Source of the DNA: Escherichia coli | GTDB lineage: Bacteria; Pseudomonadota; Gammaproteobacteria; Enterobacterales; Enterobacteriaceae | Strand: one strand, 5' to 3' | Assembly: GCF_003019035.1 (NCBI RefSeq) | Contig: NZ_CP027447.1 | DNA: 64,000 nucleotides | Program-made: the position numbers and the translations under genes | Part shown: piece by piece, positions 1-64,000 of the stretch | Layout of the letters: every line of letters begins with the position of its first letter | How positions within the stretch are numbered: the first letter of the stretch is position 1 | The notes under the pieces: model-generated | Database searches by the model: none | The model's input: only the letters and a program-made list of their open reading frames with translations | Told to the model about the DNA's origin: nothing

Positions 1-255
1 GGCGCATAATATTAAGGGATTTTATGTAAAGAGGCTATCTTACTAATATTTAATGACATTTGCCATTACCGTTTGTGTTCAGGGGTCGTAATGAGGGCCG
101 TGTGGTTGGTCGTTGAACAGGTGACGTCGCCATCTGTTCAACATTCGTACCCGTGATTTCTCTATAACTATAACTCACAGAACAACTTAGCGAGGAGCAG
201 AGCGGTACGATCGTGAGAAACCCATTAAAGCACGCTGCAGTGCGTGTCATTTTTA

Positions 256-286
256 GCCGGATGCGGCGTGAACGCTTTATCCGGGC
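256..286. repeat. REP (repetitive extragenic palindromic) element
   Basis: GCCGGATGCGGCGTGAACGC...TTATCCGGGC palindromic motif typical of enterobacterial REP, in intergenic DNA upstream of ymjA. Confidence 0.6.
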
Positions 287-319
287 AACGATACTGACCG
301 ATCGTCTGCAATTAAATAA

Positions 320-565
320 TTACTCATTACCCCATTGATTCAAAAACTCTGCGATCTCATCAATGCGTACGGGATTAATCCCCGCTTCAGCAGCCATTTC
401 ATGTTGGGCTTCTTCACTGATCTCTTCATTGTTCATCAAACGGGTGAGCAGTAACTGGAAGTAGTGGGCCAGCGGTGTGCGTTCAGCGTCTGCGACAGGC
501 TCTGCGCATTCGGTCGCGTACTCATCGGCAATATCAAAATATTTTAGCGGGATATCGTGGTTCAT
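320..565 (-). CDS. ymjA: small conserved protein of unknown function (DUF2543-like)
   Basis: 81-aa ORF at the conserved position upstream of puuP; sequence [19 protein letters not shown]... recognised. Confidence 0.75.
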
Positions 566-698
566 TATTTGCCCCTGGGGTTAATGCGCTAAGCATAAGG
601 GCGGATGATAGCACTCGTGATCCGGGTCATACATCTTTTTATAGTTAATGGCGCGGTGCATTACCCTCAGCCAGGATAATGCGCCGCGCATCCGACTA

Positions 699-2084
699 TT
701 ACGTTTCGCTCACCGGCGTTCTGTCACCATCATACAACGGCACTTTGCGATAGCGGCGGATCAGATACCACAAATATGCGCCGCCTAACGAAGCCCATAC
801 CAGACCGAGTGTCAGTGACGTTGACTCGAGGTTAACCCACAGCACACCCACCGTCAGCGCGCCAACCAGCGGCATCAGCAAATAGTGGAAGTGATCCTTC
901 CAGCTTTTATTCATTCCTTTACGCCGCCAGAAATGATTAAACACCGACAGATTTACGAAGGTAAATGCCACCAGAGCACCGAAGTTAATCAATGCTGTGG
1001 CGGTAACTAAATCGAAGAACAGCGCCGACAACGCGACAATCCCGACCATAATGACGTTCAGTGCCGGAGTCCGCCATTTCGGGTGCACATAGCCAAACAC
1101 GCGCTCCGGAAACACATTGTCACGCCCCATCACATACAGCAGACGCGACACGCTGGCGTGCGACGCCAGGCCAGACGCTAACGTGTTCACAAACGTGGTA
1201 CAGAGGAAAATCGACTGGAAGAGCTTGCCGCCGACGTACAGCGCAATCTCAGGCAGTGCGGCGTCCGGGTCTTTAAAGCGGCTGATATCAGGAAAGAACA
1301 GCTGCATAAAGAACGACGCAGCGATAAAGATAACGCCGCCGTATACCGCCGTCAGGAAGATGGCTTTCGGGATCACGCGTGCGGCGTCCGGCGTCTCTTC
1401 CGAAAGCGTGGTCACCGCATCGAAACCGAGGAAGGAGAAACAGACAATCGTCGCCCCGGTAATAATCGGGATCAGGTGCGCGTTCTCGCTGATAAACGGC
1501 TGAAGTGACCAGACGGTGCCAACGCCTTCTCCTTTATGCAGTCCCTGAACCACCAGGAAGATAAACACCACCATGATGGAGATTTGCACCAGTACAAACA
1601 GGGTATTGAAGTTAGCAACCAGGTTGACGCTCTTCAGATTCGCGGCGGTTAAAATGGCGACGAAGGTTACCACCCACACCCACGGCGGCACTTCCGGGAA
1701 GAGGGCGGAGAGATAGATTTTCGCCAACAAGACGTTGATCATCGGCAAAAAGAGATAATCCAGCAGCGATGACCAGCCGACCATAAATCCGACGTGCGGG
1801 TTAATCGACTTTTGCGCGTAGGTATAGGCCGAACCGGCTTCCGGAAACTGGCGAACCAGTTTGCCGTAGCTGATAGCGGTAAACAGCACGCCCGCCAGCG
1901 CCAGCAAATAGGACGCCGGAACGTGACCGTCGCTAATGCCGGAGACAATACCAAAAGTATCAAATACGGTCATCGGCGTGAGATAGGCCAGACCCATCAT
2001 CACCACCTGCCACAATTTCAGTGATTTTCGCAGACGGGTTTTGCCAGATTGCGCAGCAATAGTCAGTGGTGAATTAATAGCCAT
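699..2084 (-). CDS. puuP: putrescine importer, APC-family amino acid/polyamine permease
   Basis: 461-aa multi-TM permease; start set at MAINSPL (ATG 2082-2084 preceded by GGAGG) rather than the extended ORF start. Confidence 0.9.
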
Positions 2085-2386
2085 AGTTGCTGCCTCCCCT
2101 GCGTAATAAGGTTTGCGGTCGTGTCGACCTGAAATCAAACCTGTTTAGCAAGGGAAGCAAAGGGGGCGGAGTCCAGTCAGTCGCAGGAGGGGCGCATACG
2201 CAGCCTCCCTCGCCATGCGGGGATTTAATCATCGGCATCATCTCATTTCCTCGTCACAGTCTTAATCGTTAACGGAAGCCCGTTGCCGCCTGCGCTCCAT
2301 AACGCGACATCCGGGAAATGTCTGGATTACCAGCAAATGTCAGGCCTGGCTCCGCTCAGGCCGATGAAACAACCCCGCAAGGGGTA

Positions 2387-3805
2387 TTACGCGTTTTTCA
2401 ACATCCACTCAATTTCTGTTTCTGTGATGAGGCGCTCAAACTGCAACAGCTCATCATTTTTACAGGCGTGATAGACATGGCAGAAGCGTTCGCCTAAATA
2501 GCGGCGCAGGTGATCATTCTCGATAAACTCACCCAGGGCGTCGCTCTGGCGAATCGGGAAGGGTAAGCCTTCCTGTTCCAGCCCGTTACCTTCGACTTCT
2601 TCCTGTAATGGCAGTTCGTTATCAAGGCCATGCAAAATGCCGGCAAAAATCGCCGCCATCACCAGATACGGGTTGGCATCGGCACCCGCCACGCGATATT
2701 CCACGCGGTGATTATGGCGATCGCCGCAGGGAATACGCAGGGCGACGGTGCGGTTGTTATGGCCCCACGACGCCTGCGTCGGTACATACATCCCCGGCTG
2801 GAAGCGGCGATACGAGTTCACGTTTGGTGCCAGCAACGCCATTGATGACGGCATCAGGTCAATCATCCCGGCAAGCATCTTTTTCAGCAGCGGCGAATCT
2901 TCGCCTTCCGCGTCAGAAAGCACGTTCTCGCCACGGTTATTTTGCATACTGATATGGATATGCATCCCGCTGCCCGCGTGCTCTTCATACGGCTTCGCCA
3001 TAAAAGTGGCGTGCATCTTATGCTTTTCTGCCATCAGACGCACCAGGCGTTTTAGTGCCAGCGCATCATCGCAAGCTTCCAGCACGTTATCGGTATGGTA
3101 AAGATTGATTTCAAACTGACCCGGCGAGGCCTCAGCGACCGCGCCATCTGCCGGAATCAGCTGTAACTGCGCCAGTTCATCAATATCATTGAGCACGTCG
3201 GCGAAGTGGTTGAGATTATCAACGGAGTAAACCTGGCTTTGTGTATTGCGGTCATCGGTGCCGGGCGCGCAGGGCGGTTGCAGATACCCTTCAGCGTCGC
3301 GCTGGCGATCCAGTAAATAGAACTCCAGCTCTACCGCTACGACCGGGAACAATCCGCGCTGGCGCAGCTGCTGCCACAGGCGGTTAAGAACGTTCCGCGG
3401 CTCAACGTCAAAGGGAGCGCCATCTTCATCGACCATGGTCAGGAGCATCTGACCTATAAACTCTGGATCGGCGGCAGAAGGGGTTAAGGAACCGAGAACA
3501 GGAACACAGGTACGATCCGGTTCGCCCATTTCCTGACCCAGACCCGCTTCTTCAACTACGTTGCCCAGAATATCCATTGCAAATACCGAGGCCGGGAAAT
3601 AACACCCTTTCTCGAGCTTCTTCAGGCTTGAAACAGGAATACGTTTTCCACGGAAGCAACCATTCAAATCGGTAAGTAAAACATCAACATATTGCGTATT
3701 CGGGTAGCGCTCCAGGTAGCGTTTCACTTCCTGCGTAAAGGCGCTACCCCGCCTCTCTTCTGACTGCTGAACAAAGTTCTCTACTTCAACGATATTGGTT
3801 TCCAT
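2387..3805 (-). CDS. puuA: gamma-glutamylputrescine synthetase (glutamine synthetase family)
   Basis: 472 aa from METNIVEVENF; GS-type catalytic domain; upstream of puuP on the same strand. Confidence 0.9.
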   Translation of the reverse strand: METNIVEVENFVQQSEERRGSAFTQEVKRYLERYPNTQYVDVLLTDLNGCFRGKRIPVSSLKKLEKGCYFPASVFAMDILGNVVEEAGLGQEMGEPDRTCVPVLGSLTPSAADPEFIGQMLLTMVDEDGAPFDVEPRNVLNRLWQQLRQRGLFPVVAVELEFYLLDRQRDAEGYLQPPCAPGTDDRNTQSQVYSVDNLNHFADVLNDIDELAQLQLIPADGAVAEASPGQFEINLYHTDNVLEACDDALALKRLVRLMAEKHKMHATFMAKPYEEHAGSGMHIHISMQNNRGENVLSDAEGEDSPLLKKMLAGMIDLMPSSMALLAPNVNSYRRFQPGMYVPTQASWGHNNRTVALRIPCGDRHNHRVEYRVAGADANPYLVMAAIFAGILHGLDNELPLQEEVEGNGLEQEGLPFPIRQSDALGEFIENDHLRRYLGERFCHVYHACKNDELLQFERLITETEIEWMLKNA

Positions 3806-4016
3806 GATTCTTCGCCTTTGGTTTGTTTTCCGCTCGTTATCAAAGCGTAAAATATAATGACCACCATTCGAATCTGTATGCAAACTAAATGTTTGTTAAA
3901 TGTTAAATTGAGTTTGCAAAAATGAAAACCCACTGCTAGATTGAAAAAATATTGAACATAAAGGTCATTTAAAGCGTAGTAATGGCGATAATTTAGTCCA
4001 CTTTGTGAGATTGAGC
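3806..4016. promoter_or_regulatory. divergent puuA / puuD promoter-operator region (expected PuuR target)
   Basis: AT-rich 211-bp gap between divergently oriented puuA and puuD; exact operator not located. Confidence 0.4.
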
Positions 4017-4781
4017 ATGGAAAATATAATGAACAATCCGGTTATCGGTGTCGTAATGTGCAGGAACAGGCTTAAGGGCCATGCGACCCAGACTCTGCAA
4101 GAAAAGTACCTGAATGCCATCATCCACGCAGGCGGTTTGCCAATAGCGCTACCACATGCGCTGGCGGAACCGTCGTTACTTGAACAACTTTTGCCGAAAC
4201 TCGATGGTATTTATCTTCCTGGTAGTCCCAGCAATGTGCAGCCGCACCTATATGGTGAAAACGGCGATGAGCCTGACGCCGATCCCGGGCGTGATCTTCT
4301 GAGCATGGCGTTAATTAATGCCGCACTCGAAAGGCGCATCCCCATTTTCGCCATCTGCCGGGGTTTACAGGAACTGGTGGTGGCAACCGGTGGTTCGTTG
4401 CATCGCAAGCTGTGCGAACAGCCTGAATTGCTGGAACATCGGGAAGATCCCGAACTGCCGGTGGAGCAGCAATATGCACCGTCGCATGAAGTTCAGGTTG
4501 AAGAGGGGGGATTGCTGTCTGCGTTGTTACCTGAATGTAGCAACTTTTGGGTAAACTCTCTGCATGGACAAGGGGCGAAGGTCGTTAGCCCACGGTTGCG
4601 TGTTGAAGCTCGCTCGCCGGATGGCTTAGTTGAGGCGGTTAGCGTCATCAATCATCCTTTTGCGCTGGGCGTACAGTGGCACCCGGAATGGAACAGTAGC
4701 GAGTACGCGCTTTCGCGTATATTGTTCGAGGGCTTTATCACCGCTTGTCAGCACCATATCGCTGAAAAACAGCGACTCTGA
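4017..4781 (+). CDS. puuD: gamma-glutamyl-GABA hydrolase (class I glutamine amidotransferase-like)
   Basis: 254 aa from MENIMNNPVIGVVM; catalytic Cys in AICRGLQ motif. Confidence 0.9.
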   Translation: MENIMNNPVIGVVMCRNRLKGHATQTLQEKYLNAIIHAGGLPIALPHALAEPSLLEQLLPKLDGIYLPGSPSNVQPHLYGENGDEPDADPGRDLLSMALINAALERRIPIFAICRGLQELVVATGGSLHRKLCEQPELLEHREDPELPVEQQYAPSHEVQVEEGGLLSALLPECSNFWVNSLHGQGAKVVSPRLRVEARSPDGLVEAVSVINHPFALGVQWHPEWNSSEYALSRILFEGFITACQHHIAEKQRL

Positions 4782-4807
4782 CCACTACAGTTTAAGGAAA
4801 TGCAAAT

Positions 4808-5365
4808 ATGAGTGATGAGGGACTGGCGCCAGGAAAACGCTTGTCGGAAATCCGCCAGCAGCAGGGGCTTTCACAACGTCGTGCCGCCGAACTCTCCGGG
4901 CTGACTCACAGTGCTATCAGTACGATAGAACAAGATAAAGTCAGCCCTGCCATCAGTACGCTGCAAAAGCTGCTGAAGGTGTATGGTCTGTCACTCTCGG
5001 AATTCTTTTCCGAGCCGGAAAAACCTGATGAGCCGCAGGTCGTCATTAATCAGGACGACTTAATTGAGATGGGCAGTCAGGGTGTGTCAATGAAGCTGGT
5101 TCATAACGGTAACCCGAATCGCACGCTGGCGATGATCTTTGAAACTTACCAGCCGGGCACAACCACTGGGGAAAGAATTAAGCATCAGGGTGAGGAAATA
5201 GGCACTGTACTGGAAGGTGAAATTGTTCTGACCATTAATGGTCAGGATTATCATCTCGTCGCGGGGCAAAGTTATGCCATTAATACCGGCATCCCGCACA
5301 GTTTCAGTAATACGTCGGCAGGTATTTGCCGAATTATCAGCGCCCATACGCCCACCACGTTTTAA
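4808..5365 (+). CDS. puuR: HTH (XRE) + cupin transcriptional repressor of the puu genes
   Basis: 185 aa; N-terminal HTH (LSQRRAAELSGLTHSAISTIEQ), C-terminal cupin. Confidence 0.9.
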   Translation: MSDEGLAPGKRLSEIRQQQGLSQRRAAELSGLTHSAISTIEQDKVSPAISTLQKLLKVYGLSLSEFFSEPEKPDEPQVVINQDDLIEMGSQGVSMKLVHNGNPNRTLAMIFETYQPGTTTGERIKHQGEEIGTVLEGEIVLTINGQDYHLVAGQSYAINTGIPHSFSNTSAGICRIISAHTPTTF

Positions 5366-5514
5366 TCTTTTTGTTCTGTAAGCCGGGTAAGCGCAATGCG
5401 CCCGGCAATCCATAAAGAATGTCGCCAGAAATAAACGGGCATACGGCCCGGGGATCTCTGCGCCCTGACGTTCACAAACTGCATATATCTGATAGACGTG
5501 AAACAGGAGTCATA

Positions 5515-7002
5515 ATGAATTTTTATCATCTGGCTTACTGGCAGGATAAAGCGTTAAGTCTCGCCATTGAAACCCGCTTATTTATTAACGGTGAATATAC
5601 TGCTGCGGAGGAAAATGAAACTTTTGAAACCGTTGATCCGGTCACCCAGGCACCGCTGGCGAAAATTGCCCGCGGCAAGAGCGTCGATATCGACCGTGCG
5701 GTGAGCGCAGCACGCGGCGTATTTGAACGCGGCGACTGGTCACTCTCTTCTCCGGCTAAACGTAAAGCGGTACTGAATAAACTCGCCGATTTAATGGAAG
5801 CCAACGCCGAAGAGCTGGCACTGCTGGAAACGCTCGACACCGGCAAACCGATTCGTCACAGCCTGCGTGATGATATTCCCGGCGCGGCGCGCGCCATTCG
5901 CTGGTACGCCGAAGCGATCGACAAAGTGTATGGCGAAGTGGCGACCACCAGTAGCCATGAGCTGGCGATGATCGTGCGTGAACCGGTCGGCGTGATTGCC
6001 GCCATCGTGCCGTGGAACTTCCCGCTGCTGCTGACTTGCTGGAAACTCGGCCCGGCGCTGGCGGCGGGAAACAGCGTGATTCTAAAACCGTCTGAAAAAT
6101 CACCGCTCAGTGCGATTCGTCTCGCGGGGCTGGCGAAAGAAGCGGGGCTGCCGGATGGTGTGTTGAACGTGGTGACGGGTTTTGGTCATGAAGCCGGGCA
6201 GGCGCTTTCGCGCCATAACGATATCGATGCCATTGCCTTTACTGGCTCAACCCGCACCGGGAAACAGCTGCTGAAGGACGCGGGCGACAGCAACATGAAA
6301 CGCGTCTGGCTGGAGGCGGGCGGCAAAAGCGCCAACATCGTTTTCGCCGACTGCCCGAATTTGCAACAGGCGGCAAGCGCCACCGCCGCAGGCATTTTCT
6401 ACAACCAGGGCCAGGTGTGCATCGCCGGAACGCGTTTGTTGCTGGAAGAGAGCATCGCCGATGAATTCTTAGCCCTGTTAAAACAGCAGGCGCAAAACTG
6501 GCAGCCGGGCCATCCACTTGATCCCGCAACCACCATGGGCACCTTAATCGACTGCGCCCACGCCGACTCGGTCCATAGCTTTATTCGGGAAGGCGAAAGC
6601 AAAGGGCAACTGCTGCTGGATGGCCGTAACGCCGAGCTGGCTGCCGCCATCGGCCCGACCATCTTTGTGGAGGTAGACCCGAATGCGTCCTTAAGCCGCG
6701 AAGAGATTTTCGGTCCGGTGCTGGTGGTCACGCGTTTCACATCAGAAGAACAGGCGCTACAGCTTGCCAACGACAGCCAGTACGGACTTGGCGCGGCGGT
6801 ATGGACGCGCGACCTCTCCCGCGCGCACCGCATGAGTCGCCGCCTGAAAGCCGGCTCCGTCTTCGTCAATAACTACAACGACGGCGATATGACCGTGCCG
6901 TTTGGCGGCTATAAGCAGAGCGGCAACGGGCGCGACAAATCCCTGCACGCCCTTGAAAAATTCACCGAACTGAAAACTATCTGGATAAGCCTGGAGGCCT
7001 GA
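5515..7002 (+). CDS. puuC: gamma-glutamyl-gamma-aminobutyraldehyde dehydrogenase (NAD(P)-aldehyde dehydrogenase)
   Basis: 495 aa from MNFYHLAYWQDK; ALDH motifs (catalytic Cys in GQVCIAG; ELGGKSA-like EAGGKSA). Confidence 0.9.
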   Translation: MNFYHLAYWQDKALSLAIETRLFINGEYTAAEENETFETVDPVTQAPLAKIARGKSVDIDRAVSAARGVFERGDWSLSSPAKRKAVLNKLADLMEANAEELALLETLDTGKPIRHSLRDDIPGAARAIRWYAEAIDKVYGEVATTSSHELAMIVREPVGVIAAIVPWNFPLLLTCWKLGPALAAGNSVILKPSEKSPLSAIRLAGLAKEAGLPDGVLNVVTGFGHEAGQALSRHNDIDAIAFTGSTRTGKQLLKDAGDSNMKRVWLEAGGKSANIVFADCPNLQQAASATAAGIFYNQGQVCIAGTRLLLEESIADEFLALLKQQAQNWQPGHPLDPATTMGTLIDCAHADSVHSFIREGESKGQLLLDGRNAELAAAIGPTIFVEVDPNASLSREEIFGPVLVVTRFTSEEQALQLANDSQYGLGAAVWTRDLSRAHRMSRRLKAGSVFVNNYNDGDMTVPFGGYKQSGNGRDKSLHALEKFTELKTIWISLEA

Positions 7003-7003
7003 A

Positions 7004-8284
7004 ATGACCGAACATACCAGCAGTTATTACGCCGCCAGTGCGAATAAATACGCACCATTCGACACGCTGAATGAGTCGATTTCCTGCGATGTTTGCGTGG
7101 TCGGCGGCGGCTATACCGGGCTTTCCTCCGCGCTGCATCTGGCGGAAGCGGGCTTTGATGTAGTGGTTCTCGAAGCCTCACGCATCGGCTTCGGCGCAAG
7201 CGGACGCAATGGCGGGCAGCTTGTGAACTCCTACAGCCGCGACATCGACGTGATCGAAAAAAGCTACGGCATGGACACCGCCCGTATGCTCGGCAGCATG
7301 ATGTTTGAAGGCGGAGAGATCATCCGCGAACGTATCAAACGTTATCAGATTGACTGCGACTACCGCCCCGGCGGCCTGTTTGTGGCGATGAATGATAAAC
7401 AGCTCGCCACACTCGAAGAGCAGAAAGAGAACTGGGAACGCTACGGCAATAAACAGCTGGAGCTGCTGGACGCCAACGCTATTCGCCGCGAGGTCGCCAG
7501 CGATCGCTACACTGGTGCGCTGCTGGATCACAGCGGTGGGCATATTCATCCGCTAAACCTCGCCATTGGCGAAGCGGACGCCATCCGCCTGAACGGCGGG
7601 CGCGTGTATGAACTTTCTGCCGTGACGCAGATCCAGCACACCACGCCAGCCGTTGTGCGAACTGCCAAAGGTCAGGTGACGGCGAAATACGTGATTGTCG
7701 CCGGGAATGCGTATCTGGGCGATAAAGTAGAGCCGGAACTAGCGAAACGCAGCATGCCGTGCGGCACGCAGGTGATCACCACCGAACGGCTGTCGGAAGA
7801 TTTAGCCCGTTCGCTGATCCCGAAAAACTACTGTGTGGAAGACTGTAACTATCTGCTTGATTACTACCGCCTGACTGCCGATAACCGCCTGCTGTACGGC
7901 GGCGGAGTGGTCTACGGCGCACGCGACCCGGACGATGTTGAGCGCCTTGTGGTGCCGAAACTGCTGAAAACCTTCCCGCAACTGAAGGGCGTGAAAATTG
8001 ATTACCGCTGGACGGGCAACTTCCTGCTGACCCTGTCACGCATGCCGCAGTTTGGTCGCCTCGATACCAACATCTACTACATGCAGGGCTACAGCGGCCA
8101 CGGCGTCACCTGTACCCACCTCGCCGGGCGTTTGATTGCTGAACTGCTGCGCGGTGACGCCGAGCGTTTCGACGCCTTCGCCAATCTGCCGCATTACCCG
8201 TTCCCCGGCGGGCGCACGCTGCGCGTGCCATTTACCGCGATGGGCGCGGCTTATTACAGCCTGCGCGATCGTCTGGGCGTTTAA
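7004..8284 (+). CDS. puuB: gamma-glutamylputrescine oxidase (FAD-dependent)
   Basis: 426 aa; N-terminal FAD fold VCVVGGGYTGLSSA; starts 1 nt after puuC stop. Confidence 0.9.
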   Translation: MTEHTSSYYAASANKYAPFDTLNESISCDVCVVGGGYTGLSSALHLAEAGFDVVVLEASRIGFGASGRNGGQLVNSYSRDIDVIEKSYGMDTARMLGSMMFEGGEIIRERIKRYQIDCDYRPGGLFVAMNDKQLATLEEQKENWERYGNKQLELLDANAIRREVASDRYTGALLDHSGGHIHPLNLAIGEADAIRLNGGRVYELSAVTQIQHTTPAVVRTAKGQVTAKYVIVAGNAYLGDKVEPELAKRSMPCGTQVITTERLSEDLARSLIPKNYCVEDCNYLLDYYRLTADNRLLYGGGVVYGARDPDDVERLVVPKLLKTFPQLKGVKIDYRWTGNFLLTLSRMPQFGRLDTNIYYMQGYSGHGVTCTHLAGRLIAELLRGDAERFDAFANLPHYPFPGGRTLRVPFTAMGAAYYSLRDRLGV

Positions 8285-8321
8285 TTTCCGATTAACAGTG
8301 AAGAGTCAAAAGGTGTGAAAC

Positions 8322-9587
8322 ATGAGCAACAATGAATTCCATCAGCGTCGTCTTTCTGCTACCCCACGCGGGGTTGGCGTGATGTGTAACTTCTTCGCCC
8401 AGTCGGCAGAAAACGCTACGCTGAAGGACGTAGAGGGCAACGAATACATCGATTTCGCCGCAGGCATTGCGGTGCTGAATACCGGGCATCGCCACCCTGA
8501 TCTGGTCGCGGCGGTGGAGCAGCAATTGCAACAGTTTACCCACACGGCGTATCAGATTGTGCCGTACGAAAGCTACGTCACGCTGGCGGAGAAAATTAAC
8601 GCCCTTGCCCCAGTGAGCGGGCAGGCTAAAACCGCATTCTTCACTACCGGCGCGGAAGCGGTGGAAAACGCGGTGAAAATTGCTCGCGCCCATACCGGAC
8701 GACCTGGCGTGATTGCGTTTAGCGGCGGCTTCCACGGTCGTACATATATGACCATGGCGCTGACCGGAAAAGTTGCGCCGTACAAAATCGGCTTCGGCCC
8801 GTTCCCTGGTTCGGTGTATCACGTACCTTATCCGTCAGATTTACACGGCATTTCAACACAGGACTCCCTCGACGCCATCGAACGCTTGTTTAAATCAGAC
8901 ATCGAAGCGAAGCAGGTGGCGGCGATTATTTTCGAACCGGTGCAGGGCGAGGGCGGTTTCAACGTTGCGCCAAAAGAGCTGGTTGCCGCCATTCGCCGCC
9001 TGTGCGACGAGCACGGCATTGTGATGATTGCCGATGAAGTGCAAAGCGGCTTTGCGCGTACCGGTAAACTGTTTGCCATGGATCATTACGTCGATAAGCC
9101 GGATTTAATGACGATGGCGAAAAGCCTCGCGGGCGGGATGCCGCTTTCGGGCGTGGTCGGTAACGCGAATATTATGGACGCGCCCGCGCCGGGCGGGTTG
9201 GGTGGCACCTACGCCGGGAACCCGCTGGCGGTGGCTGCCGCGCACGCGGTGCTCAATATTATCGACAAAGAATCACTCTGCGAACGCGCGAATCAACTGG
9301 GCCAGCGTCTCAAAAACACGTTGATTGATGCCAAAGAAAGCGTTCCGGCCATTGCTGCGGTACGCGGCCTGGGGTCGATGATTGCGGCAGAGTTTAACGA
9401 TCCGCAAACGGGCGAGCCGTCAGCGGCGATTGCACAGAAAATCCAGCAACGCGCGCTGGCGCAGGGGCTGCTTCTGCTGACCTGTGGCGCATACGGCAAC
9501 GTGATTCGTTTCCTGTATCCGCTGACCATCCTGGATGCGCAATTCGATGCGGCAATGAAAATTTTGCAGGATGCGCTGAAAGATTAA
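8322..9587 (+). CDS. puuE: 4-aminobutyrate aminotransferase (PLP-dependent class III)
   Basis: 421 aa; class-III aminotransferase signature incl. MTMAKSLAGG lysine region. Confidence 0.9.
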   Translation: MSNNEFHQRRLSATPRGVGVMCNFFAQSAENATLKDVEGNEYIDFAAGIAVLNTGHRHPDLVAAVEQQLQQFTHTAYQIVPYESYVTLAEKINALAPVSGQAKTAFFTTGAEAVENAVKIARAHTGRPGVIAFSGGFHGRTYMTMALTGKVAPYKIGFGPFPGSVYHVPYPSDLHGISTQDSLDAIERLFKSDIEAKQVAAIIFEPVQGEGGFNVAPKELVAAIRRLCDEHGIVMIADEVQSGFARTGKLFAMDHYVDKPDLMTMAKSLAGGMPLSGVVGNANIMDAPAPGGLGGTYAGNPLAVAAAHAVLNIIDKESLCERANQLGQRLKNTLIDAKESVPAIAAVRGLGSMIAAEFNDPQTGEPSAAIAQKIQQRALAQGLLLLTCGAYGNVIRFLYPLTILDAQFDAAMKILQDALKD

Positions 9588-9627
9588 TACGCAGAAGCAG
9601 GGTCAACGCAATAATGTCTGATACGCT

Positions 9628-9698
9628 GCGCTTATCAGGCCTGCAAACGACGTATTGATTATGTATGCCGGATAAGGCGTTCACGCCGCATCCGGCAA
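9628..9698. repeat. REP/BIME cluster
   Basis: two REP-like palindromes (GCGCTTATCAGGCCTGC..., TGCCGGATAAGGCGTTCACGCCGCATCCGGCA) between convergent puuE and pspF. Confidence 0.6.
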
Positions 9699-9717
9699 GT
9701 TGTATTGCCCAACTTCG

Positions 9718-10695
9718 CTAAATCTGGTGCTTTTTCAACAACGCGCGGAACTGATGATAGGTTAACCCCAGTAATTCAGCCGCGCGCTTCTGGTTATATT
9801 TCCCTTGTTGCAAACTGAGTTGCAGCAACTCTTTTTCCTGCTGCATCTGAAACTCACGTAAATCCAGCGGCAGTGTTGGAAGCGAGGTGGTTTCTGAAAC
9901 GGCGATAGCGTCTTCAGGCGGACGCCGTTTAAAGGGATCAATAATGATGTCATCAAGCGGATAATCGCTGGTGCCGTGGCGATACACTGAACGTTCCACC
10001 ACGTTTTTCAATTCACGAATATTTCCCGGCCAACGATAATTCAGCAATGTTTCTCTGGCGCGCTCCGTAAAACCCGGGAACAGAGGCAGCTTGATTTCCC
10101 GACACATCTGAATGGCAAAGTGTTCTGCCATCAGCATAATGTCGCTTTCGCGCTCGCGCAGGGGCGGCAGTTGCACTACATCGAAAGCCAGCCGGTCGAG
10201 CAGGTCAGCGCGAAAAGTACCTTCATTGACCATCGCCGGGAGATCGGCATTCGTCGCGCATACCAACCGCACATTCACCTGCAATGGCTGGCTACCGCCA
10301 ACGCGCTCCAGTTCACCGTACTCAATCACACGCAATAATTTTTCCTGCACCATCATCGGTGCCGTAGCGAGTTCATCAAGAAATAGCGTACCGCCATCGG
10401 CACGTTCAAATCTCCCAGGATGACGTTTTTGCGCACCGGTAAACGCCCCCGCTTCGTGACCAAACAGTTCGGAATCCAGCAGATTTTCATTTAACGCCGC
10501 GCAGTTAAGGGAAATAAACGGCCCTTGCCAACGGGAGGAGAGATAATGCAGACGGCTGGCAATCAGCTCTTTACCTGTGCCGCGCTCGCCGATGATGAGC
10601 ACCGGTTTGTCCAGCGGTGCGAGATGCGAAACCTGTTCCAGCACTTCGAGAAAGCTGTTCGCCTCACCGAGTAAATTATCTTTGTATTCTGCCAT
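9718..10695 (-). CDS. pspF: sigma54-dependent activator of the psp operon (AAA+ bEBP lacking receiver domain)
   Basis: 325 aa from MAEYKDNLLGE; Walker A GERGTGKE, GAFTGA motif, C-terminal HTH. Confidence 0.92.
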   Translation of the reverse strand: MAEYKDNLLGEANSFLEVLEQVSHLAPLDKPVLIIGERGTGKELIASRLHYLSSRWQGPFISLNCAALNENLLDSELFGHEAGAFTGAQKRHPGRFERADGGTLFLDELATAPMMVQEKLLRVIEYGELERVGGSQPLQVNVRLVCATNADLPAMVNEGTFRADLLDRLAFDVVQLPPLRERESDIMLMAEHFAIQMCREIKLPLFPGFTERARETLLNYRWPGNIRELKNVVERSVYRHGTSDYPLDDIIIDPFKRRPPEDAIAVSETTSLPTLPLDLREFQMQQEKELLQLSLQQGKYNQKRAAELLGLTYHQFRALLKKHQI

Positions 10696-10789
10696 GATGA
10701 AATTCGCCACTTGTTAGTGTAATTCGCTAATTCATCCTGGCATGTTGCTGTTGATTCTTCAATCAGATCTTTATAAATCAAAAAGATAA

Positions 10790-11530
<741 letters not shown>

Positions 11531-11583
11531 TAACATCCAGGCGGCGTCCGAACGCGCCGCCGCTCATCGTCTAAGGAGTCCTT

Positions 11584-11808
11584 ATGAGCGCGCTATTTCT
11601 GGCTATTCCGTTAACCATTTTTGTGCTGTTTGTTTTACCGATCTGGTTATGGCTGCATTACAGCAATCGTTCTGGTCGCAGTGAATTGTCGCAAAGTGAG
11701 CAGCAGCGATTAGCGCAACTGGCTGATGAAGCAAAACGGATGCGCGAACGTATTCAGGCGCTGGAATCCATTCTTGATGCAGAACATCCGAACTGGAGGG
11801 ATCGCTAA
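11584..11808 (+). CDS. pspB: phage shock protein B (single-TM)
   Basis: 74 aa, N-terminal TM helix; operon position. Confidence 0.9.
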   Translation: MSALFLAIPLTIFVLFVLPIWLWLHYSNRSGRSELSQSEQQRLAQLADEAKRMRERIQALESILDAEHPNWRDR

Positions 11809-12167
11809 TGGCGGGCATTAATCTCAATAAAAAATTATGGCGTATTCCACAGCAGGGCATGGTCCGTGGCGTCTGCGCCGGGATTGCCAACTATTTTGAT
11901 GTACCAGTAAAACTGGTGCGTATCCTGGTGGTGCTGTCGATTTTCTTCGGTCTGGCGCTGTTTACCCTGGTTGCTTACATCATTTTGTCATTTGCGCTTG
12001 ATCCAATGCCGGACAACATGGCCTTTGGTGAGCAGCTACCTTCCAGCAGCGAATTGCTGGATGAAGTCGACCGTGAACTGGCGGCAAGTGAAACGCGTTT
12101 ACGCGAGATGGAACGTTATGTCACTTCCGATACTTTCACGTTACGTAGCCGTTTCCGTCAACTGTGA
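11808..12167 (+). CDS. pspC: phage shock protein C
   Basis: 119 aa; start overlaps pspB stop (ATAATGG); PspC domain. Confidence 0.9.
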
Positions 12168-12175
12168 GGAAAGTT

Positions 12176-12397
12176 ATGAATACTCGCTGGCAACAGGCCG
12201 GGCAAAAGGTGAAGCCTGGGTTCAAATTAGCAGGTAAGCTGGTACTTCTTACCGCACTGCGCTATGGCCCGGCGGGTGTGGCGGGCTGGGCGATAAAATC
12301 AGTTGCTCGCCGACCGCTGAAAATGTTGCTGGCTGTGGCGCTGGAACCGCTGTTAAGTCGGGCTGCCAATAAACTGGCACAGCGTTATAAAAGGTGA
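12176..12397 (+). CDS. pspD: phage shock protein D
   Basis: 73 aa from [11 protein letters not shown]; operon position. Confidence 0.85.
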
Positions 12398-12471
12398 GGG
12401 GAATTTCGCAAAAATTGTTAAAGCTAAGGCGTATTATGGATGGCAATTTTCATCCATAGAAGGACGCTTAC

Positions 12472-12786
12472 ATGTTTAAAAAAGGCTTACTTGCTCTGAC
12501 ACTGGTGTTTTCACTGCCCGTTTTCGCCGCTGAACACTGGATCGATGTTCGTGTTCCAGAGCAGTATCAGCAAGAGCACGTTCAGGGAGCCATCAATATT
12601 CCCCTGAAGGAAGTAAAAGAGCGCATTGCCACCGCCGTTCCGGATAAAAACGACACCGTGAAAGTGTATTGCAATGCCGGACGCCAGTCAGGGCAGGCAA
12701 AAGAGATCCTTAGCGAGATGGGATATACCCACGTTGAGAACGCTGGCGGCCTGAAAGACATCGCAATGCCGAAGGTCAAAGGTTAA
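12472..12786 (+). CDS. pspE: periplasmic rhodanese (thiosulfate sulfurtransferase)
   Basis: 104 aa with signal peptide; rhodanese active-site Cys in VYCNAGRQS. Confidence 0.9.
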   Translation: MFKKGLLALTLVFSLPVFAAEHWIDVRVPEQYQQEHVQGAINIPLKEVKERIATAVPDKNDTVKVYCNAGRQSGQAKEILSEMGYTHVENAGGLKDIAMPKVKG

Positions 12787-12801
12787 CAAATTACTTATTG
12801 A

Positions 12802-12830
12802 GCGGTGTAAACAACGCCGCTTATTCATTT
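12802..12830 (+). terminator. putative intrinsic terminator after pspE
   Basis: GCGGTGTAAACAACGCCGC hairpin followed by TTATTCATTT. Confidence 0.45.
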
Positions 12831-12904
12831 GATAAATCAAAATTAACCCACATTATTATCTCCAGTATCTAATCCTTTCTACAGCTTTCTGGCACAGGAC
12901 AGCA

Positions 12905-14302
12905 ATGAAGCGACTTAAAAATGAACTTAATGCGCTGGTGAATCGGGGTGTCGACAGACATCTGCGCCTCGCCGTAACCGGACTTAGCCGCAGCGGCAAA
13001 ACGGCGTTTATCACTGCGATGGTCAATCAGTTGCTCAATATTCACGCCGGAGCAAGGTTGCCGCTGTTAAGCGCGGTGCGTGAAGAACGGCTGCTGGGCG
13101 TAAAACGCATTCCCCAGCGTGACTTTGGCATTCCGCGCTTCACCTATGATGAAGGGCTGGCGCAGTTATATGGCGATCCACCCGCCTGGCCAACGCCAAC
13201 GCGCGGCGTCAGCGAAATTCGCCTGGCGCTACGTTTTAAATCGAACGATTCGCTGCTACGCCACTTTAAGGATACCTCCACGCTGTATCTGGAGATTGTG
13301 GATTATCCCGGCGAATGGTTGCTCGACCTGCCGATGCTGGCGCAGGACTATTTAAGCTGGTCGCGCCAGATGACGGGCTTACTTAATGGTCAGCGCGGCG
13401 AATGGTCGGCGAAATGGCGAATGATGTGCGAAGGGCTGGACCCGCTAGCGCCTGCCGACGAAAACCGGCTGGCAGACATTGCCGCCGCCTGGACCGAGTA
13501 TCTCCACCACTGCAAACAGCAGGGGTTGCACTTTATTCAGCCTGGGCGCTTTGTCTTGCCGGGAGATATGGCAGGAGCACCCGCGCTGCAATTCTTCCCG
13601 TGGTCGGATGTCGATGCCTGGGGCGAGTCCAAACTGGCGCAGGCCGATAAGCATACCAATGCCGGAATGCTGCGCGAGCGGTTTAATTATTACTGCGAGA
13701 AAGTGGTGAAGGGGTTCTATAAGAATCATTTTCTGCGCTTTGACCGCCAGATTGTGCTGGTGGATTGCCTGCAACCTCTCAACAGTGGGCCACAGGCATT
13801 TAATGATATGCGTCTGGCGCTGACGCAGCTGATGCAAAGTTTCCACTACGGGCAGCGAACCCTGTTCCGGCGTTTGTTTTCACCGGTTATCGATAAGCTA
13901 TTGTTTGCTGCCACTAAAGCAGACCATGTGACCATCGATCAGCACGCCAATATGGTTTCATTACTGCAACAACTGATTCAGGATGCCTGGCAAAATGCGG
14001 CGTTCGAAGGGATCAGCATGGACTGCCTGGGGCTGGCGTCAGTTCAGGCGACCACCAGCGGCATTATTGATGTTAACGGTGAGAAAATCCCGGCGCTGCG
14101 CGGTAATCGACTCAGCGATGGCGCACCGCTCACTGTTTATCCTGGCGAAGTTCCCGCTCGTTTGCCCGGTCAGGCGTTCTGGGATAAGCAAGGCTTCCAG
14201 TTTGAGGCGTTTCGTCCGCAGGTGATGGATGTTGACAAACCGCTGCCGCATATTCGCCTTGATGCTGCGCTGGAATTTTTAATAGGAGATAAATTGCGAT
14301 GA
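12905..14302 (+). CDS. ycjX: YcjX-family P-loop NTPase of unknown function
   Basis: 465 aa; Walker [11 protein letters not shown]; paired with ycjF. Confidence 0.85.
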
Positions 14303-15360
14303 CCGAACCGTTAAAACCACGTATTGATTTCGACGGTCCGCTGGATGTCGATCAGAATCCTGAATTCAGGGCGCAGCAGACCTTTGACGAAAATCAGGCA
14401 CAAAATTTTGCCCCGGCCACACTCGACGAAGCGCCTGAAGAAGAGGGGCAAGTTGAAGCGGTAATGGATGCAGCGTTACGTCCTAAACGCAGCCTGTGGC
14501 GCAAAATGGTGATGGGCGGGCTGGCTCTGTTTGGCGCAAGCGTTGTCGGGCAGGGGGTACAGTGGACAATGAATGCCTGGCAAACCCAGGACTGGGTAGC
14601 GCTGGGTGGATGTGCCGCAGGGGCATTGATTATCGGCGCTGGCGTAGGTTCTGTGGTAACAGAGTGGCGGCGCTTATGGCGCTTGCGACAGCGCGCCCAT
14701 GAACGCGACGAAGCGCGTGATTTATTGCACAGCCATGGCACCGGCAAAGGCCGCGCATTTTGCGAAAAACTGGCGCAGCAGGCGGGCATCGATCAGTCAC
14801 ATCCGGCTCTGCAACGCTGGTATGCCTCAATCCATGAAACGCAAAACGACCGTGAAGTGGTCAGTTTGTATGCGCATTTGGTCCAGCCAGTTTTAGATGC
14901 CCAGGCGCGGCGCGAAATCAGCCGTTCGGCAGCGGAATCAACATTGATGATTGCGGTCAGCCCGCTGGCGCTGGTGGATATGGCATTTATCGCCTGGCGC
15001 AATCTGCGTTTGATTAATCGCATCGCCACGCTGTATGGCATTGAACTGGGGTATTACAGCCGTTTGCGCCTGTTCAAGCTGGTATTGCTGAATATCGCTT
15101 TCGCTGGAGCCAGCGAACTGGTGCGCGAAGTGGGGATGGACTGGATGTCGCAAGATCTCGCTGCTCGTTTGTCTACCCGCGCAGCTCAGGGGATTGGTGC
15201 AGGACTTCTGACGGCACGACTGGGGATTAAAGCTATGGAGCTTTGCCGCCCGCTGCCGTGGCTTGACGATGACAAGCCACGCCTCGGGGATTTCCGTCGT
15301 CAGCTTATCGGTCAGGTGAAAGAAACTCTGCAAAAAGGCAAAACGCCCAGCGAAAAATAA
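14299..15360 (+). CDS. ycjF: YcjF-family inner-membrane protein (DUF697)
   Basis: 353 aa; start overlaps ycjX stop (ATGA) implying translational coupling; TM segments. Confidence 0.85.
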
Positions 15361-15419
15361 TGCAATATCGGGTGCTGACCGGATATCTTTACGCCGAAGT
15401 GCCCGTTTTTCCGTCTTTG

Positions 15420-15437
15420 TGTCAATGATTGTTGACA
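15420..15437. promoter_or_regulatory. TyrR box-like palindrome upstream of tyrR
   Basis: TGTCAA-N6-TTGACA resembles TyrR box consensus TGTAAA-N6-TTTACA; about 70 bp upstream of tyrR ATG. Confidence 0.5.
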
Positions 15438-15507
15438 GAAACCTTCCTGCTATCCAAATAGTGTCATATCATCATATTAATTGTTCTTTTTTCAGGTGAA
15501 GGTTCCC

Positions 15508-17049
15508 ATGCGTCTGGAAGTCTTTTGTGAAGACCGACTCGGTCTGACCCGCGAATTACTCGATCTACTCGTGCTAAGAGGCATTGATTTACGCGGTATT
15601 GAGATTGACCCCATTGGGCGAATCTACCTCAATTTTGCTGAACTGGAGTTTGAGAGTTTCAGCACTCTGATGGCCGAAATACGCCGTATTGCAGGTGTTA
15701 CCGATGTGCGTACTGTCCCGTGGATGCCTTCCGAACGTGAGCATCTGGCGTTGAGCGCGTTACTGGAGGCGTTGCCTGAACCTGTGCTTTCTGTCGATAT
15801 GAAAAGCAAAGTGGATATGGCGAACCCGGCGAGCTGTCAGCTTTTTGGGCAAAAATTGGATCGCCTGCGCAACCATACCGCCGCGCAATTGATTAACGGC
15901 TTTAATTTTTTACGCTGGCTGGAAAGCGAACCGCAAGATTCGCATAACGAGCATGTCGTTATTAATGGGCAGAATTTCCTGATGGAGATTACGCCTGTTT
16001 ATCTTCAGGATGAAAATGATCAACACGTCCTGACCGGTGCGGTGGTGATGCTGCGATCAACGATTCGTATGGGCCGTCAGTTGCAAAATGTCGCTGCCCA
16101 GGACGTCAGCGCCTTTAGTCAAATTGTCGCCGTCAGCCCGAAAATGAAGCATGTTGTCGAACAGGCGCAGAAACTGGCGATGCTAAGCGCGCCACTGCTG
16201 ATTACGGGTGATACCGGCACCGGAAAAGATCTCTTTGCCTACGCCTGTCATCAGGCAAGCCCCAGAGCGAGCAAACCTTACCTGGCGCTGAACTGTGCGT
16301 CTATACCGGAAGATGCGGTCGAGAGTGAACTGTTTGGTCATGCTCCGGAAGGGAAGAAAGGGTTCTTTGAGCAGGCGAACGGTGGTTCGGTGCTGTTGGA
16401 TGAAATAGGGGAAATGTCACCACGGATGCAGGCGAAATTACTGCGTTTCCTTAATGATGGCACCTTCCGTCGGGTTGGCGAAGACCATGAGGTGCATGTC
16501 GATGTGCGGGTGATTTGTGCTACGCAGAAGAATCTGGTCGAACTGGTGCAAAAAGGCGTGTTCCGTGAAGATCTCTATTATCGTCTGAACGTGTTGACGC
16601 TCAATCTGCCGCCGCTACGTGACTGTCCGCAGGACATCATGCCGTTAACCGAGCTGTTCGTCGCCCGCTTTGCCGACGAGCAGGGCGTGCCGCGTCCGAA
16701 ACTGGCCGCTGATCTGAATACTGTACTTACGCGTTATGCGTGGCCGGGAAATGTGCGGCAGTTAAAGAACGCTATCTATCGTGCACTGACACAACTGGAC
16801 GGTTATGAGCTGCGTCCACAGGATATTTTGTTGCCGGATTATGACGCCGCAACGGTAGCCGTGGGCGAAGATGCGATGGAAGGTTCGCTGGACGAAATCA
16901 CCAGCCGTTTTGAACGCTCGGTATTAACCCAGCTTTATCGCAATTATCCCAGCACGCGCAAACTGGCAAAACGTCTCGGCGTTTCACATACCGCGATTGC
17001 CAATAAGTTGCGGGAATATGGTCTGAGTCAGAAGAAGAACGAAGAGTAA
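15508..17049 (+). CDS. tyrR: aromatic amino acid regulator TyrR (ACT-PAS-AAA+-HTH)
   Basis: 513 aa from MRLEVFCEDRLGLTRELLDLL; Walker A GDTGTGKD; ESELFGH motif. Confidence 0.95.
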   Translation: MRLEVFCEDRLGLTRELLDLLVLRGIDLRGIEIDPIGRIYLNFAELEFESFSTLMAEIRRIAGVTDVRTVPWMPSEREHLALSALLEALPEPVLSVDMKSKVDMANPASCQLFGQKLDRLRNHTAAQLINGFNFLRWLESEPQDSHNEHVVINGQNFLMEITPVYLQDENDQHVLTGAVVMLRSTIRMGRQLQNVAAQDVSAFSQIVAVSPKMKHVVEQAQKLAMLSAPLLITGDTGTGKDLFAYACHQASPRASKPYLALNCASIPEDAVESELFGHAPEGKKGFFEQANGGSVLLDEIGEMSPRMQAKLLRFLNDGTFRRVGEDHEVHVDVRVICATQKNLVELVQKGVFREDLYYRLNVLTLNLPPLRDCPQDIMPLTELFVARFADEQGVPRPKLAADLNTVLTRYAWPGNVRQLKNAIYRALTQLDGYELRPQDILLPDYDAATVAVGEDAMEGSLDEITSRFERSVLTQLYRNYPSTRKLAKRLGVSHTAIANKLREYGLSQKKNEE

Positions 17050-17055
17050 GCGTGA

Positions 17056-17088
17056 ATATGCCTGATGGTGCAACACCATCAGGCATAT
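17056..17088. terminator. bidirectional intrinsic terminator between convergent tyrR and tpx
   Basis: perfect palindrome ATATGCCTGATGGTG-CA-ACACCATCAGGCATAT. Confidence 0.7.
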
Positions 17089-17092
17089 TAAC

Positions 17093-17599
17093 TTATGCTT
17101 TCAGTACAGCCAGAGCTGCTTCGTAATCCGGCTCGGTGGTGATTTCATCCACCAGCTGGCTGAAAATCACATTGTCATTTTCATCAATAACCACAACGGC
17201 ACGCGCTGCCAGACCTTTCAGTGGGCCATCAGCAATTGCCACACCGTAGGCTTGCAGGAATTCAGCGTTACGGAAAGTGGAGAGGGTGATAACGTTGTTC
17301 AGACCTTCTGCGCCGCAGAAACGAGACTGGGCGAATGGCAGATCGGCAGAGATACACAGCACAACGGTGTTGTCGATCTCGGTTGCCAGTTGGTTAAACT
17401 TACGTACTGATGCGGCGCAAACACCGGTATCAATACTCGGGAAAATGTTCAGCACTTTGCGTTTACCCGCAAACTGACCGAGGGTGACGTCAGACAGATC
17501 TTTTGCCACGAGAGTAAAAGTCTGCGCTTTGCTACCCGCCTGCGGGATGGAATTGGCGACTGTAACCGGGTTGCCCTGGAAATGAACGGTTTGTGACAT
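17093..17599 (-). CDS. tpx: thiol peroxidase (atypical 2-Cys peroxiredoxin)
   Basis: 168 aa; peroxidatic Cys in TGVCA; sequence recognised. Confidence 0.95.
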
Positions 17600-17717
17600 G
17601 ATTATCTTTCCTGTTTACATATAGTTAACGTCACACCTAGTTTATGCTAACTGTCAATAACACAGCAAACGCTATTTGCGCTTAATCCGCAGACCACCGC
17701 GACAACAAGGAGTAAAG

Positions 17718-18683
17718 ATGAGAACCGTTAAGGTATTTGAGGAGGCCTGGCCCTTACATACCCCGTTTGTGATTGCCCGGGGAAGTCGCAGTGAAGCGCG
17801 CGTGGTGGTGGTTGAACTGGAAGAAGATGGCGTCAAAGGTACGGGCGAATGTACGCCTTATCCGCGCTATGGCGAAAGTGATGCCTCGGTAATGGCGCAA
17901 ATTATGAGCGTCGTGCCGCAATTAGAGAAAGGGCTGACACGGGAGGAGTTACAAAAAATCCTCCCTGCCGGCGCAGCACGTAATGCGCTGGATTGTGCAT
18001 TGTGGGATCTCGCGGCGCGAAAACAGCAGGAATCGCTGGCTGATTTGATCGGCATAACGCTTCCCGGGACAGTTATCACTGCACAGACGGTAGTCATCGG
18101 TACGCCTGATCAGATGGCCAATAGTGCATCAACACTCTGGCAGGCAGGCGCGAAATTACTGAAAGTGAAGCTGGATAACCATCTTATCAGTGAGCGGATG
18201 GTGGCAATTCGCACCGCTGTGCCCGATGCGACGCTGATCGTTGATGCAAATGAATCCTGGCGTGCAGAAGGGTTGGCGGCGCGTTGCCAGCTATTGGCGG
18301 ATTTAGGCGTTGCGATGCTTGAACAACCGCTTCCTGCGCAGGACGATGCGGCACTGGAGAATTTTATTCATCCGTTGCCGATTTGTGCTGATGAAAGTTG
18401 TCATACTCGTAGCAATCTGAAGGCGCTGAAAGGGCGCTATGAGATGGTTAACATTAAGCTTGATAAAACCGGTGGTCTGACGGAAGCGCTGGCGCTGGCG
18501 ACTGAAGCACGTGCACAAGGTTTTAGTCTGATGCTGGGCTGCATGTTGTGTACCTCTCGGGCCATTAGCGCCGCTTTACCGCTGGTGCCGCAGGTCAGTT
18601 TCGCCGATCTTGACGGACCGACCTGGCTGGCGGTAGATGTGGAACCGGCGCTTCAGTTCACGACGGGCGAATTGCATCTTTAG
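17718..18683 (+). CDS. ycjG: L-Ala-D/L-Glu epimerase (enolase superfamily)
   Basis: 321 aa from MRTVKVFEEAW; enolase-superfamily fold; adjacent to mpaA. Confidence 0.85.
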   Translation: MRTVKVFEEAWPLHTPFVIARGSRSEARVVVVELEEDGVKGTGECTPYPRYGESDASVMAQIMSVVPQLEKGLTREELQKILPAGAARNALDCALWDLAARKQQESLADLIGITLPGTVITAQTVVIGTPDQMANSASTLWQAGAKLLKVKLDNHLISERMVAIRTAVPDATLIVDANESWRAEGLAARCQLLADLGVAMLEQPLPAQDDAALENFIHPLPICADESCHTRSNLKALKGRYEMVNIKLDKTGGLTEALALATEARAQGFSLMLGCMLCTSRAISAALPLVPQVSFADLDGPTWLAVDVEPALQFTTGELHL

Positions 18684-19386
18684 GATGCCAGCGCAGCAAG
18701 TTTGCCATCGCAAAGAGATATTTTTCGCTGGCTTCGTCGGAGGAGATGGGTGGAAACTCTGCGGTGATGCAATGCAAGTTGAGATCTGCACACCAACTGC
18801 CGAAAGAGCCAGGCGTTTCATAACCGACGCTGGTTACCAGAGGCAATTCAAACGCCTGGGCCAGCCATTCACCTAATTCGCTGTGTCTGGGATCTTCAAT
18901 ACAGGCTAGCGGATCGTGGAATGAGACCACCCAGGCAGGTTGAATGCGGTGTATAAGTTGGCACAGCGCCTGGGTTTCAGGTTCGGAGCCAGGTTTGTCA
19001 CCTGTCAGTAAAACGACATTACGTTCTTCAGCGGCGCTGTTCCAGCGATAAACTGTTTCACCTTCCTTCCAGTTCGCTGCCGGAAAGTTTCGGTTTAAAT
19101 CCACACCATTAGCATTGGCCCGTAACCCTAACTGGCAGCCGTCAGGATTCACACACAGCACCACATGATGGCGGCGCAAAGACGGTGTCAAAGTCCGCAG
19201 AGCACAGGAGAGCGTGACGATCGAAGAGTTTTCATCACCGTGAGTGCCAGCCAGAATCAAACCACTTTCGTGACTGGCTGCAGGGGCCGGAAACCAGATT
19301 AACGGCGCGCCCAATAATGAACGTCCGTAATGTTCTGTACCGGGCGGAAATGCGCCGCGTTCGGCGCGTGGGCGAGTTACGGTCAT
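18658..19386 (-). CDS. mpaA: murein tripeptide amidase A (M14 zinc carboxypeptidase-like)
   Basis: 242 aa from MTVTRPRAERGAF; HGDE zinc motif; 3' end overlaps ycjG 3' end by 26 bp. Confidence 0.85.
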   Translation of the reverse strand: MTVTRPRAERGAFPPGTEHYGRSLLGAPLIWFPAPAASHESGLILAGTHGDENSSIVTLSCALRTLTPSLRRHHVVLCVNPDGCQLGLRANANGVDLNRNFPAANWKEGETVYRWNSAAEERNVVLLTGDKPGSEPETQALCQLIHRIQPAWVVSFHDPLACIEDPRHSELGEWLAQAFELPLVTSVGYETPGSFGSWCADLNLHCITAEFPPISSDEASEKYLFAMANLLRWHPKDAIRPS

Positions 19387-19568
19387 GATCGTCTCTGGTT
19401 CAGGAAGTATTACAGGCAGTGTTGTGCAAATTTTGCGGATTATCAAATCCTTTTCTTCAACGCTATGTTATCGATCTTGTATCACTTTTTTGCCGGAAGT
19501 TGTTTGCATTTCTTTAAGGCGAAACAAATAATTACGCATCAATTTTAATGTCGGTTAGAGGGAAACTT

Positions 19569-21182
19569 ATGAAGCACTCTGTTTCAGTCACGTGTTGTGC
19601 GCTGTTGGTCAGCAGCATTTCTCTTTCGTATGCTGCTGAAGTTCCGAGCGGCACAGTACTGGCAGAGAAGCAGGAGCTGGTGCGCCACATTAAAGATGAG
19701 CCAGCGTCGCTGGATCCCGCTAAAGCCGTGGGCCTGCCGGAGATTCAGGTCATTCGCGATCTGTTTGAAGGACTGGTGAATCAGAACGAGAAAGGGGAGA
19801 TTGTCCCCGGCGTTGCGACTCAGTGGAAAAGTAATGACAACCGTATCTGGACTTTTACCCTGCGCGATAACGCAAAATGGGCGGATGGCACACCGGTAAC
19901 GGCGCAAGATTTTGTCTACAGCTGGCAACGTCTGGTGGACCCGAAAACGCTATCGCCATTTGCATGGTTTGCCGCGCTGGCGGGAATCAACAACGCACAG
20001 GCGATTATTGATGGTAAAGCCGCGCCTGACCAGCTTGGCGTCACCGCAGTTGATGCCCATACTTTGAAAATCCAGCTTGATAAACCATTGCCGTGGTTTG
20101 TGAATTTAACCGCTAACTTTGCCTTCTTCCCGGTGCAAAAAGCCAACGTAGAAAGCAGTAAAGAGTGGACGAAACCCGGAAATCTGATCGGTAATGGCGC
20201 TTATGTTCTTAAAGAGCGCGTAGTCAATGAAAAACTGGTCGTGGTACCGAATACCCATTATTGGGATAACGCCAAAACGGTGCTGCAAAAAGTGACCTTC
20301 CTGCCAATTAATCAGGAATCCGCAGCCACTAAGCGTTATCTCGCGGGGGATATTGATATCACCGAATCCTTCCCGAAAAATATGTATCAGAAGCTGTTGA
20401 AGGATATTCCGGGGCAGGTTTATACGCCGCCGCAGCTCGGGACCTATTATTATGCGTTTAACACGCAAAAAGGGCCGACGGCAGATCAGCGAGTTCGTCT
20501 GGCATTAAGTATGACGATAGATCGCCGCCTGATGACCGAAAAAGTATTAGGGACGGGCGAAAAGCCAGCGTGGCATTTTACACCAGATGTTACTGCAGGA
20601 TTTACGCCGGAACCTTCGCCGTTTGAACAAATGAGTCAGGAAGAACTGAATGCGCAGGCAAAAACTTTGTTGAGCGCAGCTGGTTATGGTCCGCAAAAAC
20701 CGCTGAAGTTGACGCTTTTGTATAACACTTCAGAAAACCATCAAAAAATTGCGATTGCTGTAGCATCGATGTGGAAAAAGAACCTGGGTGTAGATGTTAA
20801 ATTGCAAAACCAGGAATGGAAAACCTATATCGATAGCCGTAACACCGGCAATTTTGATGTTATCCGCGCCTCGTGGGTAGGTGATTATAATGAACCCTCC
20901 ACTTTCCTGACATTATTAACGTCAACGCATTCCGGGAATATTTCACGCTTTAACAATCCGGCATATGACAAAGTTCTGGCCCAGGCATCGACGGAAAATA
21001 CCGTTAAAGCGCGTAATGCCGATTACAACGCGGCAGAAAAAATCCTCATGGAGCAAGCACCGATTGCACCAATTTATCAATATACCAATGGACGATTAAT
21101 CAAGCCGTGGCTGAAAGGTTATCCCATTAATAACCCTGAAGATGTGGCGTACAGTCGGACTATGTATATTGTGAAGCATTGA
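19569..21182 (+). CDS. mppA: periplasmic murein tripeptide-binding protein (ABC SBP family 5)
   Basis: 537 aa from MKHSVSVTCCALLVSSISLSYA (signal peptide); OppA-like. Confidence 0.9.
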   Translation: MKHSVSVTCCALLVSSISLSYAAEVPSGTVLAEKQELVRHIKDEPASLDPAKAVGLPEIQVIRDLFEGLVNQNEKGEIVPGVATQWKSNDNRIWTFTLRDNAKWADGTPVTAQDFVYSWQRLVDPKTLSPFAWFAALAGINNAQAIIDGKAAPDQLGVTAVDAHTLKIQLDKPLPWFVNLTANFAFFPVQKANVESSKEWTKPGNLIGNGAYVLKERVVNEKLVVVPNTHYWDNAKTVLQKVTFLPINQESAATKRYLAGDIDITESFPKNMYQKLLKDIPGQVYTPPQLGTYYYAFNTQKGPTADQRVRLALSMTIDRRLMTEKVLGTGEKPAWHFTPDVTAGFTPEPSPFEQMSQEELNAQAKTLLSAAGYGPQKPLKLTLLYNTSENHQKIAIAVASMWKKNLGVDVKLQNQEWKTYIDSRNTGNFDVIRASWVGDYNEPSTFLTLLTSTHSGNISRFNNPAYDKVLAQASTENTVKARNADYNAAEKILMEQAPIAPIYQYTNGRLIKPWLKGYPINNPEDVAYSRTMYIVKH

Positions 21183-21232
21183 TGTGATGGGAACTGGCGT
21201 TACCCTTGTGGATAACGCCAGTGATGTCTGAT

Positions 21233-22264
21233 TTAGCGACCCTGGTCCGGCGGTGTAATGTTATCCATATACAGCGTCTGGCTGGGGAAGGCAAAGTCCG
21301 CACCGTGTGACTGTACAATATCGATAATCTTCAAATAAACGTCTTGCTGTGCAGCAAGCCACTCAGCCCATACCGTGGTTTTGGTAAAGCAATAAACCAT
21401 AATATTTAATGACGAATCAGCAAACTGGTTGAAATAAACCAGTAAGGTTTGTCGCTGGTCGATGGCCGGGTGATTTTTCAGCATCTCACGTACGGCTTCG
21501 ACAATAACGCCCACTTTTGCCGCATCCTCATAACGTAAACCAATGGTCGTGGTAATGCGCCGGTTGGTCATTCGTCCAGGATTTTCTACGCTGATCGACG
21601 AAAACAGCGAGTTCGGTACGTACAATGGACGATTATCAAAGGTCTTAATTTTGGTAATTCGCCAGCCAATTTCCGCTACTGTACCTTCGATATTTCTGTC
21701 CGGTGAACGGATCCAGTCGCCAATACTGAAAGGACGGTCGAAATAGAGCATAATCCCGGAAAAGAAGTTACTCAGAATATCTTTACCGGCCATACCGACA
21801 GCCAGACCACCAATACCACCAAAGGTCAACAAGCCAGAAAGGCTCATGCCGAAATGTTCGCCATAAAGCAGAACAAGCACCACAATAATGGTGATTTTGA
21901 TAATGCGCGACATGATCCGCGCACTGGTGATATCGCGACCTTTTTTAATCTGCTGTTTTTCAAACTGATTAATCAGCAGAAATAGCTTAATCGTCAGAAT
22001 AACCGCAATCAGGGACGTACAGATAAAATCGATAACGCCTGGGGTGATAAATTTGAGTTTATAGTTTTCTATAACATAGTTAATGATGCTACCAACAGCA
22101 CTAATAATTATGGTGTAGATTAAAAATTGCACCGCATGGAATAAAAATCCTTTTCTTTTACGATTTCCACGGCGAAACCAAAAGCTCATCAGAATCAATG
22201 CTGCGCAGCTACCGAAAATAATGACCAGATTAAGCGCATTATTTGTAAACAGTTCAGCGATCAT
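21233..22264 (-). CDS. ynaI: small-conductance mechanosensitive channel (MscS family)
   Basis: 343 aa; N-terminal TM helices + MscS beta domain. Confidence 0.85.
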
Positions 22265-22507
22265 TGTTTTATCAGGCTCCTCCAGATAATTGTCGTCATG
22301 CCGGAAACCCCTGGCGGGGCTATTTTACCGCGACAATTCATTCAGATCATCAATAGTCAGGGAAGTAAGTAGCAACATTAGCTAACAAATCAATGCATTG
22401 ATTGTAAATCCAGCTAAGAGGTGAGGTTTTCAGAGCAGACAAGAGTGAAATGTCATGGTATTGTTACGTTTAGGTAACAAGAAATTTGTCTGCACAAGGA
22501 TTACATC

Positions 22508-22765
22508 ATGATTATGGCGAAACTGAAGTCAGCGAAAGGGAAGAAATTTCTCTTTGGTTTGTTGGCGGTTTTCATTATTGCGGCGTCGGTTGTGACTCGC
22601 GCGACCATCGGCGGCGTTATAGAACAGTACAATATTCCGCTGTCTGAGTGGACGACATCAATGTATGTGATTCAGTCATCGATGATTTTTGTTTATAGCC
22701 TGGTCTTTACTGTGTTGCTGGCAATCCCGTTGGGAATTTATTTCCTTGGCGGCGAAGAGCAGTAA
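22508..22765 (+). CDS. ynaJ: DUF2534 small inner-membrane protein
   Basis: 85 aa, two TM helices; position between ynaI and uspE. Confidence 0.75.
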   Translation: MIMAKLKSAKGKKFLFGLLAVFIIAASVVTRATIGGVIEQYNIPLSEWTTSMYVIQSSMIFVYSLVFTVLLAIPLGIYFLGGEEQ

Positions 22766-22768
22766 GTA

Positions 22769-22800
22769 AAAAATAGGCCCGATAACTCGGGCCTTGTCAG
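22769..22800. terminator. bidirectional terminator between convergent ynaJ and uspE
   Basis: GGCCCGATAACTCGGGCC hairpin flanked by A-run upstream and T-rich tract downstream. Confidence 0.6.
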
Positions 22801-22814
22801 TTATTGAAGAGTCG

Positions 22815-23765
22815 TTAATCGTCTTCTTCGTCATCCAGTTCAACGGGTGTCTGATACTGGTCAGGTTTAATGACCAGCAGGTCGCAGCGAAGATGATCAA
22901 TCACCTGTTCCGCCGTGTTGCCAAGGAATGCTGCTGAAATACCGGTGCGTCCGACCGTGCCCAGAACCACAATCCCCGCCTGTAAGTGCTCCGCCAAATC
23001 AGGAATCACCTCTTCGGGCAGACCTTTTTCTACGTGCGTCATGTTTTCATTAATGCCGAATTTCTGCCGCAGGGCTTTCATTGCCAGCAAATGTTGCCCA
23101 CGAATGGCATCGTTATAAACGCTCGGATCAAATTCCGGCAGTTCAATCGCGATATTAATTGGCGTTACCGGATAAGCGCCAACCAGATGAACTTCGGTAT
23201 GGTTGACTTGTTCCGCCAGTTCGATCGTCTCTTTGACCAGTTTTTCATTGAGCGCATTATGGTACGGCTCTTCACTGGCGAGATTCACCGCCACCAGCGC
23301 CTTACCCCCTTCCGGCCACGGCTGGTCTTTCACCATCCACACCGGGCTTGGGCATTTGCGTAACAGATGCCAGTCCGTTGGCGTAAAAATCACCGCTTCC
23401 AGACGGTCATGTTGGTGCGCCATTTTTAGCACCAAATCGTGCCCGCCGCTGATCACTTCCTGAATGATGGCTTCGAAAGGACGGTTATGCCAGACCACTT
23501 TAATTTCAATGGGAACGCCAGCATTGAGATAATATTTTGCCTGCTCGTGGATCCAGGCTGTACGCTGGCTGATGACGCCCTGACGCATAGCGGTACGTTC
23601 GTCCGGAGAGAGCAGGGTGGTCATTTCGTATGAGAAGTCATAGATCGGCAAAAAGGCTTTAATTTTGCCACCAATCCGTTGATGTAAATAAACAGCTCGC
23701 CGCAATGCTGGTTGGTCGTCCTGGTTAGGATCGATAACAACGAGCATGTTCTGATACATAGCCAT
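22815..23765 (-). CDS. uspE: tandem-domain universal stress protein E
   Basis: 316 aa from [15 protein letters not shown]; two Usp domains. Confidence 0.9.
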
Positions 23766-23916
23766 ACAGGGTCTCCTTACAACAACTGTCAACGCAGTTT
23801 GTAATTAAAAGATTAACCCATATCTGGTGAATGAAACAGTGATGAACCTTCTGTCAGATCAATAAATCAGAAAAATTTAATGATATGACAGAAGGATAGT
23901 GAGTTATGCGGAAGAA

Positions 23917-24669
23917 TCAGGCAACGTTACGCGTGTGACCAGCAAGCTGGGCCAGCGCATCGTTATTTTCGATAGTGATGTATTTACCTTTGACTGCCAG
24001 CATACCGCTTTTCTGGAAGCGGCCCAGCAGACGGCTGATGGTTTCAACTGTCAGGCCCAGATAGTTACCGATATCACCACGAGTCATCGTCAGGCGGAAT
24101 TCACGAGGGGAGAAGCCGCGTTGGGCAAAACGACGGGACAGGTTGTAGATGAATGCAGCCAGACGTTCCTCGGCATTTTTCTTCGACAACAGCAGGATCA
24201 TGTCCTGATCGCCTTTGATTTCACCGCTCATCAGACGCATCATCTGCTGACGCAGATTCGGCATTTTACCGGACAAATCGTCCAGCGTTTCGAACGGGAT
24301 TTCACATACCATCGAGGTTTCCAGCGCCTGAGCGAAGCTCGGGTGATGACCGCTGCCGATAGCGTCAAATCCCACCAGGTCGCCTGCTAAATGGAAACCA
24401 GTGATTTGCTCGTCGCCTTGCTCAGTGATGGTATAACTTTTAATCGTACCGGAGCGGATGGCATAAAGCGATTTAAGTTCATCACCAGCCTTAAACAGCG
24501 TCTGGCCTTTCTGAATAGGCTTCTTTCGCTCAATGATATTATCAAGCTGATCAAGCTCATGTTCGTTGAGTGTGAACGGGATGCAAAGCTGGCTGATGCT
24601 GCAATCCTGGCAATGGATAGCACAACCGCCAGACTGAATGCGCCGTATAATTCGCTTTTCCGGGATCAT
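23917..24669 (-). CDS. fnr: FNR, oxygen-sensing [4Fe-4S] CRP-family global regulator
   Basis: 250 aa from [29 protein letters not shown] (Cys cluster); C-terminal HTH. Confidence 0.97.
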
Positions 24670-24688
24670 AGGTCTGCTCAAGCCGTAA

Positions 24689-24702
24689 TTGATATTTGTC
24701 AA
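24689..24702 (-). promoter_or_regulatory. FNR box at the fnr promoter (autoregulation)
   Basis: minus-strand TTGACAAATATCAA = TTGAT-N4-ATCAA consensus with one mismatch, about 20 bp upstream of fnr ATG. Confidence 0.6.
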
Positions 24703-24863
24703 TTTTAACATCTTTTTAGGGAGCAAGTAAGTCTAAGCAAACCTTAACAGCAGAGAATTCCGATATTAGATGTAAATATATGTCTATCTATTTGAAAACC
24801 CTTAAGTTGTTAAGGGTAACTTTACATAAAAGTGTGAACAAGCTGGCACAAATTGTTTAATGT

Positions 24864-25379
24864 TTACAGCAAAAGATAACCTTCGTGGCGTAATAACCAC
24901 TCTTTTCGCTGAACTCCGCCTGCATATCCGGTCATGGTACCGTTTCGGCCAATGACCCGATGACAAGGCACAACAATGCTGATGGGATTCGATCCATTTG
25001 CCGCACCTACGGCACGCGCCGCACCGGGGCGGCCCAATTGTTCAGCCAGTTGGCCGTAATGCATTACCTGCCCGCAGGGGATTGTGCGTAATGTTTTCCA
25101 GACTTCGCGCTGAAATGGCGTCCCCCCCGTGGCAGTGGGAAGCGTATCAATAATGCTAAGATTACCGGCAAAATATTCACGAAGCTTGTCACTTAAACCA
25201 CCTGGGTTGGTGGCAGAAATGCGTTCATAGCCTTCCTTGCGGTAATGGATGTCCAGCAGCTGCACCATGCGTTCGCTGTACTCTTCCCATTCAACCGCCC
25301 GCAGGCGAAATTGCTCATCGCAAATCACCCACAGTGGACCCAGTGGCGTGACAATTTTTTCTTCAAGTAATCTCAGCAT
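24864..25379 (-). CDS. ogt: O6-methylguanine-DNA methyltransferase
   Basis: 171 aa; active site PCHRVIG. Confidence 0.95.
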
Positions 25380-25389
25380 CCGTTCTCTC

Positions 25390-26916
25390 TTAAGACAAAC
25401 GTGGGTAAATCCCCGGACCTATCGGCAGACCGACAAGATACCACGCCAGCAACATCAGCAGCCATACCACCAAAAAGATAAGTGGATAGGGCAAAACTAA
25501 CGAATAGTAAGTACCCAGTTTCGCGTCTGGTTTGTAACGTTGCAGGAATCCAAGAAACAGTGGAACAAAAGGAGATACCGGCGCTAAAGGCAATACGGAT
25601 GAGTCGGCAATACGAAAGAGGATTTGCGCAAATGCCGGGTGAAAGCCAAGTAGCATAAACATTGGTACGAAAATGGGGGCCAGAATCGACCAGATTGCGG
25701 AACCGCTGGCGATAAACATGCATAAGAAAGAGGAAAGCAACGCCAGACCGACAAACGCCGGGATGCCGCTAAGCCCTGAACTTTCCAGTATATCGGTCAG
25801 CCCCACGGCGATGAATTTCCCCATGTTGCTCCAGTTAAACATGGCGACAAACTGGGCGAGGGGAAAAACCATCACGATAAATCCCGCCATCTCTTTCATC
25901 GGTTCAATCATTAAATGCGGTAAATCCGCCTGACGTCGAATTGTGCGGGTAGCGATGCCATAAGCCAGCGAGACCACAAAGAAAAAAAGAATGATCAGTG
26001 GCACGATACCTTTAATAAAGGGGGATGGCATCACGGTGTGATTAATCGGATCGCGCAATATCCCGTTTTCCGGGATCACCATCAGCGTAATCGCAGCAAT
26101 AAAAAGTAGCGATACGACACCTGCTATGCGTAAACCAAAACGCTGACTTTCGGTCAATGTCTGCAGTTTCTCATCGCTGTTTCCCTGCCATTGACCTAAA
26201 CGTGGCTCAATGATTTTGTCGGTTATCAGGCCGCCAACAATCGTCAGTACGACTACGGAGCTGGCCATAAAATACCAGTTATCAATTACACTGACGTGCA
26301 TTTGCGGATTGAACGCAGCCGCAGCCTCCGTGCTGATCCCCGACAGCAACACGTCGGTTGTGACAATCAGTAAATTAGCCGTAAAGCCGCAACCTACGCC
26401 TGCAATGGCGGCAAGTAAACCTGCAACTGGATGCCTGCCCACCGCCAGAAAAATTAGCGCACCCATCGGTGGCATGATCACTAACGCCGCATCGGAAGAA
26501 ATGTGGCTGAAAAAAGCAATAAACAGCACCATATAACTGGCGTAGCGGGCATTCACATGCGATGCCATTTTAACCATCAACGCTGGCAGTAAGCCGACGC
26601 GCTCCGCCAGACCGGCACCTAAAACCAGCGCCAGGATCGCGCCAAGTGGAGCAAAACCGCTAAAGTTTTTAATAACATTGGGTAAAAACCAGTGTAATCC
26701 TTCCACACTGAGCAGGTTTTTCACCACCACCGGCGTACCATCGGTCGGGTTTTTCGCACTGACGCCAAAGGCTGACAAAATTGCCGTCGTCACCATGAGT
26801 ACGATAATCAAATAGATAAAGAGCAAAAAAGGATGGGGAACCTTGTTACCAATTCTTTCGACCCAGCCATAGAGCTTCCCGGATTGGGAGGACGACGGTA
26901 TGGATGACATACTCAT
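25390..26916 (-). CDS. abgT: p-aminobenzoyl-glutamate transporter (AbgT family)
   Basis: 508 aa from [14 protein letters not shown]; multi-TM. Confidence 0.9.
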
Positions 26917-26952
26917 GGGCATTCCTCGTTTGTTGTGTTTGCGTTGTTGTTG

Positions 26953-28398
26953 TTATTTTAAAGGTGACGGTGTCACGTTTTTCGGGATAGGGCAGTGATA
27001 CGGTTGCGTGTCCGTAACTTGCTGATGCTCTTGTTGGCATTCTTGCAATAGCCCTGAATCAATGAAGAGATTAAGTGTGGTTGCTGCCATAGTTTTCGCC
27101 GCCAGCAGCATTCCTTTATGAGCAATAGATGTTCGCCCCTGGCTAACCAGTTGCCACGTATGTAGCGGGGTACCGACGGCAAAACAGGGGCTGAAACACT
27201 GGGCAACAGGCAGTTTCCAACTGACGTCGCCGACATCAGTCGATGCCGCAAGCACGTTATCGGTGGCGGCATATGGAGCGACTTCATTCGCCAGTACCGT
27301 TTCACGATGACGTAGTGCAAAAGCCTTGCCGTTTTCGCCACCGGTTGCGGCGATATTATTCAGACTGTTTTGCCGATCGTTGGGGGTGAGCGTAGCCTGA
27401 ATTTGTTTCGCAAAAGCCAGTTCTTCGGAGTTCCATTCCGGGGTAGCAAAATGGGATAGGGCTCGGTACATGGCATTTTCTAAGGTGCGATTCGGGAGAT
27501 AACTGGAACAGGCTTTGTCGAAGCGGCATTCAACCGTGGTTTCGGTCATCAATGCCGCACCTTCGGCGATTTTGGCGACCCGATCATAAATATGCTGCAC
27601 ATCGGTCATTTCGGGGGCGCGGATAAGATAAAGCACTTCTGCCTGCGCCTGGACCTCGTTGGGCGAGATCCCGCCGCTATCTGTGATGGCATAGTGTACG
27701 CGCGCTTTTTCAATAATATGTTCGTTGAGGAAGTTGGTGCCAGTGGTCATCAACGTTACGGCATCAAGGGCGCTGCGTCCCAAATGAGGGGAATTCGCGG
27801 CATGTGCTGCGATCCCTTTAAAGCGCCATGATGCCTGAATGTTTGCCAGCGTGCGGGTATTGAACATACCGGCAAAGGCTTCCGGGTGCCATGTGAGTGC
27901 CGCATCCACATCATCAAATACCCCCTCGCGGACCATGAACGTTTTACCCGAGCCGCCTTCTTCGCCAGGACAACCATAAAAGCGCACTGTGCCGCCTTGC
28001 CCATATTGTTCCAGCCATTTCTTGACGGCTATTGCAGCGGCAAAGGCGGCAGTTCCCAGCAAATTGTGTCCGCAACCGTGACCATTTTCACCGGGCGTCG
28101 CGGATGTAGGTTGCGCGCAACCTGCTTGCTGACTTAAACCTGCCAGGGCGTCATATTCCCCCAGCAGGGCGATAACCGGTTTGCCTTGACCAAACGAAGC
28201 AATAAAGGCATTTGGGATATTGCCTACGTTGCGGGTAACGGTGAAGCCTGCAGACTCCAGCGCCGAAGCCAGATGCTCCGCTGACCAGAACTCTTCAAAA
28301 CGTGTTTCTGGATGATCCCAGATTTGATCGGCAATATCGGTATAACGTTGGCGATCGGCTTCAATCGCATCGTCGATAAAACGATAGATTTCCTGCAT
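26953..28398 (-). CDS. abgB: p-aminobenzoyl-glutamate hydrolase subunit B (M20 peptidase family)
   Basis: 481 aa; M20 metal-binding region GCPGEEGGSGK...; start ATG shares nucleotides with the upstream ORF stop (ATGA at 28398). Confidence 0.9.
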   Translation of the reverse strand: MQEIYRFIDDAIEADRQRYTDIADQIWDHPETRFEEFWSAEHLASALESAGFTVTRNVGNIPNAFIASFGQGKPVIALLGEYDALAGLSQQAGCAQPTSATPGENGHGCGHNLLGTAAFAAAIAVKKWLEQYGQGGTVRFYGCPGEEGGSGKTFMVREGVFDDVDAALTWHPEAFAGMFNTRTLANIQASWRFKGIAAHAANSPHLGRSALDAVTLMTTGTNFLNEHIIEKARVHYAITDSGGISPNEVQAQAEVLYLIRAPEMTDVQHIYDRVAKIAEGAALMTETTVECRFDKACSSYLPNRTLENAMYRALSHFATPEWNSEELAFAKQIQATLTPNDRQNSLNNIAATGGENGKAFALRHRETVLANEVAPYAATDNVLAASTDVGDVSWKLPVAQCFSPCFAVGTPLHTWQLVSQGRTSIAHKGMLLAAKTMAATTLNLFIDSGLLQECQQEHQQVTDTQPYHCPIPKNVTPSPLK

Positions 28399-29301
28399 CA
28401 GATACCTCGCGTCCAGGGAAAATTGAGCGCGGTGCGCGCCAGCGTTTCGACGGCAATAGCGAGAACCTGCTCGTCAAAATCGAATTTTTCATTGTGATGA
28501 CCTGCCGCCAGCTGTGTGCCAAATACCATGTAGGAGGCTTGCCCTTGATGTCGCTGCACGCGGGCCATCATTAATGTGGCATCTTCGGAACCCGCAGGCG
28601 CTTCAACACGTTCAATGGCCTGATTGACCCCCGCGACCTGAGCCGCCTGGATTTGCAACCATGCGACCCATTGCGGCGAAGGAGAACTGGCGGTAGCTGC
28701 ACCCATCAGACGAGTTTCAACGCCGACACCATACATGGTTGCTGCGCCCTGAATCGCTTGTTGTGCACGGTCAAAAACATATTGATTAATGACGTCGCTG
28801 GCCCCGCGTGTTTCCACTTTCAGCAACGCTGAGGCGGGAACAACATTACGACCGCTTCCTGCCTGCATAACGCCCACGTTTACTCTGGAAGCGCCTTCGC
28901 TGTGCGGGGCGATGGCTGACATCCTGCTCTTCACTGAAATCCAGCGCGTCCATATCGACACGGAAAGCCATCACCGGACCGGGGCGACCGGTATCCAGGG
29001 TAGCGACGATGCCAGTGAAACCGCCTTCAAAAGCCGCAATCCATTGTTCTAGCGCCCCCTGTTGACGAGCGCGCTCGAATTCGCGTTGTAGAGTGAATTC
29101 ATCAGGTAATCCCATCCGGCTACTTTCATTAACGACTTCGCGGCCCAGCGCCAGTGAATAACCGAGCTGGTGCAATTCTTCCGCAACAACGGTGGCAGTG
29201 CGGAATTCCACCCAGCCAGACTCTGCATAGTGGTGAAAATCACGTCGCCAGTACGATAATTTTGGGGCAAGCGAATTAATAAATTGATTCAAAGACTCCA
29301 T
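28398..29301 (-). pseudogene. abgA: abgA (M20D amidohydrolase subunit A) disrupted by internal deletion and frameshift
   Basis: N-terminal 5' part (MESLNQFINSLAPKL...DMDALDFSEEQDVSH) and C-terminal part (AIAPHSEGASRVNVGVMQAGSGRNVVP...FPWTRGI) lie in different frames; the central metal-binding segment expected for M20D enzymes is absent; total span 904 bp versus about 1.3 kb expected. Confidence 0.75.
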
Positions 29302-29476
29302 AACCTTTCCCGTCATCAGTAAAAAGTGTGACCCGGTTCACGTAGCGATAGTTTTTACTTATCACTAACTGATTTTTCACAGTTTTAACCGTTCATAAAT
29401 TACCCTGACACAATCATCTGCATTAAAGTAGATGCCAGTTTCTTTGGTCTGATAAATAACGGTTATCGGTGGCGTC

Positions 29477-30385
29477 ATGGCTTTTCAGGTAAAAATTCAT
29501 CAAATTCGGGCTTTTGTTGAAGTGGCTCGTCAGGGCAGCATTCGCGGAGCGAGCCGAATGTTGAATATGTCGCAACCGGCACTGAGTCAATCTATTCAGG
29601 AACTGGAAGAAGGGTTGGCGGCACAACTCTTTTTTCGCCGTAGTAAAGGCGTGACGTTAACTGATGCCGGTGAAAGTTTTTATCAGCACGCCAGTCTTAT
29701 TCTTGAAGAGCTGCGCGCAGCGCAAGAGGATATTCGCCAACGACAAGGGCAACTGGCAGGGCAAATTAATATCGGCATGGGGGCCAGTATTTCCCGCAGT
29801 CTGATGCCAGCTGTCATATCTCGTTTTCATCAGCAGCATCCGCAGGTAAAAGTACGCATTATGGAAGGGCAACTGGTGTCGATGATTAATGAATTGCGCC
29901 AGAGAGAACTGGATTTCACCATCAATACCTATTATCAGGGACCCTACGACCACGAATTTACTTTTGAGAAATTACTGGAAAAGCAATTCGCGATCTTTTG
30001 CCGCCCGGGACATCCCGCCATTGGTGCCCGTTCGATCAAACAGTTACTGGACTACAGCTGGACAATGCCGACGCCACACGGCAGCTACTACAAACAGTTG
30101 AGTGAATTGCTTGACGATCAGGCGCAAACGCCACAGGTCGGCGTAGTCTGCGAGACGTTCTCAGCCTGTATCAGTCTGGTGGCAAAAAGCGATTTTCTCA
30201 GCATACTACCTGAAGAAATGGGCTGCGATCCCTTGCACGGACAGGGGCTGGTGATGTTGCCGGTTAGCGAAATTTTACCGAAAGCGACCTATTATTTGAT
30301 TCAGCGGCGTGATAGTCGCCAGACACCACTGACCGCGTCATTAATCACGCAATTTCGGCGAGAATGCGGCTATCTGCAAAGTTAA
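29477..30385 (+). CDS. abgR: LysR-type transcriptional regulator of the abg operon
   Basis: 302 aa; N-terminal LysR HTH (SIRGASRMLNMSQPALSQSIQELE); divergent from abgA. Confidence 0.9.
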   Translation: MAFQVKIHQIRAFVEVARQGSIRGASRMLNMSQPALSQSIQELEEGLAAQLFFRRSKGVTLTDAGESFYQHASLILEELRAAQEDIRQRQGQLAGQINIGMGASISRSLMPAVISRFHQQHPQVKVRIMEGQLVSMINELRQRELDFTINTYYQGPYDHEFTFEKLLEKQFAIFCRPGHPAIGARSIKQLLDYSWTMPTPHGSYYKQLSELLDDQAQTPQVGVVCETFSACISLVAKSDFLSILPEEMGCDPLHGQGLVMLPVSEILPKATYYLIQRRDSRQTPLTASLITQFRRECGYLQS

Positions 30386-30393
30386 AACTGCAT

Positions 30394-30488
30394 AAAAAAA
30401 ATAGAGTCTGTCGACATCCGCCAGACTCTACAGTACACACAGCAGTGCATCCGCGTCTTAAATCCGGCATGGTCTCCTCTGCGCCGGT
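30394..30488 (-). ncRNA. mcaS: McaS (IsrA) small regulatory RNA
   Basis: minus-strand sequence ACCGGCGCAGAGGAGACAATGCCGGATTTAAGACGCGGATGCACTGCTGTGTGTACTGTAGAGTCTGGCGGATGTCGACAGACTCTATTTTTTTT recognised, ending in hairpin + U-run. Confidence 0.85.
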
Positions 30489-30715
30489 GACTGTGTTATA
30501 ACGGTTTTAACCTTTAGTTGCCAATTTTCTTCAGTGACAGATTTCACGAAAATATAAGTTACATTATTAATATAGTGAATGAATAATCATGCATAAGCAT
30601 TTTGCTTAAAATATCGGCAACATTTGGAACTTATTACTGGAAATTTGGGTAATACGTTGTTGGACCAGCCCGGTCTGGTTATCATATCGCGCTCTTAATT
30701 GCGGGAGGATGTAAC

Positions 30716-31279
30716 ATGAACCTTGACGACAAATCGCTGTTTCTTGACGCCATGGAAGATGTCCAGCCGCTGAAACGTGCTACAGATGTCCACTGGCATC
30801 CAACGCGTAACCAACGTGCGCCGCAGCGTATCGACACGCTGCAACTTGATAATTTCCTCACCACTGGATTTCTCGACATCATCCCGCTAACTCAGCCGCT
30901 GGAGTTTCGGCGGGAAGGGTTGCAACATGGGGTGCTGGATAAGCTGCGCAGTGGTAAATACCCGCAACAGGCGAGCCTGAATCTTTTGCGCCAGCCGGTG
31001 GAAGAGTGCCGCAAAATGGTGTTCAGTTTCATTCAACAAGCCCTGGCGGATGGTTTGCGTAATGTGCTGATTATTCATGGTAAAGGGCGGGAAGATAAAT
31101 CGCATGCCAATATTGTCCGCAGCTATGTGGCGCGCTGGTTGACCGAATTTGATGATGTCCAAGCATATTGTACCGCGCTACCGCATCATGGCGGCAGCGG
31201 GGCGTGTTACGTCGCACTACGTAAAACGGCACAGGCAAAGCAAGAAAACTGGGAGCGCCACGCTAAGCGCAGTCGTTGA
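30716..31279 (+). CDS. smrA: Smr-domain DNA endonuclease
   Basis: 187 aa; Smr domain (LIIHGKGRE...). Confidence 0.8.
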   Translation: MNLDDKSLFLDAMEDVQPLKRATDVHWHPTRNQRAPQRIDTLQLDNFLTTGFLDIIPLTQPLEFRREGLQHGVLDKLRSGKYPQQASLNLLRQPVEECRKMVFSFIQQALADGLRNVLIIHGKGREDKSHANIVRSYVARWLTEFDDVQAYCTALPHHGGSGACYVALRKTAQAKQENWERHAKRSR

Positions 31280-31299
31280 TCTCGAGACGCATCCGCGGC

Positions 31300-32532
31300 T
31301 TATGCCGCCAGCACGCGGTTGCGTCCATCATTTTTCGCCCGATACAAAGCATCATCAACGCGTTTAAACAGCTCATCGATGCTTTCATTTCCTTCGTGAT
31401 GCGCCACACCAATGCTGACGGTAAAGCGTGGTAAGCCCGAAATACTCACTTTTGCCACGCTTACGCGGATAGTTTCAGCCAGCGAAAGCGCGGTATCCAG
31501 TGGGGTTCTTGGTAGCAATAAGACAAACTCTTCGCCTCCCCAACGAAACACCAAATCGCCTTTGCGAGCGCAACTTTCGAGGGTGCGGGCGAGGGCGCAT
31601 AACACCTCATCACCTTTAGAATGCCCATAGAGATCGTTAATGTGTTTAAAACGATCGGTGTCGATGAGCAACAAGCTGTAATCCTGAGCGATGGCGAGGT
31701 GCTGCATTTGGCCTGGCTCGGTAATGTGATAAAACTGTCGCCGATTCAGTAATCCGGTCATCGCGTCATGGTGGGCAGCATGTTCCAGCTGCTCCTCCAG
31801 CCGTTTTTGCTCAGTAATATCATGCACAATACATAACATGAGCTTGTCGCCATAAATTTCAATCGGACCGGCATAGGTCTGCACATGACGAGTCGAACCA
31901 TCCGCCAGTTTATGAACAAAATTCAAAGGCTTATGGCCACCGGGTAAATGCGAAATTTCATGCATGATAGGCATGACGCGTCGCCCGAGCATATTTATTT
32001 CCCAGGTATGTTTCTGGCACATCGTTTCATGGTTATAGCCATAGAAATTGAGCGCGGCGAGGTTAGCATCAACGATTTGGCCATCTCGTGAGGGGTCAAT
32101 CAACAACATTGGTGCAGAGTTAGTCAGAAAAAAGCGCGCATAAAAACCTTGTTTTTTGCGCTGATAATTTGCCGAGCGACTGGCTTTTAAACCCAGCGTT
32201 GCCGGTGCTTCGATACCTTCGAAAATAATCACCGGTTCTGCTTCTGTCAGCTTTCGCAAAACAAGCCGACAGCTCAATGCTGTTTCCTCTTCATTGCGCT
32301 GAACGGTGAGGATTTCGATAATATCGTGTTGGTTTTGCAGATCGGAGAGGTATTTCGGCAGTTCTTTTTGTGAGGAGACGGAATAGGGACCGGTTCGTAG
32401 TTGACTAAACGTGAGGTTTTGCATCAACAGTCGCGCCGCGCTATTGGCATAAATTAACTGTTCCTCAAAGGGCGAAACGATCCAGACAGGACTGGTGAGT
32501 AAGTCCAGGGTATTGAAGTTGTGCGTAATCAT
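31300..32532 (-). CDS. dgcM: diguanylate cyclase (PAS-PAS-GGDEF)
   Basis: 410 aa from MITHNFNTLDLL; GGEEF active-site motif (RWGGEEFVLLL). Confidence 0.9.
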   Translation of the reverse strand: MITHNFNTLDLLTSPVWIVSPFEEQLIYANSAARLLMQNLTFSQLRTGPYSVSSQKELPKYLSDLQNQHDIIEILTVQRNEEETALSCRLVLRKLTEAEPVIIFEGIEAPATLGLKASRSANYQRKKQGFYARFFLTNSAPMLLIDPSRDGQIVDANLAALNFYGYNHETMCQKHTWEINMLGRRVMPIMHEISHLPGGHKPLNFVHKLADGSTRHVQTYAGPIEIYGDKLMLCIVHDITEQKRLEEQLEHAAHHDAMTGLLNRRQFYHITEPGQMQHLAIAQDYSLLLIDTDRFKHINDLYGHSKGDEVLCALARTLESCARKGDLVFRWGGEEFVLLLPRTPLDTALSLAETIRVSVAKVSISGLPRFTVSIGVAHHEGNESIDELFKRVDDALYRAKNDGRNRVLAA

Positions 32533-32765
32533 TGAGATCCCGTTATTTTTATCAATTTTTGTTGCTATCCGATCGCAAAAAAGCCACGTCATATGATCAG
32601 ATAATTCTGATAATGATAGACGCTATTTAACACTTCACACGGTTTGTATATGGAAAAGCATTTTGCTTTTTGTATTCAATTTAGACAGAATTTTATTAAT
32701 CATTTCAGGGTAATGGGGTGATGAGATGTTGCGTAACAGGGCCAGAAGGCTAGACTACAAAATAA

Positions 32766-33770
<1,005 letters not shown>

Positions 33771-33816
33771 CAAAAGCAATTTCTCCGGGATTCTGTATAC
33801 AAAAACGCCGTAAAGT

Positions 33817-33830
33817 TTGAGCGAAGTCAA
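33817..33830 (+). promoter_or_regulatory. FNR box of the fnrS promoter
   Basis: TTGAGCGAAGTCAA (TTGAT-N4-ATCAA-like) centred about 42 bp upstream of the FnrS 5' end (class II position). Confidence 0.65.
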
Positions 33831-33865
33831 TAAACTCCCTACCTATTCAGGGCAATATCTCTCTC

Positions 33866-33987
33866 GCAGGTGAATGCAACGTCAAGCGATGGGCGTTGCG
33901 CTCCATATTGTCTTACTTCCTTTTTTGAATTACTGCATAGCACAATTGATTCGTACGACGCCGACTTTGATGAGTCGGCTTTTTTTT
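33866..33987 (+). ncRNA. fnrS: FnrS small regulatory RNA
   Basis: GCAGGTGAATGCAACGTCAAGCGATGGGCG...GCCGACTTTGATGAGTCGGCTTTTTTT recognised; terminal hairpin + T7 run. Confidence 0.85.
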
Positions 33988-34044
33988 GCCTGTTATTTAT
34001 CAGCGTCTACCCTTTAAGAGTCCACCCAATGACCGGAGGGAAAT

Positions 34045-34218
34045 ATGACGACACTTATTTATTTGCAAATTCCTGTCCCTGAACCGATTCCTGGCGATCC
34101 TGTTCCAGTGCCCGATCCGATCCCTCGCCCGCAACCCATGCCTGACCCACCACCCGATGAAGAACCGATTAAATTGTCGCATCGTGAGCGTAGATCTGCG
34201 AGGATACGCGCCTGCTAA
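34045..34218 (+). CDS. unannotated 57-aa proline-rich small ORF (hypothetical)
   Basis: ATG preceded by GGAGGG SD at 5-nt spacing; MTTLIYLQIPVPEPIPGDPVPVPDPIPRPQPMPDPPPDEEPIKLSHRERRSARIRAC; below the 60-aa cut-off of the ORF track. Confidence 0.4.
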   Translation: MTTLIYLQIPVPEPIPGDPVPVPDPIPRPQPMPDPPPDEEPIKLSHRERRSARIRAC

Positions 34219-34247
34219 CTTTGCGTCGATGACCACGAGAATAGATT

Positions 34248-35621
34248 GTGACCGCTTTTTCTACCCTGAATGTTTTGCCTCCCGCCCAACTCACGAACCT
34301 TAATGAGTTGGGTTATTTAACCATGACGCTGGTGCAGGCCGCCGCGCTTCCGGCGATCCTTGCCGGAAAAGATGTTCGCGTGCAGGCGAAAACCGGCAGC
34401 GGCAAAACGGCGGCTTTTGGCCTCGGGCTGCTACAGAAAATTGATGCGTCGCTATTTCAGACCCAGGCTTTAGTGCTGTGTCCTACGCGTGAACTGGCGG
34501 ATCAGGTGGCAGGTGAATTGCGTCGGCTGGCGCGTTTTCTGCCAAATACCAAAATTTTGACGTTGTGCGGTGGTCAACCGTTCGGTATGCAGCGTGATTC
34601 GTTGCAACATGCGCCGCATATTATCGTGGCAACGCCGGGTCGTTTGCTGGATCACTTGCAAAAAGGCACGGTATCACTGGATGCGCTGAATACTTTGGTG
34701 ATGGATGAGGCCGACCGCATGCTGGATATGGGATTTAGCGATGCCATTGATGATGTCATCCGTTTTGCGCCTGCATCTCGACAGACGCTTTTGTTTTCGG
34801 CAACCTGGCCGGAAGCCATCACCGCAATCAGCGGACGAGTGCAACGCGATCCTTTAGCGATTGAAATTGACTCAACAGATGCTCTGCCACCTATTGAACA
34901 ACAATTTTATGAGACATCCAGCAAAGGCAAAATTCCGCTGTTGCAACGGTTATTAAGTTTGCATCAGCCATCCTCTTGCGTGGTGTTTTGCAATACCAAA
35001 AAAGATTGTCAGGCTGTCTGCGACGCGCTGAATGACATAGGGCAAAGTGCATTGTCGTTACATGGCGATCTGGAGCAACGTGACCGCGATCAGACCCTGG
35101 TACGTTTTGCTAACGGTAGCGCTCGTGTGCTGGTCGCGACGGATGTTGCTGCGCGTGGTCTTGATATTAAATCGCTTGAGCTGGTAGTGAACTTTGAACT
35201 GGCGTGGGACCCTGAAGTTCATGTACATCGCATCGGTCGTACAGCGCGTGCAGGAAATAGCGGTCTGGCGATCAGTTTCTGTGCCCCGGAAGAAGCACAG
35301 CGGGCCAATATCATTTCTGACATGTTGCAGATAAAACTTAACTGGCAAACGCCGCCAGTTAATAGTTCCATTGTGCCGCTGGAAGCAGAAATGGCAACGT
35401 TATGTATCGATGGCGGGAAAAAAGCCAAAATGCGCCCGGGTGATGTATTAGGTGCGCTGACAGGAGACATCGGGCTTGATGGCGCAGATATTGGCAAAAT
35501 CGCCGTGCATCCGGCGCATGTCTATGTCGCGGTGCGTCAGGCTGTTGCTCATAAAGCATGGAAACAGTTACAGGGCGGGAAGATTAAAGGAAAAACGTGC
35601 CGGGTGCGGTTATTAAAATAA
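34248..35621 (+). CDS. dbpA: ATP-dependent DEAD-box RNA helicase (23S rRNA-specific)
   Basis: 457 aa, GTG start; Walker A AKTGSGKT, DEAD box VMDEADRML, SAT, HRIGRTAR. Confidence 0.93.
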   Translation: MTAFSTLNVLPPAQLTNLNELGYLTMTLVQAAALPAILAGKDVRVQAKTGSGKTAAFGLGLLQKIDASLFQTQALVLCPTRELADQVAGELRRLARFLPNTKILTLCGGQPFGMQRDSLQHAPHIIVATPGRLLDHLQKGTVSLDALNTLVMDEADRMLDMGFSDAIDDVIRFAPASRQTLLFSATWPEAITAISGRVQRDPLAIEIDSTDALPPIEQQFYETSSKGKIPLLQRLLSLHQPSSCVVFCNTKKDCQAVCDALNDIGQSALSLHGDLEQRDRDQTLVRFANGSARVLVATDVAARGLDIKSLELVVNFELAWDPEVHVHRIGRTARAGNSGLAISFCAPEEAQRANIISDMLQIKLNWQTPPVNSSIVPLEAEMATLCIDGGKKAKMRPGDVLGALTGDIGLDGADIGKIAVHPAHVYVAVRQAVAHKAWKQLQGGKIKGKTCRVRLLK

Positions 35622-35669
35622 TGAAATGTTGAATTGCCGGGTGCAAGAGTAAACATCTTATTCGGGATT

Positions 35670-35748
35670 GCCGGATGCGACGCTGGCCGCGTCTTCTCCG
35701 GCCTCCATAAGAGTAGCCCGATAAGCTTGCGCATCGGGCGCTATCCGG
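35670..35748. repeat. REP/BIME cluster
   Basis: two REP-like palindromes (GCCGGATGCGACGCTGGCCGCGTCTTCTCCGGCC; GCCCGATAAGCTTGCGCATCGGGCGCTATCCGGG) between convergent dbpA and ttcA. Confidence 0.6.
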
Positions 35749-35749
35749 G

Positions 35750-36685
35750 TTATTTCACTTCAACCACATTCAGTCGTAACTCATCCAACTGATTTTCATC
35801 TTCTTCAGGCTGCCAACCCGCCGGTTGTAGAGGGATCTCTTCGCGATCAAACGCCAGATCACCCCCGTTAACCACTTCAGAACCGTGGGTAATGCCTTTG
35901 AAATCGAACAGGTTGGTATCGCACAGATGCGACGGCACCACATTCTGCATCGCGCTGAACATCGTCTCGATACGCCCCGGATAACGTTTATCCCAGTCAC
36001 GCAACATGTCAGCAATCACCTGACGTTGCAGGTTAGGCTGTGAACCGCACAGGTTGCACGGAATAATCGGGAACGCTTTTGCATCGGCAAAGCGCTGAAT
36101 ATCTTTCTCGCGGCAGTAGGCCAGCGGACGAATAACGATATGTTTGCCATCATCGCTCATCAGTTTCGGAGGCATACCTTTCATCTTGCCGCCGTAGAAC
36201 ATATTTAAGAACAGCGTTTGCAGGATATCGTCACGATGGTGACCCAACGCGATCTTCGTCGCCCCCAGTTCCGTTGCGGTGCGATAAAGGATACCGCGAC
36301 GAAGACGAGAACACAGTGAGCAAGTGGTTTTGCCCTCCGGAATCTTCTCTTTCACGATACCGTAAGTGTTCTCTTCCACAATCTTGTACTCAACGCCCAG
36401 CTTTTCAAGATACTCGGGCAGAACGTGTTCCGGGAAGCCCGGTTGTTTTTGATCGAGGTTAACAGCCACCAGCGAAAAATTGATTGGCGCGCTTTGCTGC
36501 AAATTGCGCAGAATTTCCAGCATGGTATAGCTGTCTTTACCCCCGGAGAGGCAAACCATGATGCGATCGCCTTCTTCAATCATATTGAAGTCAGCAATGG
36601 CTTCGCCCACGTTACGACGCAGACGTTTTTGTAATTTGTTCAGGTTGTATTGTTCTTTCTTACTAATTTCTTGATTTTGCGACAT
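35750..36685 (-). CDS. ttcA: tRNA 2-thiocytidine(32) synthetase (PP-loop ATPase)
   Basis: 311 aa; PP-loop SGGKDS; CxxC pairs; appears intact. Confidence 0.92.
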
Positions 36686-36826
36686 TTAAAAGCGACTCAA
36701 TTCGTTATATGGCATCAGAAGAGTATGCGTCATGCCGGAACGCCCAGCATAAGAAATCTGATATAAAAACTGTGGCGTGTATGGTACGGATTAGAGGGGA
36801 AAATGTCAGCACATTTGCGAAATGAA

Positions 36827-36853
36827 TCAAAAAGCCCGCAGCAATGTGCGGGC
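36827..36853 (-). terminator. intrinsic terminator after uspF
   Basis: minus-strand hairpin GCCCGCACATTGCTGCGGGC followed by TTTTTGA. Confidence 0.7.
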
Positions 36854-36860
36854 GTTAGTG

Positions 36861-37376
<516 letters not shown>

Positions 37377-37402
37377 TTAGATCAAAGGAGGAAGAATAAG
37401 CA

Positions 37403-37427
37403 GAAAAAGCCCGCCATAACAGCGGGC
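37403..37427 (-). terminator. intrinsic terminator after ompN
   Basis: minus-strand hairpin GCCCGCTGTTATGGCGGGC followed by TTTTTCTG. Confidence 0.65.
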
Positions 37428-37435
37428 AGGAGGAT

Positions 37436-38554
37436 TTAGAACTGATAAACCAGACCTAAAGCGACAATATCATCGGTAGAGATGCCGTTGGCAGCGTAGA
37501 AGCTGTCATCTTCATCCAACAGGTTGATTTTATAGTCAACGTAGGTGGACATATTTTTGTTGAAATAGTAAGTCGCGCCAACATCGGCGTATTTAACCAG
37601 ATCTTTATCACCGTCGGTACCGACCAAATCCTTGCCTTTAGACATCAGGAAAGAGACTGCCGGACGCAGCCCAAAATCGAACTGATACTGCGCAGTAACT
37701 TCAAAGTTCTGGGTTTTGTTGGCAATCGTATTTGTTGAATCACCGTAAGGTGTCATGTTACGCGTTTCAGAATACATGGTCGCCAGGTAGATATTGTTAG
37801 CATCGTATTTTGCCCCGGCAGTCCAGGCGTCAGCCTTATCGCCTTTTGCGGTAGAGAATTCAGCCTGCTGGTTAGTGCGATCGGAGCTGGTATAGGCGGC
37901 ACCAAAACTCATGCCCATACCTAAGTCGTAGGTAGTGGAGATGCCAAAACCGTCGCCATTGGCGTTCTTAATGTTTCGATCACCACCGTTTGCGGTACCT
38001 TCTTGCTCATGGGTGACCTGGTTTTCATTCGCGCCCTGGTACTGTAACGCAAAATTCAGACCATCAACCAGACCGAAGAAATCAGTATTACGATAGGTTG
38101 CTACGCCATTGGCTCGACCGGTCATATAGTTATCGGCTTTGGTATAAGAGTCACCACCGAATTCCGGTAGCATATCGGTCCAGCCTTCGATGTCGTACAT
38201 TACGCCATAATTACGACCATAGTCGAATGAACCCAGGTCACCAAATTTCAGACCGGCAAAAGCAAGACGAGTCCAGGAATCACCTTTATCACCTTCAGAG
38301 CCATTAGCCTGCACGTTATATTCCCACTGGCCATACCCAACCAGTTGATCCGTGATTTGCGTTTCACCCTTAAAACCAAAACGCACGTAAGTTTGATCAC
38401 CATCACTATTGGTATTATCAGAAAAATAATGCAGGCCATCAACTTTGCCATACAGATCTAATTTGTTGCCGTCTTTATTATAAACTTCGGCTGCATGTGC
38501 AGCACCTGCGGCGAGCAGGGCAGGAATTAAAAGTGCCAGTACTTTGCTTTTCAT
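37436..38554 (-). CDS. ompN: outer-membrane general porin (OmpC/OmpF family)
   Basis: 372 aa with signal peptide [21 protein letters not shown] and C-terminal ...GLVYQF beta-barrel signal. Confidence 0.88.
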
Positions 38555-38781
38555 TGAATAAATCCTTTAGTTATTTTATTTGCCTTTTATCCCCATTTCG
38601 GGGAGTGAAAACATCCTAAAGGAGAAGTTCAGTTAGCCGATAAATATCATTTGTTACGCCTTAAGTAAAACCTTAATCAAATAATTCCTCTGAAATGATA
38701 ATAAGTCTGGTGAATGTATCGAAGATAATACATACAAAATAAAAATTATACTTTTAATTTGCTATACGTTATTCTTCGCGG

Positions 38782-38891
38782 GTTATATGCCTTTATTGTC
38801 ACAGATTTTATTTTCTGTTGGGCCATTGCATTGCCACTGATTTTCCAACATATAAAAAGACAAGCCCGAACAGTCGTCCGGGCTTTTTTTT
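38782..38891 (+). ncRNA. micC: MicC small regulatory RNA (represses ompC translation)
   Basis: GTTATATGCCTTTATTGTCACAGATTTTATTTTCTGTTGGGCCATTGCATTGCCACTGATTTTCCAACATATAAAAAGACAAGCCCGAACAGTCGTCCGGGCTTTTTTTT recognised, in the ompN-ydbK gap. Confidence 0.85.
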
Positions 38892-38919
38892 AGAATTGGA
38901 TAATCCTTATCCAGAGCAT

Positions 38920-41900
38920 TTAATCGGTGTTGCTTTTTTCCGCTTTTCCGGCCATTTGTGCCAGGAAGTCATAGCGTTTTTGCAAATCAGCTGCAGCATC
39001 TTTCCATAACTGTTCTGCCACTTCTGGCTGCTGCGAATTCAGACGACGGAAACGCTGCTCGTGAAGTAACGTTTCTTCCAGTGCTTCTGACGGCGGGCGT
39101 GAATCCAGCGCCAGCGGCAGTTTGCCTTCATCGGCACGACGAGGATCGAAGCGATATAGCGGCCAGAAGCCGGTAGCAGTGAGTTGGCGCATCTGGTCGT
39201 GGCTGAGAGCCAGATCGTAACCATGCTCTTCACACGGGCTATAAGCGATGATCAGCGATGGCCCCGGATACGCTTCCGCTTCCTGAATCGCTTTCACCGT
39301 CTGGTTCAGCTGTGCGCCGAGAGAAATCTGCGCCACATAAACATGACCGTACATCATCATACTGACGCCAAGATCTTTACGCGCTTTACGTTTGCCGTGC
39401 TCGCCAAACTTAGTTACTGCACCCAGCGGTGTCGCTTTCGACGCCTGGCCACCGGTGTTGGAATAGCATTGCGTATCCAGCACCAGAATGTTGACGTTTT
39501 CCGTCAAACTCAATACATGATCCAGACCACCAAAGCCGATATCGTAAGCCCAGCCGTCACCACCAATCAGCCAGATTGATTTTTCCACCAGAGCATCTGC
39601 GTCACGTAGCAGTTCATGTGCTTCGGCAACATCGTTGAGTTGCTGGCGTAAAGCTGCAACCTGTTCACGACGAATCTCTGGCGTAGCGTCTGATTTCAAC
39701 GCAGTCAGTAATTCCGCCGGGATTTTATCGGCAAATTGATCCAGCAGACGCAGCACGCGGACACGGTGTTGATCGACCGTCAGGCGGAAACCCAGGCCAA
39801 ATTCGGCGTTATCTTCAAACAGCGAGTTCGCCCATGCCGGCCCGCGACCGTTGGCATCGGTAGTATACGGTGTAGAGGGCAGGTTACCGCCATAAATTGA
39901 AGAACATCCAGTGGCGTTAGCGATCAACATCCGGTCGCCATACAGCTGAGTCAGCAATTTAATATACGGCGTCTCGCCACAACCGGAGCAAGCACCGGAA
40001 TATTCAAACAGCGGTGTAATCAGCTGTGATGTACGAATATCAATACGTTCCAGTTTGCTACGGTCGATTTCTGGCAGGTTGAGGAAGAAATCGTAATTGA
40101 TTTTCTCTTCTTCGACATGTTCCAGCCGCGACATCATATTGATGGCTTTAATCTCTGGATTCTGACGGTCTTTCGCCGGGCAAACTTCGACGCACAGGTT
40201 ACAACCGGTGCAATCTTCCGGAGCCACCTGCAAGACATATTTCTGCCCGCGCATATCACGCGATTTCACATCCAGCGAATGCAGGCTGGCAGGGGCGTTT
40301 TCCATCGCTTCAGGCGGTACCACTTTTGCGCGAATAGCTGAGTGTGGGCAAGCAGCGACGCAGTGGTTACATTGGGTACAGAGTTCCTCTTTCCAGATGG
40401 GGATCTCTTCGGCGATATTGCGTTTTTCCCAGCGCGTGGTGCCCATCGGCCAGGTGCCGTCTGGCGGCAGCGCCGAAACGGGGAGGGCATCACCAAGCCC
40501 GGCGAGCATCGCCGCGGTTACGGTTTTCACGAAATCAGGGGCGGCATCGGAAACCACTGGCGGTCGATTGGCGCTGTGCGGATTTACTGGTTGCAGCGGA
40601 ACTTCTTCTACGGATTCACGTGCCAGCGCCAGAGCCTGCCAGTTGCGTTCCACCAGATCCTGACCTTTGCTACTGTAACTTTTGGCAATCGCACCCTGCA
40701 ATTCTGCGAGGGCGCTATCGCCAGGCAGAATTTGCGTAAGATGGAAAAAAGCCATCTGCATGACGGTATTAATACGGGCCGCCAGGCCACATTCGCGGGC
40801 GATTTTCGCCGCGTTAATCACATAGAAGCGCGCTTTTTTCTGGTTTAACACGGCCTGAACTTCCTGCGGCAAGCGCGACCATACTTCATCTGCGCTGTAC
40901 GGCGTGTTGAGCAGGAAAATGCCGCCAGGTTTTAAACGTTCAGCCATCTGATATTTATCGATAAACTGCAACTGGTGGCAGCCAACAAAATCAGCCTGGG
41001 AAATCAGATAAGCGGAACGAATCGGCTGTTCGCTCACGCGAAGGTGAGAAACCGTCAGGCCGCCCGCCTTTTTGGAGTCGTAAACAAAATAGCCCTGTGC
41101 GTACCACGGCGTGGAATTACCGATAATCTTGATATTGTTTTTGGTCGCGGAAACGCTGCCATCACTACCAAGGCCATAAAACAAGGCTTCAAGTTTCGCC
41201 GAGTTTGGCAGGGTGTTTTCCGGCAACGGCAGTGACAGATTGGTCACATCATCGTAAATACCAACCGTAAAGCGCGCTTTCGGTTTAGCCGCGTTGAGCT
41301 CGGCAAATACCGCCAGTACACAGTCCGGGCCAAATTCTTTGGATGAAAGACCATAGCGCCCACCAATGACACGGGGCAGGGTTTCGCGCTCGCCATTATT
41401 AAAGGCTTCTGCCAGTGCGGTCATCACATCCAGGTACAGGGGTTCCGCTTGCGCACCTGGCTCTTTGGTGCGATCCAGCACCGCCACTGTCCGAACAGAG
41501 TCCGGCAACGCTTGCAGTAAGTGTTTGGCGGAGAAGGGGCGGTACAGGCGAACTTTCAGCACGCCGACTTTTTCGCCACGGGTTAGCAATTCATCAACCA
41601 CTTCTTCACAGGTGCCAATGGCTGAGCCCATCAGGATAATCACCCGTTCCGCTTGCGGATGCCCATAATACTCAAACGGCTGATACTGACGACCTGTCGC
41701 GGCAGCGAAATCATTCATCGCCTGTTCAACATGGTCATAGACCGCGTTGTACCAGGGGTTGGTGGCTTCGCGAGACTGGAAATAAGTGTCAGGATTGGCG
41801 GACGTACCGCGGATCACCGGATGTTCCGGGTTGAGCGCCCGGGCGCGATGAGCATCAATTTCGGCCTGCGGCATGAGATCAAGAATAGTGTCATCGGCCA

Positions 41901-42444
41901 GCGGGACAATTTTATTGATTTCGTGGGACGTGCGGAAACCATCAAAGAAATGAATAAATGGCACGCGGCTTTTCAGCGTCGCGATGTGCGAAATGAGAGC
42001 AAAGTCTTGCGCTTCCTGGACGTTTGCCGCACACAACATCGCGCAACCCGTCTGGCGCACCGCCATAACGTCGGAATGATCGCCAAAAATAGAGAGTGCA
42101 TGTGTGGCAACGGTACGTGCCGCTACATGCAGGACAAACGGTGTGAGTTCGCCTGCCAGTTTGTACAGCGTCGGGATCATCAGCAGCAAACCCTGCGATG
42201 ACGTAAACGATGTTGAAAGGGCACCCGTCTGCAAAGCGCCATGCACGGTAGCGATAGCACCCGCTTCCGACTGCATTTCAACCACGCGTGGTGTGTCTCC
42301 CCAAACGTTCTTCAAGCCGTTTCCGGCCCAGGCATCAGCCTGTTCTGCCATCGTGGAACTGGGGGTAATAGGGTAGATGGCGATAACTTCACTGGTGCGA
42401 AACGCCACCGAAGCAACCGCGCCATTACCGTCAATAGTAATCAT
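38920..42444 (-). CDS. ydbK: pyruvate:flavodoxin/ferredoxin oxidoreductase (PFOR)
   Basis: 1174 aa; two 4Fe-4S ferredoxin motifs (CTQCNHCVAACP, CTGCNLCVEVCP), TPP-binding GGDGWAYDIG. Confidence 0.95.
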   Translation of the reverse strand: MITIDGNGAVASVAFRTSEVIAIYPITPSSTMAEQADAWAGNGLKNVWGDTPRVVEMQSEAGAIATVHGALQTGALSTSFTSSQGLLLMIPTLYKLAGELTPFVLHVAARTVATHALSIFGDHSDVMAVRQTGCAMLCAANVQEAQDFALISHIATLKSRVPFIHFFDGFRTSHEINKIVPLADDTILDLMPQAEIDAHRARALNPEHPVIRGTSANPDTYFQSREATNPWYNAVYDHVEQAMNDFAAATGRQYQPFEYYGHPQAERVIILMGSAIGTCEEVVDELLTRGEKVGVLKVRLYRPFSAKHLLQALPDSVRTVAVLDRTKEPGAQAEPLYLDVMTALAEAFNNGERETLPRVIGGRYGLSSKEFGPDCVLAVFAELNAAKPKARFTVGIYDDVTNLSLPLPENTLPNSAKLEALFYGLGSDGSVSATKNNIKIIGNSTPWYAQGYFVYDSKKAGGLTVSHLRVSEQPIRSAYLISQADFVGCHQLQFIDKYQMAERLKPGGIFLLNTPYSADEVWSRLPQEVQAVLNQKKARFYVINAAKIARECGLAARINTVMQMAFFHLTQILPGDSALAELQGAIAKSYSSKGQDLVERNWQALALARESVEEVPLQPVNPHSANRPPVVSDAAPDFVKTVTAAMLAGLGDALPVSALPPDGTWPMGTTRWEKRNIAEEIPIWKEELCTQCNHCVAACPHSAIRAKVVPPEAMENAPASLHSLDVKSRDMRGQKYVLQVAPEDCTGCNLCVEVCPAKDRQNPEIKAINMMSRLEHVEEEKINYDFFLNLPEIDRSKLERIDIRTSQLITPLFEYSGACSGCGETPYIKLLTQLYGDRMLIANATGCSSIYGGNLPSTPYTTDANGRGPAWANSLFEDNAEFGLGFRLTVDQHRVRVLRLLDQFADKIPAELLTALKSDATPEIRREQVAALRQQLNDVAEAHELLRDADALVEKSIWLIGGDGWAYDIGFGGLDHVLSLTENVNILVLDTQCYSNTGGQASKATPLGAVTKFGEHGKRKARKDLGVSMMMYGHVYVAQISLGAQLNQTVKAIQEAEAYPGPSLIIAYSPCEEHGYDLALSHDQMRQLTATGFWPLYRFDPRRADEGKLPLALDSRPPSEALEETLLHEQRFRRLNSQQPEVAEQLWKDAAADLQKRYDFLAQMAGKAEKSNTD

Positions 42445-42717
42445 ATGACACCCTTACATTGCGCAAATGAGGGGCGCACGAAATTGCTGCGCGCCCAGTA
42501 GTAATCCTTCAATTTTAGCAAATGGCTTTCTTCTGCATTTTCGCTTTTGTGTCCCCCACATCAGCGTAATGAATGTTTTGATCAAACAGAGGGCAAAAAA
42601 ATAGCCATAAAAAAGTAAAAATGCGGGGCAACGCGCAGGACAGCTCTCGACGCCGCCCTCTGTGCTGCCTATTATTTATGGCGGTGTCGTTTGGCTTGAA
42701 GATCAGAGGAAGAAAAG

Positions 42718-42984
42718 ATGCGAGCAGCGTTTTGGGTAGGGTGTGCCGCTTTATTGTTGTCGGCGTGTAGTAGTGAACCTGTTCAGCAGGCGACTGCGGC
42801 GCACGTAGCGCCAGGTTTAAAAGCGTCGATGTCCAGTAGTGGAGAAGCAAATTGTGCAATGATCGGCGGTTCGCTTTCTGTTGCCCGTCAACTGGATGGT
42901 ACGGCGATTGGGATGTGTGCATTACCCAACGGCAAACGCTGTAGCGAACAGTCACTTGCCGCCGGGAGCTGTGGCAGCTATTAA
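42718..42984 (+). CDS. ydbJ: DUF333 small lipoprotein
   Basis: 88 aa; lipobox LLLSAC. Confidence 0.75.
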   Translation: MRAAFWVGCAALLLSACSSEPVQQATAAHVAPGLKASMSSSGEANCAMIGGSLSVARQLDGTAIGMCALPNGKRCSEQSLAAGSCGSY

Positions 42985-43403
42985 TTCATTAAATCCGCCA
43001 GCTTATAAGTTAATGTCTGTTTCGCGGTCGCCAGCGTTAACTGGTTCGCGGTCAGATCCACTTGTGCACCTTCTTTCAGCATTTCGCTAATGGTGTTATC
43101 GAGTTCATTAAGCTGCGGGTTAGCGCACATCATACGGGTCATTGCCAGCCCTTTGGCTGTCAGTTCACCATTAGACAGTTTGCCTTCACCGCTAAAGCGG
43201 TTACACATGCTGCCGGAAATCATCATTTTTTCACCAAAGCTGATTTCTGGCGGATTTTTATCGCTGGTCACGGGCTTACCGTTTACGCTTTCCAGCACAA
43301 AGCGATGATGCTGTAGCTGTTCTGGCGTAACAGCAATTTTGTCATTACTTACACATCCCGCCATCAGCAGGCTTAGCGCAACAAACGCGGCTACTTTCTT
43401 CAT
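42981..43403 (-). CDS. hslJ: heat-shock lipoprotein HslJ (META domain)
   Basis: 140 aa from MKKVAAFVALSLLMAGC (lipobox); 3' end overlaps ydbJ 3' end by 4 bp. Confidence 0.85.
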   Translation of the reverse strand: MKKVAAFVALSLLMAGCVSNDKIAVTPEQLQHHRFVLESVNGKPVTSDKNPPEISFGEKMMISGSMCNRFSGEGKLSNGELTAKGLAMTRMMCANPQLNELDNTISEMLKEGAQVDLTANQLTLATAKQTLTYKLADLMN

Positions 43404-43513
43404 TGTGGTTCTCAATTACAGTTTCTGACTCACGACTATTTTAAGAATAGAGAATGAAAGGTCATTGGGGATTATCTGAATCAGCTCCCCTGGATTGCAG
43501 GGGAGCGGCAAGA

Positions 43514-44503
43514 TTAAACCAGTTCGTTCGGGCAGGTTTCACCTTTTTCCAGATTGCTTAAGTTTTGCAGCGTAGTCTGAGAAATACTGGTCAGAGCTTC
43601 TGCTGTCAGGAATGCCTGGTGCCCGGTAAACAGCACGTTGTGGCAGGCAGACAGGCGACGGAATACGTCATCCTGGATCACGTCGTTGGATTTATCTTCA
43701 AAGAACAGATCGCGTTCGTTCTCATACACGTCCATACCCAACGAACCAATTTTCTGATTTTTCAGCGCTTCAATTGCTGCCTGAGAATCAATCAATGCAC
43801 CGCGACTGGTATTGACGATCATCACGCCATTTTTCATCTGTTCGAAGGCAGCTTCGTTCAACAGATGATAGTTTTCCGGTGTCAGCGGGCAGTGCAGAGA
43901 GATAACGTCTGATTCAGAGAACAGGGTTGGCAGATCGACATACTCCACACCGAGTTCCAGCGCCGCCGCACTTGGATACGGATCGAACGCCAGCAGACGC
44001 ATACCAAAACCTTTCAGAATGCGCAGCATTGCCACACCGATTTTACCGGTACCGATAACGCCTGCCGTTTTGCCATACATAGTAAAGCCGGTCAGACCTT
44101 CCAGAGAGAAGTTGGCGTCACGGGTACGCTGATACGCGCGGTGAATACGGCGGTTCAGCGTCATCATCATACCGATGGCATGTTCAGCAACGGCTTCTGG
44201 ATCATAGGCTGGAACACGGACTACTTTCAGCCCCAGTTCTTTTGCCGCGTCAAGGTCGACGTTATTGAAACCGGCACAGCGCAGGGCGATATATTTAACG
44301 CCGTGCTTTTTCAGCTCTTCCAGCACCGGGCGGCTGCCGTCATCGTTTACGAAAATACATACCGCTTCGCAGCCATTGGCAGTTTTAGCGGTTTTTTCCG
44401 TCAGCAGAAAGTCAAAAAATTCCAGCTCAAAGCCAAAGGACTCGTTCACCTGTTGCAGGTACTTCTTGTCGTACTGTTTTGTGCTATAAACGGCGAGTTT
44501 CAT
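43514..44503 (-). CDS. ldhA: fermentative D-lactate dehydrogenase (NAD-dependent 2-hydroxyacid dehydrogenase)
   Basis: 329 aa; Rossmann GVIGTGKIG; sequence MKLAVYSTKQYDKKYLQQVNE recognised. Confidence 0.95.
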   Translation of the reverse strand: MKLAVYSTKQYDKKYLQQVNESFGFELEFFDFLLTEKTAKTANGCEAVCIFVNDDGSRPVLEELKKHGVKYIALRCAGFNNVDLDAAKELGLKVVRVPAYDPEAVAEHAIGMMMTLNRRIHRAYQRTRDANFSLEGLTGFTMYGKTAGVIGTGKIGVAMLRILKGFGMRLLAFDPYPSAAALELGVEYVDLPTLFSESDVISLHCPLTPENYHLLNEAAFEQMKNGVMIVNTSRGALIDSQAAIEALKNQKIGSLGMDVYENERDLFFEDKSNDVIQDDVFRRLSACHNVLFTGHQAFLTAEALTSISQTTLQNLSNLEKGETCPNELV

Positions 44504-44710
44504 AAGACTTTCTCCAGTGATGTTGAATCACATTTAAGCTACTAAAAATATTTTACAAAATTTCAAATATAATTGAAAGCTATGGCGATATTGAAAAATT
44601 CATCAACAACTATGCTTAGTGTAGGCGCAACCTTCAACTGAACGGTTAAACATGCCACAATACCCGTATTGAATGCTTAATTTTTCGCTAAATCAGGATA
44701 TTAACTACCC

Positions 44711-64000: not shown

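Follow-up and report, generated by a model that had tools for sequence, protein, structure and literature searches.

Why are pspE and ycjX immediate neighbours in an Escherichia coli chromosome, when in K-12 MG1655 the pspE stop codon and the ycjX start are separated by 14,113 bp containing ycjM, N, O, P, Q, R, S, T, U, the pseudogenes ycjV/ymjB, ompG and ycjW? In the window, by which we mean the whole stretch of 64,000 nucleotides that was analysed, pspE is followed on the same strand by ycjX after a gap of 118 bp, as seen from the open reading frames and from the same gene names in the RefSeq annotation of strain SCU-301. The original prediction had noticed this adjacency and had placed a sugar cluster and ompG between the two genes in K-12. 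Its placement of both genes was accurate and its K-12 map correct, and alignment of the whole window with K-12 confirmed that a block of ~14 kb is missing from the window and that pspE and ycjX do not adjoin in K-12. Two explanations had been offered, an ancestral empty site and a scarless deletion. We consider it highly probable that the spacer is a natural, ancestral-type pspE-ycjX region, and that the empty and the island-bearing alleles both circulate and recombine in E. coli.

The locus and its natural background

The genes and spacer elements of the locus are collected in Table 1. The first 25 kb of the window match E. coli SCU-301 along their entire length, and a direct comparison over 57 kb found six differing positions. 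SCU-301 is a commensal of phylogroup F and ST967, obtained by rectal swab from a healthy student (PMC11251922), and the window is natural E. coli DNA. The PspE protein encoded here is identical to that of strain 042 (WP_000473128.1). As a side observation, the differences from SCU-301 sit at window positions 9190-9194, 9603, 19020, 51036 and 60421, with none elsewhere in the 57 kb compared; an extra G at 9190 leaves puuE "frameshifted" in SCU-301, while puuE of the window (8322-9587) is intact, a difference that may go back to a sequencing error in either record.

Table 1. Genes and spacer elements of the pspE-ycjX locus, in window coordinates.
Feature	Position	Strand	Basis
pspF, activator of the psp operon	9718..10695	-	ORF and RefSeq annotation of the near-identical SCU-301
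pspA, pspB, pspC, pspD	10862..12397	+	ORFs and SCU-301 annotation
pspE, rhodanese (thiosulfate sulfurtransferase)	12472..12786	+	ORF and SCU-301 annotation
pspE-ycjX spacer, uninterrupted, 118 bp, empty site	12787..12904	+	Sequence and alignments
Predicted pspE intrinsic terminator, 10-bp stem, 5-nt loop, T-rich tail	12799..12833	+	Terminator scan and fold
Part of the spacer without K-12 counterpart	12806..12891	.	Alignments; K-12 has 14,081 bp (1370023-1384103) instead
Putative sigma-32-type ycjX promoter	12829..12854	+	Motif conservation in alignments
ycjX, DUF463, YcjX family GTP-binding protein	12905..14302	+	ORF and SCU-301 annotation
ycjF, DUF697 membrane protein	14299..15360	+	ORF and SCU-301 annotation
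tyrR, end gene of the reported ycjX-ycjF-tyrR transcription unit	15508..17049	+	ORF and SCU-301 annotation; PMC3041696

The spacer and the K-12 island

Homology to K-12 stops at 12786 in a strict blastn search, or at 12805 with megablast, and restarts at 12892, 13 nt 5' of the ycjX ATG; 86-105 bp of the window replace ~14.1 kb of K-12. The pspE and ycjX flanks are 96-97% identical between the window and K-12, and a sliding profile stays at 95-99% identity throughout, with no clear peak in divergence at the junction. The segment 12806-12891 is homologous to spacers of E. albertii and of a cryptic-clade genome. Compared with the pspE-ycjM and ycjW-ycjX spacers of K-12, the spacer of the window gave local alignments no better than those of shuffled sequences, except over the final 13 nt. 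The idea that K-12 retains terminator and promoter remnants homologous at the sequence level was dropped on these grounds, and a motif-level resemblance remains.

Within the spacer, a hairpin at 12799-12823 folds at -14.7 kcal/mol (z = -4.25; 0 of 200 shuffles as good) and is followed by the moderately T-rich tail TTCATTTGAT. It is the sole terminator-like site that the scan found in the region, and by its sequence features the hairpin with its tail qualifies as a predicted Rho-independent terminator of pspE; in K-12 a comparable hairpin stands directly 3' of pspE. Because this hairpin lies between them, pspE and ycjX are unlikely to form one operon. An Rfam scan returned nothing at the junction. 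Sigma-32 promoters have a TTGAAA-like -35 and a CCCCATnT-like -10 element as their consensus. The spacer contains TTGATAA at 12829-12835 and CCCACATT at 12847-12854. TTGATAA also occurs in Escherichia, Citrobacter and some Enterobacter loci, and most of the Enterobacteriaceae loci aligned, with the island or without it, have a CCCCAT-like element about as far from the ycjX ATG. A sigma-32 promoter has been reported for ycjX, and ycjX, ycjF and tyrR are described as one unit (PMC3041696, which cites Nonaka 2006); from the conservation of the motifs we infer that TTGATAA...CCCACATT is probably this promoter. The same motifs, being conserved in loci with and without the island, would place the E. 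coli island downstream of the terminator of pspE and upstream of the promoter of ycjX.

No integrase or transposase gene is found in the island in the annotations of K-12, CS5L and O145, and neither a tRNA or tmRNA target nor terminal direct repeats were found for it; the two K-12 junctions have a single repeat in common, a T-rich run of 11 nt. The right end of the cassette is marked by the first ~70 nt adjacent to ycjW, a stretch that is conserved in E. coli and Citrobacter alike. K-12 and B2 strains differ by ~4.5% over the island, which is therefore itself old in E. coli. Whereas CS5L and O145 have an intact ycjV, that of K-12 is a pseudogene, and decay of the island seems to be under way in several lineages.

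Frequency of the two alleles in E. coli

A probe of 151 bp spanning the junction was searched in 5,426 complete E. coli genomes and found the junction in 372 (~7%), at an identity of at least 99.3%, in a single copy and always on the chromosome, and the ompG-ycjW segment of K-12 is present in 5,046 genomes of the same set. Since the empty and occupied states together cover all but ~8 genomes, the locus is a clean two-allele polymorphism with ~7% empty. The empty strains include 042, PCN033, SCU-313 (phylogroup D, ST69), SCU-102 (D, ST973), SCU-301 (F, ST967) and 14EC033 (ST2064), and genomes with the empty junction come from humans, animals, food and water. The empty allele lies on several flanking haplotypes, with 100%, ~98.8%, ~98% and ~97.7% identity over 829 bp. 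A literature search on the phylogroup distribution of ompG or the ycj cluster returned nothing relevant. The empty pspE-ycjX junction is a common, publicly annotated natural allele, with nothing mechanistically new about it; found in ~7% of complete genomes, including strains of phylogroups D and F, it can be used as a clean binary marker. In these searches, window 12472-13300 also gave 12 pspE/ycjX matches, and ompG-ycjW six, on records labelled as plasmids, which may be parts of the chromosome assigned to the wrong replicon or copies that have truly been mobilised.

Other differences elsewhere in the window

Outside the pspE-ycjX locus, the window differs from K-12 at several further sites. 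Between mpaA and mppA (19482-19511) the window lacks ymjC-ymjD-ycjY-pgrR, a K-12 block of ~2.4 kb that reaches ~3.1 kb in other strains, where it includes an SDR gene; SCU-172 and AR_0077 are without it too. Its ends in K-12 form an imperfect direct repeat of ~30 nt (TCACTTTTTTG..GGAAGTTGTTTGCATTT), and one copy is left in the window. The window also lacks the ~23-kb Rac prophage of K-12, its ttcA being intact (36636-36678, the 5' end of ttcA), and the K-12 IS5F insertion, near 22382-22385; the stretch between puuR and puuC is ~122 bp longer in K-12 than in the window (5412-5414). The abgA gene (~28398-29301, minus strand) is annotated as frameshifted in SCU-301. At window ~47540-54280, ydbL is directly followed by an intact autotransporter gene of 5,964 bp with internal diverged tandem repeats at ~48650-48954; the K-12 map at this site we take to be feaRB-tynA-paa, with ydbA a disrupted pseudogene. 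Identity to K-12 is 95.3% across uspF, an ompN-like porin gene (ompC in the SCU-301 annotation) and ydbK/nifJ (36636-43660), below the 97-98% of the remaining window.

Which state is older

The outgroup survey covered one genome per species with YcjX, amounting to 80 loci (exclusive of E. fergusonii, other named Escherichia species and Salmonella) onto which the K-12 proteins were mapped. The island adjoins ycjX in four of the 80 loci, and at eight the available sequence contains no psp gene; in nearly all the remaining loci, from Enterobacterales and Vibrionaceae, the last psp gene lies within ~1 kb upstream of ycjXF, a linkage that has already been described (Huvet et al., 2011, PMC3041696; Darwin, 2005, cited there). 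Direct succession of pspE and ycjX is found in E. albertii, SCPM-O-B-8794, Citrobacter youngae and Phytobacter. Of these, SCPM-O-B-8794 is labelled E. coli but is only ~91% identical to the window, and it probably represents a cryptic Escherichia clade. The spacer of the window is collinear with both close outgroups, with 15 differences in 118 bp from E. albertii and 90 of 100 positions identical to SCPM-O-B-8794. The flanking genes, at 88-92% identity, show the same divergence from these outgroups as the spacer. Weaker similarity of the spacer, comprising TTGATAA and downstream blocks, reaches as far as Citrobacter. Introgression from E. albertii was considered and rejected, the flanks being at the normal between-species distance (88-92%).

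The cassette itself is found at other places in other genera. In Citrobacter sp. FP75 the same 12 genes lie between pspD and pspE, in the order ycjW-pspE-ycjX (4832-19657 of its locus), and the gene order of C. werkmanii likewise puts the cassette between pspD and pspE, while in Enterobacter cloacae, Superficieibacter and Siccibacter it is directly upstream of ycjX with no pspE between. This use of different neighbouring sites across genera argues for independent placement of the cassette, and therefore for a derived position in E. coli. With psp followed by ycjXF as the rule in Enterobacterales and in many Vibrionaceae loci, the spacer would be of the ancestral type and the island a derived insertion. 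The comparisons thus support the view that the island-free spacer represents the ancestral-type allele and that the E. coli island was inserted into an ancestral site, so that the ancestral empty site of the original prediction holds at the level of the allele, whose spacer is collinear with, and 87-90% identical to, those of E. albertii and the cryptic lineage. At the pspE-ycjX locus, it is worth remembering, the gene order of K-12 would then be the derived one. In a search for an island donor among 19 genomes the 100 nt upstream of ycjX in K-12 proved about equally distant from all those compared. A further reading treats the pspD/pspE/ycjX interval as a cross-genus hotspot whose alleles are an old polymorphism kept by recombination and selection, not a product of simple gain or loss; we think this unlikely, if far from negligible.

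How the empty allele may have arisen in this lineage

That a K-12-like chromosome lost the island by a spontaneous and precise deletion would agree with the absence of the island and of any visible remnant, but we hold it to be very improbable. The segment of the spacer between 12806 and 12891 has no K-12 counterpart and matches E. albertii at species-level divergence, and because 86-105 bp of the spacer are absent from K-12-type chromosomes, a deletion from such a chromosome could not have yielded it. Moreover, the known deletions at this locus and in the window leave gene fragments or microhomology. The island of SCU-172 has a 5.3-kb internal deletion that fuses ycjO' to 'ycjT (16006-17760 of its locus), a deletion that is probably shared by four further genomes giving matches of the same span, and abgA of the window, compared with K-12, has lost 400 bp internally between direct repeats of 8 bp, GGGGCGAT (28906-28913). 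The pspE-ycjX junction is without the signatures of the abgA, SCU-172 and ycjY-pgrR deletions; it contains no notable repeats and no plausible remnant or small open reading frames, in line with what had been remarked from the sequence at the start. To an engineered deletion or an assembly artefact, for which the clean junction and nothing more can be cited, we attach next to no weight, as 372 independent complete genomes have the same junction, with natural isolates making up most of those listed, and the window matches the natural commensal isolate SCU-301. No FRT-like scar was found (0 matches at up to three mismatches in the whole window). Between a natural and an engineered boundary, the check proposed at the outset came out in favour of the natural one.

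The sequences around the spacer form a mosaic. All 118 bp of the spacer are identical in the window, 042, 14EC033 and AR_0077. In 395 bp at the 5' end of ycjX, the window differs at 17 sites (~4%) from the empty strain 042, and at none and one, respectively, from the island-bearing strains CS5L and SCU-172. PspE of CS5L and SCU-172 is WP_000473109.1, unlike the 042 allele WP_000473128.1 of the window, and by its SNPs at 12423-12499 the window falls with 042 and SCU-313, both empty, and apart from island-bearing strains. The close relatives in the flanks, SCU-172 (phylogroup F, ST379) and CS5L, do have an island, intact or internally deleted. That the window (F) and 042 (D) have an identical spacer despite the difference in ycjX hints at a recent transfer of the empty allele, not long vertical retention. 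Given the mosaic of flanking SNPs and the presence of the island in close F relatives, the simplest mechanism that we infer is a swap of empty and island alleles by homologous recombination via pspE and ycjX, in either direction.

One particular course of such an exchange is that a short tract, roughly from pspD/pspE to the start of ycjX, passed from an island-free D-like donor to an island-bearing F ancestor of the ST967 lineage, whose 14-kb island was thereby swapped for the ancestral spacer. The ycjX start near-identical to those of CS5L and SCU-172, the PspE allele and SNPs of 042 type and the spacer shared with 042 all fit such a replacement. Over 25 kb, though, the genomes that rank next in similarity, AR_0077 and LR-28, are empty too, and the empty state may be old in this sub-lineage; a reverse import of the island into CS5L-like strains would also fit the same SNP pattern. 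We regard this replacement as a serious possibility, while leaning slightly against it. It is compatible with the ancestral nature of the allele and bears only on how the allele reached this strain. The scarless deletion that had been suggested therefore falls as far as a K-12-type chromosome is concerned, whereas acquisition of the empty allele by the lineage through recombination may have occurred and would look alike.

Under the preferred reading of a natural, ancestral-type spacer, the region would never have been interrupted in the history of this allele, with the terminator hairpin of pspE followed by the promoter region of ycjX-ycjF-tyrR. The ~93% of complete genomes with the derived allele would carry, between terminator and promoter, a 14-kb cassette without mobility genes, whose genes serve glycoside catabolism and ABC transport or encode OmpG, a porin, and YcjW, a repressor. 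The empty and the derived allele would both go on circulating, exchanged by homologous recombination through the pspE and ycjX flanks.

Consequences and comparison with known systems

The K-12 cluster has been assigned to kojibiose and glucosylglycerate catabolism, together with the OmpG porin and the YcjW repressor, and loss or mutation of ycjW in K-12 leads to higher pspE expression and PspE-dependent H2S production (PMC6599011). A strain with the empty allele would be expected to lack the pathway of YcjT kojibiose phosphorylase and YcjM glucosylglycerate phosphorylase with its ABC transporter, as well as OmpG and YcjW, and, there being no YcjW, the YcjW-PspE "emergency H2S" circuit of K-12 (PMC6599011) presumably cannot exist in empty strains. 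The practical importance of the empty allele is modest.

Among known systems, a classical integrative island with its empty attB shares with this locus the presence or absence of a multi-gene block at a fixed site; unlike it, the block at pspE-ycjX has no integrase, tRNA/tmRNA target or flanking direct repeats and consists of metabolic, transport, porin and regulator genes only. The ycjMNOPQRSTUV-ompG-ycjW cluster of K-12 occupies exactly this site and is wholly absent from the window, and the residual spacers on its two sides cannot be aligned with the spacer of the window beyond the last 13 nt and the motif-level resemblance of terminator and promoter. The psp-ycjXF loci of Enterobacterales and Vibrionaceae likewise have ycjX-ycjF, often with tyrR, directly behind psp and in the same orientation, but most genera have no pspE, and ycjX follows pspD or pspC, whereas the window has pspE and a hairpin before ycjX. 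The nearest counterparts are 042 and the other island-free E. coli, which have the same spacer and gene order as the window and differ from it in their flanking alleles, as in a recombination mosaic.

Follow-up and report, generated by a model that had tools for sequence, protein, structure and literature searches.

We suggest, with modest confidence, that ycjX and ycjF constitute a translationally coupled, stress-induced module in which a GTPase (YcjX) and an inner-membrane protein (YcjF) act on the inner membrane in parallel to PspA–C. The original prediction held the molecular function of the pair to be unresolved, and the literature that we searched indeed assigns no function to either gene; our analysis leaves their standing unchanged, as a known, uncharacterised and conserved gene pair. 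Few strongly heat-induced genes of Escherichia coli still lack a known function, and ycjX and ycjF are two of them. To define their role would close a gap in the sigma32 regulon, and might show why the pair is repeatedly linked to the Psp membrane-stress system.

In the window (the whole 64-kb stretch of E. coli DNA that was analysed), the open reading frames place ycjX, a member of the YcjX family (PF04317/DUF463), at 12905–14302 (+ strand, 465 amino acids) and ycjF, of the YcjF/TIGR01620 family with a DUF697 domain, at 14299–15360 (+, 353 amino acids). These are the coordinates and the ATGA overlap originally predicted, and the RefSeq annotation of the same DNA likewise reads pspE, ycjX, ycjF. 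At the junction (...ttgcgATGAcc...), the ycjF ATG (14299–14301) overlaps the ycjX TGA (14300–14302) by 4 nt, which gives the shared ATGA at 14299–14302 (+). A Shine–Dalgarno sequence, AGGA (12896–12899, +), precedes the ycjX start codon by 5 nt, and that of ycjF, AGGAG (14284–14288, +), lies within the conserved Gly-Asp codons at the C terminus of YcjX, which specify the invariant residues G461 and D462 of the alignment. Both genes were found in 5413 of 5426 complete E. coli genomes, and are core chromosomal genes at a fixed locus; this distribution, together with their retention across Enterobacterales and Vibrionaceae, marks them as genuine genes and not chance open reading frames. The median of 2 match places per genome raised the possibility that ycjX is a repeat, which was ruled out by sub-queries that recovered ycjX in single copy; the second place is the end of pspE, 14 kb away in most genomes.

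[quoted passage not shown] The protein matches the DUF463 profile over its entire length (PF04317, profile positions 1–443 of 443; E = 4e-181; 603 bits, cut-off 25). The Walker A sequence noted earlier, GLSRSGKT, is the G1 motif (12980–13003, +; residues 26–33), in which G26, G31 and K32 are invariant in both YcjX alignments. The G3/Walker B motif DYPG (13301–13312, +; residues 133–136) is followed by an invariant glutamate, E137, and the G4 motif TKAD (13913–13924, +; residues 337–340) conforms to the guanine-specificity pattern [NT]KxD, with T337, K338 and D340 invariant. The patterns GxxxxGK[ST], DxxG and [NT]KxD thus occur in the order that defines Ras-like/TRAFAC proteins, and all three motifs are invariant in both alignments. 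By phmmer, residues 6–464 match PDB 6NZ5 and 6NZ4 at E = 1e-124, and the YcjX part of the AlphaFold2 model superimposes on 6NZ5 (YcjX with GDPCP) and on 6NZ4 and 6NZ6 (YcjX with GDP) with TM scores of 0.86–0.90 and an r.m.s.d. of about 3 Å, 6NZ5 reaching 0.90. The title of the paper of Tsai et al. (2019) was also counted as support for a GTPase. The original description of YcjX as a P-loop NTPase was therefore correct as regards the P-loop, and its unspecified NTPase type can be replaced by a predicted Ras-like GTPase on the grounds of motifs and fold.

YcjF is predicted to be a polytopic inner-membrane protein. The sequence matches TIGR01620 (E = 1e-129; 433 bits, cut-off 160) and, over residues 183–341, PF05128/DUF697 (E = 1e-55); its AlphaFold2 model is all-helical (pLDDT 84.7, pTM 0.75). 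Hydropathy, charge and the model together delineate a putative transmembrane helical hairpin at residues ~66–121 (14494–14661, +) that leads into a basic helix, with model helices at 66–95 and 99–144, a hydropathy peak of 1.88 at residue 111 and basic flanks that the predicted topology places on the cytoplasmic side. A second hydropathy peak at residue ~223 (about 1.9 in a 19-residue Kyte–Doolittle window) falls in the DUF697 domain (14845–15321, +), which is modelled as long helical hairpins with a Ser-Pro-kinked hydrophobic tip (residues 213–235) and a glycine-rich helix. Seven residues of YcjF are invariant in the alignment: D200, D227, R234, Y246, S292, G298 and R317. The helical DUF697 domain is without a solved relative, and the long YcjF variants with N-terminal extensions contain no extra Pfam domain. 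Pfam describes DUF697 as 'sometimes associated with GTPase domains'. The hydropathy profile of YcjX contains no hydrophobic segment, in keeping with a soluble protein, and the anticipated pairing of a cytoplasmic NTPase with a membrane partner is consistent with both profiles.

Conservation of the pairing was scored as the same-strand order DUF463 then DUF697 in 82 loci, which were gathered by a genome scan with the YcjX alignment. YcjF is encoded directly 3′ of YcjX in all 82, with a 4-nt ATGA or GTGA overlap in 75 and gaps of 8–15 nt in the other 7, and a DUF463 gene lies immediately 5′ in each of 6 distant YcjF relatives (25–39% identity). These arrangements support the view of ycjX–ycjF as a fixed, translationally coupled unit, and the obligate pair proposed earlier, which a lack of conserved pairing across genomes would have refuted, holds in every locus. 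What the analysis adds is that pairing and stop/start overlap persist down to 25% identity.

A second addition is a concrete candidate for the site at which YcjX docks. The N-terminal tail of YcjF is acidic and mostly variable, apart from a conserved motif, F11 ... F23-x3-Q27-x-F29 (14329–14385, +): position 11 is hydrophobic in 74 of 75 sequences and position 29 in 71 of 75, position 23 is L or F, and Q27 occurs in 42 of 75. Residues ~26–35 rise from a pLDDT of ~55 when YcjF is modelled alone to 84, with β-strands, in a YcjX–linker–YcjF fusion model, and on the basis of this model the tail motif probably docks onto YcjX. The fusion model has a pTM of only 0.55, and the tail strands in it may pair with each other instead of with YcjX. 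One could accordingly propose that the two proteins are co-expressed without forming a complex and that YcjX is a cytosolic GTPase free to act on a target of its own, as the low pTM and the crystal structures, which contain YcjX alone, would allow. We consider this improbable, given the invariant adjacency and stop/start overlap described above and the gain of model confidence in the tail motif only when YcjX is present.

Upstream of the pair lie pspF (9718–10710, − strand) and pspABCDE (10862–12786, +), both identified from the open reading frames and from phmmer matches in orthologous loci, with a pspA sigma54 promoter, TGGCACGCAAATTGTA, at 10795–10810 (1 mismatch to the sigma54 consensus). 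A terminator-like hairpin (12799–12823, +), with a 10-bp stem and followed by an interrupted U-tract (UUAUUCAUUU), was found by a terminator scan downstream of pspE; its RNA fold has a free energy of −14.7 kcal/mol (z = −4.25), and the K-12 counterpart has −15.8 kcal/mol and a U9 tract. The reported 118 bp between the pspE terminator and ycjX holds when counted from the pspE stop codon (12786), whereas the terminator itself lies closer, inside this gap, and ends 81 nt 5′ of the ATG. ycjX adjoins pspE in this strain because a 14-kb ycjM–ycjW island is absent. In K-12 this island (ycjM...ompG, ycjW) separates the two genes by 14.1 kb, as it does in ~93% of E. coli genomes; the direct pspE–ycjX junction occurs in 372 of 5426 complete genomes (~7%), which makes the arrangement seen here a minority one for the species. 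Across the 82 loci, a psp gene is located within 300 nt 5′ of ycjX in 55 and is absent within 3–8 kb in 21, including all Vibrio loci, and in 13 loci (Yersinia, Serratia, Rahnella, Pantoea and others) pspD overlaps the start of ycjX by 20–26 nt, an arrangement that implies a shared transcript from the pspA promoter and agrees with the pspABCD–ycjXF operon of Yersinia enterocolitica (PMC3467454). The adjacency to psp is thus facultative: the position beside the psp operon that drew attention to the pair is real in this strain, but as a general link it is optional and has already been published (Huvet 2010, PMC3041696; PMC3467454; Popp 2022, PMC9239133).

The promoter search proposed for the region upstream of 12905 gave a negative result for sigma54 and a moderate one for sigma32. 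No sigma54 site (TGGCAC-N5-TTGCW, up to 2 mismatches) was found in 12787–12904. A TGGCAC at 12890–12895 was rejected as a sigma54 element, because the spacing of its GC element is wrong and the site runs up against the start codon. With no such site, and with a stable hairpin between pspE and ycjX, ycjX does not appear to belong to the PspF regulon here; some read-through of that hairpin into ycjX is nonetheless conceivable. The exact sigma32 consensus had no match anywhere in the 64-kb window, and mismatch-tolerant scoring was then used. The candidate sigma32 promoter (12829–12855, +) combines a −35 element, TTGATA (12829–12834), a 13-nt spacer and a −10 element, CCACATTA (12848–12855), which ends 49 nt 5′ of the ycjX ATG. 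The site scores 10 of 13 against TTGAAA-N13-CCCCATNT (spacers of N13–14 allowed), which 3.4% of random 130-nt windows also attain, and is overlapped by a sigma70-like site, TTGATA-16-CATTAT. Similar motifs with scores of up to 12/13 occur 45–59 nt 5′ of the ATG in Citrobacter, Enterobacter, Pluralibacter and others, so that the position of the motif is conserved across Enterobacteriaceae. In K-12 the corresponding site, TTGATA-14-CCCCACAT, scores 11/13. It is not the same DNA as the site in the window, because similarity upstream of ycjX is limited to the last ~15 nt before the ATG. The wiring of the pair differs by lineage, with a sigma32-like motif in some and the pspD/ycjX overlap in others, a further point added by this analysis.

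Expression data from the literature show that both genes respond early to heat shock, as part of the sigma32 regulon of K-12, and are also induced by envelope-damaging conditions. A sigma32 promoter of K-12 ycjX was mapped by Nonaka (2006), as cited in a passage of PMC3041696, and ycjX–ycjF are among the early heat-responsive genes (PMC7572479). The pair is upregulated at the RNA and protein levels during phiX174 infection (PMC8125068) and is listed as differentially expressed in an array study of periplasmic scFv production and chaperone co-expression (PMC2868799). Huvet et al. (PMC3041696) argue that sigma32 and Psp control would each call for expression in a different set of conditions.

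These data also bear on the competing explanation that we take most seriously, although we consider it rather unlikely: that ycjXF is a sigma32 proteostasis module, active for example in membrane-protein quality control or translation, which has no tie to Psp and sits beside psp only through inherited synteny. The K-12 promoter (in the passage of PMC3041696 mentioned above) and the early heat response would both follow from such a role, as would the absence of a sigma54 site 5′ of ycjX in the window, the lack of nearby psp genes in 21 loci and the 14.1 kb that split pspE from ycjX in K-12 and most other E. coli. In addition, 14% of Psp-null genomes contain DUF463 (PMC9239133), and no Psp-type phenotype was seen in Yersinia, where pspF, A, B and C were the only genes whose non-polar deletion had a robust phenotype (PMC3467454). 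Inherited synteny sits less well with the recurrence of psp adjacency, which extends from the 55 loci to a distant metagenomic locus (L087), with the co-transcription from the pspA promoter that the 13 pspD/ycjX overlaps imply, or with the induction of both systems by phiX174 infection (PMC8125068).

Two further readings draw on the surroundings of the pair. Downstream lies tyrR (15508–17049, +, named from the K-12 annotation), a conserved neighbour located within 400 nt 3′ of the pair in 57 of the 82 loci, and ycjXF could serve TyrR-related physiology (aromatic amino-acid sensing or transport) through co-transcription. RegulonDB, as cited in a passage of PMC3041696, lists a ycjX–ycjF–tyrR transcription unit, the same passage describes near-identical phyletic profiles of the three genes, and TyrR-like regulators follow the pair in two distant loci (L004 and L089). 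Yet tyrR is missing despite ample flank in several loci (such as L001, L003, L013, L032, L034 and L061) and absent downstream in L087 and L088, the pair responds to heat and envelope stress and not to amino-acid signals, and neither protein shows any likeness to transporters or ligand-binding domains, all of which makes this reading quite improbable. The least probable reading makes ycjXF an anti-phage or conflict system of the DO-GTPase kind. In its favour, the psp-linked GTPase is assigned to the 'DO-GTPase family' by Ravi et al. (2024), who cite Kaur 2020 and Tsai 2019; YcjX has a conserved glutamate after Walker B (E137), a feature described for DO-GTPases (PMC7159879), and phiX174 infection upregulates the pair (PMC8125068). 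A core pair at a fixed locus in nearly all E. coli genomes does not fit such a system. Neither protein matches a PADLOC family at E ≤ 0.01, and the GAP1 partner, the paralogous second GTPase and the variable effector genes were not seen in any of the surveyed loci, whose neighbourhoods hold psp, tyrR, ompG/ycjW, tonB–exbBD or fumarase genes and no effectors.

For the coupled GTPase and inner-membrane module that we favour, the following scheme can be envisaged. Both proteins would be translated in a coupled fashion from a single message, probably at a constant ratio, and would assemble into a complex on the cytoplasmic side of the inner membrane, with the N-terminal tail of YcjF as the probable point of contact. 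The GTP/GDP cycle of YcjX would switch the conformation or assembly state of YcjF, and the module would exert its effect on the inner membrane when the cell meets heat or membrane stress, alongside PspA–C and outside the Psp system. In this strain, the pair most likely retains a sigma32-type promoter of its own, downstream of a pspE terminator that leaks to some extent. A role in membrane integrity, as originally suggested, is what we infer from these features. The Yersinia deletion phenotypes, the modest score of the sigma32-like site, located in DNA that does not align with the region upstream of ycjX in K-12, and the argument of Huvet et al. weigh against the scheme. More speculatively, and with considerable doubt, YcjX–YcjF might be a split GTP-gated device for membrane remodelling or repair, in which the YcjF hairpin tips enter the cytoplasmic leaflet and YcjX, recruited through the F...F/L-x3-Q-x-F peptide, drives assembly and disassembly. 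If so, the device would represent a second arm of inner-membrane stress protection that is independent of ESCRT-III-like proteins, and is wired to sigma32 in Enterobacteriaceae or to the PspF/sigma54 operon in Yersinia-type genomes.

A close comparison is the ycjX–ycjF(–tyrR) unit of E. coli K-12, which has ~97.5% DNA identity in the genes and matches the window in the ATGA overlap and in having tyrR and tpx downstream, but has ycjW and ompG upstream and pspE 14.1 kb away. In the Y. enterocolitica operon (Darwin and co-workers; PMC3467454), both genes directly follow the psp genes; in the window, by contrast, pspE, the terminator hairpin and a 118-bp spacer intervene, and ycjX appears to have its own promoter, outside the sigma54 transcript. 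The Shewanella oneidensis YcjX of the crystal structures (PDB 6NZ4, 6NZ5 and 6NZ6; Tsai et al.) is an orthologue with 46–47% identity and like G1, G3 and G4 motifs, from another species with other flanking genes, and its structures were determined without YcjF. With the DO-GTPase/GAP1 systems (Kaur et al. 2020, PMC7159879), many of which are membrane-associated, YcjX shares a TRAFAC-type GTPase and the glutamate after Walker B, whereas ycjXF occupies a core housekeeping locus and lacks GAP1, a paired paralogous GTPase, a zinc ribbon and variable effectors. The bacterial dynamin-like proteins BDLP and LeoA, and atlastin, offer an analogy in function only, that of a GTPase coupled to a membrane hairpin and helical stalks.

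Genes for YcjX and YcjF are adjacent wherever we examined them. A genome scan with a YcjX alignment, one genome per species, gave at least 597 relatives; we analysed the best 80 of these loci (Enterobacterales and Vibrionaceae) together with those of distant YcjF representatives, and the pairing counts rest on 82 non-redundant intact loci. YcjF is encoded directly 3′ of YcjX in 82/82, with a 4-nt ATGA or GTGA overlap in 75 and gaps of just 8–15 nt in the remaining 7. Six YcjF representatives at 25–39% identity to the E. coli protein all have a DUF463 gene immediately upstream (4-nt overlap in four, 7-nt overlap in one and a 39-nt gap in one). The original prediction of a two-component unit is therefore borne out, with no break in pairing in either set; near-universal adjacency across species was already reported by Huvet et al. 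(PMC3041696). The sole locus in which the pair is not intact is a draft Mixta sp. assembly (L064, 8001–9397), where a frameshift or sequencing error breaks ycjX into two ORFs. In two distant loci (L004 2824–3009 and L089 3394–3615), a conserved small ORF lies 9–18 nt 5′ of the DUF463 gene. It encodes 61–73 amino acids with two predicted transmembrane helices, is 56% identical between the loci, has no Pfam match or likeness to Psp proteins, and may add a third component to the unit in that lineage.

In the window, pspF (9718–10710, minus strand) and pspA, B, C, D and E (10862–12786, plus strand) are followed by ycjX (12905–14302), ycjF (14299–15360), tyrR (ATG at 15508, end at 17049) and tpx (minus strand). 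Mechanical ORF calls start pspD at a GTG (12164–12397) and tyrR at a TTG (15481–17049); both exceed the K-12 annotation, in which pspD is 222 nt and tyrR begins at the ATG equivalent to window position 15508. The predicted ATGA overlap of ycjX and ycjF is present at 14299–14302, and the AGGAG that precedes the ycjF ATG (14284–14288) lies inside conserved Gly-Asp codons of YcjX. The surrounding 2.8 kb are 100% identical to E. coli strain SCU-301, and at least 80% of this region is present in 5413/5426 complete E. coli genomes; ycjXF is thus a core, fixed E. coli locus. The family-wise picture is unremarkable except for the strain-level absence of the carbohydrate-utilisation cluster ycjM–ycjW/ompG (14.1 kb in K-12), which is missing at 12787–12904; the window has no YcjW or OmpG homologue.

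Adjacency to psp is real but optional, and is already published. In 55/82 loci, ycjX has a psp gene no more than 300 nt upstream, and in 13 of those 55 (Yersinia, Serratia, Rahnella, Pantoea, Morganella and others) pspD runs 20–26 nt past the ycjX start; in 21/82, including all Vibrio loci, Enterobacter cloacae and Pectobacterium, no psp gene occurs within 3–8 kb. The literature also describes the linkage as loose (PMC3041696, PMC9239133). In K-12 (L086), pspE and ycjX are separated by 14,113 bp (3711–17823) that contain ycjM-N-O-P-Q-R-S-T, pgmB, ycjV, ompG and ycjW, and similarity to the window breaks off on the left just past the pspE hairpin, and on the right ~15 nt short of the ycjX ATG. 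The 131-nt pspE–ycjX junction of the window is found in only 372/5426 complete E. coli genomes; because direct junction is the exception in this species, most genomes yield two places for a combined pspE and ycjX query. The direct junction recurs in E. albertii and Citrobacter youngae; the order ompG–ycjW–ycjX is common to Enterobacter, Superficieibacter and Siccibacter, and two other Citrobacter (L029, sp. FP75; L058, C. werkmanii; ~5360–8000) have ompG, ycjW (minus strand), pspE and ycjX, with the island on the opposite side of pspE from that in K-12, pspE still adjoining ycjX and pspABCD not within 8 kb. These differing orders indicate that the island is mobile relative to pspE. An exbB–exbD–tonB–TPR cluster precedes ycjXF in two distant loci (L003 173–4457 and L088 1–2832), a setting that recurs as an alternative to psp. 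A metagenomic locus (L087 877–6533) carries pspF (minus strand), pspA, pspB, pspC, a DUF463 gene and a 510-amino-acid YcjF, the N-terminal extension of which (~220 residues) has no Pfam domain.

The predicted distance of 118 bp between the pspE terminator and ycjX is correct as a number but is measured from the pspE stop codon, and a terminator-like hairpin (12799–12823; −14.7 kcal/mol, z = −4.25) sits within the spacer. The hairpin is conserved relative to K-12 (window 12799–12835; L086 3714–3759) with a broken U-tract (UUAUUCAUUU versus U9 in K-12), and some psp read-through into ycjXF may therefore occur. A sigma54 motif upstream of ycjX, one option raised originally, was not found between pspE and ycjX at up to two mismatches, in a scan that recovered its positive control, the known pspA promoter (TGGCACGCAAATTGTA, 10795–10810, one mismatch, 52 nt 5′ of the pspA ATG). 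TGGCAC at 12890–12895 was rejected as such a site, having no correctly spaced GC element and abutting the start codon. For sigma32, the other option, a candidate site (TTGATA 12829–12834, 13-nt spacer, CCACATTA 12848–12855) matches 10/13 consensus positions and stops 49 nt short of the ycjX ATG, but is weak by itself because 3.4% of random 130-nt windows score equally. Its position is kept in Enterobacteriaceae, where similar motifs occur at 45–59 nt, several with 11–12 of 13 positions, irrespective of the upstream gene. The K-12 site (TTGATA-14-CCCCACAT, 11/13) ends 54 nt before the ATG, and a K-12 ycjX sigma32 promoter has been mapped (Nonaka 2006, as cited in PMC3041696); because K-12 similarity stops ~15 nt 5′ of the ATG, the putative window promoter is a different allele from the mapped one. 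No sigma32-like motif was found in Yersinia-type loci with the pspD/ycjX overlap. These motif patterns suggest that control is wired by lineage, some relying on sigma32 and others on the psp transcript.

YcjX is a full-length PF04317/DUF463 member (E = 4e-181) with no hydrophobic segment found in its sequence. The Walker A motif GLSRSGKT was correctly identified (residues 26–33), but 'P-loop NTPase' is too generic a label. G1 (GLSRSGKT), G3 (DYPG then an invariant Glu) and G4 (TKAD, the guanine-specificity motif) are invariant in our alignments, the protein matches Shewanella 'YcjX stress protein' chains 6NZ4/5/6 (E = 1e-124), and the YcjX portion of an AlphaFold model can be overlaid on both YcjX-GDPCP and YcjX-GDP (TM 0.86–0.90). 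YcjF has matches to TIGR01620 (E = 1e-129) and, at residues 183–341, to DUF697, and a model built on 75 diverse homologues is confident and all-helical (pLDDT 84.7, pTM 0.75). Model and sequence delineate an acidic, disordered N-terminal tail (residues 1–60), variable apart from conserved F11, L/F23, Q27 and F29; a transmembrane hairpin (66–121) that continues into a strongly basic helix; and a DUF697 part with long helical hairpins, a hydrophobic Ser-Pro-kinked tip (213–235) and a glycine-rich helix. In two single-member clusters from the homologue search (P0004 and P0010), DUF697 seems to be joined to ADH_N or ABC_tran domains; faulty assembly or gene calling is the probable cause.

Together, these data show that an inner-membrane protein and a soluble protein that binds guanine nucleotides are encoded side by side throughout, that their translation is coupled, and that heat and envelope stress induce both. 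Both genes are early heat-responsive (PMC7572479), rise with psp genes at the RNA and protein levels during phiX174 infection (PMC8125068) and are among those differentially expressed on microarrays when scFv is produced in the periplasm with chaperones co-expressed (PMC2868799). On balance, we favour ycjXF as a stress-induced, membrane-anchored GTPase switch that acts on the inner membrane in parallel to Psp. On this view, YcjX would associate with YcjF on the cytoplasmic side of the membrane, and the YcjX GTPase cycle would switch YcjF within the resulting complex. A purely sigma32/proteostasis module, with the psp neighbourhood as synteny only, is unlikely but the most serious competitor; it sits easily with the heat response and the psp-free loci, and less so with the joint response with psp to phage. 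Co-expression of YcjX and YcjF without interaction seems improbable. In a YcjX-(G4S)6-YcjF fusion modelled on 15 paired sequences (pLDDT 71.8, pTM 0.55 overall), YcjF residues ~26–35 rise from pLDDT ~55 alone to 84 and β-strands newly appear at 27–29 and 37–39; the gain coincides with the conserved tail residues and hints at a possible YcjX contact site.

A TyrR-related role, suggested by the conservation of tyrR downstream in 57/82 loci and by an annotated ycjX–ycjF–tyrR transcript, is in our view more doubtful still. As for the membrane switch, non-polar deletions in Yersinia gave robust phenotypes tied to PspF, A, B and C only (PMC3467454), and the literature searched, in keeping with the original prediction, assigns no biochemical function to YcjX or YcjF. 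What was originally observed is correct, and the interpretation put on it is reasonable but right only in part: the conserved coupled pair stands, the psp linkage is optional, and a membrane-integrity role is a proposal. The gene pair, psp linkage, sigma32 control and YcjX structure are all published and already known; the function of ycjXF is a testable question of moderate specialist interest.

Least probable is a conflict system of the DO-GTPase type, a reading implied by Ravi 2024: unlike such systems, ycjXF is a core, fixed locus without GAP1 or effector neighbours, and neither protein has a PADLOC match. The published pspABCD–ycjXF operon of Y. enterocolitica (PMC3467454) agrees with the pspD/ycjX overlap in 13 surveyed loci, and the fold of the E. 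coli YcjX model is equivalent to that of the Shewanella YcjX structures.

Follow-up and report, generated by a model that had tools for sequence, protein, structure and literature searches.

Two convergent genes of Escherichia coli, ycjG and mpaA, end inside each other, which raises the question of whether the sequence shared by their 3' ends is a regulatory device, through which each transcript acts on the other, or an ordinary product of two coding sequences that lie end to end. The two enzymes are consecutive in murein-peptide salvage: MpaA frees L-Ala-D-Glu from murein tripeptide, and YcjG then epimerises L-Ala-D-Glu. Both genes are contained in the window analysed here, i.e. a stretch of 64,000 nucleotides of E. 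coli DNA. From the geometry of the junction, its state in related genomes, the available termination and antisense data and the pattern of constraint on both proteins, we judge that the overlap is genuine but most probably of an ordinary tail-to-tail kind, without a function of its own.

Geometry of the overlap and identity of the two genes

The plus-strand gene ycjG (17718..18683) encodes the 321-aa L-Ala-D/L-Glu epimerase, as established from its open reading frame, the RefSeq annotation, a match to PDB 1JPD (the solved E. coli enzyme) over residues 1-321, i.e. full length, and the Pfam domains MR_MLE_N and MR_MLE_C. The same kinds of evidence identify the minus-strand gene mpaA (18658..19386) as encoding the 242-aa murein tripeptide amidase, which matches PDB 5HXD, the solved E. 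coli MpaA, over residues 1-237, as well as 4AXV, a second solved MpaA, and carries the Pfam domain Peptidase_M14. The first-pass annotation had named both as murein-peptide salvage genes, and the RefSeq products, the PDB molecule names and established pathway knowledge bear this out for a pair of consecutive enzymes.

According to the reading frames, the two 3' ends overlap on opposite strands by exactly 26 nt (18658-18683), a feature also supported by the codon table and the substitution pattern; the earlier coordinates are the same and RefSeq agrees with them. The ycjG frame ends with GAA TTG CAT CTT TAG, its stop TAG occupying 18681-18683 within mpaA, and the mpaA frame ends with AAA GAT GCA ATT CGC CCG TCG TGA, its stop being the reverse complement of 18658-18660 within ycjG, so that each stop falls inside the partner gene, as was first proposed. 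Read on the plus strand, the shared bases encode part of F314 of YcjG followed by TTGELHL and the stop, and read on the minus strand they encode part of P235 of MpaA followed by KDAIRPS and the stop. The overlap is in phase 123:132, with mpaA codon position 2 opposite ycjG codon position 3. This is hence a convergent pair of overlapping coding genes, in which both proteins are real, the strands are opposite and each stop lies inside the partner coding sequence. An 81-aa minus-strand open reading frame at 18576-18821 was treated as spurious, being simply the third antisense frame.

Concerning other E. coli genomes, the same 26 nt are shared by the two genes in the RefSeq annotations of strain SCU-301, a K-12 derivative and MG1655, where ycjG lies at 1388930..1389895 and mpaA at 1389870..1390598. 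The region 17600-19600 shows 100% identity to SCU-301 and 97-98% to other complete genomes, and of 5412 complete E. coli genomes, 4471 (83%) carry a 70-nt segment across the junction without any change, the remainder departing from it by 1-4 bases. A stop codon being set by its frame, the overlap cannot be removed in E. coli by calling another stop.

A length of 26 nt is no more than chance would give. For two genes abutting with zero spacer, the three possible minus-strand frames would stop 4, 26 or 108 nt within ycjG; abutment without spacer thus makes some overlap unavoidable, and 26 nt is the middle of the three possible values. Nine convergent gene pairs are found in the window, two of which overlap, hslJ/ydbJ (4 nt) and ycjG/mpaA (26 nt), the others being 20-130 nt apart. 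For E. coli as a whole, the literature counts 58 or 75 overlaps between convergent coding sequences and places their origin in mutation of the stop codon; phase 123:132 is the commonest, accounting for 49% of convergent overlaps of at least 5 nt. With shared 3' ends, this same phase and a probable origin by displacement of a stop, ycjG/mpaA belongs to the general class of prokaryotic convergent overlapping pairs; nothing essential differs, except that its 26 nt exceed the modal 4 nt of the TTAA/CTAG type.

Distribution of the overlap in related genomes

A scan with one genome per species gave at least 80 mpaA loci, with Salmonella and Shigella absent from the sample, which makes the boundary of the 26-nt clade approximate. 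Among the matches listed, 34 species loci have ycjG directly after mpaA in convergent orientation, and the coding sequences overlap in 26 of them. An overlap of 26 nt occurs in five of the loci listed (E. albertii, a divergent E. coli, two Citrobacter and Pantoea stewartii), the Pantoea case being independent, as its sequence is different. The largest class among these matches is an overlap of 10 nt, with 13 loci that include Enterobacter, Kluyvera, Pseudocitrobacter, Superficieibacter, Pseudescherichia, Siccibacter and others; Klebsiella oxytoca has a 10-nt overlap as well. Six listed loci overlap by 4 nt (Serratia, Yersinia, Mangrovibacter, Pluralibacter), one by 21 nt and one by 29 nt, and the remaining eight show gaps of 3, 8, 9, 10, 17, 36, 72 and 160 nt. 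The two ends lie no more than 36 nt apart in 32 of the 34 loci among the matches listed.

The sequence comparison thus points to a convergent, spacer-free arrangement that is old and conserved, and to a 26-nt overlap length that is not, the 26-nt state appearing confined, among the matches listed, to Escherichia and Citrobacter plus the one Pantoea case. The check in related genomes proposed at the outset therefore has a divided outcome: the convergent arrangement is kept, but the overlap itself varies between 26, 10 and 4 nt and gives way to gaps in 8 of the 34 loci.

The gene order around the junction is also kept, the block mppA<>mpaA><ycjG<>tpx being found across Enterobacterales. The block is old in the order, and mpaA and ycjG have long abutted in it without spacer or terminator. 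Pectobacterium, Dickeya and Brenneria are without ycjG, and tpx follows mpaA directly there on the same strand. In E. coli, tpx has its own promoter-like site, and double-stranded RNA (dsRNA) reads over it are 20-100 times above those over ycjG and mpaA.

Origin of the 26-nt state

In the genera with a 10-nt overlap, the ycjG strand reads CTT CAC CTC TGA GG.. at the junction, and mpaA stops at the complement of the TCA contained in CTT-CAC. In Escherichia and Citrobacter the corresponding stretch is TTG/CTY CAT CTY TAG G, with one base fewer at the ycjG stop. The candidate site of the missing base is the TAGGA that begins with this stop (18681..18685, plus strand), as located by alignment of the junctions; there the 10-nt genera have TGAGG, TGAGA, TGAGC or TGATC, and Escherichia and Citrobacter have TAGG. 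The span from mpaA start to ycjG start differs by the same amount, with 1669 nt in Escherichia versus 1670 nt in Enterobacter.

We infer from these alignments that the loss of 1 nt at the ycjG stop (TGAGG to TAGG) turned the widespread 10-nt overlap into the 26-nt one; this loss would date to the last ancestor shared by Escherichia and Citrobacter, the direction of the change being read from the outgroup distribution over about 35 species without Salmonella and Shigella. Such a deletion would have kept the ycjG stop at the same codon and shifted the mpaA frame relative to ycjG. The former mpaA stop, that of the 10-nt overlap, would then be bypassed and translation would go on for five codons, to the complement of the Phe314-Thr315 codons of ycjG (TTC ACG, 18657..18662, plus strand), which supplies the present mpaA stop. 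The identity of this stop follows the Phe codon, TTC ACG giving TGA and TTT ACG giving TAA.

In one metagenomic variant resembling Klebsiella, the mpaA frame is shifted at a point further upstream and reaches the same 26-nt endpoint, which fits the 26-nt point being the first stop in that frame.

Transcription termination at the junction

The first-pass annotation had held that the nested stops leave no room for terminators. As regards intrinsic termination this is confirmed: there is no intergenic space, a consensus scan of 17700-19500 gave no intrinsic-terminator-like site in the bodies of ycjG or mpaA, and the closest sites of this kind are found at the 5' end of ycjG (some 1 kb off) and within the 5' end of mppA. 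Our own scan of both strands gave no hairpin with a U tract near the junction, the best hairpins being without U tract, and a single weak hairpin (-13.5 kcal/mol) spans the junction, likewise without one. No Rfam family was found in 17000-19700 at E≤1. With neither intergenic room nor an intrinsic terminator in the gene bodies, each transcript has to enter the partner gene.

Termination does nevertheless exist. In MG1655, Term-seq assigned no 3' end to ycjG (Adams et al. 2021), and a Rho termination region was mapped antisense to mpaA at 1390286 on the plus strand (score 3.94, p 7.2e-5; Adams et al. 2021 suppl. file 2), a K-12 mapping in 800-nt windows and of coarse resolution. By coordinate offset this position corresponds to 19074 of the window, 391 nt past the ycjG stop, where the plus RNA, antisense to mpaA, is rich in C and poor in G (18990..19140, C/G ratio 1.3-1.7). 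The published K-12 Rho score and the C-rich, G-poor RNA together mark Rho-dependent termination of plus-strand read-through. According to the published data, plus-strand transcription through ycjG ends by Rho a few hundred nt within antisense mpaA, and minus-strand transcription through mpaA has no mapped end inside ycjG.

A comparison can be made with the bidirectional terminators described from SEnd-seq (Wang et al. preprint 2022), which also stop convergent transcription in a shared region. These use a hairpin that pauses both polymerases and yields uniform 3' ends; the ycjG/mpaA junction, by contrast, is without such an element, i.e. without a G+C-rich, A/U-flanked hairpin between the 3' ends, and the mapped termination is Rho-dependent and about 390 nt off.

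Antisense transcripts and RNase III

Since any mRNA with its own stop codon spans the 26 nt, the two transcripts necessarily overlap. The pair is among the 165 convergent excludons that ExcludonFinder called in at least 50% of 58 MG1655 RNA-seq sets (Sanmartin et al. 2025), and the antisense transcript overlap that characterises such pairs is found here. Both genes are expressed at low level, with sense and antisense reads of 51.2 and 10.0 RPM for ycjG and 73.9 and 17.6 RPM for mpaA, antisense amounting to about 20% of sense (Huang et al. 2020). Two p19-captured RNase III duplexes of 21-22 bp, at 1-4 RPM, lie inside mpaA (Huang et al. 2020 Table S3); mapped to the window they fall at 19181..19258, 500-575 nt past the ycjG stop. 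The antisense overlap of the ycjG and mpaA transcripts is hence real, and it is already recorded in published RNA-seq and p19 data.

The initial proposal had been that the arrangement implies transcriptional interference or antisense overlap. The excludon listing, the antisense reads and the p19 duplexes uphold the second term; the first, taken as functional interference, is not supported. In two RNase III mutants, rnc-14 and rnc-38, neither sense RNA rises, ycjG going from 51 to 39 and 33 RPM and mpaA from 74 to 42 and 22 RPM in one RNA-seq set (Huang et al. 2020), and both genes are expressed at low level.

By-product or regulatory device

Taken together, these data are most likely to mean that the overlap is a tolerated by-product, in a pair of genes that serve one pathway and are weakly expressed, and not a regulatory device; the 26-nt overlap itself is most likely not a selected feature, and a regulatory consequence of it looks unlikely. 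Two observations weigh against reading it as a by-product. The terminator-less abutment, seen in 32 of the 34 loci listed, could also be explained by selection for transcript overlap, and excludon pairs show higher synteny than other neighbouring genes according to the ExcludonFinder paper.

The best-surviving alternative, which we regard as unlikely, is that the junction was selected to be without terminator, as part of a regulatory excludon or noncontiguous operon in which the two genes repress each other by collision of RNA polymerases or by RNase III cleavage of the duplex. The same reading, held at the same level, would extend to the neighbours, with mpaA reading through to tpx and tyrR reading through to ycjG, four genes thus lying in nested overlapping units. 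In its favor, MG1655 has entries of all three kinds at this locus: besides the convergent pair, tpx-ycjG is among 16 divergent excludons and mpaA-ycjG-tpx is among three noncontiguous operons, the latter a coverage-based listing (Sanmartin et al. 2025). Moreover, a top-20 dsRNA cluster spans all of tpx, possibly through tyrR-ycjG read-through (Huang et al. 2020), the p19 duplexes lie inside mpaA, the gene block and its tight abutment are kept across Enterobacterales, and the genera without ycjG have mpaA followed by tpx on the same strand. These points are offset by several others. A coverage-based caller must flag overlapping coding sequences whenever both are expressed, and the variable overlap length, with gaps in 8 of the 34 listed loci, speaks against a selected overlap. 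In K-12 ycjG and mpaA belong to the same PgrR regulon, which argues for co-expression and not exclusion, and for consecutive enzymes of one pathway mutual exclusion makes little physiological sense. The sense RNAs are not raised in the rnc mutants, p19-captured dsRNA amounts to 25-112 RPM on the pair versus 1563-5161 RPM on tpx (Huang et al. 2020), and the junction is without the pausing hairpin that a programmed collision requires.

A broader version would place selection on the terminator-less junction as it occurs in more than 30 genera of Enterobacterales, as a device within the nested units tyrR-[tpx]-ycjG and mpaA-[ycjG]-tpx, where the balance between the two salvage enzymes, and their coupling to the peroxidase Tpx, would be governed by polymerase collision, by Rho and by RNase III. 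We hold this version to be improbable, less likely still than the regulatory reading just described; were it true, the 26-nt overlap of Escherichia would be merely the local form of a conserved architecture.

Which gene dictates the shared sequence

In nearly all Enterobacteriaceae YcjG has 321 aa and ends in F-x-x-G-x-L-H-L, with F314 and G317 nearly invariant over 32 orthologues. In the AlphaFold model of YcjG (mean pLDDT 95.7) residues 311-320 have a pLDDT of 97, and two confident strands are predicted at 313-315 and 318-320. MpaA, on the other hand, is conserved over 16 orthologues up to LL[RH]W, and is variable beyond it in both length (0-12 residues) and sequence.

The same asymmetry appears within the Escherichia and Citrobacter overlap, where 8 of the 26 columns are variable. 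Six of these eight are ycjG codon position 3, i.e. mpaA position 2, and the other two are first-position changes in ycjG, one a synonymous Leu change and one Glu-to-Gln. Only one residue changes in YcjG as a result, versus five of the eight positions of the MpaA tail, which is found as KDAIRPS, KDAILRS, KDAIRRS, KDGAARS or RDEAVRS. These comparisons show that the structured C-terminal beta-hairpin of YcjG is under purifying selection, and that the extra MpaA tail AIRPS (codons 238-242, 18661..18675, minus strand) is a passenger, a stretch free of constraint that only Escherichia and Citrobacter have and that changes with the wobble positions of ycjG. With the YcjG end conserved and structured and the MpaA tail variable, the shared bases serve YcjG. 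The structural data are in line with this, as the crystallised E. coli MpaA chain of 5HXD is without residues 238-242 and the Vibrio enzyme of 4AXV stops at a point that corresponds roughly to residue 237; looking in the literature for the publication behind 5HXD brought up nothing relevant. The AlphaFold model of MpaA, weak as it is (mean pLDDT 64.7, from a 16-sequence alignment), gives residues 239-242 a pLDDT below 50, which suggests that the tail may be disordered.

The converse, that the tail KDAIRPS is functional in stability, oligomerisation or degradation and forces mpaA into ycjG, is very improbable. It could draw on the 242-aa length and terminal R-x-S pattern kept in Escherichia and Citrobacter, and on the junction being identical in 83% of E. 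coli genomes; but the changes in the tail track the ycjG wobble sites, most genera stop 3-7 residues sooner and some straight after LLHW, and the crystal construct, the Vibrio enzyme and the low predicted confidence all point the other way. Finally, an annotation artefact, with one frame or end miscalled and true proteins that do not overlap, can practically be discarded: the mpaA start has been revised before (an older 262-aa TTG open reading frame against 242 aa now), a reminder of past gene-model errors, but only starts are open to choice, the frames are backed by homology to solved structures and by conservation, and metagenome contigs give the same ends by independent calls.

Comparison with other named systems

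Convergent excludons resemble ycjG/mpaA in that the pair is catalogued by name among them, the transcripts overlap and no terminator lies between the genes. However, they are defined by mutually exclusive expression, and ycjG and mpaA encode consecutive enzymes under the same repressor in K-12 and show no rise in RNase III mutants. The mscL-arfA pair of E. coli is likewise convergent, enriched in Enterobacterales and complementary in its 3' regions; there, the mscL 3' UTR lies over the arfA 3' coding sequence, in contrast to the coding-over-coding arrangement of ycjG/mpaA, and antisense regulation has been tested, mscL RNA rising more than twofold on arfA deletion. The noncontiguous operons first described in S. 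aureus offer a third parallel, with mpaA-ycjG-tpx as one of three MG1655 candidates and a proposed tyrR-ycjG read-through across tpx, but this listing follows from overlaps of the ycjG transcript at both of its ends and makes the locus a candidate only.

Significance

The overlap as such matters little, as it stands in the K-12 reference annotation and the overlap of the transcripts is catalogued. Both were already known, and what is added here is the proposed 1-nt deletion as the source of the overlap, together with the unequal constraint on the two genes. The locus thereby offers a clean worked example in which a single-base deletion spares one stop and frameshifts the unconstrained tail of the neighbour, and in which the gene with the structured C terminus dictates the shared sequence. 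Should the lack of a terminator, conserved as it is, turn out to be functional, the pair would be a convenient test locus for excludon overlaps within a single pathway, with growth on murein tripeptide as its phenotype.

Gene content and variants outside E. coli

In the Pectobacterium, Brenneria and Dickeya loci L027, L029, L033 and L037, mpaA occurs with no neighbouring ycjG (about 3190-3280), and it is tpx that lies downstream of mpaA, on the same strand and at a spacing of roughly 60-190 nt. Because a convergent ycjG is present in Vibrio and Microbulbifer, the state of these genera looks like a loss of ycjG. A different kind of variation is found in a Klebsiella-like metagenomic mpaA, P0072, present on 7 contigs, whose frameshifted C terminus (..AMTDCCAGRLKDEARRC) destroys the conserved LLHW motif and terminates where that of E. 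coli mpaA does, at the 26-nt overlap. On metagenome contig L086 mpaA and ycjG occupy 1501-2229 and 2204-3169, respectively, and on L087, a second contig, the adjacent ycjG is broken into two ORFs. These L086 and L087 variants may reflect either gene decay or faulty assembly.

Transcript ends and flanking features

Concerning the 5' end of mpaA, Term-seq of MG1655 places an ORF-internal 3' end at 1390559 on the minus strand, 39 nt into the gene (Adams et al. 2021). At this position the window retains, within the first 39 nt of mpaA (19347-19386, minus strand), a small G+C hairpin (CGCGCCGAACGCGGCG) followed by CATTT, and the internal 3' end may reflect premature termination or RNA processing. 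On the ycjG side, a p19-captured dsRNA cluster that ranks among the top 20 by abundance for E. coli protein-coding genes covers the entire tpx gene (17093-17599); the authors explain it by transcription of the plus strand that comes from tyrR and/or proceeds towards ycjG (Huang et al. 2020). Just upstream of a tpx promoter-like site (17628-17601), a weak terminator-like hairpin is located on the minus strand (17684-17666).

The window contains a second convergent coding overlap, of 4 nt, between hslJ and ydbJ (42981-42984), a pair also included in the published excludon list (Sanmartin et al. 2025). RefSeq annotates three pseudogenes in this strain, the frameshifted puuE (8321-9587) and abgA-like M20 hydrolase (28398-29301), and ynbD, with an internal stop (61176-62468).

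Allele divergence and the mpaA-mppA junction

Among complete E. coli records, only the source strain itself reaches at least 99% identity over the 2 kb of window 17600-19600, the other 5417 all being 95-99% identical (98.2% for the best of the matches listed); hence, by the standards of the species, this strain seems to carry an unusually divergent ycjG-mpaA allele.

In this strain mpaA also adjoins the divergent mppA, with window 19387-19568 as intergenic region. In MG1655 and most E. coli the two genes are separated by ymjC-ymjD-ycjY-pgrR, and the window-type arrangement occurs in only 172 of the 5418 complete E. coli genomes. Since it is shared, among the loci listed, by E. albertii, Citrobacter and every other Enterobacterales sampled, the four genes of K-12 look like an insertion. 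With mpaA directly beside mppA, the locus in this strain therefore lacks PgrR, which is reported to repress both ycjG and the mpaA operon.

Follow-up and report, generated by a model that had tools for sequence, protein, structure and literature searches.

The 182-bp spacer between the divergent genes mpaA and mppA in the stretch of DNA analysed here (64,000 bp from Escherichia coli SCU-301; hereafter, the window) is very probably the uninterrupted form of a site at which most E. coli have a foreign cassette. Under this explanation, the divergent promoter region would be ancestral and Enterobacteriaceae-wide, and the cassette would have been inserted later, into K-12 and ~96% of E. coli. In SCU-301, a strain of phylogroup F and ST967 (PMC11251922), mpaA and mppA would each be transcribed from their own conserved core promoter, as in other enterobacteria, and the PgrR-repressed ycjY-ymjDC-mpaA read-through of K-12 would be absent. 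The features of the locus are, in window coordinates:

17718-18683, plus strand: ycjG, L-Ala-D/L-Glu epimerase, third gene of the murein-peptide catabolic cluster.
18658-19386, minus strand: mpaA, murein tripeptide amidase, 242 aa, intact (open reading frame and translation; Pfam Peptidase_M14).
19387-19568, no strand: divergent mpaA/mppA spacer, 182 bp, uninterrupted (empty-site) allele.
19416-19430, mpaA-proximal: conserved block GCAGTGTTGTGCAAA, at least 95% conserved.
19441-19448, mpaA-proximal: conserved block TATCAAAT, at least 95% conserved.
19416-19448, minus strand: candidate mpaA promoter, -35 TTGATA, 17-bp spacer, -10 AACACT (deduced from the conserved blocks).
19482-19511, no strand: 30-bp segment TCACTTTTTTGCCGGAAGTTGTTTGCATTT, single copy, marking the insertion point (alignment to K-12).
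19503-19508: conserved block TTTGCA, the predicted mppA -35, at least 95% conserved.
19522-19532: conserved block AAACAAATAAT, containing the predicted mppA -10, at least 95% conserved.
19503-19532, plus strand: predicted mppA sigma-70 promoter, -35 TTTGCA at 19503-19508, 18-bp spacer, -10 AATAAT at 19527-19532 (consensus scan and conservation).
19558-19562, plus strand: mppA Shine-Dalgarno sequence GAGGG, conserved.
19569-21182, plus strand: mppA, murein tripeptide ABC transporter periplasmic binding protein, 537 aa, intact (Pfam SBP_bac_5, 5.7e-95).

The start codon of mpaA (minus strand) extends to 19386 and the first base of the mppA ATG is 19569, thus the spacer is exactly 182 bp long, and the initial annotation's reading of an adjacent, divergent pair with 182 bp between the starts is confirmed. 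The encoded proteins are 99% (MpaA) and ~100% (MppA) identical to their K-12 counterparts, and in near-identical records the same gene is annotated mpaA and its neighbour mppA; ycjG is convergent with mpaA and overlaps its 3′ end. According to the passages of PMC6448482 that cite Uehara and Park (2003) and Maqbool et al. (2012), the K-12 orthologues are an amidase acting on L-Ala-gamma-D-Glu-meso-DAP (MpaA) and the protein on which uptake depends (MppA). The sequence features of the ancestral enterobacterial ycjG-mpaA/mppA locus were found in the window: an intact MpaA (M14 zinc carboxypeptidase/amidase, ~240 aa), an intact MppA (family-5), divergence, a short gene-free spacer and the conserved blocks. 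For pgrR, neither an open reading frame nor a tblastn match was present between mpaA and mppA in the window; ycjY and a short-chain dehydrogenase/reductase (SDR) gene (ymjC) upstream of and co-oriented with mpaA were not found there by alignment or tblastn; and no PgrR or YcjY homologue was detected anywhere in the 64 kb (tblastn, E≤1e-20).

Alignment to K-12 defined the difference between the two alleles. The K-12 content given in the initial annotation (the LysR regulator PgrR/YcjZ, the hydrolase YcjY and small ymj ORFs) agrees with the MG1655 annotation of the mpaA-ymjC-ymjD-ycjY-pgrR-mppA locus (b1326-b1329), in which ymjC, ymjD, ycjY and pgrR lie between mpaA and mppA start codons 2,628 bp apart; the adjacency is therefore not shared, and 2,446 bp of K-12 are absent from the window. 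The alignment consists of two blocks overlapping by 30 bp: (i) a left block, in which window 19187-19511 aligns up to position 4724 of the K-12 locus (L001), and (ii) a right block, which runs from window 19482 onward and begins at L001 7141. The K-12 insert is accordingly bounded by imperfect 30-bp direct repeats (L001 4695-4724 and 7141-7170; 28 of 30 positions identical), of which the left copy is TCACTTTTTTGCCGGAAGTTGTTTGCATTT and the right copy has GAT instead of GCC. The single copy of the window is identical to the K-12 left copy (GCC), and the second copy of the K-12-type locus is missing. The same junctions were found in E2348/69, Sakai, an APEC O78:H4 strain and SMS-3-5.

Counting one repeat copy, the insert measures 3,111 bp in E2348/69 and 3,991 bp in O157 Sakai, and the cassette ranges from 2.4 to 4.0 kb across E. 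coli. Its order is an SDR gene (ymjC), one or two alpha/beta hydrolase genes (ycjY and the ymjD remnant), a divergent pgrR and, between pgrR and mppA, a 93-bp queH pseudogene fragment. The longer versions in E2348/69 and Sakai explain the small K-12 ORFs as deletion remnants: in ymjC, a 665-bp deletion has joined the initial 46 codons of an NAD(P)-binding SDR gene (212 aa) to the old spacer, and ymjD is what remains of the 5′ end of a second hydrolase gene, present as a full-length pseudogene in Sakai.

Outside the insert, the two alleles are nearly the same. Upstream of mpaA, K-12 and the window match at 124 of 125 positions; upstream of mppA, they agree over 87 bp except for the 2-bp repeat allele (GCC versus GAT), so that the mppA core promoter is the same in both. 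The cassette was inserted immediately upstream of the mppA -35, and the repeat is the duplicated segment that carries this -35. The K-12 state is an insertion between the two predicted promoters that duplicated the segment with the predicted mppA -35. What K-12 has in addition is ymjC, ymjD, ycjY, pgrR and the second repeat; the window is without these, hence without PgrR and without a read-through operon from ycjY to mpaA.

The elements of the 182-bp spacer were examined by promoter scanning and by conservation. Four blocks are at least 95% conserved across genera (77 aligned spacers), and the window has every one of them (the mppA -35 and -10, GCAGTGTTGTGCAAA and TCAAAT; 19416-19448 plus 19503-19534). 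The predicted mppA promoter was the sole consensus sigma-70 promoter detected by a scan of the spacer; the candidate mpaA promoter scores under the threshold of that scan, and its -10, AACACT, is weak. An Rfam search of the spacer for known RNA elements returned no meaningful match, and operator-like inverted repeats were not found in the 182 bp. Candidate sigma-54, CRP, FNR and TyrR sites in the spacer were rejected, as they either misfit the consensus by eye or matched at positions that are unconserved in other genera. For the conserved mpaA-side block, as it appears in the aligned spacers, no binding factor is proposed.

For the ancestral state, one genome per bacterial species was scanned for MpaA, after which MppA, PgrR and YcjY were located at each locus; 79 loci at which both start codons could be placed form the denominator. 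In 76 of these 79 species representatives, mpaA and mppA stand next to each other in divergent orientation, with a spacer of 138-233 bp (mode 184), in genera that include Citrobacter, Enterobacter, Klebsiella, Raoultella, Kluyvera, Leclercia and Kosakonia; the spacer is exactly 182 bp in E. albertii, E. whittamii and three more Escherichia species. The three exceptions are Escherichia sp. E1V33, which has a K-12-type cassette, and Salmonella enterica subsp. arizonae and subsp. diarizonae, which have a cdt islet. Since 76 of the 79 are adjacent and carry the conserved promoter blocks, the mpaA/mppA adjacency is, as judged from gene order and conservation, the ancestral enterobacterial arrangement, and the K-12 state an insertion. 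The K-12 genes had initially been described as missing from the window. They are indeed absent relative to K-12, but the implied direction of change was wrong: they are an acquired cassette, and the site in the window is one that was not inserted or was re-emptied. On the other flank of mppA, ynaI and mppA are separated by ~3.3 kb of extra sequence in three loci of Escherichia spp. and E. whittamii (L004, L007 and L010; ~2940-6208); the corresponding distance in E. coli is ~50 bp.

The composition and relatives of the cassette point to a foreign origin. Its GC content is 43.8%, versus 50-52% in the flanks. PgrR homologues with 87-89% identity are scattered among Klebsiella, Raoultella, Kluyvera, Citrobacter, Enterobacter and some Salmonella, one of them labelled plasmid-borne. 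In K. aerogenes and R. ornithinolytica, the operon divergent from pgrR has five genes, which encode two hydrolases, an NmrA-like SDR, a short-chain dehydrogenase and an Oxidored_FMN (OYE) reductase. The neighbours of such pgrR-type modules vary between genomes, and in one case the module lies amid the conjugation genes TraG, TraC and RAQPRD (an ICE context). The full module has identical internal coordinates in four genomic contexts (L095-L098, positions 1282-6900), which suggests that it may move as a discrete unit. The Sakai-type cassette is colinear with the Klebsiella-type module, at 79% nucleotide identity over 3.6 kb, whereas the adh_short and OYE genes of the K. aerogenes and R. ornithinolytica module are missing from the E. 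coli cassette. Thus, given its low GC and its colinearity with a scattered module found in varied contexts, the E. coli cassette is, on sequence comparison, a truncated and horizontally acquired copy of a putative mobile accessory module with its own LysR regulator.

Searches of 5,426 complete E. coli genomes found the cassette in 5,244 (~96%) and left 182 without a match; a junction-specific search found the intact empty junction in 165. Of the latter, 135 share at least 99% identity with the window, and the remainder comprise several other haplotypes. SCU-301 matches the window at 100% over 25 kb, in reverse orientation. Empty-site strains other than SCU-301 include SCU-172 (phylogroup F, ST379) and the strains named ST648, IMT16316 and MS6198, as well as 2017-02-2CC and N96, whose haplotype is divergent and whose mppA-proximal sequence is outgroup-like. 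In 2017-02-2CC and R32_14_1F, which is likewise a divergent empty-site strain, mpaA and mppA are just 95-96% identical to mainstream E. coli, and a 2,043-bp hypothetical gene lies beside tpx at the usual tyrR position (L087 and L090; 1-1561). The empty site is ordinary strain variation, namely a presence/absence polymorphism of a small accessory cassette that is already visible in public annotations.

The cassette has also moved within Escherichia. In Escherichia sp. E1V33 (L005 5373-8001), it is 97-98.5% identical to that of K-12, with flanks of 85-91% identity, and it has the K-12-specific 665-bp deletion; the switch points fall within the spacer, on the left ~70 bp from mpaA and on the right at the right repeat. 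As read from this identity profile, the E1V33 cassette is a clear case of import across species through homologous recombination. Between K-12 (phylogroup A) and E2348/69 (B2), dS is 0.03-0.04 for ycjY and pgrR and 0.10-0.12 for mpaA and mppA. This lower dS of the cassette than of its flanks indicates that the cassette coalesces more recently and was spread by homologous recombination.

How the lineage of the window came to hold an empty site is a matter of history only, as the allele and its action are equal in either case. The reading that we prefer, though with just better than an even chance, is that the ancestral allele in this lineage was never occupied or was restored by recombination. 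Both the repeat copy of the window (GCC) and the T at 19469 match the outgroup alleles; the T is also common to cassette-bearing APEC-type strains. The alternative is a secondary loss, in which a cassette-bearing ancestor underwent precise excision (by recombination or slippage) between the 30-bp direct repeats and so regenerated the ancestral spacer; this we consider somewhat less probable than an even chance. The flanking repeats, identical at 28 of 30 positions, are consistent with such an excision, and so is the single repeat of the window where relatives have two, although a never-occupied site would look identical. Furthermore, the cassette haplotype of the APEC O78:H4 strain equals the window without a mismatch over 433 bp on the left (19079-19511) and 208 bp on the right (19495-19702); at least 60 cassette-bearing genomes have the exact left haplotype of the window, including T at 19469; and cassette-bearing phylogroup F strains are known (SMS-3-5). 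The near-fixation of the cassette in E. coli (5,244 of 5,426) and the empty-site strain PT62, which combines K-12/Sakai-like flanks with a single repeat of the right-copy allele GAT, likewise argue for loss.

Against a loss, the window copy is wholly of the left-copy and outgroup allele (GCC), with no chimeric scar, and 2017-02-2CC and N96 preserve a divergent empty-site haplotype whose mppA-proximal sequence is outgroup-like. Moreover, as the cassette spreads by recombination and coalesces later than its flanks, its near-fixation need not mean that it was present in the common ancestor; the SMS-3-5 cassette is nearer to a B2 cassette, with 12 differences over 3,081 bp, than to that of the APEC O78:H4 strain (26), which fits import into phylogroup F. 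Two candidate markers of this history were rejected: (i) the T/C polymorphism at 19469 (C in K-12, E2348/69 and Sakai; T in the window and outgroups) as a mark of a never-inserted site, because at least 60 cassette-bearing genomes, many of the T-carrying ones being APEC or poultry isolates, have T; (ii) the GCC/GAT repeat dinucleotide as a decisive scar, because the empty-site strains PT62 and AR_0013 have GAT and GTC, respectively, and SMS-3-5 has GAT in both copies. The 82-bp left haplotype of the window is found exactly in 212 genomes.

Two further explanations of the empty site fared much worse. One holds that pgrR and ycjY reside elsewhere in the genome, leaving control of the pathway unchanged. 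A few plasmid matches of the cassette do occur in the collection (six places), and nothing else was found that speaks for relocation, which is highly improbable. A composite megablast query, which joined 2 kb of the window to 1.6 kb of ycjY-pgrR, matched the SCU-301 chromosome at one place, through its window-derived part alone, versus two places in cassette-bearing relatives, and no cassette copy was found on that chromosome. The search beyond the window that the initial annotation had called for, run on the chromosome, thus gave no match for ycjY-pgrR, and the chromosome of the strain is without PgrR. In addition, 182 genomes lack any cassette match, compared with 165 that have the empty site, and the 64-kb window holds no homologue. 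The other, an assembly artefact in which the cassette collapsed out at the 30-bp repeat, can be set aside as the least probable of all, since, although repeats can in principle cause collapses, 165 independent complete genomes show this junction, as does every other Escherichia species except one, and a repeat of 30 bp falls far short of what would be needed to collapse 2.4-4 kb of unique sequence.

The regulatory consequences expected for SCU-301 are narrow. In the passages of PMC5934670 that cite Shimada et al. (2013), the PgrR regulon comprises ycjG, ycjXF-tyrR and ycjY-ymjDC-mpaA, with mppA not among the targets given there. These passages and those of PMC4797297 place a PgrR SELEX peak in the ycjY/ycjZ spacer and, after Shimada et al. 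(2013), describe PgrR as a repressor of the ycjY-ymjDC-mpaA operon in K-12. The sequence upstream of mpaA (125 bp) and the mppA core promoter are common to both alleles, and mppA lies outside the regulon as listed in those passages; native control of mpaA and mppA is therefore expected to be kept. The predicted effect of the empty site would be limited to the loss of PgrR-repressed ycjY read-through into mpaA, plus any PgrR effect on ycjG and ycjXF-tyrR. The idea that absence of the regulator would alter control of mpaA and mppA thus holds in part: read-through into mpaA is expected to be lost, but the native control of the pair, with its shared core promoters, would stay, and mppA is not part of the regulon in the source passages (PMC5934670). 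It is in the K-12-type allele, not in that of the window, that 2.4-4 kb come between mppA and the conserved mpaA-side block.

A broader interpretation, which we offer tentatively and at just under an even chance, is that PgrR may not be the ancestral regulator of peptidoglycan recycling. It may instead be the resident LysR regulator of an acquired and truncated hydrolase/SDR/OYE module of detoxification type that came to lie upstream of mpaA, with control of mpaA as a by-product of read-through; the cassette may be spreading among Escherichia via homologous recombination anchored in the 30-bp segment with the mppA -35. If so, phylogroup F strains like SCU-301 would be natural PgrR-free controls with the ancestral wiring. 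The empty site in itself matters little. Empty-site strains offer a natural comparison for the contribution of PgrR to the expression of mpaA and ycjG, and the PgrR regulon of K-12 cannot safely be taken as species-wide, the regulator being a late, lineage-specific acquisition that is absent from the phylogroup F lineages ST648, ST967 and ST379 and from nearly all other enterobacteria.

Several other differences were noted along the window. At 12472-12905, pspE is followed directly by ycjX; the ycjM-ycjW/ompG sugar-utilisation block, found at this position in K-12, is absent. At the same point, related phylogroup F strains have an extra 8.8 kb that includes ycjM and ycjT, and SMS-3-5 has ycjW beside ycjX. 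At ~28400-29300, abgA of SCU-301 is a frameshifted and shortened pseudogene (904 bp versus 1,311 bp), and a ~400-bp deletion relative to AR_0077 lies at ~28913 in the abgA region. AR_0077, which is identical to the window over 2.6 kb but was rejected as its source because overall identity is 99.1%, matches at ~99% up to 36.7 kb, differs in the region beyond, and has a Rac-like prophage at ttcA; in the window (~35750-38560), ttcA is directly followed by uspF and an OmpN-like porin gene (annotated ompC), with no Rac-type prophage at ttcA. An intact 5,964-bp autotransporter gene lies between pdxI and ydbL (~48320-54280); its K-12 counterpart, ydbA, is IS-disrupted. Lastly, ynbD (~61180-62470) is annotated with an internal stop.

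The locus was finally compared with related systems. The LysR module of Klebsiella and Raoultella, absent altogether from the window, appears to represent the type of source from which the K-12 cassette derives. In S. enterica subsp. arizonae and diarizonae, the same mpaA-mppA spacer holds a cdtA-cdtB-cdtC (cytolethal distending toxin) islet, whose cargo is unrelated to the K-12 cassette (L023 5449-7677 and L025; Pfam CDtoxinA twice plus Exo_endo_phos). There the mpaA-proximal conserved block is kept, whereas the mppA-proximal promoter blocks are replaced, and the left junction of the islet in L025 falls within the counterpart of the 30-bp segment. The mpaA-mppA spacer thus looks like a recurrent insertion point. 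The pairs of E. albertii, E. whittamii, Citrobacter, Enterobacter, Klebsiella, Raoultella and Kluyvera, among others, have the same arrangement and the same blocks as the window, from which they differ by ordinary sequence divergence only.

Follow-up and report, generated by a model that had tools for sequence, protein, structure and literature searches.

An abgA pseudogene of Escherichia coli carrying a 407-bp deletion bounded by 8-bp direct repeats

The stretch of Escherichia coli DNA analyzed here (64,000 nucleotides; hereafter, the window) contains the abg locus, in which abgR is transcribed divergently from abgA, abgB, and abgT, with a 904-bp remnant on the minus strand at the place of the 1311-bp intact abgA gene (Table 1). 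Both ends of abgA are present in the remnant and lie in different frames, frames 1 and 2, as had been recognized in a preliminary description of this DNA, which also correctly placed the junction near 28900–28930 and estimated the internal deletion at about 0.4 kb; the retained 3′ part, which that description took for the C-terminal half, amounts to 39% of the AbgA protein. Outside the deleted interval, the remnant aligns with the intact abgA of AR_0077 (L002:4400-5710) without gaps and with 4 substitutions, and more than 4,190 genomes match the gene at 95–100% identity. Because orthology and synteny (divergent abgR, then abgA-abgB-abgT around the remnant) are both evident, but an intact catalytic open reading frame (ORF) is missing, the region at 28398–29301 is a pseudogene of the abgA family, without functional membership in it. 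The abgA gene of E. coli K-12 (b1338), encoding subunit A of p-aminobenzoyl-glutamate hydrolase (an amidohydrolase of the M20 family), occupies the same position in the abgR/abgA-abgB-abgT-ogt locus and has an identical promoter region; compared with it, the remnant, whose 904 bp are colinear with intact alleles of the same haplotype clade, is without nt 397–803 (aa 133–267), is frameshifted, and cannot encode the 436-aa subunit. The neighboring abgR, abgB, and abgT are all full length and free of internal stops, and the 175-bp intergenic region between abgR and abgA is 100% identical to that of K-12 and of all seven other alleles compared, in accordance with the earlier view that these genes and the promoter side are intact.

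Table 1 Features of the abg locus in the window (positions counted from the first nucleotide of the window).
Feature	Position	Strand	Remarks
abgT transporter	25390..26916	-	Intact, 508 aa; lineage-specific A277T
abgB	26953..28398	-	Intact, 481 aa; lineage-specific G318A and V248E (V248E at window 27656)
abgA pseudogene remnant	28398..29301	-	904 bp; SCU-301 equivalent HHJ43_RS12715, "M20/M25/M40 family metallo-hydrolase, frameshifted"
abgA 3′ fragment	28398..28905	-	nt 804-1311 (aa 269-436, ...IAPHSEGASRVNVGVMQAG...FPWTRGI); frame 2, off the start-codon frame
Premature TAA stop	28846..28848	-	Ends the 151-aa product; distance to the abgB start, 447 nt
Deletion junction	28906..28913	-	One retained ATCGCCCC copy; ungapped comparison with intact abgA
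abgA 5′ fragment	28906..29301	-	nt 1-396 (aa 1-132, MESLNQ...DVSHRP); native frame 1, ATG at 29301
abgA C364T (L122F)	28938	-	SNP upstream of the junction repeat (distance 25 bp); deletion carriers only
abgA C49T (H17Y)	29253	-	SNP marking the window sub-haplotype (158 contigs versus 28 with H17)
abgR-abgA divergent promoter/intergenic region	29302..29476	.	175 bp, unchanged
abgR, LysR-type regulator	29477..30385	+	Intact, 302 aa; lineage-specific K38Q and G143R

Alignment of the remnant with seven intact alleles shows a single gap of 407 columns, corresponding to abgA nt 397–803, which is the sole length difference from the intact alleles across the gene and has its endpoints exactly in the duplicated sequence ATCGCCCC. 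All intact alleles hold this 8-bp direct repeat twice, at nt 389–396 and nt 796–803, 407 bp apart, and in an ungapped comparison the remnant matches the intact AR_0077 gene over its first 396 nt and over its last 516 nt, two segments that overlap by 8 nt. The direct repeat is thus found at both ancestral endpoints and exactly one copy in the product, as in a deletion by microhomology; flanking microhomology, raised earlier as a point worth checking, is present in the form of these 8 bp. When extended, the two copies read GCCATCGCCCC and GCAATCGCCCC and are identical at 10/11 positions (repeat family D14). The left repeat also has an inverted 9-nt complement (I14), which lies 173 nt inside the deleted interval. 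At the junction, nt 396 reads directly into nt 804, with no foreign, insertion-sequence, or mobile-element DNA between them. The location of the two halves of abgA in different frames could also be explained by two separate lesions, an in-frame deletion and a distinct frameshift mutation, and the preliminary description had indeed spoken of a deletion plus a frameshift. However, because 407 mod 3 = 2, the shift in frame belongs to the same event as the deletion, and the single 407-bp gap is accompanied by no second indel in the alignment of abgA with the intact alleles, so that two lesions are hardly credible. The two-frame reading itself stands in this alignment to full-length abgA, where colinearity with an intact gene would have spoken against it.

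The probability that 8 bp of junctional homology occur in a random deletion is about 10^-5, and the repeat therefore reflects the mechanism. The abgA gene was inactivated by one 407-bp deletion between the ATCGCCCC direct repeats, for which, as we infer from the junction, slipped-strand mispairing or short-homology illegitimate recombination would be the source. Deletions between short direct repeats, attributed to replication slippage or illegitimate recombination, are classic among the spontaneous lacI deletions of E. coli. The abgA deletion is similar to these in having perfect 8-bp repeat endpoints with one copy kept, a length of a few hundred bp, and no mobile-element scar, but it differs in that no hairpin or palindrome bringing both ATCGCCCC repeats together was identified at abgA, the inverted complement I14 being the only related feature seen. 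The repeat pair itself is unexceptional, as 15 pairs of identical 8-mers are present in intact abgA, where chance alone would give 13, along with two pairs of 9-mers; because similar 8-mer pairs abound in the gene, nothing accounts for the choice of this one. An unusually long repeat pair acting as a slippage hotspot was considered and rejected, the number of 8-mer pairs being near that expected by chance.

The distribution of the lesion was examined by megablast of window positions 28000–29700 against 5,426 complete E. coli genomes, of which 4,201 matched. Only SCU-301 (NZ_CP051751.1), a phylogroup F, ST967 strain from a rectal swab of a healthy student, matched this region in a single piece at 100%, whereas the other matches listed consist of two pieces spanning 2,108 bp versus 1,701 bp, with a 1311-bp abgA at this position; the 1311-bp gene is present in about 4,190 other complete E. 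coli genomes. The window differs from the SCU-301 record by 7 small differences over 64 kb, including small indels at 9190 and 51036, and because the two are not byte-identical, it comes from a very close relative of SCU-301 that was assembled separately. With a 40-bp junction probe, designed to be unable to seed on intact genomes, 2 of the 5,426 genomes were found to match, SCU-301 and LR-28 (NZ_AP027512.1; human faeces, Ecuador). The junction of LR-28 is identical, the flank of 27.8 kb shared with the window shows about 1% divergence, the 904-bp remnants have 7 differences, and LR-28 contains a Rac prophage remnant that is absent from the window. The exact 151-aa product of the remnant, which includes the frameshifted tail and hence fixes the junction, is recorded in NCBI, ENA, and Logan on 158 contigs with Y17 (the form in the window) and on 28 contigs with H17 (the form in LR-28), and 4 further loci (two Logan run assemblies, NCBI GCA_964301485.1, and an ENA gut metagenome scaffold) have the same 407-column gap.

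That the deletion is an artefact of sequencing or assembly, generated by collapse between the repeats, is conceivable in general terms, and the window and SCU-301 do differ by the small indels at 9190 and 51036. Nevertheless, assembly collapse is impossible on a repeat of 8 bp, and the same junction is present in SCU-301, LR-28, GCA_964301485.1, the two Logan assemblies, and the metagenome scaffold, with 186 contigs in total. Assembly collapse, the circumstance named beforehand as one that could overturn the finding, is rejected on the grounds of these several independent assemblies with identical junctions, and the probability left to an artefact is negligible. The same data require a change in the dating of the lesion. 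The preliminary description had proposed a recent, specific inactivation, but the deletion allele is neither private nor recent, as is evident from the identical junction in LR-28 within flanks of about 1% divergence and from the numbers of contigs encoding the product. As a lesion it is ordinary and already annotated, being flagged in the RefSeq record of SCU-301 and represented by a truncated product deposited many times; what is added here is its exact nature, that is, 407 bp lost between ATCGCCCC repeats in one event. The deletion allele also provides a clade marker, present on at least 186 contigs in two sub-haplotypes.

Translation from the native ATG yields a product of 151 aa, composed of 132 native residues and a 19-residue frameshifted tail, AQRRRFQSKRGRYAGRKRS. 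The 135 residues deleted (residues 133–267) include the motifs MHACGHDGH and QPAEE as well as a portion of the dimerisation domain, and the earlier supposition that the central metal-binding segment is missing is thereby substantiated. In intact AbgA, Peptidase_M20 (PF01546) covers residues 112–428 and M20_dimer (PF07687) residues 231–320, whereas in the window an intact ORF of ~436 aa with both complete domains is replaced by pieces of 151 and 187 aa. No Pfam domain was detected in the 151-aa N-terminal product, in the C-terminal fragment the match to Peptidase_M20 is confined to the C-terminal part of the profile (positions 112–205 of 206), and M20_dimer was detected in neither fragment. The alignment of full-length AbgA with a solved homologue from Klebsiella (PDB 3IO1; E = 3e-223), in which MHACGHDGH and QPAEE are conserved, covers both proteins from end to end; from this alignment, together with the presence of the 1311-bp gene in about 4,190 complete E. 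coli genomes, the intact state is ancestral. Both H146 and D147 of AbgA, which were aligned by Larimer et al. to a metal ligand of carboxypeptidase G2 (CPG2) (PMC5082436), are within the deleted span. AbgA and AbgB make up p-aminobenzoyl-glutamate hydrolase as a heterotetramer dependent on Mn2+ (PMC5082436). Because the enzyme is built from both subunits together and the central motifs of AbgA are lost, the hydrolase is presumably absent from the deletion carriers, as far as can be predicted from sequence, despite the intact abgB, abgT, abgR, and promoter. Cryptic expression of abg and a requirement for both subunits were reportedly described by Hussein in 1998 and Carter in 2007. The carrier strains would accordingly be naturally occurring abgA nulls in which abgB and abgT are intact, usable for studies of abg function.

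With regard to the origin of the deletion allele, the nucleotide at abgA nt 364 is T in every carrier examined and C in all seven intact alleles compared, including K-12. An 80-nt probe for T364 on intact sequence had no perfect counterpart among 4,197 genomes, and the only 2 records with at least 99% identity are accounted for by the 62-nt exact matches of the two carriers. Derived states common to the carriers are present also in abgB (alignment column 2742) and abgT (columns 4152, 4213, 4215, and 4239), and one carrier locus (L013) has an intermediate haplotype. The main rival to a single origin is that the same 407-bp deletion arose at least 2 times independently, in the window/SCU-301 and in LR-28, with the repeat pair as a slippage hotspot; it draws on the observations that over the 5-kb locus the window has 21 differences from the intact AR_0077 and 36 from LR-28, that the carriers differ at 7 sites in the 904-bp remnant, and that the haplotypes of the window and LR-28 differ from 78 bp onwards to the right of the junction. 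Among complete genomes, no intact sister allele matching the haplotype of either deletion allele was found, the nearest being 99.6% and 99.2% identical. Recurrence is nevertheless unlikely, considering that all carriers have the derived T364, at a distance of 25 bp from the junction, and no intact allele among the 4,197 genomes has it, that the derived sites in abgB and abgT are shared and L013 is intermediate, that a dozen other pairs in the gene are at least as long as this repeat, and that the junction is present in no other genome among the 5,426.

Hence, a deletion that arose once and was followed by recombination is, on these sequence comparisons, the very probable course of events. A single origin would require a recombination breakpoint very near the junction, because the haplotypes differ from 78 bp to its right. 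The allele very probably arose in an abg haplotype of the phylogroup F type and was then inherited and partly reshuffled by recombination, giving rise to a circulating carrier lineage that includes the ST967 strain SCU-301 and strain LR-28.

The substitutions in the four genes abgR, abgA, abgB, and abgT, polarised by the other alleles, provide a view of the state of the rest of the operon. The private changes of the window lineage are 6 nonsynonymous to 1 synonymous, compared with 17:50 pooled on the branches with intact abgA (Fisher p = 0.003; only 7 sites), and the six nonsynonymous ones are AbgR K38Q and G143R, AbgA H17Y, AbgB V248E and G318A, and AbgT A277T. These substitutions are real because they are common to independent assemblies. 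V248E is nested within the carrier clade and missing from two carrier loci, from which it follows that it occurred after the deletion; it is the only one of these changes that can be ordered relative to the deletion. In LR-28, abgT has an extra 1-bp deletion causing a frameshift, located outside any homopolymer. On account of the nonsynonymous excess (7 sites) and the LR-28 abgT frameshift, the whole operon appears to have come under relaxed constraint after the first hit, and the contrast drawn in the preliminary description between inactivation of one subunit and decay of the whole locus goes too far; this decay is still early, with three of the four genes open in the window. Lineage-specific pseudogenes in accessory operons of E. 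coli and Shigella likewise have one disabling lesion fixed in a clade, a nonsynonymous excess in the neighboring genes, and a second frameshift, corresponding here to that in abgT of LR-28, and abg differs from such decayed operons in its early stage of decay. It is a small, clean example of operon decay following a first hit. We have high confidence in the account taken as a whole, in which a repeat-bounded deletion, loss of the enzyme, one origin with recombination, and a relaxed operon are combined.

The physiological role of the abg operon has been described as unclear (PMC5082436). Among the 5,426 complete E. coli genomes, 1,225 (about 23%) have no match to the locus, and different truncated AbgA products occur in other strains, including a Shigella sonnei; the abg locus is dispensable at the species level, and the loss of abgA is likely to be nearly neutral. 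An alternative is that the loss was positively selected, or that the two fragments are still functional as a split gene, since a sizeable lineage has kept the allele while abgB, abgT, and abgR are still open and gene callers predict a 156-aa C-terminal ORF matching Peptidase_M20. A functional split gene is rejected, however, because the fragments together are without the 135 residues that include the conserved MHACGHDGH and QPAEE motifs, and hence no active site is possible, while the nonsynonymous excess and the abgT frameshift of LR-28 point to relaxation and not to maintenance, and the genomes without a locus match and the other abgA truncations fit dispensability, making this alternative as a whole very improbable. 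Export of sulfonamide and p-aminobenzoate metabolites has been ascribed to proteins of the AbgT family. In another non-neutral scenario, to which we would give only a slight chance, loss of the hydrolase with abgT kept open might have been advantageous to gut strains of a phylogroup F lineage, the allele passing between diverged backgrounds by homologous recombination; such transfer would account for the mosaic flanks that the window and LR-28 have, and, if this were true, the clade would offer a natural experiment on what the abg operon does physiologically. The lesion matters little, as a routine pseudogene shared by a whole lineage of gut E. coli and located in an accessory operon for an enzyme that salvages a folate breakdown product.

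The lesion could, in addition, have a bearing on the downstream genes. The ATG of abgB overlaps the abgA stop codon (TGATG), and abgB has its own GAGG Shine-Dalgarno sequence; expression of abgB and abgT could be reduced through lost translational coupling or through Rho-dependent polarity over the 447 untranslated nt between the premature stop and abgB.

Loss or decay of the abg genes is recurrent across the species E. coli. The abgR-abgA-abgB probe had no megablast match in 1,225 of the 5,426 complete E. coli genomes, and differing AbgA truncations of 225, 177, and 255 aa (the last in Shigella sonnei) are encoded on other complete chromosomes; therefore, these genes have been lost or have decayed repeatedly. 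In LR-28, the other complete genome carrying the identical abgA deletion junction, abgT (22013-23538 of its locus, L003) has in addition a 1-bp deletion (ACCGCAT to ACC-CAT, column 4875 of the abg locus alignment), located outside any homopolymer, and thus a second gene of the operon is disabled there beside abgA.

Within the intact abgA allele of AR_0077 (L002), CCATCGCCC, the left-hand of the two repeat copies between which the deletion occurred, lies at 4786-4794, and its perfect 9-nt inverted complement, GGGCGATGG, is found at 4968-4976, 173 nt beyond that copy and inside the interval deleted from abgA.

Several other genes in the window were compared with their counterparts in SCU-301, the near-identical complete genome sharing the abgA deletion. 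A second lineage pseudogene within the window is ynbD, interrupted by a single in-frame stop and likewise annotated in SCU-301 as an 'internal stop' pseudogene. The large ydbA-like autotransporter gene, unbroken in SCU-301 (HHJ43_RS12635, 1987 aa), is broken into two ORFs in the window by a homopolymer difference, C6 versus C7 between the window and SCU-301, which could mean either that the reading frame is truly shifted or that one or the other assembly carries a sequencing error in the homopolymer. As for puuE, the RefSeq record of SCU-301 labels it 'frameshifted', whereas the reading frame is open in the window; the two sequences differ by a 1-bp indel and one substitution (window 9190 and 9194) within a G+C-rich run.

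Features of the window, with coordinates and strand
Feature	Coordinates	Strand	Remark
puuE (4-aminobutyrate transaminase)	8322-9587	+	intact 421-aa ORF
McaS sRNA gene	30393-30488	-	directly downstream of abgR; Rfam
FnrS sRNA gene	33866-33983	+	Rfam
MicC sRNA gene	38779-38899	+	Rfam
ydbA-like large autotransporter gene, split	ORFs 48316-51162 and 51102-54278	+	difference at 51036
ynbD	61175-62467	+	single in-frame stop, codon 132 (~61568-61570)

Three known sRNA genes in the window, McaS, FnrS, and MicC, exceed the Rfam gathering thresholds. The Rac prophage is absent from the uspF-ttcA interval of both the window (about 36100-36800) and SCU-301; between uspF and ttcA in LR-28 lies a degraded Rac remnant (L003 1-12200), comprising intR, xisR, trkG, hokD, pinR, and others.

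What the first reader, a model, noticed from the sequence alone, without database searches (positions are those of the whole stretch)
33817..33987. FnrS sRNA with a class-II-positioned FNR box, on the same segment as fnr itself and its own autoregulatory FNR box
The FnrS promoter box TTGAGCGAAGTCAA is centred about 42 bp upstream of the sRNA 5' end. The fnr promoter carries TTGACAAATATCAA (24689..24702, minus strand). Both halves of the FNR to FnrS regulatory relay are therefore present and apparently intact, which is useful for predicting anaerobic regulation in this strain.
Basis: partly seen in the sequence, partly recalled or inferred. Interest (0 to 1): 0.2.

Follow-up and report, generated by a model that had tools for sequence, protein, structure and literature searches.

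The report
Known E. coli FnrS/FNR oxygen-response circuit
This is the ordinary, well-studied E. coli pair of the oxygen-sensing regulator gene fnr and the small RNA FnrS that it switches on without oxygen; both are intact and essentially identical to the laboratory strain K-12, so nothing here is new.

Summary
The window is an E. coli chromosome segment (uspE-fnr-ogt-abg-mcaS-smrA-dgcM-zntB-fnrS-ynaL-dbpA-ttcA). Rfam places FnrS at 33866..33983 (134.8 bits against a gathering score of 60). The 122-nt RNA (33866..33987) is 100% identical to K-12 b4699. The box TTGAGCGAAGTCAA (33817..33830) is centred at -42.5, the position and sequence published for K-12. There it lies under an FNR ChIP-seq peak and passes the published PWM threshold (ln p -11.69 against -10.75). 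The fnr box TTGACAAATATCAA (24689..24702, minus strand) is centred at -0.5, the known autorepression site. The ogt-fnr intergenic region and the FNR protein are 100% identical to K-12. On sequence alone the fnrS box is not exceptional (about 1.4 equally good sites expected per 64 kb). Position supplies the proof. In 117 of 117 loci from other Enterobacterales the best FNR-like site upstream of FnrS lies at -42.5 (112), -41.5 (4) or -43.5 (1). The half-sites are invariant and the DNA between the box and the -10 element is unconstrained. The promoter differences from K-12 avoid the box and the -10 hexamer. Already known; low interest.

The parts
33817..33830 (+). FNR box of the fnrS promoter, TTGAGCGAAGTCAA, centred at -42.5 (class II position)
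   Evidence: Sequence read directly and identical to K-12. Published PatSer score 13.21, ln p -11.69, under an FNR ChIP-seq peak in K-12. Third-best PWM site in the window. The best FNR-like site falls at this position in 117 of 117 Enterobacterales loci, with TG (-48, -47) and TCAA (-39..-36) invariant.
33853..33858 (+). Inferred -10 hexamer CAATAT (-13..-8); no recognisable -35 hexamer
   Evidence: C-13, A-12 and T-8 are invariant in 108 distinct promoter sequences, while -30..-18 carries about 0 to 0.5 bits. No sigma-70 consensus promoter was found in 33700..34100, as expected for an activator-dependent promoter. The assignment as the -10 element is an inference.
33866..33987 (+). FnrS small RNA, 122 nt
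   Evidence: RF01796 hit at 33866..33983, 134.8 bits. 100% identical to K-12 fnrS b4699.
33960..33987 (+). Intrinsic terminator of FnrS: 8-bp GC-rich hairpin followed by eight T
   Evidence: Terminator scan, predicted fold and the Rfam structure line.
23917..24669 (-). fnr coding sequence (250 aa)
   Evidence: 250/250 identical to K-12 FNR. Annotated as fnr in matching genomes.
24689..24702 (-). FNR box at the fnr promoter, TTGACAAATATCAA, centred at -0.5 (autorepression site)
   Evidence: Sequence read directly; the intergenic region is 100% identical to K-12. Published position -0.5, listed as directly repressed, ChIP-seq peak, PatSer 13.66, ln p -12.16. Second-best PWM site in the window.
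24792..24805 (-). Weak upstream FNR-like site TTAAGGGTTTTCAA, 103 bp upstream of the first, i.e. centred at -103.5
   Evidence: Sequence and spacing read directly. That this is the second, upstream FNR site of the fnr promoter rests on my recollection of Mettert and Kiley 2007. That paper could not be read here. The site does not reach the top 25 PWM sites of the window.

Best explanation
This is the standard E. coli FNR-to-FnrS relay. Without oxygen, FNR holds a [4Fe-4S] cluster and dimerises. It binds the box at -42.5 of the fnrS promoter, which has a usable -10 element but no -35 element, and recruits RNA polymerase as a class II activator. This yields the 122-nt FnrS RNA, which ends at its intrinsic terminator. 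FnrS, together with Hfq, base-pairs with mRNAs of functions not needed anaerobically and lowers their expression. The same active FNR binds the box that overlaps its own transcription start (-0.5) and limits fnr transcription. Shown here: the sequences, their positions, their identity to K-12, and the conservation of the box at a fixed distance across Enterobacterales. Taken from published K-12 work: FNR occupancy at both sites and the direction of regulation. Taken from established knowledge and inferred for this strain: the cluster chemistry, the polymerase contacts, Hfq dependence and the targets.
For: FnrS matches Rfam at full length with 134.8 bits and is 100% identical to K-12 b4699. The box is identical too. 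The centre at -42.5 equals the published value, with an FNR ChIP-seq peak and sigma-70 occupancy higher without oxygen in K-12. The published PWM scores for both 14-mers pass the precision-recall threshold. My leave-out PWM ranks uspF, fnr and fnrS as the top three of the window, and these are exactly the three loci of this region that combine a K-12 ChIP-seq peak with an above-threshold site. In 117 of 117 species loci, chosen by a pattern inside the RNA rather than in the promoter, the best FNR-like site lies at -42.5, -41.5 or -43.5. The half-sites and the -10 positions are invariant and the DNA between them is unconstrained. No sigma-70 consensus promoter is present, which fits dependence on an activator. 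The FNR protein and the ogt-fnr intergenic region are 100% identical to K-12. Reviews and later papers state that FnrS is FNR-controlled and induced anaerobically.
Against: Nothing contradicts it. The caveats are as follows. No expression or binding data exist for this strain. The transcription start is carried over from K-12 annotation and the Rfam model; it was not mapped here. The box has two mismatches to TTGAT-N4-ATCAA and a score that chance would reach about 1.4 times per 64 kb. The promoter differs from K-12 at -83, -77..-75, -55, -28, -22 and -1. hfq and the target mRNAs lie outside the window. The primary FnrS papers and the fnr-promoter paper could not be read.
Confidence: 0.95

Rival explanations
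1. The fnrS box is a chance resemblance to an FNR site, and the RNA is driven by something else.
For: There are two mismatches to the consensus. 58 sites with up to 2 mismatches occur in the window. About 1.4 sites of equal PWM score are expected per 64 kb.
Against: The best FNR-like site falls at the same position in 117 of 117 species, with invariant half-sites beside unconstrained neighbouring DNA. The identical 14-mer lies under an FNR ChIP-seq peak in K-12.
Confidence: 0.01
2. The box is used mainly by CRP, the related regulator with a similar palindrome, and not by FNR.
For: A review states that CRP negatively influences fnrS transcription. CRP and FNR sites share the N6 spacing between the core tetramers.
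Against: Both half-sites read TTGA/TCAA, not the GTGA/TCAC of CRP sites. That this position discriminates the two proteins is established knowledge and was not tested here. T at -48 is invariant across 108 promoter sequences. FNR ChIP-seq enrichment is reported at the site.
Confidence: 0.02
3. The relay is present, but the lineage-specific promoter substitutions measurably change the level or co-regulation of FnrS relative to K-12.
For: There are eight substituted positions between -83 and -1. Only 136 of 5392 E. coli genomes are at least 99% identical over the 401-bp query. ArcA and CRP are reported to affect fnrS, and their sites were not located here.
Against: None of the substitutions touches the box or the invariant -10 positions. 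Those at -28 and -22 fall in columns with 0.06 and 0.27 bits. At -1 the window carries the majority base (C in 90 of 108), and K-12 carries the minority base.
Confidence: 0.05

Closest known systems
E. coli K-12 fnrS (b4699) and its FNR-dependent promoter (Durand and Storz 2010; Boysen et al. 2010; Myers et al. 2013)
   Same: The RNA is 122/122 identical. The FNR box is identical and lies at -42.5. The -10 hexamer and terminator are the same. The neighbours are the same: zntB upstream, ynaL and dbpA downstream.
   Different: The only differences are non-conserved promoter positions (-83, -77..-75, -55, -28, -22, -1) and one base before ynaL.
E. coli K-12 fnr promoter with its autorepression site at -0.5 (Mettert and Kiley 2007, as cited by Myers et al. 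2013)
   Same: All 271 bases of the ogt-fnr intergenic region and the 5' end of fnr that were compared are identical, and the FNR protein is identical.
   Different: Nothing detected.
Other class II FNR-activated promoters of E. coli (for example narK and caiF at -41.5, ydhY at -42.5)
   Same: An FNR palindrome is centred about 41.5 to 42.5 bp upstream of the start, where it replaces a -35 element.
   Different: The product is a regulatory RNA, not an mRNA. The box is of middling quality (PatSer 13.21, against 17.06 for narK).
FNR/oxygen-responsive small RNAs of other bacteria (the FnrS-like RNA in Neisseria gonorrhoeae, PaiI of Pseudomonas aeruginosa, RoxS of Bacillus subtilis)
   Same: The logic is the same: a sensor of oxygen or nitrogen oxides switches on a small RNA that represses mRNAs (titles and text seen).
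   Different: The sequences and, in part, the regulators are unrelated. They are analogues, not members of RF01796. No comparison was run here.

Membership tests
FnrS small RNA (Rfam RF01796) | Score at or above the family's gathering threshold over the full model | tested here: met
   134.8 bits against 60, model positions 1-119 of 119, E = 4.4e-24.
FnrS small RNA (Rfam RF01796) | 5' stem-loop, unpaired U-rich middle region, second stem-loop, and an intrinsic terminator with a U-tail | tested here: met
   All paired model positions form standard pairs in the Rfam alignment. The terminator was found independently. The minimum-energy fold gives the same helices, although its z-score of -1.67 is not significant by itself.
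FnrS small RNA (Rfam RF01796) | Genomic position downstream of zntB (ydaN), on the same strand | tested here: met
   zntB lies at 32787..33770. zntB is upstream on the same strand in 88 of 95 species loci with enough flank.
FnrS small RNA (Rfam RF01796) | Anaerobic, FNR-dependent accumulation; Hfq-dependent pairing with target mRNAs | not testable with these tools
   Inferred from 100% identity to the K-12 RNA and from the literature.
Class II FNR-activated promoter | A site matching the FNR matrix (TTGAT-N4-ATCAA) above a stated threshold | tested here: met
   The published PatSer ln p for this 14-mer is -11.69 against a threshold of -10.75. My leave-out PWM gives 13.08, within the range of the training sites (11.8 to 21.1), and ranks the site third in the window.
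Class II FNR-activated promoter | Site centred near -41.5 relative to the transcription start | tested here: met
   The centre, 33823.5, is -42.5 from 33866, the same as published. The start itself is carried over from K-12 and was not mapped in this strain.
Class II FNR-activated promoter | Poor or absent -35 element together with a usable -10 element | tested here: met
   No sigma-70 consensus pair was found. The pattern CAnnnT at -13..-8 is conserved.
Class II FNR-activated promoter | FNR occupancy in vivo and dependence of transcription on FNR | not testable with these tools
   A ChIP-seq peak is reported over the identical site in K-12. There are no data for this strain.
FNR-autorepressed fnr promoter | An FNR site overlapping the fnr transcription start (-0.5) | tested here: met
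   The box at 24689..24702 sits in a region 100% identical to K-12. The published position is -0.5, in the directly repressed category, with PatSer ln p -12.16.
FNR protein (CRP/FNR family oxygen sensor) | An intact reading frame with the N-terminal cysteine cluster and the C-terminal DNA-recognition helix | tested here: met
   250/250 identical to K-12 FNR, including C20, C23, C29, C122 and the segment ETISRLLGR. The roles of these residues are established knowledge.

The most novel reading that the evidence does not exclude
The most novel reading not excluded concerns ynaL, the small proline-rich protein gene. It starts only 57 nt after the FnrS T-run, and no sigma-70-like promoter lies between them. 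ynaL (and perhaps dbpA) might be expressed partly by read-through of the FnrS terminator and so be drawn into the FNR regulon. Alternatively, the promoter substitutions of this lineage might retune FnrS output. Neither reading has positive evidence.
Probability: 0.05. Interest if true: 0.25.

Novelty: already known. Interest (0 to 1): 0.07.

Why it matters
It matters little beyond annotation. The result confirms that this strain, a Rac-less E. coli closest to SCU-301 and SMS-3-5, carries an unaltered FNR sensor, an unaltered fnr promoter and an unaltered FnrS RNA with its activator site. K-12 knowledge of anaerobic regulation can therefore be transferred to it. RefSeq annotation of matching genomes does not list fnrS, so the coordinates are useful for annotation. 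The cross-species table is a clean example of a phylogenetic footprint: a binding site of only middling score is identified unambiguously because its distance to the start is fixed.

Tried and rejected
(1) Consensus matching alone is not discriminating. With up to 2 mismatches there are 58 hits in the window against 37.8 expected.

(2) The thermodynamic fold of FnrS gives a z-score of -1.67, not significant. Folding energy alone would not have identified the RNA, whereas the covariance model does.

(3) The primary papers were requested and are not held: Durand and Storz 2010, Boysen et al. 2010, and Mettert and Kiley 2007. A text search for the -103.5 site found nothing. The identity of the upstream fnr site therefore rests on my memory plus the measured 103-bp spacing.

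(4) I asked whether the fnr-fnrS linkage is conserved outside E. coli. Only one of the held loci reached far enough to contain fnr, so this is not informative.

(5) I considered whether the box could be a CRP site or a chance match. Both were rejected on half-site sequence, conservation and published ChIP data.

(6) The 70-aa ORF at 33870..34082 that overlaps FnrS is a mechanical ORF across a non-coding RNA and was disregarded.

(7) ArcA and CRP sites in the fnrS promoter were not searched for.

Full report
**What is in the sequence**

The stretch 33817..33987 reads TTGAGCGAAGTCAA, then 35 bases, then GCAGGTGAATGCAACG... and ends in a GC-rich hairpin followed by eight T. A scan of the whole window against Rfam gives three matches at gathering score. 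One is FnrS (RF01796) at 33866..33983 on the + strand: 134.8 bits against a threshold of 60, full model length, E = 4.4e-24. The other two are McaS and MicC. The box centre lies between 33823 and 33824, which is -42.5 from the RNA's first base. On the minus strand, 24689..24702 reads TTGACAAATATCAA, 19 nt before an ATG that opens [10 protein letters not shown]....

**Where the window comes from**

The 401 bases around FnrS are found in 5392 of 5426 complete E. coli genomes, with 100% identity in a set of strains. Gene order in a matching genome and in K-12 is uspE, fnr, ogt, abgT, abgB, abgA, abgR, (mcaS), smrA, dgcM, ynaN, zntB, (fnrS), ynaL, dbpA, ttcA. K-12 annotates fnrS as b4699, 122 nt. 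The RefSeq annotation of the matching strains does not list it.

**Comparison with K-12**

The RNA is identical at all 122 positions, as are the FNR box, the -10 region and the terminator. Differences lie at -83, -77..-75, -55, -28, -22 and -1, plus one base ahead of ynaL. All 271 bases compared across the ogt-fnr intergenic region and the start of fnr are identical to K-12. The FNR protein is 250/250 identical.

Myers et al. 2013 (PMC3688515) built an FNR matrix from ChIP-seq peaks and set a precision-recall threshold of ln p = -10.75. Their Table S6 lists the very 14-mers found here:

| Site | Sequence | PatSer score | ln p | ChIP-seq peak in K-12 |
|---|---|---|---|---|
| fnrS | TTGAGCGAAGTCAA | 13.21 | -11.69 | yes |
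| fnr | TTGATATTTGTCAA | 13.66 | -12.16 | yes |
| uspF | TTAATTTAGATCAA | 14.68 | -13.22 | yes |

. Their Table 1 places the fnrS site at -42.5 among directly activated operons. It places the fnr site at -0.5 among directly repressed operons.

I re-derived a symmetric matrix from the 60 ChIP-associated sites that remain after leaving out those three, and scanned the window. The three best sites of the 64 kb are uspF (16.7), fnr (15.0) and fnrS (13.1). In first-order Markov sequences of the same composition, 1.37, 0.48 and 0.13 sites respectively are expected at or above the fnrS, fnr and uspF scores. Equally, the fnrS box would not stand out on score alone.

**Evidence independent of score**

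I collected FnrS loci from one genome per species, using a 20-base pattern that lies inside the RNA (+15 to +42). The promoter therefore played no part in the selection. In the 117 loci with enough upstream DNA, the best FNR-matrix site between -110 and -10 is centred as follows:

- at -42.5 in 112 loci;
- at -41.5 in 4 loci (three are named Yersinia in the listing; the fourth was not identified);
- at -43.5 in 1 locus.

Column by column, over 108 distinct promoter sequences in the -42.5 register, these positions are invariant: T-48, G-47, T-39, C-38, A-37, A-36, C-13, A-12 and T-8. Positions -30 to -18 carry 0.02 to 0.55 bits. This is the footprint expected of a class II activator site plus a -10 hexamer (CAnnnT, here CAATAT at 33853..33858) with no -35 element. 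In agreement, no sigma-70 consensus promoter is found in 33700..34100. The window's substitutions at -28 and -22 fall in unconstrained columns. At -1 the window has the majority base, and K-12 has the minority base.

**Mechanism**

The following comes from established knowledge of FNR and from the cited literature. Anaerobic [4Fe-4S]-FNR dimers bind at -42.5 and activate transcription of FnrS. FnrS, with Hfq, represses mRNAs of functions that are dispensable without oxygen. FNR bound at -0.5 of its own promoter limits fnr transcription.

A second, weak FNR-like sequence lies on the minus strand at 24792..24805 (TTAAGGGTTTTCAA). It is exactly 103 bp upstream of the first, hence centred at -103.5. 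I recall this as the known upstream site of the fnr promoter, but I could not read the paper.

What is shown here is sequence, position, identity and conservation. Occupancy and direction of regulation are published for identical K-12 sequences. Expression in this strain is inferred.

**Rivals**

- A chance match is excluded by conservation.
- Use of the box by CRP is unlikely, because both half-sites are TTGA/TCAA and FNR ChIP enrichment is reported.
- A lineage-specific change in FnrS output remains formally open, but no conserved position is altered.

**Verdict**

Observation confirmed, interpretation supported, already known, low interest. Side observations are listed separately. They include the uspF FNR site, silent predicted sites, absence of the Rac prophage, a shortened abgA, a split autotransporter gene, the position of ynaL, and clade-specific variants of the box.

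Noticed in passing
window 37372..37385: TTAATTTAGATCAA, about 83 bp upstream of the uspF start (uspF 36861..37295, minus strand), is the best FNR-matrix site of the whole window (16.7). The identical 14-mer lies under an FNR ChIP-seq peak in K-12 (PatSer 14.68). The window therefore holds three experimentally supported FNR targets, not two.
   Followed up: partly
window 18241..18254 and 36449..36462: TTGATGCAAATGAA (inside ycjG) and TTGATCGAGGTTAA (inside ttcA) are identical to sites that Myers et al. list as predicted above threshold but without a ChIP-seq peak in K-12. Those sites overlap Fis, or H-NS and IHF, enrichment there.
   Followed up: partly
window 36686..36860: ttcA is followed directly by uspF, so there is no Rac-type prophage. 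K-12 and strain FDAARGOS_497, whose fnrS region is identical, carry one at this point. 2486 of 5426 complete E. coli genomes are contiguous across ttcA-uspF-porin-pfo.
   Followed up: partly
window 28398..29301: abgA is about 400 nt shorter than in K-12 and is broken into two overlapping ORFs (28398..28961 and 28846..29316). It is annotated as frameshifted in the closest genome, SCU-301. The p-aminobenzoyl-glutamate hydrolase is probably inactive.
   Followed up: partly
window 48316..54278: A large autotransporter gene is split into two overlapping ORFs (48316..51162 and 51102..54278). In SCU-301 it is one intact gene of 5964 nt. This points to a one-base frameshift or a sequencing error near 51.1 kb.
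   Followed up: no
window 34045..34218: ynaL, a 57-aa proline-rich small protein gene, starts 57 nt after the FnrS T-run. It has a GGAGGG ribosome-binding site, and no sigma-70-like promoter lies between. Its transcription source is unclear; read-through from FnrS is possible. A ynaL homologue follows FnrS in only 15 of 109 species loci, mostly relatives of Escherichia, Citrobacter and Enterobacter.
   Followed up: partly
loci L014, L027, L028, L030, L032, L043, L052, L054 and others: In loci of the Erwinia, Pantoea and Mixta type the fnrS box reads CTGATCGAYATCAA, not TTGAGC...TCAA. The left half-site loses T1 but gains the consensus T5. In four loci (L003, L012, L090, L102; the first two are named Yersinia) the spacing is -41.5.
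   Followed up: no
window 30393..30488 (-) and 38779..38899 (+): Two further known small RNAs are found at Rfam gathering score: McaS (112.3 bits) and MicC (125.3 bits). Neither is annotated in the matching RefSeq genomes.
   Followed up: no
window 56961..56974: The third exact TTGA-N6-TCAA of the window (TTGACACGTTTCAA) lies inside the ydbD coding region and scores below the 25 best matrix sites. It is most likely a chance occurrence.
   Followed up: partly

Follow-up and report, generated by a model that had tools for sequence, protein, structure and literature searches.

The 57-codon ORF that directly precedes dbpA in the stretch of Escherichia coli DNA analyzed here (the window, 64,000 nucleotides in all) is almost certainly ynaL, a known gene of the Enterobacteriaceae. 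Most of its product is kept by purifying selection, and its last third carries two blocks of RNA sequence that are frozen at synonymous sites, the second of which ends at a fixed distance from the dbpA start codon. We read ynaL as a genuine small-protein gene, and consider it close to an even chance, if slightly below it, that it doubles as the translated leader of a ynaL-dbpA unit.

Gene identity and organization of the locus

The sequence and the ORF list place the ORF on the plus strand, from an ATG at 34045 to a TAA at 34216-34218. Its 57 codons, its location between fnrS and dbpA on their strand and its translation are as given in the initial annotation, which had, however, taken the ORF to be unannotated. 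This is incorrect, as RefSeq names it ynaL, “proline-rich small protein YnaL” (WP_001296046.1), in matching E. coli genomes, and reference genomes label it likewise; it was missing, as had been supposed, only from a track restricted to ORFs of at least 60 amino acids. The translation matches Pfam family PF23677 (‘YnaL’) over its entire length (residues 1-57 on profile positions 1-57; E = 2.1e-40), scoring 136.9 bits against a gathering cut-off of 27, and the ynaL region was found in 5390 of 5426 complete genomes. A 57-amino-acid sequence identical to that of the window has been published for K-12 with coordinates and flanks (VanOrsdel et al. 2018; PMC6001520 Table 1). YnaL was detected in MG1655 by immunoblot of a chromosomal SPA tag, and ynaL was positive in tetracycline ribosome profiling (PMC6001520). 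As a discovery, then, ynaL is not new: it already has a name, a detected product and a Pfam family. Its discoverers proposed a function tied to the neighbouring gene (PMC6001520), and beyond their paper we found no literature on ynaL function or on EF-P, Rho or CsrA at the locus. The SD of the K-12-type locus (L002) is AGAGGG, versus GGAGGG in the window, and the protein is identical. An ORF of at least 57 codons with an SD-preceded ATG arose in only 0.28% of shuffles of the fnrS-dbpA intergenic region; because it is conserved across species, the ORF is real independently of this test.

The upstream neighbour, fnrS, is separate from ynaL. It ends in a terminator (stem 33960-33979, then a U8 tract) and is nearly invariant among 29 species, and no Rfam family besides FnrS was found at the locus, even at E <= 10. 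Overlapping the tail of the terminator is a promoter-like element whose 16-nt spacing is exact in 32 of 35 species although the spacer sequence varies, and whose TACCCT stands 27 to 73 nt from the ATG depending on the species. The element matches the consensus at 7 of 12 positions, which is below the scan threshold, and three Citrobacter species do not keep the spacing; it is a candidate promoter of a ynaL-dbpA transcript.

Table 1 Features of the ynaL-dbpA locus, in coordinates of the window.
Feature	Coordinates	Strand	Evidence and remarks
fnrS sRNA, including its intrinsic terminator	33866..33983	+	Rfam RF01796, 134.8 bits; terminator scan
Promoter-like TTGCCT (33986-33991), 16 nt, TACCCT (34008-34013)	33986..34013	+	Conserved spacing
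ynaL SD, GGAGGG	34035..34040	+	4-nt spacer (aaat) to ATG; anti-SD pairing
ynaL CDS	34045..34218	+	ORF list; RefSeq WP_001296046.1; Pfam PF23677; PMC6001520 Table 1
ynaL codons 18-40, proline-rich core DPVPVPDPIPRPQPMPDPPPDEE	34096..34164	+	dN 0.099, dS 1.41, ratio ~0.07
Frozen block 1, codons 41-46 (CCG ATT AAA TTG TCG CAT)	34165..34182	+	No synonymous variation
Codons 47-49, variable GC-rich linker between the frozen blocks	34183..34191	+	Each position takes several residues and codons
Frozen block 2, codons 50-56 (AGA TCT GCG AGG ATA CGC GCC)	34192..34212	+	dS = 0
ynaL-dbpA spacer, 29 nt	34219..34247	+	No terminator; varies except for the weak dbpA SD (GAGA, 34237-34240)
dbpA start region, UGUGAC CG C UUUUUC, GUG and codons 2-5	34247..34261	+	Predicted 3' helix arm
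dbpA, ATP-dependent RNA helicase DbpA, 457 aa, GTG start	34248..35621	+	ORF list, annotation; downstream cistron

Downstream, dbpA follows on the same strand after a gap that had been given as 30 nt and measures 29 nt in the window, and that ranges from 14 to 29 nt across genera. Our scan found no terminator-like or promoter-like site between the two genes, an arrangement expected of an upstream ORF or of coupled cistrons. The gene order zntB-(fnrS)-ynaL-dbpA-ttcA is constant in every genus examined, and the Pfam DEAD, Helicase_C and DbpA domains are present in dbpA of the orthologous loci. Candidates for a promoter of dbpA itself were rejected: no internal sigma-70 promoter reached the scan threshold on either strand, and a sigma-54-like GG-N10-GC that fits E. 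coli is broken in Enterobacter (TGC to ATC). By-eye comparison revealed no sigma-E, sigma-28 or sigma-32 sites for dbpA with the right spacing.

The initiation signals of the two genes are markedly asymmetric. The strong ribosome-binding site initially noted for ynaL is there, every locus conserves its GGAGG/GAGGG core ahead of the start, and its pairing with the anti-SD averages -9.2 kcal/mol over 35 species. The initiation region of dbpA, in contrast, is intrinsically weak, with a GTG start in 35 of 35 species and anti-SD pairing of -3.0 kcal/mol, versus a median of -5.8 for the long ORFs of the window.

Selection on the peptide and on the RNA

Proline accounts for 16 of the 57 residues of YnaL (28%, rather than the ~35% initially estimated) and for 50% of residues 10-41. 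The other compositional features described for the product are all found, with 12 overlapping P-x-P units, a PPP run at residues 35-37 and a basic tail in which 7 of the final 15 residues are K, R or H. AlphaFold gave no fold (pTM 0.23, no helices or strands) and modelled the proline-rich segment as extended and rigid with high local confidence; as modelled, YnaL is a non-globular, extended proline-rich peptide with a basic tail. No known domain other than PF23677 was found in it, the remaining matches being compositional. Homology to TonB was rejected, the scores being 20.8 bits (cut-off 315, NF008084) and 11 bits (cut-off 33, PF16031). Only the proline-rich spacer of TonB aligned in these matches (E = 2.9e-4 and 0.68), and it resembles YnaL in its (X-Pro)n composition, whereas the N-terminal anchor and C-terminal domain of TonB are missing from YnaL; the two are not relatives.

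The YnaL family comprises 162-208 members, all PF23677-positive and all from Enterobacteriaceae genera. In our comparative set of 35 Enterobacteriaceae species the first ~15 residues are variable, and residues ~18 to 57 are near-invariant and kept by purifying selection. Codons 18-40 are under purifying selection at the level of the peptide: the encoded residues stay the same while third positions are free to vary, and dN/dS is ~0.07, compared with 0.043 for dbpA. A comparison of synonymous with non-synonymous substitution had been put forward as a check on the ORF. Its outcome, with the frame conserved, bears out the suggestion of a genuine small protein, as does the detection of YnaL by immunoblot and profiling (PMC6001520).

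The SD and the reading frame of ynaL are conserved in the 35 species, and one locus (L010) carries an allele with a 33-nt in-frame deletion that leaves the frame intact. It is hardly conceivable that the ORF is non-coding, with only an RNA or DNA element conserved and the frame incidental. Such an element would fit the nucleotide-level conservation of the last third of the ORF, but codons 18-40 keep their amino acids at saturated synonymous sites (dS 1.41), and the conserved SD and frame and the in-frame deletion also argue against it; the dN/dS result and the published detection of the protein refute it.

The proline-rich segment is also distinctive in base composition. Positions 34077-34154 (C 47%, G 18%) are the most C-over-G-skewed 78-nt stretch of the window, and the skew is seen in 7 other genera too; the C-richness of ynaL is an automatic by-product of proline codons. 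On the opposite strand, an antisense ORF of 78 amino acids (34000-34236) was rejected as a stop-free mirror of the CCN codons, its frame not being conserved.

The codons of the PPP run (34147-34155) lie within codons 18-40. DPPPD is a canonical strong EF-P motif, and it occupies residues 34-38 of YnaL in the window, which thus carries an XPPX/PPP site. This site is not conserved in the family: PSP is found in E. albertii, C. youngae and Citrobacter Cu233 and wls619, the DPSPD of E. albertii and of the C. youngae group leaving no consecutive prolines anywhere in the peptide, and C. amalonaticus S646 has PPQ (DPPQED). The strong dependence on EF-P anticipated in the initial annotation is therefore reasonable for the E. 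coli allele and is not a conserved property of the family. We found no published EF-P data on ynaL, and the gene is absent from the Δefp/ΔefpL supplementary tables of PMC11611912. XPX motifs also can stall ribosomes without EF-P/EfpL, and assistance by EF-P/EfpL is described for MgtL, a leader peptide rich in XPX (PMC11611912).

Toward the end of the ORF, conservation extends to the nucleotides themselves. Codons 41-46 and 50-56 have dS = 0 in 171 of 171 species pairs, whereas only 5.3% of third positions in dbpA are invariant, and the longest invariant run is 13 nt in block 2 (GAGGATACGCGCC), versus 8 nt in dbpA. The codons between the frozen blocks are as a rule complementary to the ACGCGCC in block 2, although the register shifts. 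Block 2 contains the rare codons AGA, AGG and AUA and an SD-like GAGG, and on modelling could form a local hairpin with a GCGA or AGGAUA loop. The distance from its end to the dbpA GUG is fixed at 33-35 nt in all species, even where the ynaL stop moves. A CsrA-type GGA hairpin candidate (UGCG-AGGAUA-CGCG) is also contained in block 2.

Several accounts of the frozen sites were tried and rejected. The 60-nt frozen segment is present as one exact copy per E. coli genome, and a dispersed motif was discarded on this ground. Hairpin 92 of 23S rRNA is the target of DbpA, and the blocks had seemed to resemble the rRNA just 3' of it. Mimicry of rRNA did not hold up, with Smith-Waterman scores of 17, 12 and 16 where shuffles averaged 18.3, 14.8 and 16.6; the best 23S alignments fell at ~70, ~1780 and ~2100, not at ~2550, and the fraction of shuffles at least as good was 0.70-1.0. 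Pairing with FnrS gave duplex energies no better than shuffles (0.13-0.48). Neither alternative frame nor the antisense ORF mentioned above explains the frozen sites; a +1-frame ORF (34157-34303) loses its ATG wherever D38 is GAC, and a TAA within block 1 interrupts the -1 frame.

A possible role of ynaL translation in the control of dbpA

A consensus fold of 24 species (RNAalifold) predicts a helix that joins ynaL codons 39-46 to the GUG and codons 2-5 of dbpA. Its 5' arms are placed at 34159-34167 and 34176-34181, the latter (GUCGCA) facing UGUGAC of the dbpA start in the prediction, and the outer helix recurs in 7 of 7 single-species MFE folds. In the alignment 98.8% of cells are paired with 0 compensatory changes, so covariation speaks neither for nor against the helix, and shuffle controls are uninformative since the columns are invariant. 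E40V lineages break one of the pairs, and the E. coli fold is no stabler than shuffles (z = -0.22). Opening dbpA from -13 to +13 has a mean modelled cost of 6.3 kcal/mol (partition function, 15 genera), which stays at 6.1-6.6 kcal/mol with a 27-nt ribosome footprint at any codon from 28 to 52. Because the cost is unmoved by the footprint, a simple switch in which ribosomes unmask the dbpA start is not supported. The proposal that the ORF could act as an upstream regulatory ORF for dbpA is nonetheless plausible: synteny, the lack of a terminator, the fixed spacing and the weak SD and GUG of dbpA count in its favour, and the lack of covariation and of modelled opening counts against it.

Our preferred reading, which we hold tentatively and at somewhat below an even chance, is that ynaL and dbpA form a two-gene unit in which ynaL, as the promoter-proximal cistron, acts mainly in cis, as a translated leader. 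Ribosomes would load efficiently at the strong ynaL SD and cross a proline-rich stretch that makes heavy demands on the peptidyl-transferase centre and is also the most C-rich, G-poor (rut-like) RNA of the region, and translation of ynaL would end 14-29 nt ahead of the intrinsically poor dbpA start (GUG, weak SD). Given the strong SD, the demanding stretch and the poor dbpA start, we propose that dbpA output would follow how well ynaL is translated. The link could run through termination-reinitiation or through local unfolding where dbpA starts, and/or through protection of the C-rich RNA from Rho. The RNA component of the control would be supplied by the frozen last third of ynaL, at its constant spacing from the dbpA GUG, with a putative partner. 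Because the conserved peptide of ~40 residues would roughly span the ribosomal exit tunnel when a ribosome stands at the end of the ORF, the pattern suggests that the nascent YnaL chain itself may modulate ribosome speed there.

Further points tell against a cis leader. Simple coupling would work with any peptide, yet conservation spans 40 residues, a pattern that suits a protein acting in trans equally well, and SPA-tagged YnaL builds up to detectable levels in cells (PMC6001520). We therefore take seriously, while giving it clearly less than an even chance, the possibility that YnaL is mainly trans-acting, a polyproline rod with an arginine-rich tail that would bind a partner (for example DbpA, pre-50S or RNA), and that the frozen nucleotides are an independent 5' control element of dbpA overlapping the ORF end by chance. 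Strong selection on the amino acids over 40 residues, the detectable tagged protein and the extended, rigid proline-rich segment modelled with high local confidence are consistent with this, as are the adjacency of ynaL to dbpA in all genera and the neighbour-related function proposed by its discoverers. YnaL has, however, no fold and no known domain, and a variable N-terminus with conservation up to the exact end of the ORF suits a nascent-chain role at least as well. DbpA is also far wider in distribution than the Enterobacteriaceae, to which YnaL is confined, so YnaL is not an obligatory cofactor of DbpA.

The cis leader could also take a more specific form, which we regard as unlikely, in which ynaL would be a ‘peptidyl-transferase performance sensor’ serving DbpA, the helicase responsible for maturing that centre. 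DbpA remodels 23S rRNA around hairpin 92 in 50S assembly. In such a sensor the ~40-residue nascent chain and the frozen block of rare codons (AGA, AGG, AUA) would slow or arrest ribosomes before the weak dbpA start, and DbpA synthesis would rise when ribosomes, or the formation of proline bonds, work poorly. The sensor draws on the conservation pattern, the fixed spacing and the asymmetry of the ribosome-binding sites, and is weakened by the negative structure modelling and the non-conserved PPP. Less probable again is that ynaL is, by virtue of its PPP run, a uORF with EF-P-dependent stalling whose stall is the signal that regulates dbpA. The canonical DPPPD (codons 34-38) lies directly 5' of the predicted 5' helix arm, where a ribosome with codon 36/37 in its P site would cover 34159-34167, and the proline-codon-rich leader ORFs mgtL and mgtP are known sensors. 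Against this stand the PSP of E. albertii and three Citrobacter species and the PPQ of one C. amalonaticus, a modelled dbpA opening cost that is no lower when codons 34-40 are masked, and the absence of ynaL from the Δefp/ΔefpL tables (PMC11611912). Since XPX motifs can stall without EF-P/EfpL, a broader ‘proline-speed’ sensor survives within the cis-leader explanation.

Relation to known leader ORFs

In Salmonella and E. coli, the leader ORFs mgtL (of mgtA) and mgtP (of mgtCBR) use translation speed at proline codons (EF-P, proline supply) as their signal, and for mgtA the read-out of mgtL is Rho-dependent termination. Like them, ynaL is a short same-strand ORF directly upstream of the gene it may control, with alternating P-x-P units and then a basic tail, in strongly C-rich, rut-like RNA. 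mgtL and mgtP have ~17-18 codons and lie within long 5' leaders whose structure includes defined alternative stem-loops; neither is known to yield a stable protein. ynaL differs in having 57 codons, a conserved peptide of 40 residues and a product that accumulates, and the likeness drawn here is one of layout. Covariation and opening-cost modelling demonstrated no alternative-hairpin switch for ynaL.

SecM-secA resembles ynaL-dbpA in that an upstream ORF encodes a conserved, proline-containing C-terminal peptide after a variable N-terminal part and in that the 3' RNA of this ORF is predicted to pair with the downstream initiation region. The signal peptide and the FxxxxWIxxxxGIRAGP motif of SecM are absent from the YnaL sequence and family alignment, however, and unmasking was not seen on modelling of ynaL-dbpA. 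The YnaL end, ...RIRAC-stop, recalls the ...IRAG-P of SecM loosely, and the position of the YnaL stop is not conserved.

The expression of another DEAD-box helicase of ribosome biogenesis, DeaD/CsdA, is set by an upstream leader, including Rho-dependent termination; this leader is 838 nt long and untranslated, and the DeaD protein autoregulates (PMC7430678). Upstream of dbpA, by contrast, the element is a translated ORF of 57 codons, and the frozen sequence of ynaL is without similarity to the rRNA target of DbpA. DeaD and MgtL thus offer precedents for the proposed cis role of ynaL.

What the comparison adds is a testable handle, namely protein-level selection on the core and, in 35 species, synonymously frozen sequence in the last third of the gene, with constant spacing to a poor dbpA start. 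Should ynaL prove to be a translated leader reporting on proline translation or on the quality of ribosomes, it would tie a small protein to the homeostasis of ribosome assembly; otherwise it would be one more conserved small protein. The sensor reading, if true, would add a new class of arrest peptide or leader and the first described control circuit for dbpA.

Identity and conservation of ynaL

The 57-codon ORF between fnrS and dbpA is certainly ynaL, a genuine gene that is both translated and under selection. The initial annotation gave its start, stop and translation correctly but called it unannotated, whereas RefSeq already names it "ynaL: proline-rich small protein YnaL" (WP_001296046.1), with dbpA as the next gene; the observation thus re-discovers a known gene. 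The identical sequence was reported as YnaL by VanOrsdel et al. 2018, flanked by fnrS and dbpA on one strand (K-12 1409308-1409481), was seen by immunoblot after chromosomal SPA-tagging and was among 13 small proteins previously positive in a tetracycline ribosome-profiling screen; a possible ynaL + dbpA operon was also remarked on (PMC6001520). Our literature search found no functional study of ynaL after this discovery paper. Pfam PF23677 "YnaL" matched the full protein (E = 2.1e-40, 136.9 bits, cut-off 27), which is a family member in every testable respect. The region was present in 5,390 of 5,426 complete E. coli genomes (megablast, query 33780-34300), and an SD-preceded ATG ORF of such length arose in just 0.28% of intergenic-sequence shuffles.

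Proline makes up 28% of the protein (16/57) rather than the ~35% first claimed, and 50% of residues 10-41. The other compositional claims were borne out, with 12 overlapping P-x-P units, a PPP run at residues 35-37 and a basic tail (7 of the final 15 residues). AlphaFold predicted no secondary structure (pTM 0.23), with high local confidence confined to the rigid Pro-rich residues 21-40, and YnaL is modelled as an extended, non-globular rod. Kinship with TonB was rejected, the matches being compositional only.

Relatives numbered 162 by protein search and 208 by profile search, all with PF23677, the named genera being Escherichia, Salmonella, Citrobacter, Enterobacter, Klebsiella, Raoultella and Kosakonia, and further Leclercia, Lelliottia, Pseudocitrobacter, Superficieibacter, Intestinirhabdus and Silvania. 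The N-terminal ~15 residues and exact start position vary among them; from ~residue 18 to the C-terminus the protein is near-invariant (...DPxPxPDPIPRPQPMPDPPPDEEPIK(L/M)SH...RSARIRAC). We compared locus DNA from 35 species, with gene order zntB(CorA)-ynaL-dbpA-ttcA in all 35 and a GGAGG-type SD ahead of the ynaL start across the collected DNA. Near zntB, an arginine-rich 15-codon ORF, "protein YnaN" in RefSeq (gene label ydaN), occupies a leader position for this zinc transporter gene, stopping 13 nt short of its start.

Per-codon analysis divided ynaL into peptide-constrained codons 18-40 and nucleotide-frozen 3' codons. In codons 18-40 residues are fixed and third positions free (dN 0.099, dS 1.41, dN/dS ~0.07), comparable to dbpA (0.043). 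This synonymous versus non-synonymous comparison, which the initial annotation had proposed, reveals protein-level selection and, with the published detection, upholds its reading as a genuine small protein; a non-coding ORF is excluded. In E. coli E69 (L010:2501-2641), ynaL has lost 33 nt in frame, apparently between CCTGTNCC direct repeats; the remaining 46 aa lack EPIPGDPVPVP, and the reading frame, the conserved 33 C-terminal residues and the frozen block are kept.

Features of the fnrS-ynaL-dbpA region and neighboring ORFs
Feature	Position	Strand	Remarks
YnaN ORF	32726-32773	+	15 codons
fnrS	33866-33983	+	upstream of ynaL; Rfam RF01796, 134.8 bits
Promoter-like TTGCCT-N16-TACCCT (candidate)	33986-34013	+	TTGCCT 33986-33991, TACCCT 34008-34013; behind fnrS terminator
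Antisense ORF	34000-34236	-	78 aa; mirrors ynaL
ynaL Shine-Dalgarno GGAGGG	34035-34040	+	4-nt spacer before ATG
ynaL ORF	34045-34218	+	ATG 34045, TAA 34216-34218, 57 codons; translation MTTLIYLQIPVPEPIPGDPVPVPDPIPRPQPMPDPPPDEEPIKLSHRERRSARIRAC
Pro-rich segment	34077-34154	+	47% C, 18% G
Predicted helix, 5' arms	34159-34167, 34176-34181	+	GAAGAA.CG, GUCGCA; RNAalifold
Drawable block 2 hairpin	34197-34210	+	UGCG-AGGAUA-CGCG
Predicted helix, 3' arm	34247-34261	+	UGUGAC-CG-C-UUUUUC; dbpA GUG + codons 2-5
dbpA GTG start	34248	+	29-nt gap after ynaL

Frozen codons at the 3' end of ynaL

Both block 1 (codons 41-46, CCG ATT AAA TTG TCG CAT) and block 2 (codons 50-56, AGA TCT GCG AGG ATA CGC GCC) had a dS of 0.000 in 171/171 species pairs. 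By comparison, dbpA in the same species keeps just 5.3% of its third positions invariant, and its longest unchanged run, out of 1,371 nt, is 8 nt, versus invariant runs of 9, 6 and 13 nt at the ynaL 3' end. AGA, AGG and AUA, the three codons that E. coli uses least, fall in the frozen part, as does an SD-like GAGG, and each E. coli genome holds a single copy of the 60-nt segment. Its end lies 33-35 nt from the dbpA GUG in every species, even though ynaL is longer by 4-5 codons in Klebsiella and Raoultella and by 1-2 in some Citrobacter, which displaces its stop. In Klebsiella quasipneumoniae (L032:1350-1710) and Raoultella terrigena (locus L033), just 14 nt separate the stop from the dbpA GTG.

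RNAalifold (24 species) predicted a long-range helix joining the 3' part of ynaL to the dbpA start region, the outer part of which appeared in 7/7 single-species MFE folds. Its pairs are all invariant or changed to G-U only, hence zero compensatory changes, and one is broken in E40V lineages. The E. coli fold was no better than shuffles (z = -0.22), and in a partition-function model the dbpA start took 6.3 kcal/mol to open, a value that a ribosome footprint anywhere on ynaL left unaffected (6.1-6.6 kcal/mol). Together, these results do not support a simple SecM-like unmasking switch. The predicted helix may still play a part in the freezing of block 1; the conservation of block 2 is unexplained by it. 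In Citrobacter sp. NCU1 (L025:~2700-2710), dbpA is one codon short just after the GTG (GTGAC---CTTTTTC; 456 aa), within the predicted 3' arm.

Block 2 could itself fold as a small hairpin (AUCU-GCGA-GGAU or UGCG-AGGAUA-CGCG), and the sole Kosakonia change, GCGA to GAGA, retains a GNRA pattern, which is only suggestive of such a hairpin. The second form, covering the most frozen part of the block, places GGA in a short loop, an arrangement that resembles CsrA binding sites; a literature search found no CsrA-dbpA link. Other origins of the frozen block were rejected, namely mimicry of the 23S rRNA hairpin-92 region recognized by DbpA (by comparison), FnrS pairing (by pairing analysis), internal promoters, overlapping reading frames and membership of an Rfam family, none being found for the block. 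The ORF antisense to ynaL lacks stops because CCN codons read NGG on the opposite strand, and we found no evidence for it as a gene.

Signals for ynaL and dbpA expression

The TTGCCT and TACCCT hexamers and their 16-nt spacing are retained in 32/35 species, with variable spacer sequence and 27-73 nt between TACCCT and the ynaL ATG. Such a pattern of conservation is that of a weak sigma-70 promoter, and the element is a candidate ynaL-dbpA promoter, although it scored below the promoter-scan threshold; CUACCCU might instead serve as an anti-SD against GGAGGG. The -35-like hexamer and the tail of the fnrS terminator U-tract overlap, and in Klebsiella a TACGCT element lies 73 nt from the ATG. Three Citrobacter species (L024-L026) share a 9-nt deletion ~60-45 nt before the ATG that shortens the hexamer spacing from 16 to 7 nt and would thus disable the putative promoter in that lineage; two of these species also have a ynaL longer by 1-2 codons.

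Comparison of 34025-34044 of the window with L002:1746-1765 of K-12-type CV601gfp shows the ynaL SD to be GGAGGG in the former and AGAGGG in the latter, and it is AAAGGG in some Escherichia clades, so that RBS strength differs between strains. SD strength was -9.2 kcal/mol for ynaL versus a weak -3.0 for dbpA and a median of -5.8 for long window ORFs. The dbpA start is GTG in 35/35 species, and a terminator scan found no terminator-like site between the two genes. The Pro-rich segment is the most C-over-G-skewed 78-nt stretch of the 64 kb, and the skew recurs in other genera. C-rich, G-poor RNA of this sort, when it is not translated, is the kind onto which Rho loads.

Possible roles of ynaL

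We tentatively favor, as the most likely mechanism, an additional cis role of ynaL, which would serve a ynaL-dbpA unit as its translated leader. Its strong RBS would send ribosomes through the proline- and C-rich segment to arrive just upstream of the poor start of dbpA, whose expression would in turn track ynaL translation via reinitiation or local unfolding and/or Rho protection, with the frozen RNA block as a cis element of dbpA control. The conserved peptide up to the stop, ~40 residues, has the length of the exit tunnel, as would be expected if the nascent chain influenced how fast ribosomes move near the cluster of rare codons. Functionally, ynaL comes closest to mgtL and mgtP, leader ORFs marked by proline codons, and, more loosely, to SecM-secA; it shares their layout and differs from them in its length, in giving a detectable protein and in having no demonstrable RNA switch or known arrest motif. 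The main rival, possible though somewhat more doubtful, is that YnaL is a small protein acting in trans, Pro-rich and with an Arg tail, and that its gene does no more than overlap the dbpA 5' control region.

The initial annotation expected strong EF-P dependence and possible ribosome stalling; in the resulting PPP/EF-P model, the stall would regulate dbpA. DPPPD is a canonical EF-P-dependent motif, and synthesis of E. coli YnaL therefore probably benefits from EF-P. However, in E. albertii and three Citrobacter species it is replaced by DPSPD, which leaves the whole peptide free of Pro-Pro; in one C. amalonaticus the sequence reads DPPQED. YnaL proteins as a family do not share the PPP run, and the stall is an improbable regulator of dbpA. 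In efp/efpL mutants, ribosomes stall at single-proline XPX motifs as well, and the XPX-rich leader MgtL is assisted by EF-P/EfpL (PMC11611912), so a more general "proline-speed" dependence of ynaL is conceivable; ynaL did not appear in the supplementary tables examined from that study.

DbpA is a 50S-assembly factor of higher abundance in exponential phase (PMC13393375). For DeaD, a further DEAD-box helicase of E. coli, control through the leader with a link to Rho has been documented (PMC7430678). With its dS of 0 and its constant distance from the start of dbpA, the frozen block is a tangible, unexplained feature through which the function of ynaL/dbpA can be tested directly.

Follow-up and report, generated by a model that had tools for sequence, protein, structure and literature searches.

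A probable unoccupied attachment site for Rac-type prophages in the 5′ coding region of intact ttcA in a natural Escherichia coli strain

The gene ttcA, which encodes tRNA 2-thiocytidine(32) synthetase, lies on the minus strand at 35750..36685 of a 64,000-nucleotide stretch of Escherichia coli DNA (contig NZ_CP027447.1), hereafter called the window. It consists of one open reading frame of 311 amino acids. On its left is dbpA (34248..35621, plus strand). On its right are uspF, encoding universal stress protein F of 144 amino acids (36861..37295), ompN (37436..38554) and ydbK/nifJ (38920..42444), all on the minus strand. TtcA belongs to the NCBIfam equivalog NF007972; the match scored 513.6 bits (cut-off 272) and covered residues 3-290. 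UspF matched the equivalog NF011581 (303.3 bits, cut-off 166), and the equivalent gene is also named uspF in the annotation of strain SCU-301. In the translation of ttcA, the PP-loop SGGKDS occupies residues 47-52, and two Cys-x-x-Cys motifs, CSLC and CNLC, occupy residues 122-125 and 210-213. The cysteines of these motifs have a functional role in TtcA. An earlier note on this DNA described ttcA as full length with an intact PP-loop, and the single reading frame, the presence of SGGKDS and the family score all agree with that description.

The distance between ttcA and uspF is exactly 175 bp (36686..36860), and a terminator scan found the hairpin of the uspF intrinsic terminator in it, as the same note had stated. 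The hairpin, GCCCGCACATTGCTGCGGGC followed by TTTTTG, is on the minus strand at 36834..36853, directly after the uspF stop codon. From the attachment core described below through the uspF stop, the sole difference from the chromosomal flank to the right of the Rac prophage in K-12 was one base in an A-run. Because the interval differs from that flank by one base only, we regard it as the native uspF-ttcA intergenic region (minus strand), free of phage remnants. We also searched 36560..36900 against 50,697 phage records in a 'distant' mode (E ≤ 1). The intergenic part matched only prophage-derived records that carry host ttcA/uspF flanks, namely Rac-SA53, SPF_0923 and vB_EcoS-683R6. Of the records matched, that of phage PHB10 alone carried no host flanking genes, and its match covered just 36636..36678, i.e. 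the core and the start of ttcA. A homology search for prophage remnants had been proposed earlier as the test that could refute an empty locus; it revealed none in 36686..36860. The native ttcA promoter and 5′ untranslated region probably lie within this interval, in the range 36686..36833. The only sigma-70-like match there, running from 36809 to 36781, scored 9/12, which was no better than shuffled controls. An Rfam scan and a tRNA scan found nothing in the interval, and no tRNA genes were detected.

The Rac attachment core was found inside ttcA. The 26-bp sequence TTGTTCAGGTTGTATTGTTCTTTCTT occurs at 36636..36661 (no strand assigned) as a single exact copy in the window, where zero copies are expected by chance. 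All 26 positions are identical to the K-12 attL (1411899-1411924) and attR (1434959-1434984), whose core copies are spaced 23,060 bp apart. In the minus-strand reading, the core comprises the codons for K9 to N16 of TtcA and two bases of codon 17, and so spans codons 9-17. The earlier note had placed the attachment region in the intergenic interval 36686..36860 and had proposed a search for the att core there; the only copy in the window lies outside that interval instead, 25-50 bp to its left. The annotation is thereby improved, in that the attachment site is relocated from the intergenic spacer to ttcA codons 9-17.

In K-12 MG1655 the site is occupied. The cryptic prophage Rac, which the earlier note had described as an element of about 23 kb at this locus, is indeed annotated there at 1411899..1434958, with ttcA overlapping its left end. 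According to the K-12 annotation, intR and xisR lie just within the left end of Rac, and a 51-bp ttcC pseudogene lies at its right end, ahead of uspF. When the window was compared by blastn with the K-12 stretch containing Rac, 29736..36678 aligned to the left of Rac and 36636..42660 to the right of it. Only these two chromosomal flanks matched, with no window match to Rac DNA itself, so the alignment across ttcA and uspF that had been suggested as a check indicates that the site is unoccupied. In a three-way alignment, the attB of the window corresponded to the left arm of K-12 attL, the core and the right arm of attR.

The alignment also accounts for the N-terminus of TtcA. The window and K-12 proteins are identical at 306 of 311 residues, and four of the five differences are residues 2, 3, 6 and 8. 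The window protein starts with MSQNQEIS (codons 1-8, 36662..36685, minus strand), whereas that of K-12 starts with MQENQQIT. To the right of the core, the window sequence equals K-12 attR, i.e. the ttcC′ stub, and K-12 attL runs into a look-alike of the ttcA start. K-12 TtcA thus begins with MQENQQIT because Rac supplies its first eight codons. Liu et al. (2015, PMC4632033) located attL within the ttcA coding region and reported that Rac excision alters four N-terminal residues. Precise excision in K-12 re-forms exactly the N-terminus of the protein termed TtcA′, which is also carried by Rac-free E. coli and Shigella and which those authors consider ancient (PMC4632033). In their K-12 assay, TtcA′ fared worse with carbenicillin (PMC4632033). 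The four changes between the window and K-12 are exactly those reported for Rac-free strains and excised K-12 in that study. The window shares with the K-12 Rac att sites and the delta-rac TtcA′ (PMC4632033) the core, its position in codons 9-17 and the MSQNQEIS start, and differs by one base in the right flank. K-12 itself has a 23,060-bp prophage and a phage-supplied TtcA N-terminus, whereas the window has an empty site and 2-5% nucleotide divergence. The N-terminus of TtcA (MSQNQEIS versus MQENQQIT) is a quick marker for site occupancy.

We surveyed mobile DNA over the window at both the DNA and the protein level. A tblastn search with 24 Rac proteins (IS5 InsH included), the IS2 and IS30 transposases and the PHB10 integrase gave no match to any part of the window (E ≤ 1e-3). 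Between 34000 and 39500, we found no att-type direct repeats, only short repeats at chance level. The PGAP annotation of SCU-301 likewise lists no transposase, integrase or phage gene over the span. The earlier statement that integrase, phage genes and att-like direct repeats are missing is in line with these results. So is the statement that IS5 is missing between ynaI and ynaJ. In K-12, CTAA flanks IS5F on both sides; in the window, a single CTAA is present at 22382..22385 (no strand assigned), where the blast join overlaps by 4 bp, and it represents the unoccupied target of IS5F. The window was also said to be entirely free of mobile DNA. For prophages and insertion sequences this holds, but REP-type repeats are present. 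The REP-type motif GCCGGATGCGRCG occurs five times (at 256, 9684, 18221, 35670 and 54334) against 0.29 expected, and the copy at 35670 lies in the dbpA-ttcA spacer.

Because the core is single-copy and identical to that of K-12, is bordered by native chromosomal DNA on both sides, and occurs in a window with no homology to Rac, insertion sequences or integrase, we interpret 36636..36661 as an unoccupied attB for Rac-type lambdoid prophages. It falls within the 5′ part of ttcA, which is intact, in an E. coli that is natural and not K-12. On the basis of sequence comparison, we consider this reading about 95% probable.

The phage partners of this site gave a consistent picture. The attP rebuilt from the ends of the K-12 prophage matches Rac-like records in which intR adjoins the junction, as it does in Rac-SA53 and vB_EcoS-683R6. 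The att annotation of Rac-SA53 (KU052037.1) covers the same 26 positions, adjacent to intR and ydaQ, and its attL, TTGTTCAGGTTGTATATCTCTTTCTT, differs from the window core at 3 of the 26. In PHB10 (MK524177.1), attP consists of a core with 24 of 26 positions matched, followed by a surrogate ttcA 5′ end, beside the gene for a 412-aa integrase. It is the phage partner rather than a chromosomal site, and its arms beyond the core are unrelated to the window. It illustrates the kind of sequence with which the attB of the window would recombine, and cognate attP sites in phages are thus found beside genes for tyrosine integrases. Over all five aligned att sequences, TTCAGGTTGTAT and TCTTTCTT are invariant, and strand exchange probably takes place within TTCAGGTTGTAT/TCTTTCTT. 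The prophages CP-933R (EDL933), Sp10 (Sakai) and Rac-SA53 share the ttcA site with the window, but the strains that carry them are lysogens.

To see how common the empty site is, a 301-bp probe (36500..36800) was compared with 5426 complete E. coli genomes, of which 5410 were matched. The sequence ran uninterrupted across the site in 2488 of the 5426 (~46%), and most interrupted genomes break at probe position 179, which corresponds to window position 36678. With a 1801-bp probe, 2487 genomes were uninterrupted. The empty ttcA site is therefore ordinary, being nearly as frequent as the occupied one, and the empty state has already been documented (Liu et al. 2015, PMC4632033). The frequency of about 46% is useful as a baseline for complete E. 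coli genomes. This strain seems to carry ttcA in its ancestral form and to offer phages of the Rac type a free landing site, which would not surprise a specialist.

From the literature and our own comparisons, a likely course of integration can be proposed. A Rac-type tyrosine integrase (IntR) would recombine phage attP with the core at 36636..36661. After integration, the native promoter and codons 1-17 would end up at a distance of about 23 kb or more, left behind as the ttcC′ stub. The prophage would then provide a surrogate promoter and 5′ end (MQENQQIT...), so that ttcA would stay expressed with four residues changed. In the empty state found in the window, transcription of ttcA presumably starts from a promoter of its own within the 175 bp, and phages with an integrase of the Rac type should still be able to lysogenize the strain. 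Attachment sites within genes are familiar from e14 in icd and from many phages that target tRNA genes, where a duplicate carried by attP keeps the target gene working after insertion. Phages like e14 restore the 3′ end of the gene; the Rac type differs in that it replaces the 5′ end, and hence the promoter too.

An empty site could also result from genome engineering. The window has neither Rac nor IS5F, and the IS2 and IS30 copies that MG1655 has in ydbA are missing too, which is the pattern that would be expected of an MDS-type K-12 derivative from which Rac and insertion sequences had been deleted. However, identity to MG1655 is only 94.7-98.3%, and three K-12 chromosomal clusters are missing as well, namely ycjM-ycjW/ompG, ymjC-ycjY-pgrR and feaR-tynA-paa (feaR-paaY). 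OmpN is only 82% identical to its K-12 counterpart, and its divergence accounts for the 94.7% DNA identity of the ompN block. The window is collinear over its full length with SCU-301, a commensal isolated from a rectal swab of a healthy student, at 99.98-99.995% identity. As identity is at least 99.98% to SCU-301 and 94.7-98.3% to K-12, we conclude that the window comes from a natural lineage and not from a K-12 derivative, and the comparison with MDS-type reduced genomes that had been suggested is inapplicable. The near-100% identity to MG1655 that such a derivative should show outside its deletions was not found, and this origin, which the sequence divergence rules out, has a negligible probability.

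It might also be suspected that the site only looks empty. A decayed prophage remnant could be concealed in the 175 bp, and some strains do have one here. In E. coli S88 (NC_011742.1), the locus and its flanking genes are as in the window, but a decayed insert of about 2.3 kb (20186..22513 of the S88 segment compared) lies between ttcA and uspF. In it are fragments of an integrase (231 bp) and of DUF1627, along with a metal ABC permease that is frameshifted; the window is without any of these. S88 also lacks attR and the left part of the spacer, with no alignment to window positions of about 36632..36789, and represents a third state of the locus, after the empty and the occupied ones. The S88 remnant does not align with this part of the window, whose interval, as described above, is one base away from the K-12 flank, has no match in a true phage and gave an empty tblastn result. 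A hidden remnant is thus very improbable. We think it equally hard to believe that a real prophage was collapsed out of the sequence during assembly. Matching native flanks border a perfect native attB at the junction, which is also present in the 2488 complete genomes counted above. In a finished assembly, a repeat of 26 bp could hardly cause such a collapse, and SCU-301 independently has the same structure. The history of the empty site is a different matter, since a site once occupied and then restored by precise excision through integrase and excisionase would carry the same sequence as one never occupied, conservative site-specific excision being scarless. In K-12, precise excision of Rac does restore exactly this N-terminus of TtcA′ (PMC4632033). 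The site is interrupted in more than half of the E. coli genomes, which implies that gain and loss are probably frequent. On the other side, Liu et al. view the MSQNQEIS N-terminus as the ancient form (PMC4632033). In a sampled ranking, no occupied genome had a left flank more than about 98.2% identical to the window and none belonged to the same clone, which argues weakly against a recent occupant. We consider former occupancy unlikely. If precise excision were recent, and if TtcA′ with its native promoter and N-terminus gave a selectable phenotype unlike that of the phage-supplied allele (as the carbenicillin-related difference reported in K-12 might suggest), occupancy of the ttcA site might even switch tRNA thiolation at the level of the population, beyond its use as a phage landing pad. 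We regard this idea as a long shot.

Some other differences between the window, K-12 and SCU-301 were observed. The points at which the K-12 clusters are lost are 12892 (pspE/ycjX), 19482..19511 (mpaA/mppA) and 47851 (after ydbL). Strain S88 retains ycjY and pgrR. In OmpN, which has 372 residues against 377 in K-12, the substitutions and indels are clustered, and PGAP names the product of the corresponding SCU-301 gene OmpC. The small RNAs FnrS (33866..33983), MicC (38779..38899) and McaS (30393..30488) were found at their expected chromosomal positions with scores above the Rfam gathering thresholds.

Several genes were broken or differed in their reading frames. The ydbA-like autotransporter gene (48316..54278) is divided into two open reading frames of 948 and 1058 amino acids. 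The split results from a poly-G run at about 51025..51030 that is one G shorter than in SCU-301, whose gene forms a single coding sequence of 1987 amino acids. Slipped-strand variation or a sequencing error could explain it, or the gene may be a pseudogene. In K-12, ydbA is broken differently, by IS2 and IS30. The gene abgA (about 28398..29316) is broken into two reading-frame pieces; about 400 bp of the K-12 sequence is gone, with the junction at 28906..28913, and the SCU-301 annotation describes it as a frameshifted pseudogene of an M20-family hydrolase. According to the same annotation, ynbD (61175..62467) has an internal stop. The gene puuE (8322..9587) is an intact reading frame of 421 amino acids in the window and is frameshifted in SCU-301, the two sequences differing by 1 bp (G) at 9190.
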